A stretch of 64,000 nt of DNA from Marsupella aquatica. Its lineage: Eukaryota; Plantae; Marchantiophyta. Positions 1 through 64,000 of the stretch are shown here, piece after piece (the stretch's first letter is position 1; the number at the start of each line of letters is the position of its first letter). The DNA is taken from assembly GCA_973895155.1 (NCBI GenBank), contig OZ316894.1, positions 24,984,709 through 25,048,708 on the forward strand, read 5' to 3'. The notes beneath the pieces are model-generated. The model saw only the letters and a list, made by a program, of their open reading frames with translations. It did no database searches and had not been told where the DNA came from. Both the position numbers and the translations under genes were made by a program.

Positions 1-3000
1 CATAAATTTTTATTTATTTTTCCTTGAATGGAACACTTTACTGATGAGAAAAACCCCAATAAAAACAGGGAACAACAGGCCCTAACCAAAAAGGAACACA
101 GGCGAAAGACAAGTTTCATAAAATTCGCAAGAAGCCAAATCTCGAGGTCACTCCGTGACTGTCCTTCCAAGAGGAAAAGACAACTGATGGAGTACCGGTC
201 ATAACGAACAGCACACTTTATCTTGTAGCGGATACCAGGGACGAAACGAAAAGGGGGCCAAATTTAGCAGTAGATCTGGGTACAGTTGAGACCGGCTCCG
301 TTTTCTCCTGTACTACAGTCGACGGTGCCCCTAAACAGACAAACAGTACTCCGTAGTATCTTTTAGGCGATCTTGGCGGCGACCTCCACGGTAGGAATGC
401 TAACACAAGGGGTTCCCTCAAAGCTCACCTCGTATTCTCTTGTGGCTGTAGAGTACGTACGCAGGACAAGACTGTGTTGACCGCCAAAGACAATTCAACG
501 GTCGCCACAGTCCTGTAGCCTCCTTTTCACAACCGTCACCAAGGATACGGTAGTGGAGGACTCGTGTCTGGGCGAAGGAATCGTCCCTTTAGCTTTTCTT
601 TCTTTCTTTCCTATCTTAACGGGAAAATATGAGTCTTTATTTCATGATGCCGAGGAAGAGAAGTGCCTATCCAGGAAACAGGATCCCAAGCACTGGAGAA
701 TCAATAATAGAGTTTTCCACAAATTGCCAGAAGGCGGGTGAGTTTTTCATCATTTTGACTCCAGGCCGGGGTGATTAAAAGGGTTCCAACTTGATATGAA
801 CTTGATATGATTGCCCTAGTGCTTCCAAAAGTGACTTTACCTTAAGACAGCCAGAATTCTTGTGTTCTATTTTGCGGGCTACCATACATTTAGAGTTCAA
901 CTTTGTGAGCTGCCCCAGATGTCGTGGGCTGCCATGGATTTCAGAGTCACGAGCTCCATTCAATTGATTTCAAATATATTTCCTGACAGGACTGGTGAAT
1001 TGATCTACAATCATTCCTGATGAGTCTACAATGTTCTCCATGCACGCTTTGTGGATATGCACTGAATCCCACTTCAGCCTGCTCCTGGCAAGACTGCAAT
1101 GAAAGACTATGTTTCAATTATGTGAAGTAGTGTGAGTTCCATAAATTAGGGAGCAAAACAACTGTGGATCAGTTTCACCTCAACTATTCCTAGGCTGTTG
1201 GGTACTGATGAAAGACCCACCAAAGAAAATCCAAAGAAGGAGACGGAGAAATTTCTCAAAGGAAATTTTATTATCAAATAGGACTCCAATAAAACCATCC
1301 AAAAGGCAGCATAGGTGACTGTTAGCTCAACTTATGCCAAATGTGTCGGACACATATATAGACTAAAATAGTGATAAAGATACTCATAGACATTCAAATG
1401 CCTTCCTAGCCCACAAGAGCTCACTATGACTTCCAGTCTCAGGATAGAATAACATTCTGGCAAAGAAACCTGAAAAACTTGTAGTTGGGAGTCGCATCTG
1501 CTTTGAGGGGAAAACCCTCAGTTTTATATATTTTGTAATTTTTTATACGGTACCTAAGTATCATTATCCACACGTAAGCCACCACTGAGGACCATAATAA
1601 CATGTGCAGTGGAGACATGTCTGCAAAATCATTGCGGAACCCTTGAGATATATACATGAAGTGTGTGCGTAGTTGCTCACTTGTCTACCATTCTAGTGTT
1701 GTGAAGTAGCACTATTATGTTCTTTGTAACATCTGGAAGCAAATAAAAATATTTTTTCGCCATCAGGAATTGCAAACGAAGTTTACCAGTACGGTACGCT
1801 GTGGTCACCCTACCAGCCTTTTGTGGCCACTCCCCCTGTCCTACAAACTCCGGGAGTGCTAAATATTAAACTCCCACTTCTTAATTATTTGCTGGATCCT
1901 CTTTCTTTCTCCTATTTGCTGTAGTTGGACTCTTGGGTGTGTCACTTACTGTTATCTTTCAACTCTGTAGTTACTCATTGTCGTTTACCCTCATGACTGA
2001 ACGTGTCTGGTCTATCTGTGGTTGTTGGCCTTTTGCAGTCTGATCTGTTATTTCCTATTTTTATTGGAATTTATTTGTATTATAAGTAAAATGCTCCGTT
2101 CAAAAGTGAAAAACAAGTGATTAAACTCTGAAAGTGATTCAACCTGATGATGTACTCAAGCGTATCCACTAAACTGCCCTATCCTGTGAACTGTGTACAG
2201 CGTATTCACTGTGTACCGTACTTCGCATGCTTGGAGTCAGTCCACCAGCCTGGCGTGACGGTGGTACACTGGTACTCATCGCAATCGCCGGTATCCTGTT
2301 AGGAAAGATGCCGGCAGTTGGCAAGGCCAATGGGGCCCACTGCGCTGTTGACTGCGGCGTCAAGACGTCCTGGCAGATAATCGGTCACTGGATCTCATGG
2401 TGAATATTTATTACTATGGACAGTATCCCGTTTCTGTCCATCATAATTTTTGGAGCACCATCTCATTTTCTTTTAAATCATTTCTCTCTCGGGTTTTGGA
2501 TGTCGTGGAAACACACCAGGGTGTGTAAATGATAGGCCACGAAGACTTCCGAAGTGGGACCCCAAAGCGTACGAAGTGCTTCCTTTATGGGAGGAAGCCA
2601 AAAAAAATAGTGTACCTCAACTCTCAAAGCTGAGAATTTGATGACCTTAACTCCCTACCCTAGTTGTAGGCTACAGATTTGATTGATCTTAATTAACTCC
2701 ATAGCCACTGATTATGGACACAAAACTTACAACTTACCAGAAATTTAGTTTATAATATTTTGCCCTAAGGATTGGCCTTATATGCCAAATGCCATCATTC
2801 CTACATGACAATGGACATTGCCATCATTCATAATTTTGGAACTTTGAGACCCCCTATTCTTTTGTGATAGAATGTCATAGTTTTGAGATGCCCTTTGAAG
2901 CGGATGTTCTTAGAGCCACTATCCACTCTTCAGGGATGTGAGTCTCCTTTACAACTTGCTGGGCAGAGCTAAGATGACCCCCAAAATCCCCTCGCTCCCC

Positions 3001-6000
3001 CCCACGACCCCACCTCCATACTACTGTAGCATGGTCACAGTGGCGGGTGCCAGAAGTACATACCAGCAGAGCGTTTGTTTCCGTCATCTTTACTTTAGAG
3101 TGGCTGATAAGAAAACGGAGGGGCTTGGCGGCGCGGCAGAATGATAATGTGCTCGGTGCTTTCGTCGATTGATGATTGTCCCTCAAATTTTCCCGCGGAC
3201 AGCTTCAGTAGTTCAGTAGCACTGTACTTCATAATTTCGATTCTTCACTGTGTATTACTAGAAAGAGTAGGGTGCCGTCAACGTACGGGGAAGAACAGTC
3301 AAAATGGCCGTTCCCGCCAGTCCATAAAGTTTTTTCTGGAGCCGAAGAACGGACGAAATTTAATGGAGTTTTGCAATCGTGATGAGAGCACACTCGTCTC
3401 CTATCTTTGCGGTCTAAATAAACAAAGAAACATTGTTCGTTACAAGAACAAACCCTACTGCAATCTGTGTAGCTTTACACCAGTCTGACGAACCTGTGAC
3501 GTATATGTCGGATGCGTAAATACACGGCAGGCAGCCGGACATCGGAAACACAATCGTGTACAGTATAATCTGGGATAATCTCTTGACTTTCAGCTACAGT
3601 AGTAATGTGCGAGCGAGATCATACGTCGGTGGCAAGCTGGGAACTCGCTTCACTGTTACTCTACGCGTGACAAAATTATGTGCTTGCATTTACGATGACA
3701 GGATGTAAAGAGAAGATGGGACCTGTAAAGTGGATTCGAGAGTCTGGAGTTTGCCGTTTAGAGGCGAAACCGAGGAAGATTGCTGGCTAGAGGATGCAAA
3801 AGCTGGGAGTCCAATATCATACAATTCGGCTAATGTGCGGCTTTCTGGAGCAATGAAAGGACTTATACGGCAATAGACCTTGTGTTTCAAATTTCGAGTT
3901 TCAGTTTTTTATTCCTTAGGTGCCATGTCGGGGATGGCGCACCAACTTTCCGCCCAAGCTAATAATCCCGTAGAGTAAATCATAGGAGGGGCGGTCCATA
4001 TGGTCCATGCACAAGGGAATTGTGTATACTGTTTAGGTTGCTAGCAAACATTCACGCATGGGAAATTGATGATGATGCACAGTTTATGGTATAATTGTTT
4101 ACTCTAAGCTAATTCTATCAAGTTGGTAAGACTGAAAGTATGCTCTCATGGACCATATACACAAACCATGTAGCCACGATGGACAAATCAGGAACTTTCC
4201 TGAGCAAAGTGAAGGTGTGCCATCTGTCCATGTGCAGGTCTTGATACAGGGTAGATGTTTCAGGTGAGAAGAGGGCATGGGTTTTTTAGGGGCAATTTGA
4301 CTGGATAGGGCTGGGGTAATTTTGCAAGTAAGGCTTGAAAGGAAAAACAAATCTAAGCACAAGGGGTTGGTGGATGGGCATGCCTTTTTGGAAATGATTT
4401 TGATGGGATTCAGGGGGGTCTCTCTTAAATCTAAGGCATGGCGCAAATACTAATTTTCCAAGTATGAAGATGGAGGGAAAGGAGGGTTGTCTCACATAAT
4501 TCCTTTCCATTGAGATAACACAAAAGGACCCAGTTTTTACCCAGCCTTGCCAGGACCAAATTTAGTAATAGAATGTGAATAAACAGTGCCCATCGATCTG
4601 GGCTCCCAAAGTACATGGGAGCATACTCCCCAATCTCAGTCCACTGGGGGTTTAATTTTAGTGTGAGCCATGTGGTCTAGGCTTGAAATTACTACCTGCC
4701 TGCATAGCCTAAAGCACACATGAGTGGTGCCTCAATCTTAAAAAGCTCTGCCACTATGATCAGAAAGCCAGATGCACCCGGCTCATGGATTTCTATCTAT
4801 GCTGTATGGGTGCCCCAAGTTGTCCCAAAATTGTAAAGTAATGCCAAATAACATCTGACCCAGCCCAATGAGGCAAGCCGGTTGCAGGCTTCCACCGTTG
4901 GGCAGCTCTTGCCTTAGCCCAAGACCGGGAAAAAGAGCATCTGATTGGTTGGAATGTTCAAATGACCAATACATAAATTTGATTTGCTAAGGCAGTATTC
5001 AAGTCGTAAGCTTCATCTTTGGAAATTCGAACAGAATCCCCATCTGAAAAATTAAAAATTACAAGCAAATCCTACTTGACAGCTCGTCTTCCTGCGAATT
5101 GATTGAAGAGATTGTTGCTCAGTGTTCAACAGTATTCCCGAGCATGGATTACCGTACTGGGAATTATATAAGTGCAAATTTATTTTAAGGGTTTATGTAC
5201 CCTTATGGGTAAGCGCACAATTGCTTCCGCGTACACTTATTGATAACTGAGAGTCATTTTTACATAGAGTATCACGTTTAGGGCAGAGATTTACAATTCA
5301 GGAGGGAAATTAGGAGAATGTGAAATGAAAGGGCCCATTGCAAGTCAAGGCGTAAGTATTATCGATAAATGCAAGTGTCAATTATTTTGCACTTATGACA
5401 TAGTGGAAACCTTACTCTAGTTAAATGCTAATACAGTGAGCACGGAATGCTTGAGTGCATTTTCTAGAGGGAGACCGGAGACGACTGTACTCCCAAACGG
5501 GACAGCCCTCTTCTCCAGCGCGGATCCACCCAGGCCAACTTGCTGGATGGCTGGCTCGCTCGTCCCGTTAGACCGCTGGCTAACTCGGTCGTTGGATCCT
5601 CAGTTATCATGGCTCCGTCAGCCCGGAACGAAGGACAAGGGCTCAGGAGCAAACCCGCCGATATCCCCAAACCGGCGGGGCCCAGGAGTCCCGTGGGGGC
5701 GGAGTGCGGCTCGCACAAGGCACAACGACAATGGGCAGCAAGCAAGCCATTGGCAGTCAGTTGCGTGTCGGTTTTCGTCAGGGGGCGATATCGACGGTCC
5801 ACACTTATCTGCGAGCCCCCATACTTCGTCGTCATCTTCACAACTTACTCCAAAATTGGGATGGAGATCGATGGTTGAAATATGCCCCCCTGTGTGTGTC
5901 CAGCCACGGAGGCCGTCGATCGCCATTCAGTTGCCATTTACGCCGGATAAGCTTGAGTCGAGGACAGGGGGCCCAAAGCGACGGGGCAAAGGGGCGCAAG

Positions 6001-6709
6001 GCACGGCCGCGCAGCAGGAGCGAGGAAGGCAGGGAGGCGACTACTTATGAGGACTGCAAAGACTGTACCTGAGACTAATGATGTTGTGTTGAGAAGAGCG
6101 AGGAGGGGATCGTCGAAGGTGGACGAGAAAGGTGGTGGTCGGGTGGTGTATTCTTCCGTTGTTAGAGCGCATTTCGTCTCCATTCTTCGCCTACCTTCTG
6201 TATTCTTCACCTAAGTATCAATAGTCTTGCTCGGAAACCCCGCATCCCACACAAAGCCCGGGGTGTACACGCACGCCCACCGCGTGCACGGTTGGCTGGA
6301 GTTTTGACGAAGAAAGATTTGGCTTCGTAGCTGTAGCGCGCATTCCGCGAACCGCGTGGAAGGGTGTAACGAGAGATTGATTTGATGCGTAGAGCTTGCT
6401 CTGAGAGTGCGTGCTTATTTGTTTGCTTCTTGGGCAGGTCTTGCTTCCATTCTGCAGTCGAGAAATCAAGCTACTGTATCTATTTCCTGAGTGTGTGAGG
6501 AGTTTCTCGGTAAGCATTTCGTGTCTGCGTCAGTATTTGTGGAGAAAGAGCTATTCGGTGATCGTTGAAGGATATTTTTCATTCATGTCGGTGTGGGTGG
6601 TGGAAGCCGATTTCGTGTCGGCAAGTCGGCTTTTCTAGAACGAGAACAGCAAGTCGAGAAGGCGGAACAAACGAGAACGGCGGGACGTTTAGAAAAAGAG
6701 TTGAGCACC

Positions 6710-7339
6710 ATGGGCGCGGTTCCAGCGTTCGCAACGACGACCTCTTTCGTGGAGCGCGGTAACACCGGCACCACGGTAATCTCACTAGTTGGGAAGGAGG
6801 ACAAAGAACGAAGACAAGCGCAATTCGGGAGCAAGTCTGTCGTGTGGAAAGAGCCCATGCAGTTCTTCCACAGGATGAGCAGCGGGAAGGTAGTTAAGAC
6901 TGGTTCTAATAACTATCAAAAGGATCTTCAGGAGCTGAACAACAGCAGGCGATCGAAGTGGACTCGATTGTGGAAGAAGCTGAGATTCGGCGGCGTTGGC
7001 CAGAAGGTGCATGCAGCACGGCCTGAGTGGCTCAACTACGATGCTCAAAGCTACGCCATGAATTTCGAGAAGGATAGGGAAACGCACTCCACTGCCTCTC
7101 AGCCGATGCCAAAGATTTCCGGCCCTGGGGCTCGAGAGATCATCACCGTGTTGCTCCAGCGTTCCTCCTCTACGAACAGAAACTCGGGCTGCATTTTGAT
7201 CCCCAAACTCGTCTCGGTTCTCAGCCAAGAGGTCAGTGCGCCGCTGTGGAAGAGGCGCGGCATTCAGGCTCCATCATTGCTCGACGTCAGGATGAAGGGC
7301 TCCAGCACGAAGAGGCCAACAGTGGTCACCAATGCTTAA
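6710..7339 (+). CDS. Single-exon plant-specific uncharacterised protein with a W..LW....(K/R) / YDxxSYxxNF motif, about 209 aa
   Basis: First ATG of the 6593-7339 ORF is at 6710 (accATGG, good Kozak context). The protein contains SKWTRLWKKLR and WLNYDAQSYAMNFE, matching the YDxxSYxxNFD motif of a widespread small plant protein family. GC-rich, coding-like composition. Confidence 0.75.
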   Translation: MGAVPAFATTTSFVERGNTGTTVISLVGKEDKERRQAQFGSKSVVWKEPMQFFHRMSSGKVVKTGSNNYQKDLQELNNSRRSKWTRLWKKLRFGGVGQKVHAARPEWLNYDAQSYAMNFEKDRETHSTASQPMPKISGPGAREIITVLLQRSSSTNRNSGCILIPKLVSVLSQEVSAPLWKRRGIQAPSLLDVRMKGSSTKRPTVVTNA

Positions 7340-9293
7340 AGGACACGGCCATCATTCCAATTATGGGGACAAATTTTGTGTGAATGCTTCTGTCAAATTC
7401 GGATTCTGCTTACCAAAGACGTATTTCATATTGGAAGGAGACTCATTTCATTGTGGAATTTCCCGATCGTTAGCGCTTCTTCACGACATAACGATTACAC
7501 TTGTTAGGCGGACGGGAAGTTCAAGTCTTACATCCTTTACTTCTTGGTTAGTTCTAGGTCCGTCGGAGGGAATAGTGCGTAATTGCGCTACTGAGGGAGT
7601 AGCATACTATCGTTCCACGGCATCGACAATTATCAACGAGTGGTCTTACTCGCTTCTTTGTTGTTTTGTCGACGGAGTGGTGTGGATGGGCGTACTCATC
7701 TTTGTATCAATATCAAATGAGGATACCTTGGTATTACTAGGTATATAAATCTGCAGATTCCAGCGACGGAGTCGTCCGATGTGGTAGTCTCCGAAGCCAC
7801 TGCTGCGGGGCATTCATAGACAGCACATCATTGAGCACGCACCACTCTATCCGACCGTTTTAACGGATTTGAGTGCCAAGGGACTGCATTGTAAGTTTCG
7901 AATGTTGGCTAACGGAGAATTTCGCTGAACAGAGGAACTGAAGGCCAGCTGGGATCGCAGAATGGCACCAGGGTTTCCAAGGCTGGTGGTGTTCCACGAG
8001 ATGCTAGCCTGAAATCGTCTCGAAGCTTAGCGTTGTTCACAATGTCGCAGTTCAATTCGATGAAAGGGGGCCGGTACTTCGTCTGTAGACGATCGGTCTG
8101 ACGATCCCACTGCAGATTAATGAGGACAGGATTTTAGCGTTGTACATAGATTACTTAGTATAAGTCCATCAGATACTATGTTCCTCAGTGGACGATGATA
8201 ATGTTAACCAATTCTTTGTGGACCGTTGAGGAACTCCACAGTAACGTGAATAGTGACCAATTTGAGTACTTTCCGAGCGCAGTTCGTCATCGCTATTGGT
8301 CTTCCTTGTTTGTACTCATCCAGACTGGCTTGATTGGACTCCAACCAGCCTCCTCCTTTTCTCCTTGGAAAGAATTGCTGCTTAGTTTCTCACCTCCCCT
8401 TCCCGAGCAGAGGATAATTTATTGCTTCTTCTCTGTGCTGCCTCTTCTAGATCGTGGCCAATGTCTGTATTAAACTTGTGTGGGAAATCTCAACCCTCTT
8501 CACTTATTCATTTACTCTATAATTTGCTCAGTGCTGTGCCTCACGTTACTTCATGACGATCACGGGTTTGTAATCAATTGGTGATCAATTCGTCCGCGTC
8601 TCACTACTTGGTCTTGTGTGTAAATTTATTCTCGCTCATTTGTTGCGAAAACTATGATAAAGCTTCTTCTCTCTGAAATCCGTCTCCGTCGTGGTATGGT
8701 TTACTTGGTGCCCATTTCGTTGGGATAAGTTAACAGCGTGGGTACGGATGGCAAAGGTTCTCTTGCTGTAGCAGGGTCTCCCAATTTGGAATCGGGGTAC
8801 AGAGTATTTCCCTTTGAGTGTCCACCTCATCTCAACCGGTTGCCTAGTTGGATCATCGACAGAAGCGTTTCATCAGCGTTCAATGTCATTCGAGCGCCAG
8901 AACAATGAATCGTGTTGCCGTTTCTGGAGCTTGCTGGATGACGCTAGAACGACACACATGTCTCCATAGTGGATCGAGTCGTTGTTGACTACGTCACCGA
9001 TGTGGTTCGGAACTGGATTAGAGTGACTCAATTGCTTGTACGCTCTCGATTCCCGCGACTCGGCCAGCTACGATGCTTTGGAAGCACGGCCGGTGACATT
9101 CAGATTTACCTGAAGTCTTGAATTGTGCAATTTAGTTTAGTGCTGGTGCCCGAGGCCCCGTCGTGTCCGCGGGAGACGGATGCCCGCTTGAAACGGACAC
9201 TCCTGCAAAGAGGTTATCGTTACGATTGAGTCGTCTATTCCTTGCTAAGTTCATCGTTACAATTGAGTCCTCTATTAGAGGGGGGAGGGGGGG

Positions 9294-10042
9294 TGTACAT
9301 GAGTTATGGCTCAGGACATAAACCCACTTCCTTCCAGGACACACTTTATTAGGGGTGTCAAAGTTGTACCTGAGTTAAGGTTCCGGGTCACAACAGGACA
9401 CACCTTATTAGGGGTGTCAAAGTTGTACCTGAGTTAAGGTTCCGGGTCACAACACACTCTATTAGGGAGTGTCAAAGTTGTACCCGAGTTAAGGTTCTGG
9501 CCAGGACACACTCTATTAGGGGTGTCAAAGTTGTACCTGAGTTAAGGTTCAGGACAGGATACACTCTATTAGGGAGTGTCAAAGCATAGTTGTACCTGAG
9601 TTAAAAATACACTCTATTTGTCAAAGCACAGTTGTACCTGAGTTAAGGTTCAAGACATAATGCACTTAGGGCCAAGACACACTTACTACCAGTACAGAAT
9701 TGTTATGGGTTAACAAAATACATATACCATACCTGAGTTAAGGTTCAAGACATAAAAATGCACTTAGGGCCAAGACACACTTACTAAGAGTACAGAATTG
9801 TTATGGGTTACCAAAATACATATCCCACCCATAAGGGTGATAAATCCAAAAGAATAAAATAGTAAGCAAACTATTAGGAGAGAACTTTGACACACCCTAT
9901 TGCCTGCAAAGGTCATAGTTATTATTGAGTTGTCTCTTCCCTTCCAAAAGAATAAAATAGTAACCAAACTATTAGGGGAGAACTTTGACACGCTCTATTG
10001 CCTGCAAAGGTCATTGTTACTATTGAGTTGTCTCTTCCCTTT
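9294..10042. repeat. Compound tandem-repeat array: ~55-59-bp units, a ~110-bp duplication and two inverted-orientation units
   Basis: About 6 copies of (cagg)acacac..tattagg(g/a)gtgtcaaagttgtacctgagttaaggttc at 9335-9650. Duplicated acctgagttaaggttcaagacataa...caaaatacatat at ~9635 and ~9731. Two copies of actttgacac...gttgtctcttccctt at ~9883 and ~9983, whose core is the reverse complement of gtgtcaaagt. Confidence 0.85.
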
Positions 10043-12619
10043 TAATTAATTAAAACTTCAATTATTAACCCTACAATTGTGTCGTCTCTTCCGGTTTCAA
10101 GAAAGTGTTGCAAACATGATGGAGGGCAGTTATTAGAGTCACAAATACTAATAGTCTTGTGTGTTTATGTCCATGCTGATGTGGCATGCCCCTGTGCTGG
10201 GAATTTTGCAAGGGACCCCTAGTGGGGGTATGTAATTAATTAAAACTTCAATCATGAACCCGTCTCTGTTCTCCAATAGTTAAATCATTTACTTGTCTCA
10301 GTTCTCAAAGCTTCATAGTCAGTGATGGCTTTTGGCCATAAACAAAAAAACAAATGATAGGAATGGATTGTGGTTTTTGGCCACAAACAAATTACCATAC
10401 TAATTTCACATGGGTATGAAAATTCACAAAAAAAAAGACTTTGTCATAACTTTGGTTAACTTTTCCAATATCCAATTCTGAGGGTTGGAGACCCCCCTTA
10501 TTAAGAAGTTCACTTTAGCCAGGAACGGAGGTTTGATAGCCCCTATTAAGATTGTTCATTTTAGCCTGGACCATCTTCCCTCAGGTTGTGTTTGGGAACC
10601 AATTTGGCGGTTCCTTATATGCCTCTTTTCAATTTTTTGATGCAGAGTGCATTTATTTTCCCTTGTTTTGGTCATGAGACTCAAATGGACCATTCTTTTA
10701 ATCACATGGAGACAAAATAATAGCAAAGTAGAGGCACCTTGGACTCCCGAAGGTGTACTGTCCACCACAATTAGTGTGAGTGAATCACACTGTCCACCTC
10801 AATTAGTCAATCATCTCAATTTTTGTGAGCGAAGAACTAGTGACAACTCACAATTTGTATCCAAATCATCTTGTTAATCAGGAATCACACTAATTAAGTA
10901 TGTTAAGTCACAATATTTAAGGGCTTCTGAAAGTTATAGAAAGTAACAATCTGAGTTGGACAAAGATACCACGTAGGAGCATGACTGCAAAATTAAGGTA
11001 GTTGACCATGAGAGCACTGCGATGCAATATTCAATGACAATTTTTATTTTGTAGAAAAAGCCAACATTGCTTTGCAATATTCAATGACAATCTTTATCTT
11101 GTACTGAAAGTCAGCATTGTTGAATGCTTTCCCTCTGGAGACTTGGTCCACTTTACCAATGCTGTCCTTGGAGACTAAGATACATAGCTAAGTGTATTAC
11201 ATGGCTTGGCTTTATGTGCTAAGTTTGATTAAGCTCACATCCTTGTGCCTCCAAATAAGGTTGTCCTCCTAGTTACATTGCTATTGAATGCTATGGGTTG
11301 TGATTTTAGTGCTACTCAATGCTATGTGTTGTAATTTTTAGTGCCCTTAATATTCAAGTGTACTCAACAGCTTTGAAAGGTATTGTAACAAAAATGATCA
11401 AGTTAAGTGAATTCTTCAAGTCATTGGTTGCTTTTGCAAATGGACTCCCAGTGCTTTAATGAAGCTACTGGATTAAAGAATGTTGTCGCTAAATTTACTG
11501 AAGCTTACACTTGAGCTTTTAAAGCAAATGTGACATGAGCACTACAATTAGAGTGACACCAAGAGTAATATGACTCATGCTATTTTCATCTGTGACAGAC
11601 AAATTCAAGGGCTAAGCAATTAGTGTGCCATGTACATTGTAGCTAAAGTACTGCTGTTTTCAAGTATCAGGGAGAAAAGGGAGAACAGAGAAACCCTCCA
11701 TTAACTCATGAGATAATTGTGTATTGCTGGGTTTTGCACATCTACTGGAAGTTCGTTACTCTACGACTCATGATATATATCAGACTGCCAAAGAAGAACT
11801 CAAACGCCAAACCAGCACATAGGATCCCAAAGGCCAAAAACCCAATAAAGGGGGCAGGAAATGGGGAAAGGGAAATGAATAAAGGGGGCAGGAAATGGGA
11901 AAGGGAAATCAATATAGGGGGCAGGAAATGGGGCAGGGGAGACCAAAGAGGCCTCACAAATCTGCCCCAGCTACAACAAAAGAAACAATAGCCAACACTG
12001 GACCAGAGAAGACAAAACCCCCTACTCCGCAAAAACTGGTAAAACTTAAGCACAAACCCCTTAGGAGGGTCACGGAGAGGAATCTATCTAGAGTCCCTAG
12101 GGGGGTGTGCACTGTACACAATGCTCCTGAAGGTCTATGAATCTATGATGGAGGTATCCTTTCTGTCGAGCATGAGAGATGTTCACCCCCTGAAGAGAGT
12201 TCTTCTGAAGCTTCTGGGATGCGATTTCCAAGATGAAGCTTCTGGGATGCGAAATCAGAGAGAGTCTAATTCACGTGAAGATTCTGAGAGGTCATTCCTT
12301 GAGGAGAACTGGAGGTCGATGTACTTAGCTGTGGATGGAACCCCATACTAGGGCCGAGAGACAAAGTGCGAGGCACCTAGACATTTTGGTAGGCTCGCTG
12401 CGCCTTCTGGAAGAATTGAGAACCATTGGTAATTTGGTAGGGACACTAGGGTGCGACCAAGTGAGACCTCGTCATACGTGAACGACTTTCAACCACCCAG
12501 TCAGACGGGAAAGAAAACATATTGTCTTTGGAAACGGTCCAGTATCCAACGTACCGACGAAACAGTGCTGAGGTCATTTAGGCAATTCAGTTGAAGAGAC
12601 GAGTTGTGCGTACTATTGA

Positions 12620-12990
12620 TCGCAGGGAAGAAATCAACGACTCGAGGTTGACAAACAGATCGGGCGACGCTCTTCTGCCCGTGGTTCGCTACTGTAGACC
12701 TCCTTTCTACCTTTTCCAAAAGGGTTTTCGTTCCTTTCCATGCGCCATGGTTTTGTTGGCTTGGAAGAAATCAACGACTCAGGATTGAGAAACACATCAG
12801 ACTAGCCGATTTTGCATTCTAGACCTCCCAAAAGTTTTTTCCATGCGCCATGGTTTTGTTGGTATGGAAGAAATCAATGACTGAAGATTGACGAACACAT
12901 CAGACTAGAGGATTTTGCTTTTTTGCCCCTGGTTCACTAGACCTCCTTGCGACCTGTTCCGAAAGGCTTTCCCTCCCTTTACACGCGCCT
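12620..12990. repeat. Degenerate triplicated ~100-140-bp unit
   Basis: ggaagaaatcaa(c/t)gact...ttga..aaca.atc recurs at ~12626, ~12763 and ~12866; ccatgcgccatggttttgttgg occurs twice. Confidence 0.7.
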
Positions 12991-15109
12991 GGCTGTATCG
13001 TTTCCACTCTTGGCCAAGAATGTTTCAGCAACGGAGAAAGTAAAAATCTTCAACTCCTGGCTGGAATCCTAAGTGCAAATTCTTTCTCTTGTGGCATGGA
13101 TTGGATGGATGACTTAGCACGCCACTAGCAGGCGTGCCACGCCTCGCACATTGGATTATATATATAATATATGACAGCCTCGTCAGCTAGGATGACTGTG
13201 TTCAGCACGAAGATTGGAGGGACCACGTTGTGTCCGAAGCCCTAGGTTTGTGCCTGAATTGACTGTGTCCAGCTTCAGCTTTACTGACCAAGGAAATATA
13301 CATATATACTTGTCCGAATTGGGGCCCATGAAAAGGCTGAAATCTGACAGCGTGAGGTTACTGGGGCTCTCTGCGGATGGGCCGAAAATTATGGCTCTAT
13401 GTACTAGCGGCGGATGTTACCTGTTAACCCATCGGTGACAAGAGGATGTTGATCGATCCAAGGCAGGCGTGCGTAGACAGAATGGGGAAAGGTTACGGTA
13501 AACGGCTTGGGATATGGTGCCTCATGAAAACCTGCACTGTTTTGTTTTTTTTGCGTTGAAACAAATGATGCTTTCCTATCATTAAAAGCCTTACTTTGTT
13601 TTGATCCAGACGACCATCTAAGTGCATTGAACAGTCTGGATTGGGACAGAACACTTGGCATACCGTTAAAGGAGAATTATATACCAGATTGTCACAAACC
13701 CGTAAGGAAGATCTCCTGGAATGCAAATCGATTGATCGCCTTACAATCATGTAAAACCAAATCTTCAGAAAAGGAGTGCATGTTATGTGGGGCAGGGGGA
13801 CAGCCTGGGGAGTACCATCAACCTGGGTATCGCCGACACACTTGGCATTGATCTGGACAAGGTATGCTGCCGTGGAAATTTAGAAGGTTCGAGAGGACTT
13901 GCATGCCTCCCATCCTTCCACATCAGCAGCCAAGTGCTTTGATAAAGTGGTCGACGTTTCTTTTTGTTGTGATATAAAGTGAGGACGCTGCTCGATCTTT
14001 AAGTTTCGCTGCTGTTCTAGCTGTTTTTGCTTTGATAACACCAGTTTTCTCGATATCATTCTCGATTAGAATTGCCTGAGGGCCTTTTGCCTGCTGTAGA
14101 TCGGTGACGCATAAAATTTATTCATTCTTTCTCAGTCTGCTCGATGGGAGAGGACAAAAGAAGAAATAGATAGGTTTCTTTGGGGTAGGTGGAGGTGGGG
14201 CCATGGAGACGATGCCGTTACGGCATTGCAACTTTGCAAGCAACAATGCACTCCTCAGCCTCAGCCTGCTGCAGGATATAACTGTAGCTTGTCCAGCGTG
14301 ACGACATCGCACTTTCCAAGACAAAAGAAATATAGGTAGGGTTGCCCCGATATGCTGATAGGAAGTTCGACACACTGTTGTCGTAGAATCACACGCAATC
14401 GACAACCAGTACCGATAGACTGGTACGGAAGATATCTTTGTCATCAGTTGGGGAAGAATCCACAAACTGTACTGGCACGCCATCTGAAATGATAATCATC
14501 GTATTCCGAGGAAATCGCACAGATTTCAATCTCGTTGGCCCTTTCGTGCAGAACAACCATAAAAAGTTGTGAGAGATTTTCTGGACTACATGACTGCAAA
14601 CTTAAAGTGTTCGAAACTCGAGCATTGAAAGCGGTGTATTCGTCTTCTCGATGAGCTCAATTTGTGATCTGCTTGAAAGAATCCGCAAAATTTTCAATAG
14701 CAGCCATGTGAAATCAACGTTGTCGCAATTAGAGAAAATCGCTCAGATTTCAATTCGTTGGCCTTTCGTGGAGATTGACCTTAAAAGGTACAAGAGATCT
14801 TACACACTGCAAGACTGGAAACTTAAAGTATTTGAATTTGAAAGGCGATGTAATCATTTCTCCCATAGAGCAGACGTTAAGATGAGCACATCGATAGGCA
14901 GCCTTTCTTGTTGAAATCGGGAGATTTGGGGTGATTGAATCGGGTTGGTTGCCAGCCATCATCTAGAAGGCACTCGCAAGAGCACGGCATTATTCCGCTT
15001 TCTCTGTGCCCCTTTCTTTGTGATGTTCTGTCACGGTAGTACGACGGCTGCGGGCGGCCGGGGCCAAAGCAAAAGAAAGCCATAGAAATGCCTGGATCAC
15101 TTGTGTGCT

Positions 15110-15570
15110 CCAGAATCGTTTTGCAGATCAATGACAGGCAAATACAGTAAGATTTTAAACGTCTGCGGATAACCATACTTTGTTCAGGATTCTGACAGAT
15201 GCTCGTCGTTCTGTGCTATTGAAGAAGAGGTCATCTCCATCTCTGTGTGGTCCAGAACCTTATCGCAGTAAACATGACAGGCAAATACTCAGATTTTAAA
15301 ACATCTGTGTGGTCAGCAAATTCAAATTGATCGGAAAGGATTCTGTCGGATGCTCGCCGTTTCCCGGCCTCTGGCTTGCTACTCAAGAGAAGCGTCAGAA
15401 ACCAATGAAAACCATGGACATGCCTCGATCTTCCGTGTGCTCCATAATCGTTTCGCAGATCAATGACAGGCAAATACAGTAAGATTTTAAACATCTCTGG
15501 TCAGCAGAATCAAGTTGCTGAGAAAGGATTCTGTAACATGCTCGTCGTTCGCGCTCTTGACGAAGAGGTC
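15110..15570. repeat. Degenerate triplicated ~150-190-bp unit
   Basis: atgacaggcaaatac...agattttaaac.tct and ggattctg...atgctcg.cgtt recur at ~15131, ~15273 and ~15463. Confidence 0.75.
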
Positions 15571-15756
15571 AGCATATACACCAGAATCACAGTCTATGTG
15601 AAGATTGCTGTCAGACACACTGCAAGGCTTCTCAATTCTGCTGTGGGCAAAGGTTGGTGCTCCAGTTTTTCTGCAAATATGTACAGTGTACCTTAGTTCT
15701 CAGTCTGCAAAGCACAGGAGTTGTACTTTCAGTTCTACTCCCACAGAACCAGAGAT

Positions 15757-16000
15757 CAAATCTATGTATACGTGTTTAAGATCTTGGGAACAATTTAATA
15801 TGGTTTCTCAAATCCAATTCTCATGGTCAATCGTACTATGTAGTAGCAACCAAAAGCTACTATCCAGGGAGAACTCAACCAGAGAACAAATCTATGCATA
15901 CGTGTTTAATATCTTGGGAACAATTTAATATGATTTCTCAAATCCAATTCTCATGGTCAATCTTACTATGTAGTAAGCAATCAAAAGGTACTATCCAGGG
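15757..16000. repeat. Near-perfect ~130-bp tandem duplication
   Basis: caaatctatg(t/c)atacgtgtttaa.atcttgggaacaatttaatatg.tttctcaaatccaattctcatggtcaatc.tactatgtagta...ctatccaggg occurs twice. Confidence 0.85.
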
Positions 16001-18156
16001 CCTAGTAAGGCTGAGAGTAAACTCTGTAGACCTTGAGTATGGAGGTAAGTGAAATTTGGGATGTGGGTACTAAAGGGAAATTAGGAGCACGATGAATCTC
16101 TGAAATGGGTGCAGTGGACTTGAATGTACTCCATTCAATTTATGTTCAAATATCTCACAGTGCCCAAGGGCCAAAAACACGGAAAAGGGAGACATGATCC
16201 CAATGGCAAAGCAACCCAATGAAGGGAAGGAAAAGAGGGGAAAGGGCCCCAATAATAGGACCAGGGTAAATCTTTGAAGTGGGGGATGCCAGTAGAACAG
16301 GGAGATCAGGAGCAGGATGAATTTCTGAAAATGGTGCAGTGAACTTAATTGTATTCCCCTCTATTTATGCTCAAAGAATGGATGCTGAAGCTAATCCATA
16401 TTATAATTGGAGATTGAAGTCTACACTTCATGACCTATCCCCTACTAGGTACAAAGAGTTTCTCTTCTAAAAAAAAACTTTGATACAATTTTAGACTATG
16501 TTTGTGGATAGAGACAGACATGGGAGTCTGGGTACAAGGAACCCTTCATGTGCATAGGCACTAGCATTTGGGCTAGTAATCTTTAAGATATGATGATCAA
16601 TAATCTTTGGCCATAGCACTTGGGAGTCGATCTTCTCATAATTACCATTTTCTCTTAGAAAAATAGTTTGTGGCCAAAAGTTATGAGACATAACTCATGA
16701 ATTATGGACTCTGAACTCTAGGACTTAAATTTCCTAACATGTACAGTTAAGGGAGACACCCATCCCATTATGAGATACTAGCCCGATGCTATGTGTTGCA
16801 CAAAAGACGTTGAGACAAAGGAAAGATGTCAAGGTGAGAAAAGATGGATCATGCTTCGTAGGACTCTCAGGCTTGTATTTATGTAGGGCCCTTGCCTCCC
16901 CTCAGTAGTCATTCTTATATCGATATATTGGAAACTTACACATTGATCTTGCTCATCATTCCACTCGTCTGCTCCCATCGGTCTCGTGCATCATTTTGCT
17001 TGCCTGATCCCATTGGTCTTACATCTCTGAGTATAATCTGATTTATTAGAATGGGGCAAACACAGCAATATGGCCACTCCACAGCCAAAACTTGTGGCTT
17101 TTCTGTAGTTCAGCACTGGCATGTTTGCTATCCACAACTCCAATGTCATTAAGGATACATCCCACTCAAGAAAGAAGGGTGCTGAACCTGCATGTCATGA
17201 AACCACTTTAGAGCCACCAATTGCTATGGTAATCCATAGGACTGAATATGAACTCTTGTATCCCTCATCACAATTGGATATCTTAGGTAGTGGATACACT
17301 TGTATACAATTGAATCAGCATATAGTTTTTTTAAGATAACTAACAATATGAGTATCCCAAGAAAGAAAATAAAGTAGCTTTCAATGTTCCTGCTAAAAAA
17401 GATTCCCTTGTTGAGAAGAATAATTATTAAGGATGAGCCCTGCGCCCATGCATTACACGCGCAAGGAGGGCCAGCCCATAGAGAGTCGGGCTGGGTATTT
17501 ATGGGCCAGCGGGAAGCACATATGTGCTAGGGGTGAACATTTCCTTCATCTATGGTCAGAGAAAACAGTCAATCCAATCCAATGGTTGTGAATCTTTCCT
17601 GTGTATGAGCTTTTTTTAATTGGGATGCAAGACTAAAAAAGTGGGATACCTTATTATAGTTGTAGATTGACACAAGTTTTCCTAACCACCTAAAGCAAGA
17701 ATTAATTAATGTTGGTGTTTCTGGTGACTTGGTACCTGTGCCCTCTCCTCACTCCTTATGGCCTTACAAATTGTTAGCCCCACTGTCTAAGTACATTTTC
17801 ACATGTCCTTTTCTAATAGTCAACTTTCTGGCTTCTATGCATTGGGGATCCCTTTCAAAAAAGTGGTGGGCCTAAATGTACTTCACATGCAATGACTTTA
17901 GGTGTTGACACGCAAGTCAGTAAAAAAACATAAACTTAGGAAATTGCGCTAGGAGGGGCTGGCAATGTACTCAACCCTTTCTTTCTCACTCATGGAATAG
18001 ATAAGCATCTCTCTCAACTATGGAATTTCATTGATATATTTTTAATTTGATTATAAGAAAAACATGCTATATTAAAAATGGATAGTGAAGCCCTGATGGA
18101 CCTCCTTGTTGGACACATTGCTCCTGTGGGCCACATTTTGGTGGTCCACGGGAGTT

Positions 18157-18500
18157 TGTTAGATATTGCTCTAGTCTTGTGACTCATGAGCTAACTACAG
18201 TTAGTCTAACTTGGGTTAGAACTTAACTAATGTTAACGGTAGTGTTGTTGTGCTTATAGCTAGGGCTGAAGCCAGACCCTGGTGGAACTTAGGTTCATTG
18301 TTACGGAGCTAGTTGAGAGATAGGGAGAGCTTGTGCTGTGGATGCTTGGTATGGTCGGTCGGCCTAGAGTGCAGTAAAGCTCTTGTGTGTTCCCGTGGAC
18401 GTAGCCTCATGTGGAGGTGAATCACGTATCTCTCTGTGTCGACTATTGTGCGTTGGATGGTTCATGGGTTTGCCGTTACGAATATCGTCTATGCTCAACA
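18157..18500 (+). mobile_element. Solo LTR, probably Ty1/copia type, 344 bp
   Basis: TGTT...AACA termini flanked by a perfect 5-bp target-site duplication gagtt (18152-18156 and 18501-18505). Internal cccgtggacgtagcc...gaatcacgta resembles a motif common in plant copia LTRs. Confidence 0.8.
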
Positions 18501-19025
18501 GAGTTTTGGACTTTATAATTTGATGATTGTGAGTCTTAAGATAATTTTTAGTTTTTCATCTTAAAGAGAACTAGAGAAGGAGGAGACATGAAAAAACCCA
18601 AGCCCTAATACATTTTATATTAACAAAATAAAAATTTATCTAATAGAATTTACCCCTCAGCATTCCAGGATGAACAAATCACAACTCAACCCAAATGGCT
18701 AAAATTTCACTGTCACTTTGATAGAAGTGTAGCTTACCTACTCCTCCAGCACATACTCCAAAATAGAAAATATTTGAATTTATGAACATCAAGTTATTAC
18801 AATTAAACTCGAATTTTGGGAAATGTGGTCCATGGAGGTTTTCAAAGGCCAACATTGTGGTCCATGGGAGCATCATTTCCATTAAAAATGGGGAAGATTG
18901 AAAAATAAATATGGAGGTGAAGATAAGCTCTCAAACAGGAAAATTAAGAAACAATAAAAAGCGGGGCCCACAAACATTCAAAATCCAACTGATAGGTAGT
19001 GCAAGAGATGCACCTTCTAAGCTAC

Positions 19026-19315
19026 TGGCTTAGATCAGTTGGCCAAGGGGTTTAACTTAGAACCAAGAGGTCCCAAGTTCAATCCCCCTCCACACACAAG
19101 GGTGTGGAGGTAATGGGTGTGTGGGTGGGAATATTAGTTACTCTTCAGCCCCTGGCTGCCCACTTTGGAGCCCTAATGTAACCCTCTCTCCCTCCTGGTC
19201 TGGGTCCCTGGGTATCATCCCCCCCTTGTGGGTGGGCTACACTACACTCACATGCTCTGAAGCAGAATGTCTATCCTCTGTTGGATGGGCTTTAGACTTT
19301 CAAGGCAACAAAGTA
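19026..19315 (+). mobile_element. tRNA-derived SINE-like element
   Basis: 5' head has an A-box-like tagatcagttgg and a B-box-like gttcaatcc at tRNA spacing, but no clean cloverleaf. Body motifs taatgtaa.cctctctccctcctgg and tttcaaggcaa recur in reverse orientation at 25430-25745. Confidence 0.6.
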
Positions 19316-20787
19316 TTTTGTCAAGCACAAAGTAATAGTCCAGTGAGTTTTGGCTTAACAAGACAACCAATTGGACATGGAGAGAAAGAGAGCACTGTAA
19401 TATTATTTCCCATTGACTTGAGTCAAGAATAGTAGCTTCTTGGGTCATTATACCAATTGCAACTATACCCACCTCGGGAAACCTGGGCAACCCCAAGTAA
19501 TCAAGAGCAAGTCACTTGTTTAAAACATTGTATTCAATAAGAAAAATCATCTCTTTTCAAGTCTGGGTATGTGCAACTCTGGGTGCAACTGTGGGTGTCA
19601 GATTACTTGGGGCAGCACATTTCTTTAGAGACAGACAAAACCTGGATCAAGCGGCTCCCATTGAGGATAAATTTAATTTGATGGCAAAAACTAATGAGGT
19701 GGCATGACTTTTTCTCAAAAAAAAATCCATTTCCGAACATCTCTAACATGTACCATAAAAGCACAACAGCTTCTATAGGAACAAAGCCTGACAAATGACC
19801 AATTTAAGAGAGAGGGCCAAACAACGTACAAATGGAGTACAAGGGAAATAGGTCAAGAGAGGACAACCACCGAACTCAAAAGAAGAGGGCAATTCCAAAC
19901 CCCAAAAATCCTAGAAAAATGACAAAATAAGAAATAAGATCTACTATTTCAATAGTGTGATGAGCTAATAGTAAACAACTAGTGCAATCATGTGATGATC
20001 TAACCAAGTCCCCAAGTGGGAAAGCTGTACTGTAAGGGGGCAAGCATCTTGCACATTAAAATTAGTATTCTAAGTAGGAAGGAAAAGTTGTACTATAAGA
20101 GGACAAGCCTCTTGGGACATTAATATTAATGTTGTAAGTAGGAAACGATAGGAACAACAGAAATCCATAACCTTCAGCCATTACAAGGGCCTCCAGTATG
20201 ACATGGCATAAAGAGGATCCAATATGTCAAGGCGGAATGAAAATCTGAAGATTTAGGTCTATGATGTTGAGGAATTATTGTAGAAGCAATATGTGGTGGC
20301 ATGCTTGGCTATGCTACTTGAGCTAACCTACCATGAGAGTTTGACAAATGCTGCTGATTGGCTCCCCCAGAGCTCCTACCTCCTCTTTCAAATTGAAAAC
20401 AAGTAAACATGGTTTCCCACTCATTCTTAGTCAAGAACTGACAAGAATCTGCTGACAATTCGTAAATTCTCTTCCTATGCATTTTGAGTGTGCGCAATCG
20501 TTTATGTCCTGGCCAGCATGCCATCAACCTTTCCACTGGGACCTTAAGGTTGAACTATATCCCGATAAAAAAACTCGTCAAGATCGCCCCAAGAAAGCAT
20601 TCGTCGCTCCACAGACTTATATAAGAATATGTACCTACAAAGTATAAAGTTAGAATTGTATCCACCAAACTTGCCTGACTAGAAACTAATCACACTGAAT
20701 TAGTATACCAGCTCTACGCTGCTTCAGGGAATCAGCCTATCATGGTCAAATCATGAGGGTTTATATGAAATCAACTTTCTCACCTTT

Positions 20788-23700
20788 CTAGGATTCTTGC
20801 TCAACCGGTTTACGCTCCTTTTTCTGCGAAGACATGCAGATTAGAGCATTCAGATCACAGAACCTACCCAGAAGTGGCAGGTTGACACTGATGACCTTGG
20901 GAATCTTGTATAAAAAAATGCCACAGATTCTTTACCCTCAACTTGACCCCCATGTTGGATTAAAGCCAACACCTGTCCGGGGTGAAGATACATCCAGGAG
21001 AAATAGACCTTGACCAGAGCAATTGTACTTTGTTTGGTCTGTACTAGAGAGTTGGAGGTTAAGGAGGCTCAAAAATAAGAAAAGATAAGAAATATTACCA
21101 AACGCCGATGATCGTCCATAATTTCGTCCATGAGTTCTTGCATCGACTTATCAGAATTCAGTGGAACATGGGCAGCAAACACAGTGGGATCCAGACCTGG
21201 GCTCAATCAAGAGAGTAACAGGTTACAAACGAGGCTCCGGTACAAAAGCACATCTTCAAATCCATCAAATGAAAGTATTTGAATCAAGACAGGAGATAAA
21301 ACACTGAAGGAATCACAGTAGCTTAAGACTACAGTTAGTGACCAAAGGATAGGGCAGGCCGTTGTATACATCTGCATCTGTTAGTAGGATGAAGGTTGAT
21401 AGGGATTGGAAAAGTCCTTTCCGTGGTATGGCTCTCGTTATTCTCTCTCAAATTTTAAGGCAACTGCAGTCGTCATACAGCAATTGTCGTAACTTTCCGA
21501 TGGATTACCTTACTACCTTCACGGACACAGCGCCCAACGGCAATTATATAGCTAAATTAAAGATAGAGATTGAGCCGTGTACTGCATCATACGTCCCAGA
21601 CACAACACTGGAGTGACGACCAGTCATTGACTCGATAGATTACACCAACAATCTTTTGCTTGTAATGGGAACTATAGGAAGAGTGTTCCATGAACCGAGT
21701 ATCTGTTTTCGAATGAATGCGATCCACCAAACTCGACATTATCTATTACTGACATGCTTAAGTCCAGGAGAGTTCGATGGAACAACAATATGTGGAAATT
21801 TTGGTGTGATTGCAACGAAAGAGCTGTTTAATTCCCAATCACTTCTTTGTCTCCAGAAGGAATCAGAAGGAGGATCTATACCTTGGACTCCGGTCCATTG
21901 GACAAATATGTTACAAGAACATTAGGATGGCTGGCAGGGATTTCCATAAAGAGGTCTTCAGAAATGTGAGGCAAACGAAGAATAGCGGGCTAGTGAATAA
22001 AATGGGAGCTTCATGACTTACATAGAAAACCTGCAACAGGCCTTGAGACTAAAATTATAAGACCGCGCTTATTGAAAACATTCAAAAGCAGTCATTAGAT
22101 AAAGAACACAACAATACAGCTAATTTCAATTGAAAACTCCATAAATTCACCTGCGTCAGGGAAAATCTGAATCATCATCATGATCTCTTCGCCTGTTAAT
22201 CCAGAGAGAAAAGAAATTCGAGGGAGTCCTTTGGCAACCTGTTCAAATTAGCGAGCAATGAAATGAATTCATACGTAAACCTGACAAACTCCAGAACGAA
22301 AACCCCAGGGACAACCGAGAGCATCAAAGTGACCAGAGAACATCAAAAGTGACCACACAGATCTCACACAATTACCTTCCTGCAGTTGATCGGTACAGAC
22401 AGTTGCTTTAGTATATTGTTACGGCAAGAGAAATTACCATTCGTACATTACTGTTATCCTTATTGTTCATTAATACATACCCTGTCGAGGGTCATAATCC
22501 ACCAAAAGCTACAAGTAAATGTCATGCAGTAAAGGCAAGGTGCTTTGCCTATGCCAACTAGAGTAGGGATACAGGGGTGAGAGAATCTGTCATCTTCTGT
22601 ACATAATCCTCTCTGTATTTCTATTTCTCAATGGTGGTGCAGAACGAATACCTGAACCTCCGTGAGATTTGGCTGTACTGCCTCAAAGGCTTTTCCTAAA
22701 GTTCCTTTCGCCATTTCTTCAGTGCAAAGCAACACCTACAAGAGGTCATTATAAAGCAAATGGGTACGAAATCTATTTTTGGAAATATCACAAAACGAAG
22801 CTTCTTTAGATTGCAGCACGAGTTTCCTTGAACAACGTAGACAATTGATCGATACAGCCAAATTGAGGTCATCTACCAAAGCCTTGACAATCCTGGAAAG
22901 CCTGCTAGGAGTATTGGCGACAGATATTTGAATATTTCTTAATAATCTTGGAATCGTACGTCGCAAGTTTTTCATGTTTACAATTCCCGTGTTAGCAGGA
23001 GCTACTTTCAGTATGCATTGCACTCTGAAATTTGCCATGTTATAACAAATTAGATCCTTCATGATGGAATGCTATTGTACAGATTTCATAGAGAAGGGAA
23101 GTCATCCAGCTAAGTCTCAGATGAAAGGATTGCTACTTCTTTGAGTCAGTTTCACATTACCAACGGTAAAATGTTCACCGTAGCTCCCTCTCAGACAATA
23201 TTCAAGCCACGAAGCCTGGTTGACATAATACCTCCATGAAATCACCTTCCATATCCTTTAGCAAGCTTTGAACCTGCAAGAATACATAACCAGAAGGTTG
23301 TTGTCACGATAATAAATACACGTTTACTTGTGAAAGCCCAGGACCTTAAAGGCATGTGACAGATTACCAGCACATCCATCAACAGTATAAAGCAAACTCC
23401 TTTGATGCTGTACAAAAAGCCTCCTGCATTGATTCTCAGATGTAGAAAATAAATGAACGCCTCAAATAGTCCTAAACCATAAACACAAATCAAAGCCCAC
23501 CTTGAGAGCTTCCTCGTTGGTGAAACCCAGCAGTAAAATTGCCTGCAGAAAACGAAAATCTGTCTACGTGAGTATCACAGATTGGTCTAGTCAAAATGTT
23601 AATTTCATTTCCTGAGCATGTACATTGATCCTTGCAGGCAAAGATAATGATCTAATGAGTTATCTTACCGACTAAGACAAAGTAGGATCCAAGCCTCTAC

Positions 23701-24705
23701 ACTTCACATAAAATTTAAACCGTGATCCGAAGCGCCGTTACTTTCCATGGGACAACTCATTCTCAATGCACTACCAGCACACTACCAGAGCCAACAACTT
23801 ACTTACTGGTGGGCCAAACCGAGGATCCTCGGAATTTATGGGAACGAATTTGGAGTCCTCTAAAATTTCGCTAGGAATCTCTGTCATCAGAACAGCTGGT
23901 TAAGTTCAACACCCTTCTATAACGTGCAAAACCCGAACCATGAACTGAAAGTCTAGGAGCAAGAACTACATCAGAACTTGAATCCAGCAGATTATTTGTT
24001 TGTCATTCCCTACCCGTCGTGATCATTTCCTTCATTGTGAAAGATTGTTGAATATGAGTTCGATCACATCTGCTCTTGTCTATCCTTTTCATTTGTCCTG
24101 GAGTTTCCTCGACAACTACTCATCGTTTTATTCAAACTTGTAGCTGGTAGCGTCGTCAACAAACTCGAAACTGTGACCAAATTTAATTGTAACAACCAGT
24201 AATGATTTTAAACTTGTTGATGATTACTTGCTTGACGGTTTCGAATGCATCACAGGTAAGAACCCCAAATATTAGAACTTGTATAACCCATTTCGGCCTC
24301 AAAAGTGGATTCCGGATAATGGTACGCAAAGTTCAAAGCATTTTGGGAGGTCAAGGACGAAGGGAGCGCGCATCTGAGATTGAACGCCAAATTCTTTCTA
24401 AAGCTTTCCGGTACGCAACGCTATCCTCCGAAAATCAACACCTACCTTCTCTGGAAGAAAACACTCTCGAACGGCGGCGACTTCCACAGCTGTTCCGTCT
24501 CTCCACGGAATTTCGAGAAGTAACAGACGTGCACAGCTCACATGTCACTGAGACGAACGTAGCATCTCGTTTGAGCTTGGCATCGGAATTCCCACGAAAG
24601 ATTGGCGTTCCGATTCCCCATGCTGATGGAGCCAATTTAGTTCCGCTCGAAGCCCAGAATGGCGCGCCAGCCTTCAGCTCGAGCACCGCACCAACACCCA
24701 TCTTC

Positions 24706-24710
<5 letters not shown>
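20788..24710 (-). CDS. DUF3783-family protein with putative plastid transit peptide, 8 exons
   Basis: Phase-consistent GT-AG exons 24446-24710, 23807-23880, 23501-23542, 23232-23273, 22652-22735, 22151-22238, 21099-21196 and 20788-20823. They give EDSKFVPINSEDPRFGPP-AILLLGF...PRISFLSGLTGEEIMMMI...PTVFAAHVPLNSDKSMQELMDEIMDDH, typical of plant DUF3783 proteins. The N-terminus is Ser/Arg-rich. Confidence 0.88.

Positions 24711-24742
<32 letters not shown>
24711..24742. repeat. (CT)16/(GA)16 microsatellite abutting the DUF3783 start codon
   Basis: Seen directly in the sequence. Confidence 0.95.
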
Positions 24743-24745
<3 letters not shown>

Positions 24746-25429
24746 AGCTCGCAATATACGAGCAAGCTATGTCGAGGTGTTACTTTGGGTGCTGTGCTTC
24801 TCAGGGGCATCCACTAACCAGAGGTGAGAGGTGGCCTCCGGGAATTTACCGTAGTTGCTTTTACATGCCGTTGTCGCTGAACATGCCACATGGACCCTAA
24901 GCTTGTCCATTTCCTTTTTCAGCTTATAATTGCAACCGAAACATTTTTGGTGAATTGGTAGAAAAAAATAACTTAGTACATATGAAGTGTTAGTTAAAGG
25001 TAGAGCCAATAATGACAAATACTTGGTTCGGATTCTTTGTCCTTATTGGATGTATGGAGACTAAATTTCAGATCTATGATGCTATGTCAACCTTACAGCT
25101 TCTTGTGTGTAGTCCAAGACCACAATTGAAGGCCCCATATTGAGCAAAGATCCTAGACATTCAACCCATACATTTTGCACAAAACACTTTCTACTAGAGC
25201 AATCAATTATTTCACAGGTTACGTTTCCACTAAAGATAAAGATGTTTCAATTGACAGTAATACCACATTTAATTTTATATTTACAAATGTGATTCTGTAT
25301 GTGTACTATAAGTTCACCAATGAAACCAGGGTAACCATATAGGACAACTATGGCATTTTTGTAAATGGAATAAAATTAATGACAATATTATAAATAGAAA
25401 CAAATTCAGTGACAATTGTAGTTAAAAGT

Positions 25430-25745
25430 TGTTTTCTTTTTGCCTTGAAACCCAAAGCAAACCCATAGACAATTTATTTTGGGGTAGCCCCTCGCTATGG
25501 TAGCAACAAGTTGGTTATACTCAGGGGTCCAGCCCCTCTTTAGGGTAGCTACAAGGGGGTCAGAAGCAGAGGTCCTACACAAACTGTGCCAGGAGGGAGA
25601 GAGGATTACATTAGAGCCGCAATTTCTTTTTGCCTTGAAACCCAAAGCAGATCTGTCCAAGAGAGGATAGGAAATCAATTTGAGAGCAGCCCCTCTCTAA
25701 GGTAGCCACGATAGAGTCATACCCAGGGGTCCACCTCTGGGTTCT
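25430..25745 (-). mobile_element. Rearranged, partly duplicated copy of the SINE-like family at 19026
   Basis: Reverse complement shares taatgtaa.cctctctccctcctgg and tttcaaggcaa.aa with 19175-19312. tttctttttgccttgaaacccaaagca occurs twice (~25433 and ~25623). Confidence 0.55.
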
Positions 25746-26336
25746 AGGCTGATCCTTTGACCAAGTCAATGATGGTTTCATAAAGTAAAAACTGAGAAAA
25801 TTGACTTTTCAGTCAATATAGTTCAAAGTATGGGTTACAATTTTCAACTCAAAACAATGTATAGGGTTTCATCTAGGTGTTGTCCCCTGAAATTAATCTG
25901 AAAATACTGGCTTGTTCCCTCCCATTTCAATTTTGTAAGAGATGGGGAGATTTTGGCAGGATCTATTATTATAGTGGTTGATGATTAGAGTGGAAGGAGG
26001 ATATGTTTTTTAAATCTTCCTTTATCCTACTAACAGATATAGACATGTAGAACGGCCTTCCAAATCCTAGGCGGCTTTGATTTTCTTAGGTGCTCTCCCA
26101 ATATTTCTACCGGGATACAGTTCAACATCAACGTCCCTTGGGGACAGGATGATGCCATGCTCACAAGGACATCCACAACCGCACACTCCAAAATGCATAG
26201 CAAGGGAATTTGGGAGAATTGCCAGAACACTATTATTTAGTTCTTGACATTGGATGAGTGAATACCACGTTTATTTGTTTTCTATTTGAAGAGCCATCAT
26301 TGTTATGAGCCAGGAATACAATTTTGTTCAGCATCT

Positions 26337-29300
26337 TCAACTGACAATGTAAATACCACTCAGAGTGTAGCCACCAGTAGCACTCATTTGCATGTGGGGA
26401 TGTGTCCTCGATGGCAAAACCTGCACAACCCAACGTTCCATGTCACTAATGCTGGAATGGTGTGGTTCTCCCTCCCGAACAGATGAAACGAGTCATGAAA
26501 GCTAGAATTAGATATACATAGATGAGAAGGACACCTGGTATTCCCGGCTCCACTGCTCAGAAAGCTGTAAAGCCACAGCCATATTGTTGGCCTGAAGCTG
26601 ATGCATGCACTCTGCTAGTGGCTGTCCAAACAGAACAAGTTACCCTTAGTCATTACGCTTCGAGCTAATCCACTCGTGGTACATATAGTTCGGTTGGAAA
26701 TCAATCCAAGAGAATTCCCCCCTCCCCCCCCCCCCCCACCACACAATGCAAGCCAACCCTCTCAATTGAGTGATGATGCGTCTATCCAATCTGAATCTGT
26801 CACATGGCTTGCGGCAGTACATGATACAAGCTAGTGGGCATCCAAAAAGAGCAATGTAAGGAGAGAAAGTCACTTTTGCACCTGTTGGTATGAATGATAA
26901 ATGACGAATGGGGAAGAAGATGATAAGAGTGGCAGGAATTGCTCAGCAACAGTCCAAGGCTCGAGTTCTGGTGCAGCAACAAGTAGGCTGCAACATCAAG
27001 CAGAAATTTCCGTCAAGATTTCATTTATGTAAAGTTAGAAATCTCAACGTTCTCGTGAACATCTACATAAATATTTGTTATTGCAACTACCTGCAAGTTG
27101 AAGAGAGGAGATCAGAGCTAACTAAAAATATCATAAGAGGACAATTGGCTAATTTGGCATATACAATATGACTAACATACCTTGTAAAACCTTGACTAGC
27201 CCATCTATTAATTTCAGTGACACTTGCTTCCAAGCCCGGTCTAGCACCTTTGATCTTTTCCTCACTGAAAGAAGAATTGGATTCCACATTTACTGACTGT
27301 TCCATATCTAGCACCTGTTCTTCAGATTTCTTAGTATTCACGGAATCAGGATCAATGTCCATGCTTCTCAAATCAGAAGTATCACTAGTAGGTACTTGAA
27401 CACCATTGGTTTGGATGCCATCCTTTTCTAACGTTTTTGATGCTTCTGTCGTCGAGACATCATCTGTCGTGGACTTTTCATGTGCATGCTCTGTGATATT
27501 GGCCTCCTTCCCGTCCTCGATGCTATCAGGTTTGTTCGACTCCTTTAGTGAGTCCAATCCACCATTAAATCTTCTTCTTGCTTCAATAAGTGTTGCAACT
27601 GGAGAGCGCAACACACTGCAGAATTTCGAGGAACAACAGTTTTCCTTTAAACCTCTCATTAATTCAAAGAATCTGATCATGTTTGCGCTAACAAACATAG
27701 AAACGACAGATCTGATAAAATAAACAACAGGAACGGGTCACAATCCACCTTTTGGCAGTAGGATCATCAATATTTAAGAGTCGAACCATGTCTATCGTTG
27801 GTCGCTTAGCAGTATAATATGTACTGCAAACCGCACCATGACCTGCCAGACTCCAAACAAAGCCCCACTTCAGGCTCAGAAACCTCAACAAAGGAGTAGA
27901 GACTCATTCAAATAGTTTTGTAACCGACCAATCTGAAACACTAAGACAAAAACAGGCTCGGAGACCAGGCTGTAGAAAAGGTATCAACCACTCCTAAAAT
28001 GCCAAGGTTGGTCTCTATTCTACTCTGTGCATCAGGTCCCTTACCGCCAACACGCTCTGCGACTGCTGCTGTAATCAGACCTCCCAGTGAGTCGAGTACC
28101 AAAACATCAGAATTTGCTCCGACATTGCTGAGAGATAACATAAGAGCTAGAGTATCCATCCGACAAAATCTGCCAAAACATAAGAAACAATGTCTAAAAT
28201 CAACCTCGATTGTTTACATTCAATAAGGTTCAATTATACCCATCGAAGATAGTATCCAATTAGTTTCATTGTCAAATCCGCAAAGATCATTTTCATAGAA
28301 TTGAGGTTTGCAAGAACGGTACCCAATTTTGCGCGGATCCTTGGCGAAATACGCCTCGCATATACTGATCATTCCAGGACGAATAAAATCATAATCGTGT
28401 CCAGCATTCGCCCACTACTTGCAAGTATCACTGAAGTATCACTCAACAACTCAGACACGTGTTTGGAGTGCCAAACTGCAAAGCAAAACATCAATCATCA
28501 CTTGGAAGAGGGTCAATATTGACCTCCGTGCAGAGGGCCGTCTAAGAATTACGCGAGGGGCATATTTCTTTTGTTTCTTCCGCATATACTTCTCCTGTTC
28601 CAAGTGCAACACACGTTCAGGACAGCTGAAGAGAAATCAGCTCTGTTTTCTAGCATGAATAAGATATATTACCTAGCTGAGAGTGAAGACAATTCCTTAC
28701 CTGAGAGAAAGGGGTCTTTTGATCAAAGGACGAGCTGTTGGCTACAAGGGCATCAATAATCTGCCTTCCTGATGCACCATCCCTGCAGGTTTGGAAGAAA
28801 AATATATCGATTGATTAGCGCGAATCTTCAATCAGGCCGCTTCTTATTGGACCAGTAATTTGAGGAATATCATACGTGAGCCAAGGTCGTTCATGGTCAA
28901 TTTTAACAAACTGAGTAGAGGGGATCATTCATACTTGCGCATTCGCTCAATGTCTCCAGAAGATAGAGTTTGGGAAGTATTTGTGTCAATGAGGTTGCGA
29001 TTGTCCCTCTCTCTGATGTCTTCATTTTGTCCTGACTCATCCTTCTCATCAACCTCCGTACAATTGTCTGTACTCTTCACATCTGCAATAGAAGAAGTCA
29101 AAGCTCAGTATTAAGCATTTGAACATAGTTGCACTGTCTTTCAACCAAAAGGGAAAGTAAATTGCCATCCTGATAAATGATTATCTTCCTGAATTCAGCT
29201 TCATTGTGCATGTATTGGAATGCATGATTAAATAAATAAATATGCCCTTAATACTCACAAACAACTACATGCGTCATATGAACTTCACTGTAGGATGACT

Positions 29301-30245
29301 AAGAATTCCCAGACAGATTGATTGGATCACATGACGAAACAGAGGCTAGGACTTAGAAGAATGGATAACAATATTTCAAGAGACTGCGGGTGTAATCCTG
29401 ACAACATAGTTGATTTCCAGTGTTCGACTTGAGACCAAATATGATTGTACGATGACCAGAATTCCTCGTCTTCAATTTTTGCTAGTTAATCGCAGACCGT
29501 GAAAAACTTTGTTATGCCACTGGGCAGCATGTAAGACACTGCTGCAAGACAACGAAAATGGGGAGGAATTTTACCTAAGAGCACACTGATCACAACGTTC
29601 AATTACGACGAGCGACTCATCACATTCATCCTCAGTGATCAATATGAGCATAAATTATAGGTGGCTATAGTGTACAACAAAATACCCATCATTAAGAGAA
29701 GGAACCCAATGAAGAACTACAAAGTGTGGGGCGAGCCCTAAACCCTAAATAGAGCAGCGAAGAGATTAACCATGCATCATGTACCTGGTTCACTGGGATT
29801 TATTCTGACCAGCTTGGATTTCTGCATCTCGAAAATCGCTCCGAAAGGGGATCCAATGAGCGCTTCAAGAGAGCATTTGACGTTTGCAATTTTTAAAGTT
29901 CTGCCCGCGTTGCAGAGATAAGAACCACAACCACATGTCAGCCCCAAATGGATGAGCGGGTGGACTGATGCGATGCTGATATGAAATCAGCTGGGCATTT
30001 GAAAAATTCAGCACCCTTCACATCATCTGGTGCCCCTCCCATCTAATCCCACCTTCATGTACACAAACGGCACATCATCAAGTGAAAAACAAACGAGCAG
30101 CATTCTCCATATTGTTCGTTACTCACGAGTTGGCATGGAGTCGTGCAAAGGTCATCCGGTCCCCATCATTGATGTCCAACAATACGGAAGATCCCACCTC
30201 TGCAATGTTCCGAATCCTGCTCCTGGTCTGGCCATCCGTCGCCAT
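26337..30245 (-). CDS. TRM6: tRNA (adenine58-N1)-methyltransferase non-catalytic subunit TRM6/Gcd10, about 12 exons
   Basis: Spliced reading gives SVLLDINDGDRMTF; LIGSPFGAIFE; DNRNLIDTNTSQTLSSGDIE; KYMRKKQKKYAPRV; RMDTLALMLSLSNVGANSDVLVLDSLGGLITAAVAERVGG; and terminal SEQWSREYQVLPSRTHPHMQMSATGGYTLSG*. These are Gcd10p hallmarks. The introns checked are GT-AG. Confidence 0.93.
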
Positions 30246-31485
30246 TTTCCATGCACTGATCTCTTGCTGAGGCAGGATCGGAGCTTGTGCTTTCCCTTTC
30301 CTGCTTTGTCTTCTCTTCTGTTACGTCCTGCTGAATGCTGAGGTTTAGCCAGGGCTTTACAATTTCTAAATGACTGAGAAACCTTCCGTTTGTCGAAAGG
30401 CTCGGATATACTTTTTGAACCAGGATGGAGTGCAATGAAACTCTCTTTCTTCTCATATAGTATGTATTACCAGATGAGTGAAATGTGATAATAACATGAC
30501 GGTTATCTTTGAAAACTAGCCTCGTGGCCCCTTCCTTGAACTTAAATAGATATGAAATAAAAATTTGCACAATAAAATTTATATGCTCTTTTGGTTAGTC
30601 TTTGTCCCATCCTTAATTTTTTTGTCCATACTCATTTCAATTTTGTCTTTATTTAGAGTTGACCTTATTGAATTTCATTGTCTGTATTGGGAGTTATAGT
30701 CGAGAAGTTTCACTCTAGACCTAGGCACTTCAGAGTAGACTTAAGTTGACCCTTTTATACTAAAATTTGTAAGTATCATTCTCACTAGATTTGACAATAT
30801 AAGGCTCATCTCACTAGATGTGACATATGAGGCTCAGCTGAAACTAACAGCATTTCATGAAATTTGGCAGGATATGTGCCATGTATGGAAAGAGAGGGAG
30901 AGAATACTATTTTTCATACCTACCCTGAAATTACACAAAATTCTTCAATTATCTTTCAAACTAATTTAATCACAAAATTGCTCATACATTGCAGGAAATT
31001 GAAGCCTTGATGGACTTCCATGTTTGCCAAAAGGCTTGGATAGAAAGGCTTCACCCTAATGCAGCAAAACCCTTTTTCTATTCATATAACATGGATTACA
31101 CAAGTGAAATGTGGCTAGAAAACAAGGCAGTCACCTTTGAAATTTTACATGTCTCTCTATTCTCAATTAAATTGTTTGATTTTAATTTATTTTCATATTT
31201 CATTCATCTGTGTATTCTGTACTATATGAGCAAAAATAGGGTTTTTTGCAGTCCATCCTGGTTGTAAAAATATATCCTAGGCTTTTGGCAAACCTAAAGG
31301 TTGTCTAAGCTTCAATTGTTAATTGTGGGCATATGTTACTAATTTTGATTTGAAGGTCTGTTTAATGTGTACTGTATGAGCAGCAAGAGGGTTTTGTTTA
31401 GTCCATCATGGTTGTAAAAGGATATACTAGCCTAATGGCAAACCTAGACTTCCATCCTATCTTCAATTTCTAGTTTCAATTTTTA

Positions 31486-31762
31486 ATTACTTTGCCATTA
31501 TAGATGTTCAAATTGATAATATTGTCATTATTTTCTTTATATTTACAAATATGTCACTGTTTTGTACAAAAATGATAAGTTTAACAAAATAATCTTGTCA
31601 TGATTTTCTTTGTATTTACAAATATGTCACTGTTTTGGACAAAAATGATAAGTTTAACAAAATAACCATGATGGGAATATATGAAAACGTGACATATTTG
31701 TAAATACAACAAAAACAATGGCAGTTTTATAGATTAGAACATCTTTAGTGACAATGTAGTTA
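31486..31762. mobile_element. AT-rich MITE-like inverted-repeat element with an internal ~70-bp direct duplication
   Basis: Left arm agatgttc...tatttacaaatatgtcac.gtttt pairs with right arm aaaacgtgacatatttgtaaata...gaacatct. tttacaaatatgtcactgttttg.acaaaaatgataagtttaacaaaataa occurs twice. No TSD resolved. Confidence 0.55.
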
Positions 31763-32350
31763 TAATTTGTTTCTAGTTTTCCTTGAAATAATTTGTTTCT
31801 AGTTTTCCTTGAAATAATTTGTTTCTAGTTTTATGCATCAAGTTCCCAAAAACTAAAGGCGCCCAACCCCGGACACATGATAACTCACACAAAAAACCCA
31901 ATCAAGGGAGAAAAAGAAACGGGCAGAGAAGCCAAAGACCAGGGCAGAAGCCCAACACAAGAAAAACCAAAGGCACAACAAAACTAATCCATACCTATTT
32001 CGACAGGTTTGAGAGTAGGCTAGTAAGAAACGTTAGTGCAGAACGATGCTATACGAAACCAGGAAACCATTTGGGTAAAGCACACGAGTGATCACTAGGG
32101 TTTGCGTATTGTTTCGGAAGAAACTCCAATTCTCTCTCGTTTGTTCGTAAAAAGCTCGTCTCGGAGTCGCTCTCTTCAAATTGATCATCTTCGCGGTCTC
32201 CTTTCAATCTTTGCTTCGTAACAGTCACGAATCGTCCTCTTCTTCTTCCTCGAATGCCACAGTACATCAGTTCGATATCTTTCAAGGAATTGGGTGATTG
32301 ACGAGAAGATCAAAGGACTCGTGGGAGGGAGTTTGCGAAGGATCACAGCG

Positions 32351-35300
32351 ATGGCGGGTAAACGGAAGGCAGAAGGAATTGCATTGCTCTCGGTCTATGG
32401 CGGGGACGATGACGACGGCGCTTCGCAGGCTTCGTCGTCTGATGAAGAAGATGAAGACGATGAGCATCCCGAGCGGCCGCAGGACGCGAGCAATCTTCAC
32501 GCGGATGGAGACATTTTCGGCATCGGTGTTAGAGCGTTGGGTGGTGACGACGACGGTGAACCTCAGCCGGCCGGCGGTGAGATTGCTTATTTTAGGTTTT
32601 CTGACTGTCATCTCACGCTGTGGATGTTACGAAAATATCTTCATGCTTACACCCTTTTTGTCCGTCAATTCCTCTCACAGGTCAGACGTGAGGGCCTTCT
32701 GTCATGAGGACATCTGAAGCTGGGAAATTTCCAGTAAAGACTGTACAAGCCGTTTTTGTGACTTCTAAGCTCTGTACTGTTTGGAGCGTTTAATTGTTTC
32801 ATCGTGAGTCTCAGAGTTGTTTGGGGTCGAATGTTTTTCCATTGGCACCACCCTTTACACCAAATTCCATGCTTAGATCAGGATAGTGATATCAACCCGA
32901 GATTGCTGAAAATTATAAGTTTTCGTCAGTTTTTAATTTGAACTTTTGTTTTATATTCTTCATTTTGTAGTCACCGATTCTATTTTCAGTTATTTCTTTA
33001 AAGTGAGGTAGACTTCCGTCAATTTATCAGGAATTCTCGGTAGTAAGTAGGTTATCTCAACAGATATTACTTAAGGTTTCATCAATTTATATGGTTTTTA
33101 AAGGTGTTCCTTTTTCAATTTAGAATGCTTGCGCACAAGGGTCTGGCAGAATGTAAATTAGCTTACTTTACCTTTTGAATGACTGTCTTTGTTCAAGAGC
33201 GACCGAGCGGCACCCACACAACAAGTCCTGGAAATCTAGCAACTTTGCAACCTGACAATGCGGCAGAAGGCTCGACGCTTCAGCCTGCTGATGCAACAGA
33301 TATTGAAAATAAAAGTAGTGGAGCCGTGGAATGGGACGAAGTTCCTGAATCCGACACTATGGAGGTTGACACACTGAACGATTTCCTCCCACCCGTTCCT
33401 GCAGAAAAGTATACTGGTGAACTGCAGGTGAGTGCTTCAAATCGTATTCGTCGTTATTTATATTCTCTTTGGAGTGTTCCCTATCCCCGCTGTTTGTGAG
33501 CTTAGTAGAGGGCAAACTATACATTCAACTTGCCATCTCTCTCATTACAGCAGTTACTCGTGTTTAATGGCGCTTTTGCAGACAAAATTTTCCAAGTATC
33601 TGGCGTTGAAGAGAACTGGAAAGAGTCTCAACGAGCAACTGAGGAATACCAAGGGCTATCGCAATCCAGATTTTCTGCAAAGTGCTGTTCGGCATTACGA
33701 CATAGATCACATTGGATCATGTTTCAAAAAAGAAATATTTGATCCTCATGGGTACGATGCAAGCGATTATTTTGATGCAATAGGTGAGCTACAACATCGA
33801 TATGAAATTACTCGTGTGGATCACTTCTCTCAGAGTGGATTCGGGCTTTGATTTGTTTTAGCTGTCTATTGGCGTGCAGAAAAAGCGTCAAGGAACACAA
33901 CATCCAGTCTAGCTAAGTGGTGCAAGGAGTTCATTTTATTTCTTTTATATTTTGACAACGTAATTCGGTCACAGTAATCCTAATCGTAGTTCTGAGACGT
34001 AGCTATCCACACTTCTTCTAGGCCGTCAACTGTTCCAGATTGTTTTAATTAGGATGGGTGAGCTCCAAGTTTTCAGTATGTTGCTTTTGGATGCACGGAT
34101 TCTTTCTATGATTAACAACGTTTCCTTTGTTTCATCTTCATGATACATTTGAGGTCTAGAAGTCTAGATGAGAGTCGTGAAGGACTGGCATTATTGCAGT
34201 GGTATCGATTGATTTGTTCTTCTGTTCTGCATATGTATAGCCCTTGAAATCCGTCGAGAGGCAGAGAGGAAAGAACACGAAAGAAAGCAGACGCAAAGAT
34301 TAGATTTTGTTCGAAGCAGCATTCAAACTGCTGTAGCAGTGACGAAGCCTATTGTGCCACTTGTCCACAGAGGTATGGACTAGAACATCCCGGTGCCAAT
34401 TGCTAGCTTACGTAAATAGGTGCTGCCTTTGGTTACACATATCACTAGTGGATGTGGTCTCAAATATATAGTATATATGATACTATTTCTTGCCAATGTC
34501 TTGCCATGACGTCAGGTTGGGCTCCTAAATAGACTGCCGTTTTGTTGAAGTTGAGACCTGTGTAAACCTGCAGGCCGTCGAAGTATCTTGTTTCAATTTC
34601 CTTGTCTTTACTCTTTTGGTATGTTACAGCTTCTCTTCGTCCTGTGGATGTTGTTGACTGTCATCTGCCTGAAGATAAGAACATAGTGGAAGGATTCATG
34701 ATGCATTTCTTTGCTGCTGCTCGCAGTTATAACAATGACGAGTAGCGAGACAACTGTAAAGACAGAAGGACGGACAAGCAAGAAAAGCAAATGGGACAAG
34801 GTGAAGTTCAACTTTTTGTGGTTTGGTTTTTGTTTTTGTTTTTTTAGTGTAACTTAATATTTCCATCTATATAAGGGGTATACAAGCATAGTTGTATAGA
34901 GACGTTGTTCTCGTTTCCAACTCTTGACCTTGTTGGCAGGCCTAGAACTGGTATGCGTTGTTATCCATTAGGCAAATGATAAGAAAGTGGGAAGACCGAC
35001 TGAAATGACCTTGGGTGTGGAGTAGGTTGGGCTCCAATCCTGAGTTAGTGAAACGGCAGTTTGGTCCTAGTGAACAACACCTTGTTAGGCCTAAAATCAT
35101 CTCTGACTTCTCGTTTAAAATACCCGTTTCGGAGTTTAGGTGAAGGCGTAAAGTTTTTCCTATGTTCTTTCCGTTGTAATGTCAGTTAACCTATTTTCAG
35201 TATATATAGATGTTTGTCAATACTGCCACGCCTGACTGGTCTGTGATTGATAACGATAGGTTGATGTAGATGGGGGCCGAACAACTCAGTCAATTACAAG

Positions 35301-35748
35301 TGCCGCAGATGCTATTGCTGCAGCAAATGCCCATGCTGCCTTGTTGACAGCCAGTGCCAATGCTGGTGCAGGTTATGCATCTTTCGCGTAAGTATTTTTA
35401 ATTTGTTGCAGTCCTCAAACCAGAGATGTGGTGAATCGGCCTCTGATGTTAGAGATTGAAAAGTATCACCTTTTCCCTTTACTTGTGGTAGTTGTTTGTC
35501 ATGACAACGAGTCGTTAGAATTTGACGCTAGTGTTATTTCCAAAACATAGTTTGAAATTGACGAATTGGAAGAGAGAAGTCTCTCGATCATAGCATGGAC
35601 GTACTCTCAAATCTGCAACGGTGTTCGTCGTGTGTGTTGGTCTTACAGACAACAGCGTAGAAGGGAAGCCGAGGAGAAATCTAGAGCCATTGAAAAAGTT
35701 TCATTTTCTAGCACAAGCAAATCAGACAGGAGGATAGATAGGTCATAA
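32351..35748 (+). CDS. SAP30BP: SAP30-binding protein / HCNGP-family protein, 7 exons
   Basis: Phase-consistent exons 32351-32576, 33198-33427, 33582-33783, 34241-34372, 34727-34800, 35260-35387 and 35649-35748. Motifs: MAGKRKAEGIALLSVYG, FLPPVP, LNEQLRNTKGYRNPDFLQSAVRHYDIDHIGSCFKKEIFDPHG and KKSKWDK. Confidence 0.92.
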
Positions 35749-37262
35749 TTTCCATAGTTCATTTTTTGTATCATAACATCAACCAATCAACTAAGTCTAG
35801 AATACTTGTTAAATCGGAAAAGTTTGTATAAAAGAGCCTCAAGTTGTCCATTGTAGCCTCAATGAGTTGGTTCCCAAGCATATACGTATGTCTGTACTGT
35901 GGACGGCACGCAGTTATCTCAACCAGTTGGAAATTAAATTCATTTTAGCATTTTAGTAGAAAGTGCATGGCACAGCTATGGTGCAGAGTTTCTGTTTTCC
36001 AGCAGCGTAGGTCTCGCCGATCGTGACTTGGAACAATATAATTCAACGTGGCATGCGGAAGGGATCTTAGATGGGGTGGACAATCATTTTCGGAATCAGG
36101 CCCTAGAGTTTATAGACGGGCCTAAGTGGAGAGTTGCTTGCAAGAGTTGCCAAACTTTGAAATCCTCCTTATTGTTAGATAATTGTTTGACCGATGAGAA
36201 TTTTGGGTTAAACTTCAAGTTGGCACGAACTAATCTGAAAAATATCCTGGAAACTGGTAGCTGGTAGCGACAACTCTTACGACATCTATTGATAATGCAA
36301 TTCTCTAGCATAACCCAGACGATCCAAATTAGAGGCACCGTCCACCAAAGTCAGTCTTACTGTGGATGGTCGACCCTAAAAGTCGACCATCGAAGTCTCA
36401 ATCCCTGAAAAGGGAAAGGAGCATTTCAAGTAAACAGTAGGGAATGTAATGGCCATTTCTGTCACTCAATGCTAGATTTCCAAAATTAAACGTGCTGCAA
36501 GGAAAGAGTTCACCATCTCAGCAGGCCAAATCCTTTCTCTGGTATCATGGACAGTGTCGATTTGATTAAGACCCCTCGATCTACTCGACTCTGAACTGTG
36601 GAAATATAAGATCAACCGAGAATGAAATGGACAGAGAAAATCTTCTTGTCATTTTCGGTCTCCCAAAAATGGATTAAATCCTCGAGTGAGATAGACAGCA
36701 ATTGCAACTCCGCAGATTTGCAACCCTCGTCATATTGTCAAGGACGAATCCCTTGTAGATGGCATCTCCGCAGAGGAAGGTCATATAAAGATGGGGACAA
36801 CAGCCTTTTCAGTCATCTCAAGTCCCAAACTCACTGCATCTTGCTAGATATACCTTTTCTAGAACTTCTACTAGCTCTTTATTGTTCCTTGTGTAGTTCT
36901 AGCACCTCTCTTGTACCTCTCTCTGATACCCTGTATAAACCCTCTACCATCTGTTGTCACATTAAGGGCTCAATCGAACAATAAATATTGCCACTGCCTT
37001 TCTCTAATCTTACATACACCGTTGACAAGATCATACCCACACAATTTTCTTTTCTGCTGTCCATGTCTTTTTAACACTCGTACATACACCTGTAGTCTCA
37101 CTCAAATTCACACCGACATATTTTAATTCTCACTCCTCTACGTGGACCCACTCTATATTCACTTTTCTTCTACAATTTGTGAAGCTGTTACCTTAATGGA
37201 ATTACTTAGGCTGCCTTTCTGGATTGAAAGGTTTCACTGCCTTCAACATAGTTGTGTCGTCA

Positions 37263-37467
37263 TAATGGGGGTGGAAGGACCTGTGAGGTTCTTGTGACAA
37301 GCATCTGGTAGAATTAGTGATGGATAGGTTATGACATTAACCAGAGCTAAGTTGTATTCGTAGTTACAAGCTTCTACTATTGTATTGTGTTTGAGGAGGC
37401 TTTGAGAGTATATCGGGGCTGTTGATGGACCTCTGCCTCCCCTGCTCGAAGTGCGCTTTACCTTACA
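37263..37467 (+). mobile_element. Possible short solo LTR with degraded 5' end
   Basis: Ends in ...ccttaca and is flanked by the 5-bp direct repeat cgtca (37258-37262 and 37468-37472). The 5' end reads taat rather than tgtaat. Confidence 0.35.
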
Positions 37468-38878
37468 CGTCATGGAATAAATCTGTGCCATTTGATTTAG
37501 CAAAAATTTTAAGAATTAATATTGTTTTGCTTCTGTTAGAGAAATGCCTTTCTTTCTTGGATACTTTTCACTTCATTGGTTTCTGGGCCATGCACTTCTT
37601 TCAATTGTGAGTAGATGCAGAAAAGGACAAAAGTCTCAACTCTACTTCCTGCCTTCTTGGGATTCATCTACTTGATTTCTAAGTGCCAAAACATATTTTT
37701 ATCCCTCCATAGGTCTTGTGTCTTTATACACTTTATAATCTTGAATCACCCACAATCCATGCAGGAAACGTGTGTACTAAACCACAAGACGACAGTTAGT
37801 TACAAAAATAAAAGTAAAATTGGTCAAACAATGCCTTTTTTCATAATCAGATTGAGGATATTAAGAGCATACTACGTCTGAAGAAATGATATAAAGATAA
37901 ATTAGAAGAGCTACTTATGCATTGGCTTTTTCACTGCGAGTAGATGCTCTTATGTTCACTTTGACAACAACAGTGGAGTAGATGACACAACACAAGAATA
38001 CAAGGAGCACAGAACATGCTAAGTTGGAGTCAATTTGGGACATAATTGCGTACAATTCCTAGCAACTTGGAGTGTCCCAAAAAATGGATATGAGAAAAAG
38101 CCTAGAGCCCCACTTTCTAATGTACAATTCAAAACCTGGAATGCATTGTTCATAATTGAACTACAAAGTGTTGCGACAACACTCTTAACACACTGCCAAA
38201 GTCATCCTTACCAAGAGGCACTCTGCCACCTCTGCCAAAATAGTGTTGAGACAGTTTTCTAACACAATGACTTAACGAGTGTCTAGAAATGAAATTGAAG
38301 TCACATGAGTGTAAACTGTAGTGACGCAAAATGTGCAATTTTAGGAGCCCGCGAGGACCTAGTTCTTTGCAAAGGGTGCACAAAAAAGCCTAAAGAACAA
38401 TATGATTTTTCTAGGTCAAAATGCAGACAGATTCTTGAGTCCACTCTCTTCCTATCTTAAAATATGTCAACAAGTAGGCTGGTGGTCTGGAATTCTCAGC
38501 AAGGGTATATATCAAAGTACCAAAATCAATGTCCAATCAAGCCATTCTTCCACATTAGTCACTATCTAAGGAAACTAATCAAATATACACCAATGCTAGC
38601 AATGACAGTCGTAAATGCAAGAAGAAGAAAATCAAACGAATGTCAAGCAAATCTCACTTGAGAAACAAGTTGGGACATGCATCAATGAGATAAACAGGAA
38701 ATATCATGGGAGGAGCTGACCAAATCAAATGATAAGATGGGTACATACTGGAACTAAACCAAAAATGAGAAGAAGGAAGAGATGGAGATAGTGGCGAAAG
38801 GCTTTGTATAGGACAGATTAATAGAATGATATTTTGGAGCACCATATTTCTGCATTGAAGACATCGTGAGATATTTTG

Positions 38879-41800
38879 ATGGAGCACAAGAAGCGAATAC
38901 TACTGGAATCAAGGCTACTTTTACTGCTTTTGATGCTGATGATTTCTTTCGTGGTGTCAACTCATGGCGATAAGATATCTTCAAGCCTATGGAAGACATG
39001 CGACCACCCCAAAAATAGAGTAGATGGCTTAAATTGCTCAAAGAAAGTTGTATTGGAATTGTCAATTGACAATGGCAAAGTATGTTCCTTTCAACTTCCA
39101 ACCTGAAATGTGTGAAAATAGACAAGTTTCCCGGAGTCAGGCCTGCCAAGTAATTATGTTGTAGTATGCATTTTCCAATATCTGGCCCACATGATTGAGA
39201 ACTTAAGAGAACCAATCATAGCCCTCAACACTAATCAATTGAAGGGGGGTTATGTTAGAAAATGTATTCTAGCATGGAATGACATTCAACGACAATTTAG
39301 CCTAGTTTCTTATAGTAAGTCCTTTCTCATTTGGCATTGGACACATGAACAGGGTCATGCAACTTTTACACTTTTATGAAGGTTGTTTGATTTCTTCTCT
39401 GTAGACAAAGACTCAGCTTTCAAAGCTCGTCAACTTTTTTTAGGATCTTTTGTAGTGTCAATATGGCCCTAAGATCAGTCTTAAAAGCCCAGCTGTGAGT
39501 GCCCAGAATATCACCTTGAGAGATAATTTGTCTTGTTCTTCTTTAGTTTGTGGTTTTCAATTCATGTGGTTGATTTCTCCATGCCCCAAAAAATGCCAAG
39601 AAATGAAGTAATATCATACAAAGTATACAGAGAAGCTTAGCATGCACGAAATTAAATTTGGCGAAGTACTGAAAACAAGGCCCCTCTCGATTGCGACATA
39701 AATGAATAACCCTATTTTCCTTTTGATGTCCAAGATCATGGAAAGCGATACCACAGAAATCTTTGTCACTTCGGTACAAGAAGCTGATGGTAAAAGTAGA
39801 GATCTTGGAAGGCCATACAGAGTGACAATCTACAAAAGTGATGTCTATGCTCAATACCCTTTGCGATATGTAAAGGTGAGATAAATTTCTTTTATGGAGT
39901 ACCCAAAGTTTTCTCCCAAGGGTTGAGCCTACAACGTTATAGAGGAATGTTGCAGTTTACTGCTGGTTTCTAGAGACAAATTCTGAAATGGAATGTGGAT
40001 GAAGATTATGGTCAACACATGCTAAAACTTTGGACTGCTAATGGAACTTATGCTTTAAAATCTTTTATCATATGTACAAGAGGATCTATTTTCTACACTC
40101 CTTTTTAGTTTTGGGAAGGGGGGGGGGGAAGCAGGGCACCATGTCACTTAATTCACCTTGACATGAATAGCCAACTGCACCCAAGGCTAATACCATGTTT
40201 GCCAATTTTACAAACGTATATTAAGCATATGAAAAGTCATACTTAAAAACCTAGAGCTTAATTTCTTCCAGTGATTCTATAGGGATCATTGTCATTTGTG
40301 CAAAACAAATGTCTTGAACTCCTTCACAAATACATAAAAAATAAGATAAAGTGGTAAGTCTTGATAGTCAAAGAAGCTTGTCATATTTGGAACTCAAAGA
40401 GCAGGTTCTATGATTCTTTTGTGAAGAAACCAGGTTGGCTGCTTGAATGTCAGTATTCTGTGTAGAACAACTAGCTCCAAGTAGTTGTGTACACCAATAT
40501 ATGCCTTGCTCCAGCTGGGGCTCTTGGATTTGAAGAGGGAATTTGTTTAGGGTTTAGGGATTGCTAAGTGTGACCCCCTAGTACGTGTGACCCCTAGTAC
40601 GTGTGACCCCTAGTACGTGTGCCATATATGGGCTCCCATCAAAATACTATGATTCTCCACTCCTTGGCAGAGCTTATATGTCATTTCATCTTGTGCAGAG
40701 TTTTGCGAAAGAGGTGGACTTTAAATACCCAAATGACAGTATGCGTTGTGGGTATTACAGCTTACTCCGTTCAATCAGTTTTTGTAATAAGTAGGCCTTG
40801 CCGAATAAAATCATGGACCCAATGCTCCTGTTCCCCTTGGTGCAATATACATGTTGACTTAGAATGTTGTGAGGATTCTATTTTTGCAGACTTCATCATA
40901 AGATTGAGGAGAGACTTCACCTTGGTGAGGTACTATGTTAATTTTGTATTTCTAATCAATCTTGTTTCATTTCATGGGATTTCTTCAAACTCCTATGAAA
41001 GAGTGTCATTTGTAGGTCTGGTTCAATAAAGCAATGGAATTTCTTTTAAGTAGAAAAACTTGTTGCAAGGTTTTATTTTTTCCAAGGGGAACCCACCTAT
41101 GAACAAGCTGTGCAACTAGTTTGCAGGCAAGGGAAACTGGAGGTTTATATTCTTGTATTTTCTCATATAATTCCTACAGCTACCACGAGCCCCTGTGGCG
41201 CATCACACATGTGAACAGCTTGAAGTGGTTTTGCATAGAGCCCATAATAGATACTGGAGAAGAACTGTATGGGCCGGGATTGATCTTTAGACCTCCTGCT
41301 TCAAAGCCACCCCAGCCACCTGTTCTGACCAATAGTCCCCACTATGAATGGCCTTGGATACCATCAATACACAGTCAAAATTTCTGAAATGACAGTTTTT
41401 TAAAGTTAAGTAGATTGTCACATCCAGTTTTGACCTGCAACACTGAAAGTCTCAACCTCCTAATAATGAGTTTTGAGTGGCATTTCACAATATCTCAGCA
41501 ATGTGGGCAATAGACCTTATTCCAGAGGAAAATGTTTGTTATATTTTCTTTCTTCCTACTTTTCTTTTATACCCCTTAGTACTAGTATCTGTAATGATCT
41601 CTTTATAATTTTGACATGACTAGTTATGTTACGCAGGGGTTTTGCAATGTTTGTGCTTGGAAAGATAAATTACCAAAGTGGTTAGCAGGAGCCAAATCAA
41701 TGAGAAGACCTGGCCTGCAATGTGTTTTCTTACCAAGTAAGGCCAACATTGCCCAAATGCCTAAACTTGTAAAACATGAACTCAGGACCCAACATGGGTG

Positions 41801-44800
41801 CATATATTGACTAAGCTGCTTCTGATAGTTTGTTATTTTTGAACGAGAAAATTAGGTATGTTCAATGATATTTCAACTCATTTCGACTATTGGTTAAGTT
41901 GCTTTTGAACTAGTTGATTAAAAAAAATTGAAAATGATTTTATTGGAAAAAAATCTTCAAAATTTTATTAAATTTTATTTTATTAAATTTTATTTTATTA
42001 AATTTTATTTTATTAAATTTTATTTTATTTTATTAAATTTTATTTTATTAAATTAAATTTCATCTCTTCCCTTACCTCTCAAACCAAAATGTCAAACATA
42101 TAAATGTTCTTAATTCTTTTCAGTAGCATATAAAAACCAAAAAAATTATAGGAATTAGTAATTCTTCAAATGGGATGCCTCAGAATAAACCATCTATATT
42201 GTAAATATAACTGAGAAAGCTTTTGGTAGGTTCAAATTTTATTTACAAATCCAGCTCTGTTGTACATAAATCTTAGCATTCAACATCTTGCTGCATCAAC
42301 TAGCTGGTTTATTGAGGAGAGAAGATAGTAAACCCCTCTGATGGACTCTTAATTTTCAGCCCTATCGATTATAGTTTTTAGCCTTCTATCTCTGCAGGGA
42401 TTTTAATTTTAGGCATTTGTCAACACACATACGTGTCATTGTCCCATCTCGTATATTATATGAAGTGTTTGTAGGGAAACTTGTGAATCTGCAAGGTTTA
42501 TAAAATAACAAAAATAATCTCTATATCACTATTTGCCTACTTCTTAAATATTATGGTTTTTGGCCTTGTGAAAAAAACAAGAGTAGGAACAAGTGCATCC
42601 TCTTGGTGGAAAAATGGAAGTGTGCATTGCCAAAGATACATTCAAAAACGGTTAGTTGACAAGCTTCACACAATAATGCTCCAGGTTCTCAATTTAGAGT
42701 CGAGAGATTTAAACAACCCAATCCGCCAACAAAATTGTCACCATTAATTCTGGAACCTGAAGGTATATAATAAATGAATTGTCCTGTTACATTTAAAAAC
42801 CATAAATATTTAGATAGCATACAGAAGGTCCCAATCAACTGTAGCTTTTGAACAAATTGACTATTATTCTAGACTCTTCTGGACAGCAAAAACAGTGTTT
42901 TTCCTATTCGTACTTTGAGATACTTCATCCACTATTTGAACATCAAGTCTTCTGCTTTCATTGAAATTATTGGAACCATTAAGGTTTACTTCAATGATAT
43001 TCATTGAAATGTAATATATGTTTCCCTTCTTTTAAAATAAAGGTACCCAGGCTACCTAATTGAAGACCCTACCATGACATTTGCAATTACCATGTTCTTA
43101 GAGGAATTATATTTGAAGGAAGGATTGGTCTATGTGCATTCAAAGAAAAACAAGGTACACCAGCATTTCCATATGTGCTCTTACTTGAGCTAAATTTCCT
43201 ACTCGAACCCAAAAACCTAATTTTATTTTTGCTGATATTTTAAATTTCACAACGGACCAAAAACTTGACTTAGAGAGTTTGATGATTGATCAAATTTCCA
43301 CCAGGAATTTCATGGAATAATAGTCATTGTGGTTAAATCTCATACACAGATTATATTGCTGCAATAAGAAAATATTATAACATAAGTGAGATCAATGATC
43401 CACAAGCTGGGGATAAATCCCAGATGGATTGGCGCAGAATGTAAGAAAACACTTGGGTAACACCCTTTACAGTTTTGACTGAAGTGGCTCATGATCATTT
43501 GCAGCCTATTTTAGTTAGTTTACCCGGTCATAAGTAGCTGGTCATGCCCAAACTATTCAAGATGTTCTTCACAAAAGTGAAATGTCCTTCCCAATAGTGG
43601 TAATTTGTTCATCATGCCCAAACTACTCGGGCCTCCTTCACGAAAGTGAAAATCCTTCCAAAAGTGGTAATTTATTACTCAATTGGTTTATAATATTGAC
43701 CATTTTTGTAGTCATCTGAAATATAGCAAATCATCTAACTAGAATCTCACCCTCTGTCAGGTAATAGATTGGATATCAGAGAACATGTAGGCAAAGATTG
43801 AGATTAAACAAAGATACAAAAGTTTCCAGATCAATGTACAAGTCTGCCAAACCCAGTAGTTTCAGTTGGTCGGGGTATACGGAAAAACTACTTGGAGCGA
43901 CCTTCACAAAAGTGAAGTGTCCTTCCAAAACCAACGGGTTAGTGTTGTTGCCAGGATAAATGGGCGGATGACTTTATGCAGTTCATGGGGAGGGGCAGGA
44001 CATCCACGCATCTTTTCCACATTCTAAAGTCCATAGACCCATACAGTTACAGTAAAAAAAGGTTCACAAACAAGTACATGAATATAACAAAAATATATTT
44101 GCGTAATTATTGGCATAACATTTTTTTTAACAAAACCATGGATATCTTAATTCTCTTTGATTCTATAGACAATATAGTCAAAGAGAATATATAAACTAAA
44201 AAGAACCTTGGAATCTTGGAACATGGATGTCTTAATTCTCATTGCATGTTCATCCAGAAGGTTGCGGAGTTAACCCCTTTGCAGAGAATTCATGTCGACA
44301 AAAGAAGTACTCTGAGGGCTTCCTTGCAAATAAATGTATCAAGCTATGCTCAACTATTTACCTTCAACGACAATCCTTCATCAATTCCAAGTGGAAGGGT
44401 AAGCAAGGTAGTTGATTCTTTTCACAATATTAGTGTTGTTTGTATGCCCAGTTGAGACGTTTTCCAAAAGAATATATTATGCACATAACATATAGAACCC
44501 CTTTGTACAGTGCCAAGTGCAACTGAAAATTAATCTAACTTAATGTAGATAGGGCTTTATTTATTTTGCCATTCTGACAATTGGGCTTTTTGGCTCTCTT
44601 GATCTTCCTGGTTTTCTTCTTTGATACAATCTTGTACTGGATTTCTTGCCTTTGGGATCATGTCTCCCCCTATGGTGCTTTTTGTTCTTTGTCAATGCTA
44701 TATACTTGAAACTTCAACTTACTACATTTCCTATTGAAAATAATTGAGTACCCATAGACCACTTTTCTTGATCCAGGACGAGGGAATGATGGTGAACAAT

Positions 44801-47800
44801 GAGAAGTACATGCCACTTTACATAATATCTCAACATGAACACTACAATGAAGGACATGTAAGCTGGCCAATTTTGTTTAAATTCTATGTTTTCTAGTTGA
44901 GATTTTTAGCCTTGCACTAATTCTGACTAGGGTGGGGGTCTGGTGCACCCATCAACAAGCCAAAGACCACAAGAGGACTCACAAGAAAAATAACCAGCAG
45001 GAAGGAGGGTAGATGTCAAACTGTACACCCACAGGACTGTAATTGTAGTAGGGACTACAGCACAACCCAAGCTGAGTGAGGTGAAAACTACACAGAAAAT
45101 GACTCCTATTGGCCCAAAGGAGGGTGTTGAATTCAATGAAGCACACTCAAACTAGAGATGGTGCAGGCATGAAGGGCCTGGACCAGCCTATTTTTTTTGT
45201 GCAATTTTTTTTGCCAAATTCCACCTCTCCAAAAAATGTTTGCCACTTTTGGCTAATATTTGCTAGATTTTTTAAACACCATTAGTCACTCTCCCACCAA
45301 ATCATGGACCATTAGCCAGAATCTAACGGCCCTCCTTAAATCTAGGGATATCTGACGGTCATGATTTATTTCAGTAAAATCTGATAGAGAATTTTCCAAG
45401 AATCTACTCCCTTAGAGAAGCAAACACTGGCTAAAAAATCAAAAACCTTTAAAAAATAAGTTGGCCTGTACTTCAGTCGTAGAACACTAAGATGTACATG
45501 GCAGGGTCCTAGGTTCAATTCCTAGCTGATCCATGTTGTTGAAAGTTCAAAAAATAATGAGCCCATCTAAATCTTGATTGTGCATTCTTCTCCATAAATG
45601 CACTGAAAATTACAAGGAGGAAAAGTGCAATGGCATTAAGTTTAAAATTTTAAGCTAATAGAGTGAATCCATGGACTGTGTAGATTGTTTGCTGCTTGTA
45701 GAAACCGCCTCAATCTTAGTTGGCTCTTTCCTGGACAGATGGGCTGGCTTTGAGGTTATGTGCTTTCTGGGTGGAAAGTCTTAGCCAATGTACATTTACT
45801 TGGTGTTTGGGCAAACTTTGTGACAAATATGGAAGTGCTTTGGACACCTTTTTCTTTATCCTGGACTGCCTTGGTTCAGGGGCCTTGAGCTTGATGTTGG
45901 CCCCCTTGTTTTTCGTTTGGGCTCTTTTGAGTGTTCATCTGTGGGTTTGCACAGAATCCATTCAACAAAATTGATTTAGAAGTCTACATTAATGAAAGAT
46001 AAAAATGTTCAAGATTTTAACATAAGACAATGTTAGATACCATGGAGGTTTCGTTTCAGAACTTATGTTAAATTGTTTGGTATCAACTCTAAATATCCCA
46101 ACACTCATTCAATTTTTTACTTGATTTTCTGGATTTTCAACATTCATTACTTATATGAGTTTAATTTGATATTTCAATTCTAGGAGGGTATTGCTGTGCA
46201 ACAAAGCATGGATGTCTTTTTAAACAAGAGCGTGACATCTTCTGTAAAGCTCGAATTCAAAAGGAATAAAATCTATTATTTTGTAACCAGGTACATATTT
46301 TTATGTTTTTCACTTTGCAAAATAAGGCATTTGCCAAATTCATTTTTTCACTCACTCATATAAACTCTGAAGAGAATTGAAGAGGAATGAAAATGGGTAC
46401 TTGTTTGATTAGCTAATAAAGTCACTGGCTAGGAGTAGAGATCAGTATAATTTGTTAAAGATAACATTCTACTGTAGCCAGTGCCTCTTTTAAAATAATT
46501 CTCTCCCCAAACAAAAGAAAAACATATATACGTCTAGGTTTTATAATGACTTGAAATGAGCAATTAGCCTCATAACGGAGTATTAAAGTGACAGTAATGT
46601 TGATTTTGAACATGATGGGAAATGTGGGAAGGGAATAGAAGTCCAGGAAAAATTGTTTCAGTGAGAGTTCCACCAAACATTGAAGGAATTCCAATTCTCC
46701 ATGTTGAAGTTACAAACACTGGGTGGCATAGTGCCAAATTTTTGATTCAGGTGATCTCATTGTATCCTAATAGCGTGTCAGTCAAAGAGGGCTTAATGTT
46801 AGAGCTTTAGCGTCTTTCAAATTTAGTACTTTTTTTTCTTCTTTTCAAATTTAGTACTTAAGTTTGCAGTTTTCTTTTTGAACATTTAACTTTTTGTATG
46901 TTATTGTAAATTTTTTTGATTTCAGCCACATTAAATCTTTAATTTTCTAGGATTTGTGACATCTTCAAAATCATCCATTAGAAATATTTTTAATTGATCT
47001 ATTTTGAACTATTTCAGGTGGCAAAGTGTTCTATTGGAATCCACAACCCACCAGTACGGTCCGAAACTCTTTGGTTGATAATTGTTTTAGATTCCTTTTT
47101 CCCAATTCGTATGCTTGATTCCTTGTCCATATATGCGGGTGGAATGGAAGTGCCTATTTTGACATTCCTTTGTTGTTTTCTCAGGTTCAGTTTGTTACCT
47201 TACCTTTCCCAAAATTTATTTATTCCTTCTTTTTTGAATTGCACAAGACTGAGAATGATTTCACAACCCATGTGTGTCAAGGTGCGTATACATGCTATGA
47301 ATCCAGTTGTAAAAGTTAACAATACGTTAGATCTCTTTACAGTGATTACGGACATATGACATTTGTTCTTGTCCAATATGCTTTAAATAAACTGATTTTT
47401 GAATACAAGTCGAAAGGTATATTTTAACTATACTAGCCTGAGATGCACAAATTTGGATGTAAATAGATACTAGAACATTCACGCCCATTGTGTCATTTTT
47501 ATAGACTCACCCTGCCCCCAATCCCCTTTTTCCCCTGTGCACCCAATTTCTGTTATGCCCCCAGAGTCACCCAGAGTCACCATCTAGAGGTTTCACTCTA
47601 GACTGTAGTCACTCAAGAGTAGATTTCAATCTTGATATGGCCAAACTCATATTGGCGCCATTTATTTTGTGTACTTTACTTCCATTTTAAAGTGTACTGG
47701 CAAAACCCCATACTGACCACAATGTGTCTTTCACAGTGAAATTATTTGACAGTTTTGGTGAGAAAGTGGATAGTTCAAAAATTGTATTCGGGACCATGCC

Positions 47801-50800
47801 CGGTTGGCACACTAAGAATTTGAAGGTTTGTAGCAGTCTGCACTTGATGTATGCAAAACGAGCGAGAAACAACTTTTTTTATATGACCAGCAGCTACTGA
47901 AAACATCTCATTTTAGTTTCAAGGTAGAACTCAATTCTGTGAAATAATTTTAGTGCTGGTCAAACAAACACTTATGAAACAAATCTTTTTGGGACAAAAT
48001 AATCAAAATTTTAACTCAATACTAATGTGCCATCTTGTGCCACACAAAAAATAAACAAAAGTATTCAAGAAATGTAGTTTACATCTAGTTCATTCTAATA
48101 TAGTCACGTCTTGTGCATGCTTTTTTGTTTCTTTTCTTCTGATGCCAATCTAGGATTATAATGCGGATCTTAACTCCACTACAAGAGGTGTACAAGAGTG
48201 CGATGGCATCTCTATGGGTCTCACATCCCAATATTATAGAACACATGACAACATCTCTAAAACGACAGTATCAGACAACCAGCGAAGAAGCCACAGTCTA
48301 GCAATCTACAAAAATAATTTAGCGGCTTGTCAACCAAAAAATATTGCTGCAGTCGACAGCTATTTCCAACGCAGGCTTGGCACAGGCAACATTGCAAGAC
48401 AAAAAAATAGAGTTGAGAACAAAGTAGTAGCCACTACACCCGGAAATAGAGGAAAAAGCAAAGTGAGAACAAGAAATGGGAATTATAAACCAAAAATACT
48501 TGGAAGTCCAAGAGCTCTCGTGAAAATCTTTGAGGAAATTGCAGCAGATGCTCCAGCTAATGAAACTCCTCCAGCTGCTGCAGCTACTCCATGTAGCATT
48601 ATTACTTGGCTGTTTGGAGGTTGTAATACCACTGGGAATGGAACAGGGAATTCAACAAACACTACATGCGGGTATACCCCTCTTTAAAATCACTTAGGAC
48701 ACTGTTTCAATTACTCATCTCCAAATTTGGATGGGTAGCCAAAAGTTTAAATTGCTTTCTTTTTGAAGATGTTTGTCTAGAAGTTCTGGTACACAAATAA
48801 TTTATGAATGATTGCATGTTTAAAAAAAAAAAAAAAACTTGCAATCCATATTAATATTTTGTTGGATGGAAACTGTTGCCCGGTTTGTTTAGAGGTTTCC
48901 CTAAACTGATGACAACAGTTTCGACTGACAGGAACTGTGGGGGTTCTGCAATTCATGCGTTCACTTGTGATATTAAGAAGTTCTGTTTCATACCTGTACT
49001 TGAAGTTGTTGGATTGGCTGTTCTCATAGTTCTAAGTAAGTATTCCACCAGTGAATGACCACCAGTTATTTCTCTTCTCTTCTCTCTTTTGTCCCTATTA
49101 TAAGCACTTTTCAGCTTTACTTGCAATGTTGCACTTAAGGTTTAGTATATGTGTGCAGCAATTATAAGGAGCTAACTATCATTTCCATAAATGTGATTGC
49201 AGTTTGTATGTTTGGTATCATTTCAAGCGAGTCCAAAAAGGTTAAATCGGGTAAAGGTTTTATCAAAGGGAAGTTACAGCAAGCTAAGGGAATAGTGAGG
49301 AAAAAAACGCCAGCAAAAAAGAAAGCAGGCAGAGGGGCTGGAAAGGCAAAAGGGAAGAAGGTGGGAGGAGGGGCAGGAAAGAAGAAAAACCCAGGCAGCA
49401 AAACCTAAGCTGGCAGAGCTACCGCTGGTAAACTGAAGATAGGGGCAGCTAAACCTAAACCTGCACCAAATAAGGAAGCTGTGTATGCCAAATTAGAAAG
49501 CTCAATGTGTATGTGAGAGTTCATGAGTGGACTAAATTCTCTGGCAAGGTTTCCTTCCCTCATTGTGAAAAACAATTACGTATTTAATCTAACATTTAAA
49601 TAAATGTGCTTGCAGTTTCTATAGTTGGGTGCATTTCGTGCGGGTCCAAAAAGGTTGCATCGGGTAAAGGTTGGTTTCTGAATGAGCTAAAATCCTTATG
49701 TAATCTTGGGGCAGAAGATGGGGTGGGGCATGGTGAAAGTGGACGGGGAAAACATAGGGTTTTACAATTTGGGAAAAAGATTGGGATGAAGATTGGGAAG
49801 GGTACTGGGAAAGTTTTAGCATGGTCTGGGAAAAGAACAGGGAAAGCTTTGATGTGGACAGGGAAGAAGACTGGGAAAGCTTTAAAATGGTCAAGGAAGA
49901 ACGGGGGGAAAGCTTTGAAGTGGTCAGCAAAAGAGGGAGGGAAAGCATTAGTATGGACGGGAAAGAACACTGGGAAAGCATTAGTGTGGACAGGGAAGAA
50001 GACTGGAGAAGGTTTGAAGGAAGCTTATGTCAACTTGAAGAAGCAAGATTATAAGGGGAAACATCCTAAAAGGGAGCATCATAAAAGGAAAGGTAAAGGT
50101 AGAAAGAAAGGGAGAAAGAAAGGAGAACCCACTGAGGAGGAATCACAAAACTCTGAAGACACTATGTTTGGAGGACTATTTGGAGACGACCAGGATCCTA
50201 AAAGGGAGCAGGGTAAAAGCAAAGAGAGAAGTAGAGGGACAAGGAAAGAAGAGACCACTGAGGAGGAATCCCCAAACTCGGAAGACACTATGTTTGGAGG
50301 GCTTTTTGGAGAAGACCAGGATACCACATTAGTTGAGAAGACTGAAAAGAAAAGGAAGAAACGAAAGGAGAGAAAGAAAGCAAAAAGAAAATCGGATCAG
50401 TTTCAGGAAAATGATTATGCAAAAGAAGAGATTGATGATGCAGAGGATGAAATTGATGACCCCCTTGATCAAGAAAATGATGATGGAAAAGATGAGATTG
50501 ATGATGCAAAGGATGAGATTGATGATGCAAAAGATGAAATTTATGGCCCTCTTGAAGAGCCAGCAGTCCACAAAGTTTCAAAAAAGAAAGCAAGTCTAAA
50601 GGAAACTAAAGACAATGCTCTTGAAGGGTCGCCCGATGACTCCACCAAAGAAGTGTCAGAGAGAGTAAAAAATGCTGCCAAAATTGGTAACGGAGAAGTG
50701 TCTGATCCCTCCCAAAAGCAGGTTATCCAGATCATATTAAAACAAAGTGACGTTGAGAAAGAAACTGGGAAAAAAATGGCAACACATGAGGGAAAATCCA

Positions 50801-51381
50801 CTAAAACCAAGAAAAATGTCCATAAAAAACCTATCACAAAGTCAAAAAAAGCTTCTAGAAAGACCAGTAGACCTCATCGCCATCACAAGACAAAAGATCA
50901 CAAACATCATTCATCACCATCATCATCTCGCTTTAGTGATGAACCCTCCCAACTTACTATAATCCCATTCTACTCTCCTAGTCAAGCATCACCTTGGTTA
51001 TTGACCCAACCCCAATTTCAACCTCAACCTCCTTACACCAACTTCCAGCCAGTGATTCTCCCAAATCAGTTCCCTGCAACTCCAAATCAAAATATCCTTT
51101 ATCAATTGCCTCCAAATCCCGGCCAAACCTGGCAACGTCAACCAGGACCCCCCCTTTCAAATTTTAGCCAGAATTTCCAGCAAAATCAACCAAGACTTCA
51201 ACTCCCAAATATGAACCAAAACCTTCAACAGCCTCCCCAAATATTGACCAATCCTGGCCAAACTTGGCAACAATCTCAACCAAGACCTCAGCCCCAACCT
51301 TCTAACCCAACCTTCCAACTGGGCTTCCAACGGTATCAACAAACTCCACAGCCAACTGCTTTCCAACCCTTTCAAAGATGA
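38879..51381 (+). CDS. HAP2: Divergent HAP2/GCS1-like class II gamete fusogen, 18 exons; long-tail isoform about 1270 aa
   Basis: Exons 38879-39079, 39735-39875, 40699-40751, 40890-40924, 41087-41142, 41637-41736, 42587-42650, 43043-43154, 44258-44398, 44777-44857, 46184-46290, 46639-46750, 47018-47053, 47185-47281, 47737-47825, 48154-48671, 48932-49035 and 49616-51381 are all GT-AG and phase-consistent (3813 nt). HAP2 motifs appear in order: signal peptide; KTC..LNCSKKVVLEL; RDLGRPYRVTIYKSDVYAQYPLRY; GFCNVC; RRPGLQC; SVHCQRY; YPGYLI; PLYIIS; TRSPGKIV; VTNTG..A.F..V.KCS; VCQVKLFDSFGEKVD; C..C....FTC....C; then a TM helix and basic tail. Exons 3-5, 10 and 16 are the least certain. Confidence 0.85.
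40569..40620. repeat. 16-17-bp minisatellite, 3 copies of gtgtgacccctagtac, in a HAP2 intron
   Basis: Seen directly in the sequence. Confidence 0.9.
41959..42060. repeat. Pure A/T 15-bp minisatellite (aaattttattttatt)n in a HAP2 intron
   Basis: About 6-7 copies seen directly. Confidence 0.9.
45461..45534 (+). other. tRNA-derived relic (SINE head or pseudo-tRNA) in a HAP2 intron
   Basis: T-arm-like stem-loop ctaggttcaattcctag containing a B box, with an upstream A-box-like tacttcagtcgtag. No intact cloverleaf. Confidence 0.45.
49203..49408 (+). CDS. Alternative duplicated terminal exon 18a of the HAP2-like gene; short K/G-rich tail, isoform about 750 aa
   Basis: tgcag acceptor in phase 1, matching exon 17. 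Its first ~55 nt are paralogous to exon 18b (ICMFGIISSESKKVKSGKG vs ISIVGCISCGSKKVASGKG). Confidence 0.7.
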
Positions 51382-54300
51382 TAACCAACACCCCAGTCAT
51401 TTGCCTAACAAAAACTTGCAAAATAAGGCTTTTCACCATTCCTAGCCCAACACTTCCCTACAGCTTGTCTCCATTTTCAATATAAAACTTTTAAAACTCT
51501 TCTAAACCCAACACTGACAACAAGACAAATCACATTGTAAACCATAAATTTTAGTAGCCTCCTTTGTATGAAACCCAGCCTACAGCTTTTGAATTCTTGC
51601 ATTCTTAGCCAAAATGTACCTTGTTAATTCTTGTCCTCCATAACCACGTACCTTCCACCTTGGGCACTCTTAAGTGAGTTCTGGATCAAATAAACCTTTC
51701 TAGTTGTAAATTACAGCCTGTATTGCCCTGAAGAACATTCTAAAGCGAAGGACTTATCTTCATGGCCATACAGGTCAATTAAAAACCCTTACCTTTAGAA
51801 AACCCATTATTTACACGTGAAACTTTTATGCAAAGTGAGTAGAAACTTTCTCTTCATATTGTATGTCATATGCCGGAACTTTTAGAGTTGTCTGGCTCCT
51901 TAAGTCTTTTAGAGTGCGGAAGCCTCTGAAGCCTGGCCCCCCCTGAAAGTCTTTTAGAGTTGACTGGCTCCTTAAGTCAGTTTTTAGGTACAGGGGGCCG
52001 TTAAGTCTTTTTCTGGCAGATTTGTTAACTTGGGGGAGGGGGGAACTTCAGAGGATAGACTATAGCCTGGGGAGTGGCACTGTCTCCAGTGAGTGGCTAG
52101 TGCATTCAGTGTACCCAAATAGCGTTTGAGCTAAGCATGTGGAGAACAGGAGATGCCCTCCTAAAAAGTATTGTGAAGCATTGTTAAATATACTACAAGC
52201 CAGATGCACTACAAGCTAGTTTTGACAAACAACGGAGATGGACCACCCCAATCCACAATGGACAGTTTTCAAACATACTTTGAACTCCAAAATGTCCCCA
52301 AAGGATATTGTTTGAACATATTACTAAAACCATATCATGAAAAGATATGAACTCTAGATAATATATAACCTATTGTGCCCACATAATTTTGGTCACAGGC
52401 AGGGTTTACTATTGTGGTCCATCGGAGCAGTTTTTCCAAAGTTATAGTTAAGGTTATACTGAAAACAATTTAAGTCCAACCGTCTCCGTGATTTTTCTTT
52501 ATACCTTGCAGTTTCAAACACTGATAGTCTGAACCCTCAAGATCTCAGCTCATTCTGAGATCTATTCTATTTTTAACGAAAAATAATCTCTTCGGACTTA
52601 GGGACTAAAATATATTATCTGTTAACAGGTCCATTATTATGGACCATAATATCTTCTCAAATTCGAGCCCAAACTCTCGTTTCACGGGTCATTATAGTAC
52701 GAGCATTATTCTCGTTGGGTTTCATTGCGCAGCTGTGAGCCGCCCGTACTGTCGGCAACGTACTGACTCCCGGGTACTGACTGGTACTGGAAGGTATTAT
52801 TCCGTAGTACGTTTCGGTACTCCTTTCCGTATTACAGTAGTCCCTTACTCCCTTACAGCTCCCTGCCAGAATCAAATGCAGTTACCAGTAAATCTTTCGT
52901 GACATAACTGTGAGGGGACAACAATTAGTAGACGTTGCACGCAAGTAAATAAATGAATGAATGAAATGTTAGAATGTCTGAGAAGACTTGGGTAACACCT
53001 CTAATTATTTTTACTGAAATGTGACTTGTCAACACTAACTTCATAAGATATAATGTTGGGAGGTGAGTCCAACAAAGGGTTAGAAGTTTTAGTATGTTAC
53101 AGGGCATATTTGATAAAACATAATGTTTGGATTTGAGGGTTACACCATATAGCATGTTAGTTCTAAGACACAGCTATTTTAACTTATTGACAATAATGTC
53201 AATTATATCCTATCAATTATCAAATAGCAATTATAGCATAGTATTCAAATGCATTAAAACAGTGAATCAAATAAATAAATAGAATAAAAATGCACACCTT
53301 TACCACACTTTTTAGGTGAAAAACAAGTACATAACTTGTAAGATGTACCCTAGAGGTATAGTATTTTGTGTTTGACAGAGAAGTATGTTAGCATTATACT
53401 CTAGCTTTGTACTCTACTTTTAGGCCCTATTGAAAGATTCATTATTTAGGTGACACCTATTAACCTCTAAACCATAAGGGTTGGAAAGTTTTCACCAATG
53501 GACATATAACCTACAGGGCATCTCTGGTGTTTGTACTGGGTGCATCCTGGTGAGTCTGATCATCTTGTGCAATAGAGAATGAATGGCAGAAAGAAAATCT
53601 CATCAAATACATGATAAGTTATCACAATAAAACATATCATATCAAATGAAAATCATAAACTTGATAATTAATAATAATTAAAGGGGTTAGATAATTTGTT
53701 AAATTCAAACCAATACAAGTGAAATGATACACTAGGCCAGATTTAAAAGAAAATTCAGAACTCATATTTCTAATAAGACAAATAAGGTAGAAGGTGTTCA
53801 CCATATAGCAATGTCGGAAAATGGATTTGAGGGTTACACCATAACATATGTGTGAAACACAAACATCAAAATTAGTAGACAAGAGTCCTTTCTATTACCT
53901 GGATTTCCCTGGTCTAGTATGAAACACCTCTAATAAATTTTTACTGAAATGTGACTTAACTTCATAAACATCAAAATTAGTAGACAAGTGTCCTTTGTAT
54001 CACCTTTCAAAGGGGTAAAAAAAGTCTGACATTGCTATATGGCGGAACCTAGTTACATTTTTTTCTCATGATTTAATGTAGCATAACTTAGAACCCTAAC
54101 GTGCTCTTACAATAAGACATTTATAAAAATAACTGTCCCACTAGATGATTCTCAAACCCCTTTTGCCAATAAAGAAATCTTTACTTTGATTCAATTTTTT
54201 AACCCCTTTAAAGTGAGGGTTACATTTGACCCAAATCCCCAACAATGCTGGAAAATGTTTTCTGAGACAATTGTTTCATACAAAACAGATCAGTGCAATG

Positions 54301-56367
54301 GTGGAAAGTTTTTGCAAGACACTCGTATTGCAATCATTTTTTTCGTGAAGCCTTTCAGCTGCAGATGGCTTTTTTCTTAAATGTTTCAATGCCCTTAAAG
54401 ACACCCAAGTAGTTAAAACTCTGTCAGGAAATTGAACACTGGACAGCCTTCCAAGCAGAGTAACCCCCTCTAAAACCACCACTGTCTAGAAACGTAGATT
54501 GAAAGAAAGATGCCATGATATAAATCATTGGCCACTACACTAACCTAGGCCGAGCTCTGCACAGGCTCTCTAAATTGGGGACAACACACAGCCAAGAGTG
54601 AAATAACTTGCACAATACACTGAGGTTCCTCTGTACAGCCGAGGGATAAAAAAGTAAGCACAATACACTGAGGCTGAGACAACCACGATTGTCACCATCA
54701 AGTATAGGTTCCAATCCAGATTCAAAGCTTCAACCTGCAGATTCATAGCTCAATGTATAGCTTGAGTTCATTCACTTCAATTTCTTCAAAACTTTAGCCT
54801 CCACACAGGACAGATGTGACCACAGAACAGCACTCAAGTCACTCACTCATCTATATTATTGGCAAGACCAGTGAGGATACCAACTCGCAAGAGGGGGAGC
54901 AGTTCACAACTCCTATTGCCTCCTTGGTTTCAAGGGGTAATAGAACTTTAAACCCAACAGATTCACAGCTCAATCCACCAAACTGACAGCAGCATCCGCA
55001 CAGCTACTGCAAAACCTTGCAGAAAAGCAGAAACTTGGATACAATTTTGGAAGCCAGTAAGCACACAACATCAAGTAGCAGCACCAAGCACAGATCAGCA
55101 CCAAGCACGAGCCTGAGCACCCGATGCCAAATTGTTCAAAAGAACCTGAGGCCAAAGAGGACCAAGCAACACCAGCAGCACCAAGGTCCAAATAGAGCCC
55201 TGAGCACCCTGCAAAAGAGCACGTGCGGAGGATGGGCACAACCTCAAATCCACAAACTGCGTCAGTGGCTCAACAACTTTGAACCCTATGAAGCTCCCAT
55301 GAATCCAATTGTTGGATCAATCTCCCCAATGTGCACAGCTAAAGCCAAAAAAAGCCACAATGCCACAAGATCACTGCTCAGCTGAAGCCGAGCACACAGC
55401 CAAAATAACAAAGTACAAGAGCCTTCAAAAACCAGGTCTAAAAAATGAGCACAAGCAAGTGCAAACCAAAATCAAAAGGAGCCGCATAGGACACCAATTG
55501 TGAGATAAGGATGTTTATAAAGGAAGGGTTAACTAACCATAAATTTTAGAATTTTTACGTTTAAGATCTCAAATGAGGCTGAAGAGGGACCTGAAGACTA
55601 CTTTGAAATGTTATGAGACTTTCAAGCCCATCTGAGGTCAACCCGGATTGATATTAGAGAAGGAGGATCAACCCGGAACTTTTTACTATAAGCCTTGAAT
55701 GAGATATAAAGCTTATACCGAGACTCTACTAAACAACAGCTGTCCATTGCCAAAGTTTTTAAAACCATAAGTCAAACACAGGCACGACCACAGCAGAATC
55801 CGGATATAAGGAAGGAGAGTCGATCCGGCCTCTCACACCTCTCAAAGCCGAACTTAGTAGGTTTTGAGCTCCCGAGCGCATTAGGCTGTTTAAGCAATAG
55901 AGTGAGGAGGCTCTACCCTTTTGGTAGAGGATCTTGGGTCCGGATTATAGGACCAATCTTGCATTGCATGATGAGAGCCTGGATATGAGGGTAGTGACTG
56001 ATTTGTTGTGAGGGGAATGCCTACTCCACCGCTGGAAGTGAAGGCAGGAAGTTTGAGATCCTGGTCGTGGATACATCGGTTGTGAGAAGGGAGGCCAGGT
56101 CAACCCGGACATCACCATTGCAGGCCCGATTGAGTCCAGATTTTCCCCACGTTAGATGACCCTGCATTGTGGTTGACGAAATCTTGATGCAATTCTTCCG
56201 AAACGATTTTTAGTTGATTAGAAACGCTGCGGCCAGGTCGACCCGGACATTTCTACCATTGGTCGACACCGAAGCGATTGAATATTCTGAAGTTGCAGAA
56301 TTGTAGAGCTTGCCGTAGAGGAGGTAGAACATTTATTGGAAATCAATTTGTTACTTCCAGAAATCCT

Positions 56368-58108
56368 ATGGAGCAAGGGGCGGATCCAGCCGGAATGTCC
56401 ACTTCTCGCGTCTCTAAGGAGCATTCAACCTCAACATCACCTGCACCTACTCCGGTTAAAGCCCCTGTGAGACGATCGAAGAGAAAGGAGGTCCCCATTG
56501 CCATGAAAATTTTGAGGCCAGCTATTCCGGACAGTGAAGCTGAGAAGGTCAAACTGAGGGAGTCTTTGCTCAGGATGGGTTGTGAGTCTCTGATGGAGCT
56601 ACCCTGGAGTTATCAGAGCGAAGATATGATCAGAGAGATCCAATCCAAGGAGTATCCGGCTGAGTTTAAGGATACCTCCAGAGGCCGACCTGAGCGATGG
56701 ACTCAGATGATGATTGCAGGAGCTTTGTATTGGAAGATGAAGGAGAAGGTCCAGTGGGGAGAGCTGTCAACCTAATCCTTCCTTACTTCAAAGGAGCCAT
56801 CAATAGTAAGGACGGGTTCAATGTTTCTAAGTGTTTGGATCCTGATTTGAGACGAGTCTTCAGCTTTTTGCTACCCCTGCTGTACCCTGAGAAGCCAAGA
56901 AGAGTTACTGTTGGAGTTGGCTCTACCATTGTTGCTGCTTACAAGGGAGAAATAAAAGTCAACTGGGCTAAGCTTATCTTTGACTTAATAAGGAAGTTGG
57001 TACAGAACCTGTCCAACAAGAGTCCTACTCCCCTCTCCTGCTACCTGGCACATCTATATAGTTTTGAAGGAGTCTTATTCAGAGAGGAGAAGAAATTACT
57101 ATTGGCCAAGTTCAACTTCATAAAGTATGGAGAGACAGATCCAGATATCACCCAGGCCACCTCTGATGACAGTGAAGATGAGGAACCAGCAGAGACAAAT
57201 CCTTGAAAGACCCGGTCTGTTGCCCAGAACCTTGACCCGGACTTTGCCGACCCAGCCTTCGTCGACCCGGCTGAATTTCCGGATGCACCCGGCCATGCCT
57301 ACCTAGACACCCTAGCTGATTTCCAGATCATCTTAGACACATTCCAGAAGGTGAAGAGGAAGACCACTGTGATGGAGAAGGCCATCACTGACATTTCTCA
57401 AAAGTTAGGAGTGAAACCAGGGCAGATTCTTGAAAGATCTCCACCATGAGTGATGCCACAGATAAGAGGAAGTTGGAGAAGGAGAATGAGTTCCTCAAGA
57501 AGAAGGTATCTGAACTCAAACAACACTTGGAAAGGAGTAAGAAGAAGAATGAGCTTGAGCATACTCTTCAACTCAGTATCACTCAATCTTTGGATCTGAT
57601 TGAGCCTTTGACTGAGATAGCTTCTCTGGATCTTCTTAAGGCCCAAATTTATGATGAGTATTTGGCCAAGAACACCACACCCATCCTTTTCTCCAAGATT
57701 AACCATTTAGTGGTAGATGTGAGTACCAAGGTGGATGATGCACTTACGGGTCTCTCAAAGACCTGTGAAGCCTTAAGGGAGATGAGTGACTTGACTACAG
57801 AGGAGATATTAGCTGATACTGAGATTCCTGCCTTTACTACCAGATCTTTCTCTCCTAGTCCTCATGAAGGAGTCTATTCCACTGGCCCCTCATCACCCCT
57901 CAACCCTCCTGGTTTCCCCACTCCCAGTACACACTTCCACTCCCATTCTTACACTTATTCTCATGACCCAAGTGCCCATCAGGAGAACATGGATATTGAC
58001 CCGTCCATCCCTTTTACCACTGGCCAGCAGGGAGTTTTCCTTCGACCAGAACCCCTTGCCATGGCTAACCCTGAGGAGGTTCCTTCCCAAAAGCTAGGAC
58101 CAGAATAG
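56368..58108 (+). pseudogene. Decayed retrotransposon-associated accessory ORF of a bryophyte-type family
   Basis: One protein split by a frameshift near 56720, an in-frame TGA at 57204 and a frameshift near 57440. It carries ELPWSYQSEDMIREI..RGRPERWT, KDGFNVSKCLDPDLRRVFSFLLPLLYPEKPRRVT and VNWAKL, then a coiled coil. I recognise this pattern from repeated liverwort TE-associated ORFs. No RT or integrase is visible. Confidence 0.6.
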
Positions 58109-59569
58109 AGTTATATTTAGAGAGTTAGAGCCACATTAGTTTAGACTTAGAAATAGCTATATAGATTAGTATATGAGTAAGTAGACTCCAGTATTTTGTT
58201 GATGTATCCATTGGAGACTCTACTCCATTTTTGACTAGGATAGTTCACTTTTATTTACATATTTCTTTAGACTTGGGTTTTGAAGAGGCATGTCTTTTCA
58301 TAATCTCCACTTTTAGTACAAAAGGAGGAGAACCCAAAGTCAACCGGGAGAGAAAATATACATTTTGATTTCCTCATTGTCTTTAAAAGGAATCTATGTC
58401 TTTTCTTCCCTTCCTTTTTACCATGGTTGAGTAAAAGGAAGAAGTTTTAGCAACCCTTGAGTTGTTGTGAAGTGTTCAATGAATGCTAGAGTGTGCCTTA
58501 ATGATATTGAAAGATCAATGAGATTTGTGATCAATACATTTGGAAGATTCACCAAAGAGGAAATTGACATTTGCACAAAACTCAAACAAGCAATCTTAAG
58601 GATTGTAGGAGAAGGAAGCCAATTCGAGTATCCGAGTACCGTCCTTAACAAGACCAGAAAAGTGTCCCGGTTTGATTTACATTCATGTCTTCTAAATTCA
58701 ATAGATGGAGAAGAGTTGCTACGAGAAATCAAAAAGCATAGAAAATGTTGATTTCTGAATCTTAAATTAGGCCATAATCCTTATTGAAGGAGTGGTGATG
58801 GTCAGAAATTCAATTCCCTTGCACTTTGAAAACTCCTATCTACTCTCCCTCTAGTTTAAATCTTTGTTAATTCTAGTCTTTATTATTGCACTGTGAATCC
58901 TAAGAATTACCCACTTGAGTTTGTGGTTAAACACTTATGTTAAGGAGATCATTAGAAATCTCTTCAACCTAAGAATGTTGGTGTAAACTTCTCAAATCAT
59001 GTTAATTAGGTCTTTTCGATCTTATCCACTCCTAACCGGAATGAAATTGAGTTGTTAAGGAGTAAATAGTCATTTATCTCTTTATCACCTTGCTACACCA
59101 ATCCACAGGGAACCAATGTTAAACAAATGGATGCCATGAGCAGAAATGAGCAGAAACCAAGCACCAGCAAGGGGAGGCTGAGCACCACTAGCATCGAGCA
59201 ACGGCCCAGTAGCGCCCACCTCCTAAAAATCTGAGTAGCAGTGAGAGGCCAAAGACAGCCGCAAAAAGATGAGCAAAGCTAGCAAAATGAGCACAACAGA
59301 TCCAGATCACGAAGCACACTTCAAGCCCGACTTCAAGCAGAGTCAAGAGAACCCAAAACAAAAGAACAACACCAAACACCAAACACAAGCCAACAACAAA
59401 GCCAAATAGAGTAAGAGAAAGTGAAGAGTGAGTACTGGGAAAAATGGGAGTAACAAAAATGAGAGTTAGACTCACTCTACCACTAGACATCCCACCTTCC
59501 AAACATCTTGCCCTATGTCGTAAGGCCTTGCTTGTCCTGGCAGCCAACAACTTCCTTGGATACCCTGCC

Positions 59570-60170
59570 TTGGGTACCATCTGATACCCCAAGAGTGCTT
59601 TCCCTCAAATATCAGGAATTGTAATACCTTTTATTCCTCATTTGCAGATGTATTTAGAGGGCTTCACAGGAGTTCTCTACGTCCATGCGTCCTACTTCTT
59701 GCACATGTGGGAAGCTTTGTGATGCGACAGGCGTCCATTGCTTTGGTGCAGTTTAGGTAACAAGCCATTATTGTTCACACGCTCTGTGAGATGCAATTGC
59801 TCAGGTTCTCTCTGGCTCTTTGGTCTGTGTGCGGCACAAGGTGGTGCTCGAATGACTTGGTCCTCCATCACAACGGTTACGGGTTGATCTTACATGGTCC
59901 ATGATGGTCAGAGTACTTTGGCAAATGTAGTGGTTGCAAACCCATTGCACCAAGACCACATCGGGACAGTGGCAACAACAATTGGGGCAGCAGCATCACG
60001 GGCAACAACAACAAAGGAGGCCAAATATGTTGCACCCCCGCTTTCTCTCTTTGGACCACATACTTTCGCCAACGCATTTCAGACACCTTAGAGCACGCTC
60101 AAGCTTGGGCCATCTATCCTCAATCACGCACAGTGGGTGTTAGTGTGCCTCCACAACAGGTAGCCCCCCT
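59570..60170 (+). mobile_element. 3' remnant of a CRE-like non-LTR retrotransposon (zinc knuckle plus restriction-like endonuclease)
   Basis: Frameshifted translation gives SCTCGKLCDATGVH..WC.LG (zinc knuckle), RVDLTMVHDGQSTLANVVVANP (RxD...D/NV) and GAAASRATTTKEAKY (K..KY), followed by a T-rich 3' tail. Confidence 0.65.
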
Positions 60171-61352
60171 AAAGGCCATTCCAATCTCATTTGCCAATTT
60201 AGTTTTGACACTGGATTTTGACCAATAGCTTTTGCCACGTTGCTAGGTTTGATGAGGACCTCAGTCCATTTGCTTTAGTTTTGGTTCATCCTAGGGGTTT
60301 CCTATTGCTCATTTCTTTTGTGTTTGGTTTTTGTCCACTCTGGACCTCTTTTGTTTGTTCTTTTGTACTCTGTTTGGTCCCAAAAAGTTTGTTGTGGTTT
60401 TGTTCCCATTTACTGGAATTTAAAGAAATATATTTTAAACCCCATATAGTTAGCTTTTTCTTTTAGACCCCATTTAACAATGATATAATATGTGCAATTT
60501 CATTACATTACAAACTAGCAATGGATGTTCCAGAATGGGCCAGCTATACTATATGGCCAATCCACCTTTCAGTATTTTGCCTTACTAATATTTTCTGCTG
60601 TGTATTTTTGTTTTGGTGTGACATAACACCCGGGCCATAACATGGTCCATCACTTGTATGATTCAGATTCTAAATTATTTTAGGCACACCTCTCTTAATG
60701 TTTTTAATCTAGCTACCCCAAAGCTCTCCTTTCCCACTGCATTTAGATTTCAAAATACAGTGCATCTAAGCCCTTTAGCAAATTTTATGGAATTTCTGCC
60801 AATGGAGCAAGATTGTATCTCTGGCTGTGAACAAGAGAAAAATGATAATAGTACCTTTCTTGAAACTTCCCAAACCATCCTCAATCCATACTAATGTGTA
60901 CACTTTAGAATGTTCCTTGTTTGTTGAATTTGTGTATTCCTTTTCTACTTGACAGGCTCAAACAAACTTACTACAAAAGTACAAATATTGGGGCCTAGTG
61001 GTCAGCTTGGGTGTGGAGGAGTGACTTGTGACCAGGAAGTTTCAAGTTTAATCATAGTCCATACACTCATGTTCTTGTACCTACTTAGTATCAATTCCAT
61101 GCAAAGCCTTTTTGAGTGGGTCAAATATGTTACTCACTTGTGTTAATTGTAAGAATTACATATAAAATGCAAAATATAAACCCCACGGGTTTTCCTTGTG
61201 TGCAAACTAGTTGGACACCTTGTTCAAAGGCAGTTTCCCCATAAAGAAACTTTAATGCAAAGCAAAAAAGCAACAAAGGGCGTCCTGTTGGTGCCTTCCT
61301 TTCTCCATTGACATCAACAAATTTCACTGTGATGTTATGATATATCCTAAAA

Positions 61353-61958
61353 CAGCTTTTTACTAAGCTGCCCCCCTAACTGTCCTAATTTGGTATCCTG
61401 TCCCCGAAACAATTTTATTTACCACTATGCTCCCCATTCCATATCTGGGTTAGTATAAGCGTACACTGACTTAACAGTGCCACATGGCAAGGCGTGAGTG
61501 GGCTGCATTTCCGTGAGTAAAACAAGGGCAAAGGTTGGCCCGTTTTGGCTCCTCGCGGGTCTCACTTTTCATGAGGGGAAATTCGGGCCTCAGTACTTGG
61601 TGAGGGGAAAGTCGGGGGCTGCTCCTCCCAAACCTGAGTACTTGGTGAGGTCGAAGTCAGGAGGCTTTGGCTATTCCCGGGCCTCGACACTTTTGTGGGT
61701 GGGGGGGGGGGGGTGCCGGGATATTTTGGCTCTTCCCGGGCCTGCGACAACAGGCTGCCATGGGAAAGGAGGGGGACAAGGGGCAAGTCAAGGCAATTTC
61801 ACCCGCAGCCATTCATGCCTGGCTACGTGGCACTGTTAAGCCAGTGTACGCTGTATACTAACCTAGATACGGAATGGGGGGCATAATGGTAAATAAAATT
61901 GTTTTGGGGGCAGGCTACTAAATTTGGACAGTTAGGGGGGCAGCTTAGTAAAAATCTG
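61353..61958. mobile_element. Non-autonomous DNA transposon / MITE with ~155-bp TIRs, Mutator-like
   Basis: Left arm cagctttttactaagctgccccctaactgtcc...ttaacagtgccac mirrors right arm gtggcactgttaa...ggacagttagggggcagcttagtaaaaatctg. It is flanked by the 10-bp direct repeat tatcctaaaa (61343-61352 and 61959-61968). Confidence 0.88.
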
Positions 61959-62387
61959 TATCCTAAAAGTGTCCTTGTTGATATGTGCCTCCAGCACATT
62001 TGATCAACACTTGGCTTGGAGTTGGGATATTGGATATTTAGAAAACACTAGCCTATCTGTCACTGTTGCCTTCCGCACCTGTTTCCTTCCCCACCTATTT
62101 CCTCACCCCAAAACTTGCAGTCACCCAAGGTTATGGTCTAGAGACTTCACTCTAGACCATAGGATCCAACGTGTAGATTTTGATTGGGAATTATTAGTTA
62201 GATTGAGGTCAGGTTCAGAAGCCCAACAAACTTGATTTCGTGAGAGGCTAGATCAACAACAACTCAACTCACAAGTACAAGGCAGCTGGGTTTGTATTCT
62301 AGAATTAAGGCACACCATAAACTAAAATTTCCCTCTCTATGCTTTTGTTTTGGTTTTTTAAAGAAGTATCTTGCTTTGTGAGATTTA

Positions 62388-63036
62388 CTATATTGCCGCT
62401 CTGTTTCTCAGATTCCAACTATGAAACTGCTATAATGGTGAATCTATCTTCCAGTATTTTGTCTTATTCAAACTTCTTTTCTTGTGTATTTTAATTCAAT
62501 GTGTCTTACCAAGGTGCATCCTTTGTATACTTTAGATTTTGAATTTAATCTGGCACCCCTCTAAACTTTTCAATCTTTCATATACTTTTGATCATCCACC
62601 CTTTAACAAAGCTCATGGAAGTTCTAGTCCTTAGTGAAGAAGAAATGATCTAATTAAAGTGCACTCTTTATGTCTTTAAGTTCTACTCATAATTTTGTAT
62701 CCTAAATTTATGGTTTTAATTCATTTGAGTGTCATTACCTGAGATAAGTACATAAGTATCTTTAATGGTGTATAGTATGTGTAGAACCCAATACCATAGA
62801 CTTAAATTTTTACTGTTCATTATTACTTTTCTTTACATGTGTATTTTACTCTTGTATTTTATGTGCACAATTTTTCAATGTCACTCTTCCTAATCAATGT
62901 CCTATTTATATTTGCCACAAAAAATTAGATCACCTGTATTTCACTAAAAAAACTTAAACTTTTTGCTAGAGGACAAATAACTTTTCATGTTCCAGGATGA
63001 ATATGCTATATTGCCGCTCTGTTTCTCAGATTCCAA
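62388..63036. repeat. Identical 31-bp direct repeats flanking ~590 bp of AT-rich DNA
   Basis: ctatattgccgctctgtttctcagattccaa at 62388-62418 and 63006-63036. Confidence 0.8.
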
Positions 63037-64000
63037 TTTTTACCACTCATTTCTAATTATCATGCTGCAACCTTCTTCAACCGCTGGTGAAGAAAAGTAA
63101 CTCTGGTCAACTTGGAAAGCGCAGCAATCAATATTCTGCAGCCAACCAGGAGGGCGCAAAGCGGATTGGGGCAGGAGCAAAGTAATAGACCTAAATAACC
63201 CAACATTTGTTCAGGGTTGCAAAGGTGCTGTGTTTAGAGAAGAGGGCATGGTGTGGCCATCTGATAGTGAAACCTGGTTGGATTTTGACTTCTGGATTGA
63301 TTTTACTTCGTTAACTGGAGTTATCTTGCTTCAACAGTGATGGGAAAGAATGGCAAAATAACTATATGGACGAAGATAGTGCAAATATAATAAATGTCAG
63401 TTAAAAAAATAAAATTAGGTGTTATTGTCGCCCTATAAACATATAGTCCAACTGCGGGGGAATCCACTTTCAACTTTGGGAGTCAGTGGCTAGGGCCTAG
63501 GTCCTACACCTGAAATTCGTAAAGCTCATCTTATATCCAGAGTTCTATGCGCTCTTTCACTCTATGTTGTCGTCTCTTGACCTCTGTTGCTTTTATTCCT
63601 TTGCACTTTTGGGACCTTTTTTAAGTGACTTGGTCAATTTTGGCTTTTCTGTTTAGCAGTAGAGAGCAAAGGATCGAGGGTCCCATAGAGGAATTTGTCT
63701 AGAAGGCCAAATCCCGATAGCCTAGGCCCTACTGCAAATGGCGAATGTTTGAGCCCTCTTCTGTGTAAGAGACACTAGTATATACCAAACTACAGTAGTT
63801 GTCTAAAGAAACCCTTCGAGGATTGGTCTAAGACCTATGCTCTAAACAATGACTGCAGGTGCCATAGGAAGTCTGATGGATGCTCTGGTATATGCCCAGG
63901 CCAAATCTAGACTATTCCTCATCTTGTATTTTCATGTTCTCATGCTTACCTTATGTTGGAGAAGGTCAACTGTTGAGTAAGTGCAGAGATTATTGGACTA

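What the first reader, a model, noticed from the sequence alone, without database searches (positions are those of the whole stretch)
41637..44857. HAP2-like protein apparently lacks the signature HAP2-GCS1 (PF10699) segment, with matching loss of a partner cysteine
Seen: exon 9 ends ...TFNDNPSSIPSGR and the next exon starts DEGMMVNNEKYMPLYIISQH, which resembles the D..R....PLY.I helix. The ~70-aa WMLL...CNKIG...C...CL..QL block that normally lies between them is not findable in the 378-nt intron 44399-44776. The canonical GFCCxC reads GFCNVC here. Known (recalled, needs verification): in HAP2 structures the second Cys of CC bonds to a Cys inside this block, and the block braces the fusion loops. 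Inference: losing both together points to an old, tolerated remodelling rather than an assembly gap. The product could be a non-canonical fusogen, an adhesion protein or a dominant-negative trimer partner.
Basis: partly seen in the sequence, partly recalled or inferred. Interest (0 to 1): 0.9.

Follow-up and report, generated by a model that had tools for sequence, protein, structure and literature searches.

The report
Liverwort HAP2 copy lacking fusion-tip brace
This liverwort gene is an intact extra copy of the gamete-fusion gene HAP2 that has lost the 60-residue brace of the fusion tip, as has its counterpart in a second liverwort that also keeps normal copies, so it likely works as a cell-surface tether or helper rather than as a fusion protein.

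Summary
The window has a 17-exon, open HAP2/GCS1-family gene (733 aa, all 16 introns GT-AG) lacking 60 residues that include the ij-loop block (old ~50-aa PF10699) and its three cysteines; CCxC reads CNxC. No remnant lies in the intron or window, and contigs of two organisms bridge the site. An orthologous model from Calypogeia fissa (64% identical) has the same deletion and C-to-N change, so this is inherited, not an assembly gap. Corrections: the deletion is 60 aa, probably inside exon 9 rather than at the intron; a second tip cysteine is also lost; today's 515-column PF10699 still matches. C. fissa also encodes block-containing HAP2s, and the block-less gene nests among liverwort HAP2 duplicates on a long stem. 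Frame, cysteines and sequons are conserved, but other substitutions are as radical as neutral ones, so relaxed selection remains a real rival. No expression data. Best reading: a repurposed, probably non-fusogenic surface paralog.

The parts
38879..39079 (+). Exon 1: start codon, signal peptide, first domain I strands
   Evidence: tblastn of ortholog P0001, 65% identity; model
39735..39875 (+). Exon 2: domain I to strand a/b region
   Evidence: PF10699 columns 32-66, E 7e-4; 80% identical to P0001
40699..40751 (+). Exon 3: shortened b-c connection; first cysteine of the tip pair (Chlamydomonas C136) lost, its presumed partner kept
40890..40929 (+). Exon 4: approach to strand c
   Evidence: collinear with P0001
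41637..41736 (+). Exon 5: strand c with CNxC in place of CCxC; first half of the cd (fusion) loop with the conserved Arg (R169) and Cys
42587..42650 (+). Exon 6: second half of the cd loop with tryptophans, strand d cysteine
43043..43154 (+). Exon 7: strand e into domain I
   Evidence: 74% identical to P0001
44258..44398 (+).
44399..44776 (+). Intron 8, 378 nt, GT-AG; no remnant of the block
44777..44857 (+). Exon 9: probably a hybrid exon with the 60-codon deletion point near 44812/44813
   Evidence: bridged by contigs of two organisms
46184..46290 (+). Exon 10: last domain I strands and linker
   Evidence: 71% identical to P0001
46639..47825 (+). Exons 11-14 (46639-46750, 47018-47053, 47185-47281, 47737-47825): Ig-like domain III
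   Evidence: 79% identical to P0001; model of P0001 matches Plasmodium HAP2 D3, Z 13.5, rmsd 1.9, 96 aligned
48154..48671 (+). Exon 15: long, sequon-rich stem, low-confidence in the model
48932..49035 (+). Exon 16: cysteine-rich pre-membrane segment and transmembrane helix
49203..49408 (+). Exon 17: end of the membrane helix, lysine-rich tail, stop
   Evidence: 74% identical to the P0001 tail; look-alike fragment P0064
49616..51381 (+). Duplicated, possibly alternative last exon in the same phase; would give a 1253-aa form with a long low-complexity tail
   Evidence: use in transcripts untested

Best explanation
The gene is an intact liverwort HAP2 duplicate that lost the 60-residue ij-loop block, and its product likely serves as a surface tether or recognition protein beside a normal HAP2 rather than fusing membranes itself. 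Shown: open 17-exon gene; the same deletion and CNxC in a C. fissa ortholog model; block-containing paralogs in that species; nesting in a liverwort HAP2 clade. Inferred steps: (1) after duplication an in-frame deletion fused the start of the block region to the segment after its helix; (2) freed tip residues were then lost (the Cys of CC, one Cys of the b-c pair with about 10 residues, the GDF motif); (3) domains I and III, signal peptide, membrane helix and five sequons stayed, so the protein would fold and reach the surface; (4) the cd loop keeps five aromatic and eight basic residues and could still touch a facing membrane or partner, but without the cage that holds the conserved Arg it would not be presented as a rigid fusion surface; (5) a stem about three times the paralog's length would loosen the link between fold-back and membrane merger. 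Expression in gametes is assumed from the family, not shown.
For: Ortholog with the same lesions, 462 of 725 columns identical. The C165-equivalent is Cys in 73 of 73 other rows with a residue there, and the three block cysteines in 76, 77 and 76 of 77. Block-containing C. fissa HAP2s P0002 and P0088 plus fragment P0016. Tree: window plus P0001 100/100, inside a five-row liverwort clade 100/99, stem 1.1 against tips 0.21 and 0.20 (the same nesting). Selection since the split: 0 of 1000 neutral simulations stayed stop-free (mean 7.4 stops); 9 of 9 ectodomain Cys and 5 of 5 sequons kept (4.3% and 3.1% of 3000 open-frame neutral runs); identity is enriched at family-conserved columns (odds ratio 2.1, p 0.002 at the 0.5 cut-off; 0.027 and 0.024 at the other two). 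AlphaFold: the P0001 tip (125-201) has block means of 42-57, while the matching P0002 region is mostly 77-97 with two blocks at 55. The fold is still HAP2 (Foldseek E 4e-22). [quoted passage not shown]
Against: Substitutions between the window protein and P0001 are as radical as neutral ones (mean BLOSUM62 -0.55; neutral -0.48 +/- 0.15; all 29 control HAP2 pairs -0.20 to +0.84). 6 of the 7 exonic differences among the 40 shown (of 526) for the second organism change an amino acid, one at the candidate salt-bridge Glu; the sample is small and chosen by support. Only two full-length members are known and both are predictions from DNA. Low tip confidence may only reflect an alignment dominated by block-containing proteins. 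The conserved Arg and a hydrophobic cd loop are kept, which fits a fusogen as well. Point mutants in the block had little effect in Chlamydomonas (PMC5332557). Block-containing paralogs were shown for C. fissa, not for the window's own genome.
Confidence: 0.42

Rival explanations
1. A redundant duplicate under relaxed selection, on its way to a pseudogene, with little or no present function.
For: Neutral-like radical substitutions; 6 of 7 shown exonic variants non-synonymous (chance of 6 or more is 0.46 at omega 1 and 0.05 at omega 0.3); 38 of 82 family-conserved columns lost against 14 of 82 in P0002; intact paralogs could cover the function.
Against: No stop in 733 codons and 16 of 16 GT-AG introns; neutral runs never stayed stop-free; Cys and sequons kept; 0 of the 12 shown indels (of 92) lie in exons; a third open last-exon look-alike, P0064.
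Confidence: 0.25
2. A still-active fusogen with a rebuilt tip: the cd loop inserts without the ij-loop brace, or fusion needs a partner fusexin on the other membrane as with EFF-1.
For: Domains I and III, the conserved Arg (R169), four of the five cysteines of strands c-d and a 40-residue cd loop with 5 aromatics are kept; tip region 71% identical between orthologs; fusexins without a hydrophobic tip fuse bilaterally (PMC8784728).
Against: The block, its helix and the Arg cage are described as invariant across HAP2 structures (PMC6089408; PMC6327110); no other well-formed row among 78 lacks it; the tip is unresolved in the model.
Confidence: 0.15
3. A regulator that joins normal HAP2 in mixed trimers and damps or times fusion.
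For: Domain I and III surfaces used in trimer assembly are the best-conserved parts (78-79%); domain III clamps adjacent subunits (PMC5332557 section 12); two HAP2 homologues act together in Dictyostelium (PMC8784728).
Against: Only about 26-30% identity to the nearest paralog; the lost block lies near the three-fold axis (PMC6170185), so the interface may be damaged.
Confidence: 0.15
4. An artefact: the block exon is missing from the assembly or was missed by annotation.
For: A Marchantia model (P0004) also lacks the block, together with the whole c-d region, which shows that gene models in this family can skip exons.
Against: Gap-free contigs across the site in two organisms; no remnant in any intron; an independent ortholog with the same junction; accompanying point changes that no assembly error would make.
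Confidence: 0.03

Closest known systems
HAP2/GCS1 gamete fusogen (Chlamydomonas 6DBS/6E18/5MF1, Arabidopsis 5OW3; Pfam PF10699)
   Same: Signal peptide, class II domains I-II-III, pre-membrane Cys cluster, one membrane helix, basic tail; best PDB hits by sequence (E 3e-11) and by fold; conserved cd-loop Arg.
   Different: No ij-loop block or its three Cys; CNxC; b-c cysteine lost; much longer stem (about 217 against 73 residues between the last strand and the membrane helix in the two models).
Liverwort HAP2 paralogs of the same clade (C. fissa CAM6100529.1 and CAM6089959.1; Riccia fluitans R1flu_014599; Marchantia AXG93_948s1360)
   Same: Nearest relatives in both trees; share cd-loop and strand e features.
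   Different: The C. fissa proteins keep the block and CCxC; the Riccia fragment keeps CCxC; the Marchantia model lacks both regions and is probably incomplete.
Dictyostelium HgrA/HgrB pair
   Same: Two HAP2 homologues in one organism with different roles by mating type (PMC8784728).
   Different: Both are described as HAP2-GCS1 homologues needed for fusion; whether either lacks the block was not checked here.
EFF-1/AFF-1 and archaeal Fsx1 fusexins
   Same: Same fold class; fuse bilaterally with a tip unlike HAP2's.
   Different: Separate families; EFF-1's tip is acidic whereas this cd loop is basic and aromatic.

Membership tests
HAP2/GCS1 family (by descent) | Match to Pfam PF10699 above the gathering score | tested here: met
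   Ortholog P0001 124 bits against cut-off 27.4; single window exons fall below the cut-off (18.7 and 11 bits)
HAP2/GCS1 family (by descent) | Class II three-domain fold, type I membrane topology | tested here: met
   Model of P0001: top Foldseek and VIA rows are HAP2 (high whole-chain rmsd because of domain arrangement; D3 Z 13.5, rmsd 1.9, 96 aligned); signal and membrane hydrophobic stretches
HAP2/GCS1 family (by descent) | Nests among HAP2 proteins in a tree | tested here: met
   100/99 clade with liverwort HAP2s; long stem, no AU test run
Canonical HAP2 fusogen | ij-loop block (Chlamydomonas 352-399) with three cysteines and the conserved Gln | tested here: not met
Canonical HAP2 fusogen | Seven invariant cysteines of the b-c-d region | tested here: not met
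   5 of 7 kept; C136 and C165 equivalents lost
Canonical HAP2 fusogen | Arg-Glu salt bridge (R185-E126) | tested here: inconclusive
   Arg kept; Glu aligned in the pairwise alignment but gapped in the multiple one
Canonical HAP2 fusogen | Hydrophobic cd loop | tested here: met
   40 residues, 5 aromatic, 12 hydrophobic; Chlamydomonas 41, 4, 11
Canonical HAP2 fusogen | Trimer formation | not tested
Canonical HAP2 fusogen | Gamete expression and membrane-fusion activity | not testable with these tools
   Needs RNA from sex organs and a fusion assay

The most novel reading that the evidence does not exclude
Leafy liverworts carry a HAP2 subfamily that dropped the family's signature ij loop and still merges membranes, or partners the normal HAP2 from the opposite gamete: a natural minimal class II fusexin.
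Probability: 0.15. Interest if true: 0.9.

Novelty: new variant of a known kind. Interest (0 to 1): 0.6.

Why it matters
The ij-loop block was the signature by which HAP2 was found across eukaryotes and is held to be the frame for the fusion loops; earlier point mutants left its role unclear. A naturally kept deletion of the whole block, beside intact paralogs, is a ready-made test of what the block does and of whether HAP2 copies can be turned into adhesion or control proteins. It also shows that liverworts have at least three kinds of HAP2 gene. My seven literature searches listed no paper on block-less HAP2 or on these paralogs; the library omits most subscription papers, and supplements were not read.

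Tried and rejected
No whole genome is held, so paralogs in the window's own species could not be counted. Run search: no RNA holder listed; this says nothing on expression. Some bins lacked cover in run X2; not interpreted. A single exon against the PDB found nothing. Word-based protein searches found no further block-less protein (the second scored only the top 7997 candidates), and the HMMER search shows one protein per 50% cluster, so closer relatives may be hidden. Two metagenome scans found no locus; two other queries were unusable. The protein atlas did not answer. Earlier findings: none. Papers naming the C165 partner: none found; the connectivity is drawn in figures I could not see. 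Rejected: look-alike scraps of the block in intron 8 (score within shuffles); candidate exons near 41088-41266 and 43350-43440 (no counterpart in P0001); my early idea that mosses lack HAP2 (a Physcomitrella HAP2 annotation is acknowledged in PMC6089408). Codon dN/dS against C. fissa was not possible without its DNA. Scripts (time limit; error) gave nothing and were rerun.
Full report
Setting. The window is intron-rich eukaryotic DNA with no whole genome held. Exon 2 of the gene found one protein among 31 candidates, P0001 from the leafy liverwort Calypogeia fissa, 80% identical. I infer that the window is from a related liverwort.

Gene model. P0001 maps collinearly on the + strand from 38879 to 49408. 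The guided model has 17 exons, 16 GT-AG introns and 733 codons without an internal stop; 462 of 725 aligned columns are identical to P0001. It has a signal peptide, class II domains I-III, a long stem, a cysteine cluster, one membrane helix and a lysine-rich tail. P0001 matches PF10699 at 124 bits, and the five PDB sequences it matches are four named HAP2 entries and 5OW4.

The missing block. Between two anchor prolines the window protein and P0001 have 16 residues; the C. fissa and Riccia HAP2s P0002 and P0003 have 76, and 77 other rows 67-111 (the alignment held 79 database proteins of 430 aa or more, out of the 106 then held, plus the window model). A block profile scores about 82 bits on controls, -0.5 in intron 8 and at most 3.4 in any intron; shuffles reach 6.8. 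A gap-free contig of run X1 spans 42078-45261, and a contig of a second organism bridges exon 9. An assembly gap is therefore very unlikely. The first 12 residues of exon 9 resemble the stretch just before the block in 18 of 20 references, including the nearest paralog P0002, though not P0003. The deletion probably lies inside exon 9 and also removes the helix after the block.

Cysteines. The second Cys of CCxC is Cys in 73 of 73 other rows with a residue in that column (5 of 78 are gapped) and Asn in both orthologs. The three block cysteines (76, 77 and 76 of 77) are gone. The C136 equivalent (73 of 73) is also lost with about 10 residues, while the C147 equivalent stays, possibly unpaired. 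[quoted passage not shown] That the partner is C165 follows by elimination and from my recall; no passage named it.

Family context. A HMMER search returned 87 proteins. C. fissa has two block-containing HAP2s (P0002 and P0088, 94-96% identical) and a fragment of a third kind (P0016); a Marchantia fragment lies on the V chromosome. In two trees the window protein and P0001 form a long-stemmed pair inside a liverwort clade with P0002, P0004 and P0005 (quick search, 34 rows, careful search, 19 rows, support 100/99). The gene is thus a derived duplicate. P0004 also lacks the block but has lost the whole c-d region too, and is probably an incomplete model. Marchantia HAP2 is expressed in differentiating sperm (PMC6290024); which paralog was not stated in the passages.

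Selection. For function: no stop where neutral runs give 7.4 on average (0 of 1000 stop-free); higher identity at family-conserved columns; 9 of 9 ectodomain cysteines and 5 of 5 sequons kept; 0 of 12 shown indels in exons. Against strong constraint: changed residues are as radical as neutral ones and more so than all 29 control pairs, and 6 of 7 shown exonic variants in the second organism are non-synonymous. That organism shows two differing contigs at some places, so its variants may come from two copies. The pattern fits a protein whose frame is kept while its surface changes fast, as in recognition proteins (general knowledge), and also fits relaxed selection.

Structure. With the same 70 sequences, AlphaFold models domains I and III of P0001 with confidence but not the tip (block means 42-57), whereas most of the P0002 tip is confident. 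The best fold matches are HAP2. The window's spliced protein itself was not folded.

Verdict. The lesion is real, inherited and accompanied by further tip changes. By descent the gene is HAP2; it fails two defining features of the fusogen. I favour a non-fusogenic surface tether or recognition role (0.42) over relaxed decay (0.25), a rebuilt fusogen (0.15), a mixed-trimer regulator (0.15) and artefact (0.03). Function and expression are untested.

Papers seen. Passages only: PMC6089408, PMC6170185, PMC6327110, PMC6290024, PMC8784728, PMC9259645, PMC12069490, PMC8777248, PMC9659367, bioRxiv 10.1101/2020.10.29.361501. Passages plus section 12: PMC5332557. No figures or supplements were seen; figure-drawn disulfide maps and supplementary HAP2 lists may bear on the pairing and novelty claims.

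Noticed in passing
window 49203-49408 and 49616-51381: The last exon is duplicated in tandem (about 78% alike over 102 nt including the acceptor). The second copy is in the same phase and runs about 590 codons with lysine-rich repeats, acidic repeats, a His/Ser run and a Gln/Pro tail; it would give a 1253-aa isoform. No Pfam match.
   Followed up: partly
window 32351-35389 (+): Upstream neighbour is an HCNGP-like (SAP30-binding protein type, name recalled) gene; PF07818 E 3e-22.
   Followed up: partly
P0019/P0107 and P0016: A Marchantia HAP2 fragment is on the male V chromosome (Mp_Vg00580 / MPTK1_Vg00525) and groups with a C. fissa fragment and Riccia P0003, apart from the clade holding this gene: liverworts have at least two old HAP2 lineages.
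   Followed up: partly
window 40712: One run of the second organism (X3, not X4) has Gly in place of the Glu that may be the salt-bridge partner; two differing contigs at 39809-40156 suggest a second copy or a subgenome.
   Followed up: no
window 45200-45620, 43500-43950, 47400-47700: High-copy repeats inside introns 9, 7 and 13 (summed depth up to about 100 times background), likely small mobile elements.
   Followed up: no
window 41960-42060 and 40574-40621: AT-rich microsatellite-like array in intron 5 and a short tandem repeat in intron 2.
   Followed up: no
window 56200-58100 (+): Broken open frames that look like a retrotransposon-derived gene (recalled resemblance; no Pfam match).
   Followed up: no
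window 27090-27737 (-): 216-aa open frame with a weak SPATS2-like match below the cut-off (E 0.0017).
   Followed up: no

Follow-up and report, generated by a model that had tools for sequence, protein, structure and literature searches.

The window analysed here, a 64,000-nt stretch of Marsupella aquatica DNA to which all positions refer, contains a gene model of 16 shared exons that runs from an ATG at 38879 to a phase-1 donor at 49035. Its last shared exon is called exon 17 and the two exons that can follow it 18a and 18b; numbered after the model with 16 shared exons, these would become 17a and 17b. According to the model and its hydropathy, the predicted protein consists of a signal peptide (recognised by eye), an ectodomain, one transmembrane helix and a cytoplasmic tail. 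The shared part comprises the following features:

38879..49035, + strand: shared part of a divergent HAP2/GCS1-family gene, encoding the signal peptide, ectodomain, extended stem and first part of the transmembrane helix
44858..46183, + strand: intron at the gap in the PF10699 match, with no convincing exon inside
48932..49035, + strand: last shared exon (exon 17), encoding a Cys-containing stem end and the N-terminal part of the transmembrane helix; donor GTAAGT, phase 1

Single exons of the window gave only weak matches (2 of 14 pieces), and the gene is assigned to the HAP2 family through a relative, the annotated Calypogeia fissa protein CAM6102247.1 (768 aa), with which the 18a form of the model shares 462 of 725 aligned residues (64%). 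This protein matches PF10699 with 124 bits (cut-off 27.4) and the solved HAP2 chains of Chlamydomonas (5MF1/6E18), Arabidopsis (5OW3) and Trypanosoma (5OW4) with E values from 3e-11 to 4e-4. A Glu and an Arg of the C. fissa protein align, by a hand count, to the Chlamydomonas Glu and Arg that lie 59 residues apart (E126-R185), the invariant salt-bridge residues of domain II, and both are kept in the window model, where they would form the bridge. The ESM Atlas model of CAM6102247.1 is poor (pTM 0.23), and its nearest structure is a HAP2 cluster (TM 0.43). Protein searches returned CAM6102247.1 as the sole relative (1 of 17, 1 of 7984 and 1 of 202 candidates).

Within its PF10699 match the C. 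fissa protein passes directly from position 248 of the profile (residue 297) to position 311 (residue 299). The window model is collinear with it at this jump, and about 60 positions are absent from both gene models. What both models skip is probably the conserved ij-loop segment of about 50 aa, to which we presume from the spacing that the gap corresponds. This segment has been called a signature of the HAP2 family (PMC6089408). The intron at 44858-46183 contains no matching single phase-0 exon and one remnant-like motif, at 45819; a candidate ij exon at 45720-45971 was rejected, having no Pfam or PDB match. We lean towards absence of the segment from the window gene, a missed pair of exons being the other possibility. 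Because these positions are missing from both models, it is uncertain whether the window protein is a fusogen, as a preliminary description of the locus had called it. If the segment is truly missing, the gene would represent a HAP2 lineage that departs from the family signature (PMC6089408).

Two candidate last exons and the block they share

Downstream of the donor after 49035 (GTAAGT, with one base left over, hence phase 1) lie two in-frame acceptors, each with its own stop. As the preliminary description had read them, both are preceded by tgcag and are in frame with this donor, and both of the junctions that it proposed, 49035>49203 and 49035>49616, translate into stop-free proteins, of 733 and 1253 aa. 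The region is arranged as follows:

49176..49259, + strand: duplicated block, copy a, made up of 57 nt of exon and the preceding 27 nt of intron, acceptor included; a branch-point-like CTAAC lies just upstream at 49172
49203..49408, + strand: coding part of exon 18a, 68 codons for the transmembrane end and a short Lys/Gly/Ala tail; orthologous to the C-terminus annotated in C. fissa
49409..49615, + strand: 207-nt spacer that may serve as the 3' UTR of 18a and as the last part of the 18b intron
49589..49672, + strand: duplicated block, copy b, on which all 6 polarisable amino-acid changes fall, among them two juxtamembrane Cys
49616..51381, + strand: coding part of exon 18b, encoding the transmembrane end and a tail of about 580 aa (588 codons)

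Either exon completes the transmembrane helix, as had been proposed: the 21-residue hydrophobic stretch has a mean Kyte-Doolittle value of 2.79 and 2.82, respectively, compared with 2.20 if the intron is retained instead. The several juxtamembrane Cys ascribed to 18b alone are likewise there, at positions 6, 9 and 29, and the one Cys of 18a (position 2) lies inside the helix. Close to the membrane both tails are basic, 18a with 22 K/R and 1 D/E and 18b with a net charge of +26 in its first 150 residues. Exon 18a is identical to the annotated C. fissa end at 45 of 68 residues, with one run of 16; beyond its stop the frame continues for another 35 codons, possibly a mark of recent truncation. 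The spacer contains TGTA at 49482 and 49508, CTAAC at 49589 and AATAAA at 49599, a motif that we estimate is not rare in such AT-rich DNA.

The two exons had been described as tandemly duplicated terminal exons with a shared start. Self-BLAST of the window bears out the shared start, pairing 49176-49259 with 49589-49672 over 84 nt (82.1% identity, E 1.8e-16; identical bases 23 of 27 in the intron part and 46 of 57 in the exon part), and the two copies stand 413 nt apart. The duplication ends there: upstream and downstream of the block alignments are no better than those of shuffles, and duplication of whole exons was rejected because homology is confined to the 84 nt. The exon bodies are without homology, and that of 18b, whose repeats have a pS of 0.31-0.63 compared with 0.16 for the block, looks older than the block; the block was therefore probably grafted onto it or gene-converted. 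Replacement differences between the copies outnumber silent ones by 9 to 2, with no sign of purifying selection. When C. fissa is used for polarity, 6 changes in 21 codons fall on 18b and 0 on 18a, and the two juxtamembrane Cys of copy b are absent from both 18a and C. fissa.

The acceptors score 5.7 (18a) and 4.8 (18b), the median real acceptor of the gene scoring 8.5, and they rank 3 and 7 among the 210 AG sites in 49070-51380; a matrix of 22 positions derived from these 15 sites ranks them only 11 and 35 of 211. A third tgcag acceptor, at 49159, was rejected since its frame ends after 5 codons. An assembly artefact was also rejected, since single 1017-nt contigs from two runs span 49113-50129, that is, 18a and the start of 18b.

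Signs of selection in the two exons

The 18b frame runs for 587 codons without a stop, whereas frames in 500 local shuffles reach at most 303 and the shuffles contain 26 stops on average; a chance ORF was rejected. The tail that it encodes is modular:

49762..50037, + strand: basic repeat of 11-residue period, 92 aa with a net charge of +20, built of six 33-nt units each anchored by W and predicted to form an amphipathic 11/3 helix
50063..50322, + strand: basic-then-acidic module present twice, with EDTMFGGLFG at the end of either copy
50407..50545, + strand: acidic 21-nt (7-aa) tandem array of 6.5 copies
50968..51381, + strand: Gln/Pro-rich C-terminal region, with an in-frame 12-nt deletion at 51312 in the second haplotype

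The hydrophobic moment of the basic repeat peaks at 98 degrees, a peak reached by 0 of 5000 shuffles. Amphipathic lipid-binding repeats of the 11/3 kind, as in synuclein and apolipoproteins, form a membrane-induced helix, and the 18b repeat appears to share with them the 11-residue period and a moment near 98 degrees. The 92-aa repeat matches no Pfam family, and a single-sequence AlphaFold prediction of 171 aa of 18b, uninformative at pLDDT 39, gives no helix in the repeat.

Between repeat copies pN/pS is about 0.34 for the 33-nt units, 0.12 for the EDTMFGGLFG module and 0.32 for the 21-nt units. Further evidence comes from a second haplotype, compared over 48880-51800 with 40 of 77 difference rows listed and from contigs, which can hide variants; of the four runs, one gave no aligned contigs on this interval and another covered 16 of its 30 bins. 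The contigs behave as DNA, so that their lack of joints says nothing about splicing. In 18a the second haplotype shows a single silent difference and no replacement (the contig that spans it has 15 differences, of which 14 are listed), and the deficit of replacements relative to 18b is not significant (p 0.10). Among 29 listed differences in 18b, 19 are replacement, 10 silent and none nonsense (pN/pS 0.50, p 0.06); the replacements are more conservative than expected by chance (p 0.005), and combined with the silent changes p is 0.003. The 18b frame holds one in-frame 12-nt deletion, compared with four 1-nt indels in the 419 nt past the stop, a contrast with p 0.001 if these are four events and about 0.04, calculated by hand, if they are two. 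The first 56 codons of 18b hold 0 silent changes among 6 differences, and the combined test gives p 0.24 there. These comparisons support selection on both exons, with weak signs in the first 56 codons of 18b.

Exon 18b gave no homolog in a search of 1.84 billion representatives: a query with its N-terminus returned 13 repeat-like hits, of which the 5 inspected are unrelated repeat proteins and none (0 of 13) matches PF10699. A search of the ESM Atlas with 18b produced no usable match, and of the metagenome pattern scans one gave 53 matches, none of them confirmed, and the other 0. Exon 18b may be restricted to few species. Conservation in related species, which the preliminary description wished to see, was found for 18a, in C. 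fissa, and not for 18b. The dead, unconserved duplicate that would have spoken against its reading fits neither exon well: 18a matches C. fissa, and the 18b frame shows selection, albeit without a homolog.

Probable alternative last exons and competing readings

With moderate confidence, we suggest that the one donor and two intact acceptors are used as alternative last exons, giving a short-tailed form of 733 aa and a long-tailed form of 1253 aa. Use of the 18a acceptor, followed by cleavage within the 207-nt spacer, would then compete with skipping to 18b; the AATAAA of the spacer lies between the putative branch point of 18b and its AG. As to history, 18a would be the ancestral end; copying or gene conversion would have placed its acceptor and transmembrane end in front of older coding sequence downstream, and the block copy at 18b would then have gained its two juxtamembrane Cys. 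The long form looks like a young isoform that arose when a splice site and a transmembrane end were grafted onto this older sequence. Both tails would provide the positive charge next to the membrane that Arabidopsis HAP2 needs in its tail (PMC2841615). The long tail may in addition be palmitoylated and attach to the inner leaflet by its predicted 92-aa amphipathic helix, and may thereby change the location or action of the protein.

It is doubtful, if conceivable, that the full extension of this reading holds, namely an ij-less HAP2 paralog with two regulated last-exon forms, the long one having gained sites for palmitoylation and an amphipathic helix of synuclein type with which it bends the inner leaflet. 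If it did, one gene would supply short-tailed and membrane-shaping forms for different gametes or stages, and such a splice-controlled switch would be unreported for HAP2.

Another unlikely reading is that 18a is the only HAP2 end, 18b being a separate single-exon gene that starts at its first ATG (49786), or no longer expressed, and the block a dead passenger. The age of the 18b body relative to the block (pS 0.31-0.63 and 0.16, with 23 of 27 intronic bases still identical), the 9 replacement and 2 silent differences within the block, and the C. fissa annotation with 18a only are all compatible with it, as is the excess of silent haplotype differences, which is confined to the region downstream of the ATG (10 of 23, p 0.04; 0 of 6 upstream). 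However, the 56 codons between the acceptor and this ATG are free of stops and in phase, and the 6 replacements among them are conservative (p 0.004), as expected if this part is translated from the upstream exons. The acceptor of 18b and its branch-like site are also retained in both haplotypes, and a separate gene would need a promoter within 378 nt of the 18a stop.

Less probable still is that in this lineage 18b took over from 18a as the functional last exon, 18a being a recently abandoned ancestral exon. The frame of 18b is indeed large and under selection, a stop may have cut the last 35 codons from 18a, and the haplotype test of constraint on 18a is weak (p 0.10). Against this, 18a keeps 45 of 68 C. 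fissa residues, including the run of 16, which is about the gene-wide 64%; the polarisable changes are 0 on 18a and 6 on 18b; and the 18a acceptor is the proximal one and outscores that of 18b. We give little credence to 18a as a partly internal cassette, in which a phase-1 donor at 49251 (score 6.8; real donors of the gene 1.8-8.7) joins its first 48 nt in frame to the 18b acceptor and doubles the transmembrane end, with or without the short form: homology of the two copies does stop 9 nt past this donor, but the C. fissa protein reads straight through the site, and the motif may persist because of the residues that it encodes.

Comparison with known systems

The window gene resembles its C. 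fissa relative in being full-length and collinear with it, in its 18a-type tail end and in skipping the same PF10699 segment; it differs in that the C. fissa protein, compared through its annotation, is annotated without an 18b-type form. Both share a stem exon of about 170 aa that sets them apart from known HAP2. With HAP2/GCS1 proteins in general the window gene has in common the signal peptide, ectodomain, single transmembrane helix and basic tail, and it differs from them in the roughly 60 profile positions, probably the pfam10699/ij segment, that are missing from its model.

The exon 17 alternatives of Dscam have a role in targeting the protein. Each Drosophila Dscam mRNA carries one of two alternative transmembrane exons 17 (PMC3364881). 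Those variants are internal and share a tail, whereas the alternatives in the window are terminal and their tails unrelated.

The preliminary description knew of no such case for HAP2, and our literature search found none; the related fusexin EFF-1A/B does have alternative tails (PMC4723337), and this precedent limits the novelty. There, the C. elegans EFF-1A/B isoforms arise by splicing, have a similar ectodomain and transmembrane segment and different cytoplasmic tails, and the tails alter surface expression and potency (PMC4723337). EFF-1 is one class II cell fusogen gene of the fusexin superfamily with alternative tails, and in such tails the window gene would resemble it. EFF-1 is a somatic nematode fusogen whose isoforms were shown by cDNA, whereas the window gene belongs to the HAP2 family and is known here from DNA, and its switch would lie inside the transmembrane helix, arise from a duplicated acceptor and choose between tails of about 60 and 580 aa.

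Between species, HAP2 tails range from almost none to >500 aa and are often Cys-rich and polybasic, and their role is species-dependent and still under scrutiny (PMC8777248). The window gene would differ in that a single gene carries two alternative tails. With the same ectodomain ending naturally in either a basic tail of 60 aa or one of 580 aa that has Cys and an amphipathic repeat, it would offer a test of tail function with a built-in control.

A divergent HAP2/GCS1-family gene

With exon 46616-46807 as the query, a single relative was found among 17 candidates, the 768-aa Calypogeia fissa protein CAM6102247.1, and the gene model was built with tblastn matches to this protein as a guide. 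This relative makes a leafy liverwort source likely for the window. The model comprises 16 shared exons that start with the ATG at 38879 and end at a donor at 49035, and every intron is GT-AG. The C. fissa protein scores 124 bits against the PF10699 profile and is matched by five PDB HAP2 chains; the salt-bridge Glu and Arg are retained in its alignment to HAP2 chains and in the window model. The predicted protein that ends in exon 18a, the first of two candidate last exons, is identical to it at 462 of 725 positions (64%) over the full length. The 518-nt exon 48154-48671 encodes a low-complexity stem of ~170 aa, linking domain III to the TM helix, that is ~37% identical to its C. fissa counterpart. 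The last exons and other features of the window are:

49203 onward, + strand: exon 18a, with a short tail
49616 onward, + strand: exon 18b, with a ~580-aa tail
56218-58108, + strand: three long, partly overlapping frames (185, 170 and 224 aa) without Pfam match, which by eye resemble a transposon remnant of gag-like or accessory type
27087-27737, - strand: frame of 216 aa that weakly matches a SPATS2-like Pfam family (E 0.002, under the cut-off) and is probably an exon belonging to a neighbouring gene
9335-10041, 12626-12989 and 14454-16375: local direct-repeat clusters
61352-61506 and 61805-61959: 156-nt inverted repeat (self-BLAST)

Residues 56-297 of the C. fissa protein correspond to PF10699 positions 3-248 and residues 299-455 to 311-467, skipping ~60 profile positions; by hand count, its spacing is short by 45 and 51 residues relative to the Arabidopsis and Trypanosoma chains. 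Across the skipped segment the window model and the C. fissa protein are collinear, but the model was guided by this protein, and the same exon could be missed in both. In both, the gap most likely spans the pfam10699 segment that contains the ij loop, its exact placing being presumed. The 1326-nt intron 44858-46183 yielded no match to an exon for the missing segment; a remnant-like motif (CDKYG...F) lies at 45819 inside an open frame of 84 codons that matches nothing in Pfam or PDB. The segment is described as conserved among HAP2s (excerpts of PMC6089408). Fusogen activity of this HAP2-family protein is in doubt.

Two acceptors and a duplicated block

The final shared exon ends in phase 1 and is directly followed by GTAAGT. 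Joining it to 49203 gives a stop-free protein of 733 aa and joining it to 49616 one of 1253 aa, and the hydrophobic helix is completed by either exon, which bears out the two in-frame phase-1 acceptors of the preliminary description; its Cys pattern, with several juxtamembrane Cys in 18b only, agrees as well. Self-BLAST of the window pairs 49176-49259 with 49589-49672 (84 nt, 82%, E 1.8e-16), a block identical at 23/27 intronic and 46/57 exonic bases. Since no homology is detectable between the 18a and 18b regions outside this block, the claim of tandemly duplicated terminal exons holds for the opening 57 nt of both exons and fails for the remainder. Assembly error was ruled out as the source, since single contigs from each of two read runs, X3 and X4, cross 18a and the start of 18b. 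The duplicated acceptor in this HAP2-family gene is real. A donor-like CGG|GTAAAG in phase 1, at 49251 and at the paralogous 18b site, would permit an in-frame 18a-to-18b hybrid.

Each run contains two haplotypes over 48880-51800, one near-identical to the window and the other at most ~6% different (13/215 and 16/267 letters); the latter may be an allele, may be a homoeolog or may reflect a mixed sample. The block shows pS 0.16, with 4/27 intronic differences (3/27 in the second haplotype), and 9 replacement and 2 silent differences between 18a and 18b; the internal repeats of 18b are more diverged (pS 0.3-0.6). We infer that the block is young and the repeats older, in which case either the 18a acceptor and TM end would have been copied onto an already existing coding stretch, or an old duplicate would have been refreshed through gene conversion. 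Fast change of 18b, with two Cys gained, would have followed.

Constraint on the two last exons

Alternative use of 18a and 18b as last exons, with the splicing predicted, is the best explanation and a reasonably probable one. 18b has no stop in 587 full codons, whereas 500 local dinucleotide shuffles contain 26 stops on average and reach an open frame of 303 codons at most. Repeats inside 18b recur every 33 or 21 nt and diverge mostly at silent sites (pS/pN 0.62/0.21 for the 33-nt units, 0.63/0.20 for the 21-nt units and 0.31/0.04 for the EDTMFGGLFG module; pairs pooled and non-independent). In the second haplotype, 29 of the 40 differences listed (out of 77) lie in 18b and comprise 19 replacement, 10 silent and 0 nonsense changes, with pN/pS 0.50 (p 0.06; 0.55, p 0.13 without four rows inside one repeat) and conservative replacements (p 0.005). 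The sole indel in the 18b frame is 12 nt long, whereas four 1-nt indels fall in the 419 nt past the stop. 18b might instead be a separate or dead unit, which we consider unlikely: although none of the six differences before its first in-frame ATG (49786) is silent (combined test p 0.24), all 56 codons ahead of that ATG are open and the six replacements there are conservative (p 0.004).

The C-terminus of the C. fissa protein is an 18a-type tail (45/68 identical, longest identical run 16), so the conservation of 18a in a related species is confirmed, while sequence searches for a homolog of 18b found none. Across 21 comparable codons, 18a equals C. fissa with 18b different at 6 and the reverse occurs at 0; 18a equals 18b at 2, and all three differ at 3. 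The second haplotype has 1 silent and 0 replacement changes in 18a (14/15 differences of the spanning contig listed), a deficit that is not significant alone (p 0.10). Past the TAA the frame (49406-49517) stays open for 35 more codons of similar Lys/Gly/Ala/Pro-rich make-up, including GAAKPKP where C. fissa has GAAAKP; the stop may be a recent truncation, which counts against an intact 18a. That 18a is an abandoned exon is nevertheless improbable, given the C. fissa identity and the polarisable changes, which all fall on 18b. A 15-nt motif occurs twice, 50 nt apart, at 49394 and 49444. A hybrid cassette joining the 18a start to 18b is very improbable.

For the favoured alternative last exons, both acceptors are moderately weak (49203 and 49616 rank 3 and 7 of 210 in one model, 11 and 35 of 211 in another). 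AATAAA at 49599 lies between a branch-like CTAAC (49589) and the 18b AG, the equivalent 18a position being CATAAA; the motif is a candidate at the place where use of a proximal poly(A) signal would be in competition with the distal 18b acceptor.

The long tail and known systems

Region 49762-50037 of 18b encodes 92 aa with a net charge of +20, whose hydrophobic moment peaks at 98 degrees, the geometry of 11/3 lipid-binding helices; 0/5000 shuffles reach this peak, which a period-11 repeat favours by construction. The region may form an amphipathic lipid-binding helix, as predicted from its periodicity. Further along the tail come basic and acidic blocks and an end rich in Gln and Pro. Two EDTMFGGLFG motifs (50131-50322), each after an acidic run, presumably recall GLFG repeats or the ATG8-interacting F-x-x-L motif.

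What Arabidopsis HAP2 requires following its TM is positive charge and not a fixed sequence (excerpts of PMC2841615), and such charge is present in both tails. Many HAP2s carry a Cys-rich polybasic stretch whose alteration changes localisation or function in a species-dependent manner (excerpts of PMC8777248), and in Marchantia, differentiating sperm express HAP2 (excerpts of PMC6290024). In the accessible parts of the literature, mostly outside subscription papers, we found neither alternative last exons described for HAP2 nor a liverwort HAP2 described as lacking the ij segment, and the parts seen of PMC12069490, PMC8793881 and bioRxiv 2020.10.29.361501 held nothing further on either point. 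EFF-1 is a precedent for alternative tails; in Dscam, one of two TM exons is chosen (excerpts of PMC3364881).

Follow-up and report, generated by a model that had tools for sequence, protein, structure and literature searches.

A selected 11-residue Lys/Trp repeat array in the likely cytosolic tail of a divergent HAP2/GCS1-like protein from the liverwort Marsupella aquatica

Published work on the gamete fusogen HAP2/GCS1 gives the family a hallmark of seven invariant Cys residues and a Glu-Arg salt bridge at the tip of domain II (PMC6089408). The length of the tail varies greatly, reaching at least 500 residues in Chlamydomonas and Toxoplasma (PMC8777248). For the Arabidopsis HAP2 tail, positive charge and not sequence is functionally required, and tails can be exchanged provided that they are basic (PMC2841615), whereas one study found the Arabidopsis and Plasmodium tails to be dispensable (PMC3013147). 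Marchantia sperm express a HAP2 orthologue (PMC6290024).

Cytosolic elements behind the transmembrane (TM) helix are known from other fusion proteins. The reovirus FAST proteins have an endodomain with a polybasic motif and a FLiPS helix; in p15 this cytosolic lipid-packing sensor is essential for pore formation, and only ALPS-type helices can replace it, not other membrane-binding helices (PMC4464655). The C-terminal helix of atlastin similarly promotes fusion (PMC7830690). Added Lys residues abolish the curvature selectivity of an ALPS motif, and the same source treats the Lys-rich synuclein as a curvature sensor (PMC6164224). Repeats of 11 residues underlie α-synuclein, the perilipins and the apolipoproteins, and are also found in phage tape-measure proteins, which are predicted to be α-helical and in which the aromatic residues that mark each repeat are proposed to engage a chaperone (PMC5099701).

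The 11-residue repeat array described here was found in a 64-kb stretch of M. aquatica DNA (64,000 nucleotides; the window), where it likely sits in the cytosolic tail of a divergent HAP2/GCS1-like protein, on the evidence of the sequence comparisons below (Table 1). The model of this gene comprises 20 shared exons that give an open path, a signal peptide, an extra stalk of ∼170 residues and one TM helix; a basic tail follows. Its frames were picked by eye, guided by known HAP2 features, and the open path therefore carries no weight as independent proof. The least secure exons are 10, 11, 13 and 15, with acceptor scores of −0.7 for exon 11 and −3.8 for exon 15, and one intron is a 53-nt GC-AG intron.

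Table 1. Features of the HAP2/GCS1-like gene and its repeat array (positions in the window).
Feature	Position	Strand	Description
Exons 1-19, HAP2/GCS1-like ectodomain	38879..48671	+	Signal peptide, domains I-III, extra stalk; provisional hand-built model
Exon 20	48893..49035	+	Cys-spaced pre-membrane segment and most of the single TM helix (Kyte-Doolittle 19-mer mean 2.9)
Ta, short alternative terminal exon	49203..49408	+	67-residue Lys/Gly-rich tail, 22 K/R
Tb, long terminal exon	49616..51381	+	587 codons after split codon
Juxtamembrane segment	49663..49707	+	Helical moment 0.38, mean hydrophobicity 0.57 (computed)
Degenerate G-K-K lead-in	49756..49794	+	Runs on into the 11-mer repeats
11-mer array	49795..50025	+	Seven tandem 33-bp / 11-residue units, consensus G-K-x-T-G-K-A-L-x-W-[ST]
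Acidic 7-residue repeats	50407..50545	+	21 bp x 6.5, downstream in Tb; helical moment about 0.44

Searches with individual exons point to a relationship to HAP2. Exon 1 has AtHAP2 (5ow3) as its sole match in the PDB (E = 0.033), and chains of the Chlamydomonas protein, CrHAP2, are the top three of the 17 PDB matches to exon 2. Exon 2 also matches the profile PF10699 (E = 7e-4, 18.7 bits, under the curated cut-off of 27.4), and the exon-15 frame matches profile positions 364–406 (E = 0.16), collinear in the profile with the exon 2 match. PDB searches with exons 7, 11 and 14 and with the exon-15 frame gave no HAP2 match. Scanned singly, no more than 2 of the 23 frames and 1 of the 15 exact exons match PF10699, and none reaches the cut-off, which marks the gene as strongly divergent. 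The weak collinear matches to PF10699, 5ow3 and CrHAP2, together with the signal peptide and the one TM helix, support the HAP2-like host gene implied by an earlier, sequence-only reading of this DNA. By eye, the model offers six Cys residues in its stretch 131–205 as candidates for the hallmark residues, along with a Glu from exon 3 and two paired Arg residues from exon 7; the idea that this protein has lost the invariant Arg was dropped in the light of PMC6089408.

Compared with the characterised HAP2/GCS1 proteins (PF10699; AtHAP2 5ow3; CrHAP2 5mf1, 6dbs and 6e18), the M. aquatica protein is alike in its signal peptide and weak collinear ectodomain matches, its one TM helix with an adjacent Cys, and its basic cytosolic tail. 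It differs in the strong divergence of the ectodomain, in which the best exon falls as far below the cut-off as given above, in its extra stalk, in its two duplicated last exons and in the 11-residue Trp/Lys array. The stalk, which is unusually long for a HAP2-like protein, is encoded by a 518-nt exon (48154–48671) and lies between domain III and the TM helix; its sequence is at first basic, then Ala/Pro- and Asn/Thr/Gly-rich, and has no match in Pfam.

Two divergent neighbours are seen elsewhere in the window, at about 26300–30300 (−) and 32350–35400 (+): a minus-strand multi-exon gene and a gene for a SAP30-binding protein (PF07818), the latter sharing 93% identity with a protein of Calypogeia fissa and 80% with that of Marchantia over 69 residues, in keeping with a liverwort source. 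The minus-strand gene, which we take to resemble the tRNA m1A58 methyltransferase subunit TRM6, gave no Pfam match with the one frame scanned. At 56218–58108 three broken reading frames, also with no match in Pfam, give the impression of a decayed retrotransposon-derived gene.

Following the membrane exon are two alternative last exons whose 5′ ends are duplicated, 68 of 83 nucleotides (acceptors and first codons) being alike between 49176–49258 and 49589–49671. Each has a CTAAC branch-like site, which in Tb is at −27 before a TGCAG acceptor, and each is in a phase that fits the TM exon. Scored with a matrix from the gene's own acceptors, Ta is the better of the two (7.4 vs 4.8), with Tb ranking fifth among 61 nearby AGs. 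We infer the joining of the TM exon to Tb from these sequence features; in the provisional model it would give a protein of 1309 residues, compared with 789 for the joining to Ta.

The Ta tail is plain Lys/Gly-rich sequence with no 11-residue period. Beyond its TAA stop (49406–49408) the frame stays open for another 35 codons, which resemble the tail in their Lys/Ala/Gly-rich make-up (49203–49515 in all), and neither of two public runs, X3 and X4, differs at the stop, suggesting that Ta may be a shortened older copy. From its sequence, the array probably grew out of a Gly/Lys-rich tail like that of Ta. The order along Tb is the Cys-containing end of the TM helix, a linker, the 11-residue repeats, basic and acidic blocks and a Gln/Pro-rich end, and no second TM-like window is present in the tail (maximum Kyte-Doolittle value 0.38). 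The juxtamembrane segment, right behind the TM helix, is a better candidate for a classical amphipathic helix than the repeats themselves, and the acidic 7-residue repeats downstream are a possible charge partner for the basic array. An acidic 22-residue motif also occurs twice in Tb (50131–50196 and 50257–50322), ending in a Phe-Gly-Gly-Leu-Phe-Gly core.

Translation of the plus strand in 33-bp steps reproduces exactly the seven units quoted in the sequence-only reading. That reading placed them just inside the membrane; they do lie behind the TM helix, but unit 1 begins 49 residues past the first Lys after the TM helix in the exon model, and the exon that carries them is numbered 21b in the present model, not 18b. 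K2, G5 and L8 are conserved in all seven units, K6 and W10 in six, and A7 and T4 in five, with unit 7 being degenerate. The composition is strongly basic (net charge +17, 30% charged residues), with 21% Gly and six Trp residues (7.8% aromatic). TRF describes the array with a period of 33, 6.2 copies, 72% matches and a score of 152. At a lag of 11, 43 of 66 residues are identical (0.65), a value not attained at any lag in 5000 shuffles (best 0.34); further autocorrelation peaks at lags 4 and 7 correspond to a 3-4-4 sub-spacing, and the 11-residue period is uninterrupted and free of Pro. All six in-register matches to the repeat pattern in the window fall within the array, and the three scattered one-mismatch matches outside it compare with 1.06 expected. 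The array is far above chance.

The array is also coding. It lies within a stop-free frame of 593 codons, where 1000 local shuffles reach at most 293. The synonymous divergence described in the sequence-only reading is confirmed: mismatches between units number 65, 58 and 111 (each of 231) at codon positions 1, 2 and 3, giving a pS of 0.63, a pN of 0.25, a pN/pS ratio of 0.405 and a Jukes-Cantor ω of 0.23. A ratio this low arises in 6, 12, 32 and 53 of 4000 divergence-matched neutral simulations under four models, and in 10, 27, 26 and 63 of 4000 when unit 7 is omitted, which indicates constraint at the protein level. The other two plus-strand frames have no comparable codon-position bias, and alternative reading frames over the array are ruled out by their stops and their lack of synonymous bias; a minus-strand frame that mirrors the codon bias is ruled out by a stop in unit 7. 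In sum, the array is a tandem expansion that codes for protein and is kept by purifying selection.

Contigs from runs X3 and X4 cover this stretch and allow alleles to be compared; no exon joints were seen in them. Over 49113–50080, X3 is identical to the window, while X4 has 14 differences with no indel and no stop, and keeps the frame. Three of these differences are in the array, two of them synonymous and the third an Arg to Lys replacement toward the consensus, numbers too few for significance (P = 0.20). In the linker between the TM helix and the array (49618–49794) all six are non-synonymous and conservative (P = 0.14, not significant), and a Fisher test is likewise not significant (0.08). 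With 34 allele differences per kb, where the array has 13, the linker has the appearance of fast evolution, again not significantly so. Just upstream, at 49019–49142, X3 and X4 each have two intron haplotypes that differ at seven places, yet a single downstream contig; these represent either an allele pair or a second gene copy.

The geometry of the repeats is less straightforward. The sequence-only reading proposed a Lys/Trp amphipathic helix of the 11/3 type, and wheel analysis does give a non-zero moment at 98.2°: 0.229 on the Fauchere-Pliska scale (equalled by 376 of 20000 full shuffles; per-unit mean 0.253) and 0.362, the top peak, on the Eisenberg scale (0 of 20000). The 11-residue period, whose 3-4-4 spacing is that of an 11/3 helix, and the strong basic charge agree with that reading, but the moment is no larger than when these 11 columns are put in random order (as large in 11208 and 3028 of 20000 cases), and in the Fauchere-Pliska spectrum the 11-residue block period is strongest (0.42), above the helical harmonic. 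With the lead-in included, the moment is 0.42 for residues 53–66 of P0001 and 0.25 for residues 53–150.

What is not supported is the Lys/Trp amphipathic helix. On the 11/3 wheel W10 is at 164° and L8 at 327°, 163° apart, and the small-residue face (A7, S/T11, T4, L8, G1 and G5) is opposite K2 and K6. In silico, a Trp to Gln change takes the moment from 0.23 to 0.38, and the removal of Trp takes it to 0.34–0.43; since W10 moreover lies between K6 and the mostly basic position 3, Trp is outside the apolar face. Given this weak moment, and Trp opposite Leu between two Lys stripes, the repeats would not form a clean Lys/Trp amphipathic helix. On a HeliQuest-type lipid-binding score, for which we assume the formula and the thresholds of 0.68 and 1.34, all 60 18-residue windows exceed the lower threshold and 38 of 60 the higher, mostly through their charge. 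A strand-type moment exceeds the helical one in only four of the seven units, with small values.

Two AlphaFold models are of unusable confidence. That made from the sequence alone (pLDDT 37.8; 142 of 145 residues below 50) drew strands, not helix, over the repeats, and that made with five non-homologous look-alikes as alignment (pLDDT 41.8; 87 of 103 below 50) drew one strand per repeat. They give no support for a helix and are too weak to count for strands.

Searches for relatives of the array return look-alikes. Homologue searches with the start of Tb gave 0 of 227 and 0 of 482 candidates, and neither P0001 nor the Tb start has a match in Pfam. Among 1.84 billion representatives no array-bearing relative was found; the 16 phmmer matches, none with PF10699, are unrelated repeat proteins (10 of 16 looked up, two of these with uninformative names). 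Twelve are 11-residue arrays, nine of which orient their moment as the HAP2-like array does; four have Trp at position 10, and 2 of the 16 match the apolipoprotein family PF01442 weakly, below the cut-off. In the PDB the array matches only a designed propeller and lacticin Q (E 0.03–0.08), and no homology to the synuclein, perilipin or apolipoprotein families was detected in Pfam or the PDB. The closest look-alike in architecture is P0011, an unrelated Logan protein of 175 residues with no Pfam or Atlas match, in which a hydrophobic segment is followed by six very similar basic 11-residue repeats with Trp and Cys. Neither the array nor P0011 had a usable match in the ESM Atlas, a result uninformative on novelty or absence.

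Prokaryote genomes gave no match in 172 stretches, and phage records a single 30% match, to a hypothetical plasmid protein. One metagenome match (1 of 199 stretches) was rejected as chance: its DNA is GC-rich, lacks an array and gives 36% identity over 44 residues. Of nine viral matches to the pattern, one is a tape-measure protein (PHROG 167) that has the same K-A-L-x-[WF]-[ST] register, carries +17 over six units and adjoins a hydrophobic segment, but is unrelated, with 35% identity that does not extend beyond the repeats. This likeness is more simply read as convergence, judged from the sequences, and its occurrence in unrelated 11-residue arrays as well marks the motif type as convergent and common. 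No HAP2 tail with such an array was found in the titles and abstracts of the largely open-access literature searched, nor is one described in passages of PMC8777248, PMC12069490, PMC8566406, PMC6290024, PMC9659367 and PMC6089408.

Comparison with the better known systems shows both common and distinct features. With α-synuclein, the perilipins and the apolipoproteins the array shares an 11-residue period, a Gly/Thr/Ala face and many Lys residues, and its moment of 0.23–0.25 is close to the 0.257 of perilipin-4 (Plin4) and below the 0.30 of α-synuclein (PMC5889406). It is unlike them in the position of Trp on the polar side, in its net charge of +17, in its tether to a TM protein and in its aromatic content, 7.8% against 0.2–2% (PMC5889406). 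Like the FAST endodomain and the atlastin helix, it would follow the TM helix of a fusion protein as a basic or amphipathic element on the cytosolic side. Those elements, however, are short, membrane-proximal, non-repetitive and experimentally demonstrated, whereas the array is long, repetitive, highly charged and known from sequence alone. The p15 helix is ALPS-like, and ALPS and FLiPS helices have a polar face poor in charge (PMC6164224), in contrast to the heavily charged array.

We consider the array to have about an even chance of being an 11/3 surface helix, avid and strongly basic yet weakly amphipathic, by which the HAP2-like tail is pinned to the anionic inner leaflet. By analogy with the synuclein and perilipin repeats the helix would form only on membranes, its small-residue face lying in the headgroup region, its Lys residues binding anionic lipids and its Trp residues forming an interfacial or partner-binding stripe, not the core of an apolar face. 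Its function would be electrostatic anchoring and localisation, as proposed for the polybasic HAP2 tail of Arabidopsis, in a longer and more avid form that could be switched with the short Ta tail if both last exons are used. The selection on the protein sequence, the 3-4-4 sub-period, the moment near that of Plin4 and the lipid-binding scores, all above the lower threshold though mostly through charge, favour this reading, as do the X4 allele, which keeps the frame and has its lone replacement toward the consensus, the shared moment direction in 9 of 12 look-alikes and the weak PF01442 matches of two. It also fits the predicted helicity of the tape-measure family (PMC5099701) and the importance of charge over sequence in Arabidopsis (PMC2841615). 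Against it are the re-orderings of columns that do as well, the dominant block period, the position of W10 opposite the apolar face, the Gly content, which lowers helix propensity, and the strands drawn by AlphaFold, albeit at unusable confidence; the better-scoring acceptor of Ta, the reported dispensability of the Arabidopsis and Plasmodium tails (PMC3013147) and the sub-cut-off matches behind the HAP2 assignment also weigh on it. Taken as a whole, the best reading is that of a lineage-specific elaboration of the known polybasic tail of HAP2.

The sequence-only reading suggests instead that the array could sense or drive curvature during fusion-pore opening; this would mean that it inserts into the edge of the nascent pore and assists its opening. 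The precedents in p15 and atlastin (PMC4464655, PMC7830690), the moment in the perilipin-4 range, the treatment of Lys-rich synuclein as a curvature sensor (PMC6164224) and the tether to a fusogen-like protein speak for such a role, which we nevertheless regard as unlikely. The moment is weak, Trp is off the apolar face and the first unit is 49 residues from the TM helix; the p15 helix accepts only ALPS-type substitutes (PMC4464655), and the divergent host is a fusogen only by likeness. Because added Lys removes the curvature selectivity of ALPS motifs (PMC6164224), the charge of +17 points to electrostatic binding over ALPS-type curvature sensing. Unlikely, too, is a protein-interaction rod, in which a hendecad helix would pack its small-residue face (G1, T4, G5 and L8) on a partner or, in a HAP2 trimer, on the tails of the two other chains, while a Lys-Trp-Lys stripe on its outer side would be free to meet a binding protein or lipid headgroups. 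This would explain why Trp lies ∼160° from Leu and why Gly and Leu are invariant, and it agrees with the chaperone role proposed for tape-measure aromatic markers (PMC5099701) and with the acidic heptad block in the same tail, but the packing face offers a single large hydrophobic residue per 11 and chains of such charge would repel each other in a bundle.

The units may not be helical at all, each consisting of a flexible basic Gly-Lys linker and a short A-L-x-W-[ST] anchor or strand, so that the whole would be a beads-on-a-string membrane tether or a small β-meander. The dominance of block periodicity and the i, i+2 relation of L8 and W10, which puts them on the same side of an extended chain, suggest this, as would the strands of the AlphaFold models. 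The very low pLDDT of those strands, the small strand-type moments, the helix-like spacing at lags 4 and 7 and the predicted helicity of the look-alike families make it doubtful. We think it more doubtful still that the array has no special structure, being a slippage expansion of a Gly/Lys-rich tail kept for its charge, or that Tb is seldom used as an exon or belongs to a decaying paralogue. HAP2 tails do vary in length and are exchangeable if basic (PMC8777248, PMC2841615), no array-bearing relative is found, and the linker has only non-synonymous allele changes; on the other hand, Trp, Leu and Gly are kept in six or seven of the seven units while third positions diverge, and the long frame is intact.

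We conclude that the array is a real and selected variant of the HAP2 tail, undescribed in the literature searched and made from a familiar type of repeat, for which a role in curvature is speculative. The role of the HAP2 tail is unsettled, its charge being required in one study (PMC2841615) and the tail dispensable in another (PMC3013147). Here a single ectodomain comes with two natural tails, a short one that is simply basic and another with a selected, regular Lys/Trp array, and charge alone could therefore be set against structured membrane binding by a direct swap. If the array supplies charge only, it would be an unremarkable tail expansion, specific to a lineage within a group of plants that has been little studied. 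It is a long shot that the gene is a HAP2 paralogue which, by choice of last exon, alternates between two tails, one short and polybasic, the other long and with a synuclein-like 11/3 helix of ∼100 residues that shapes the inner leaflet at fusion-pore opening; were this true, that helix would be the first module for remodelling membranes on the cytosolic side of a gamete fusogen.
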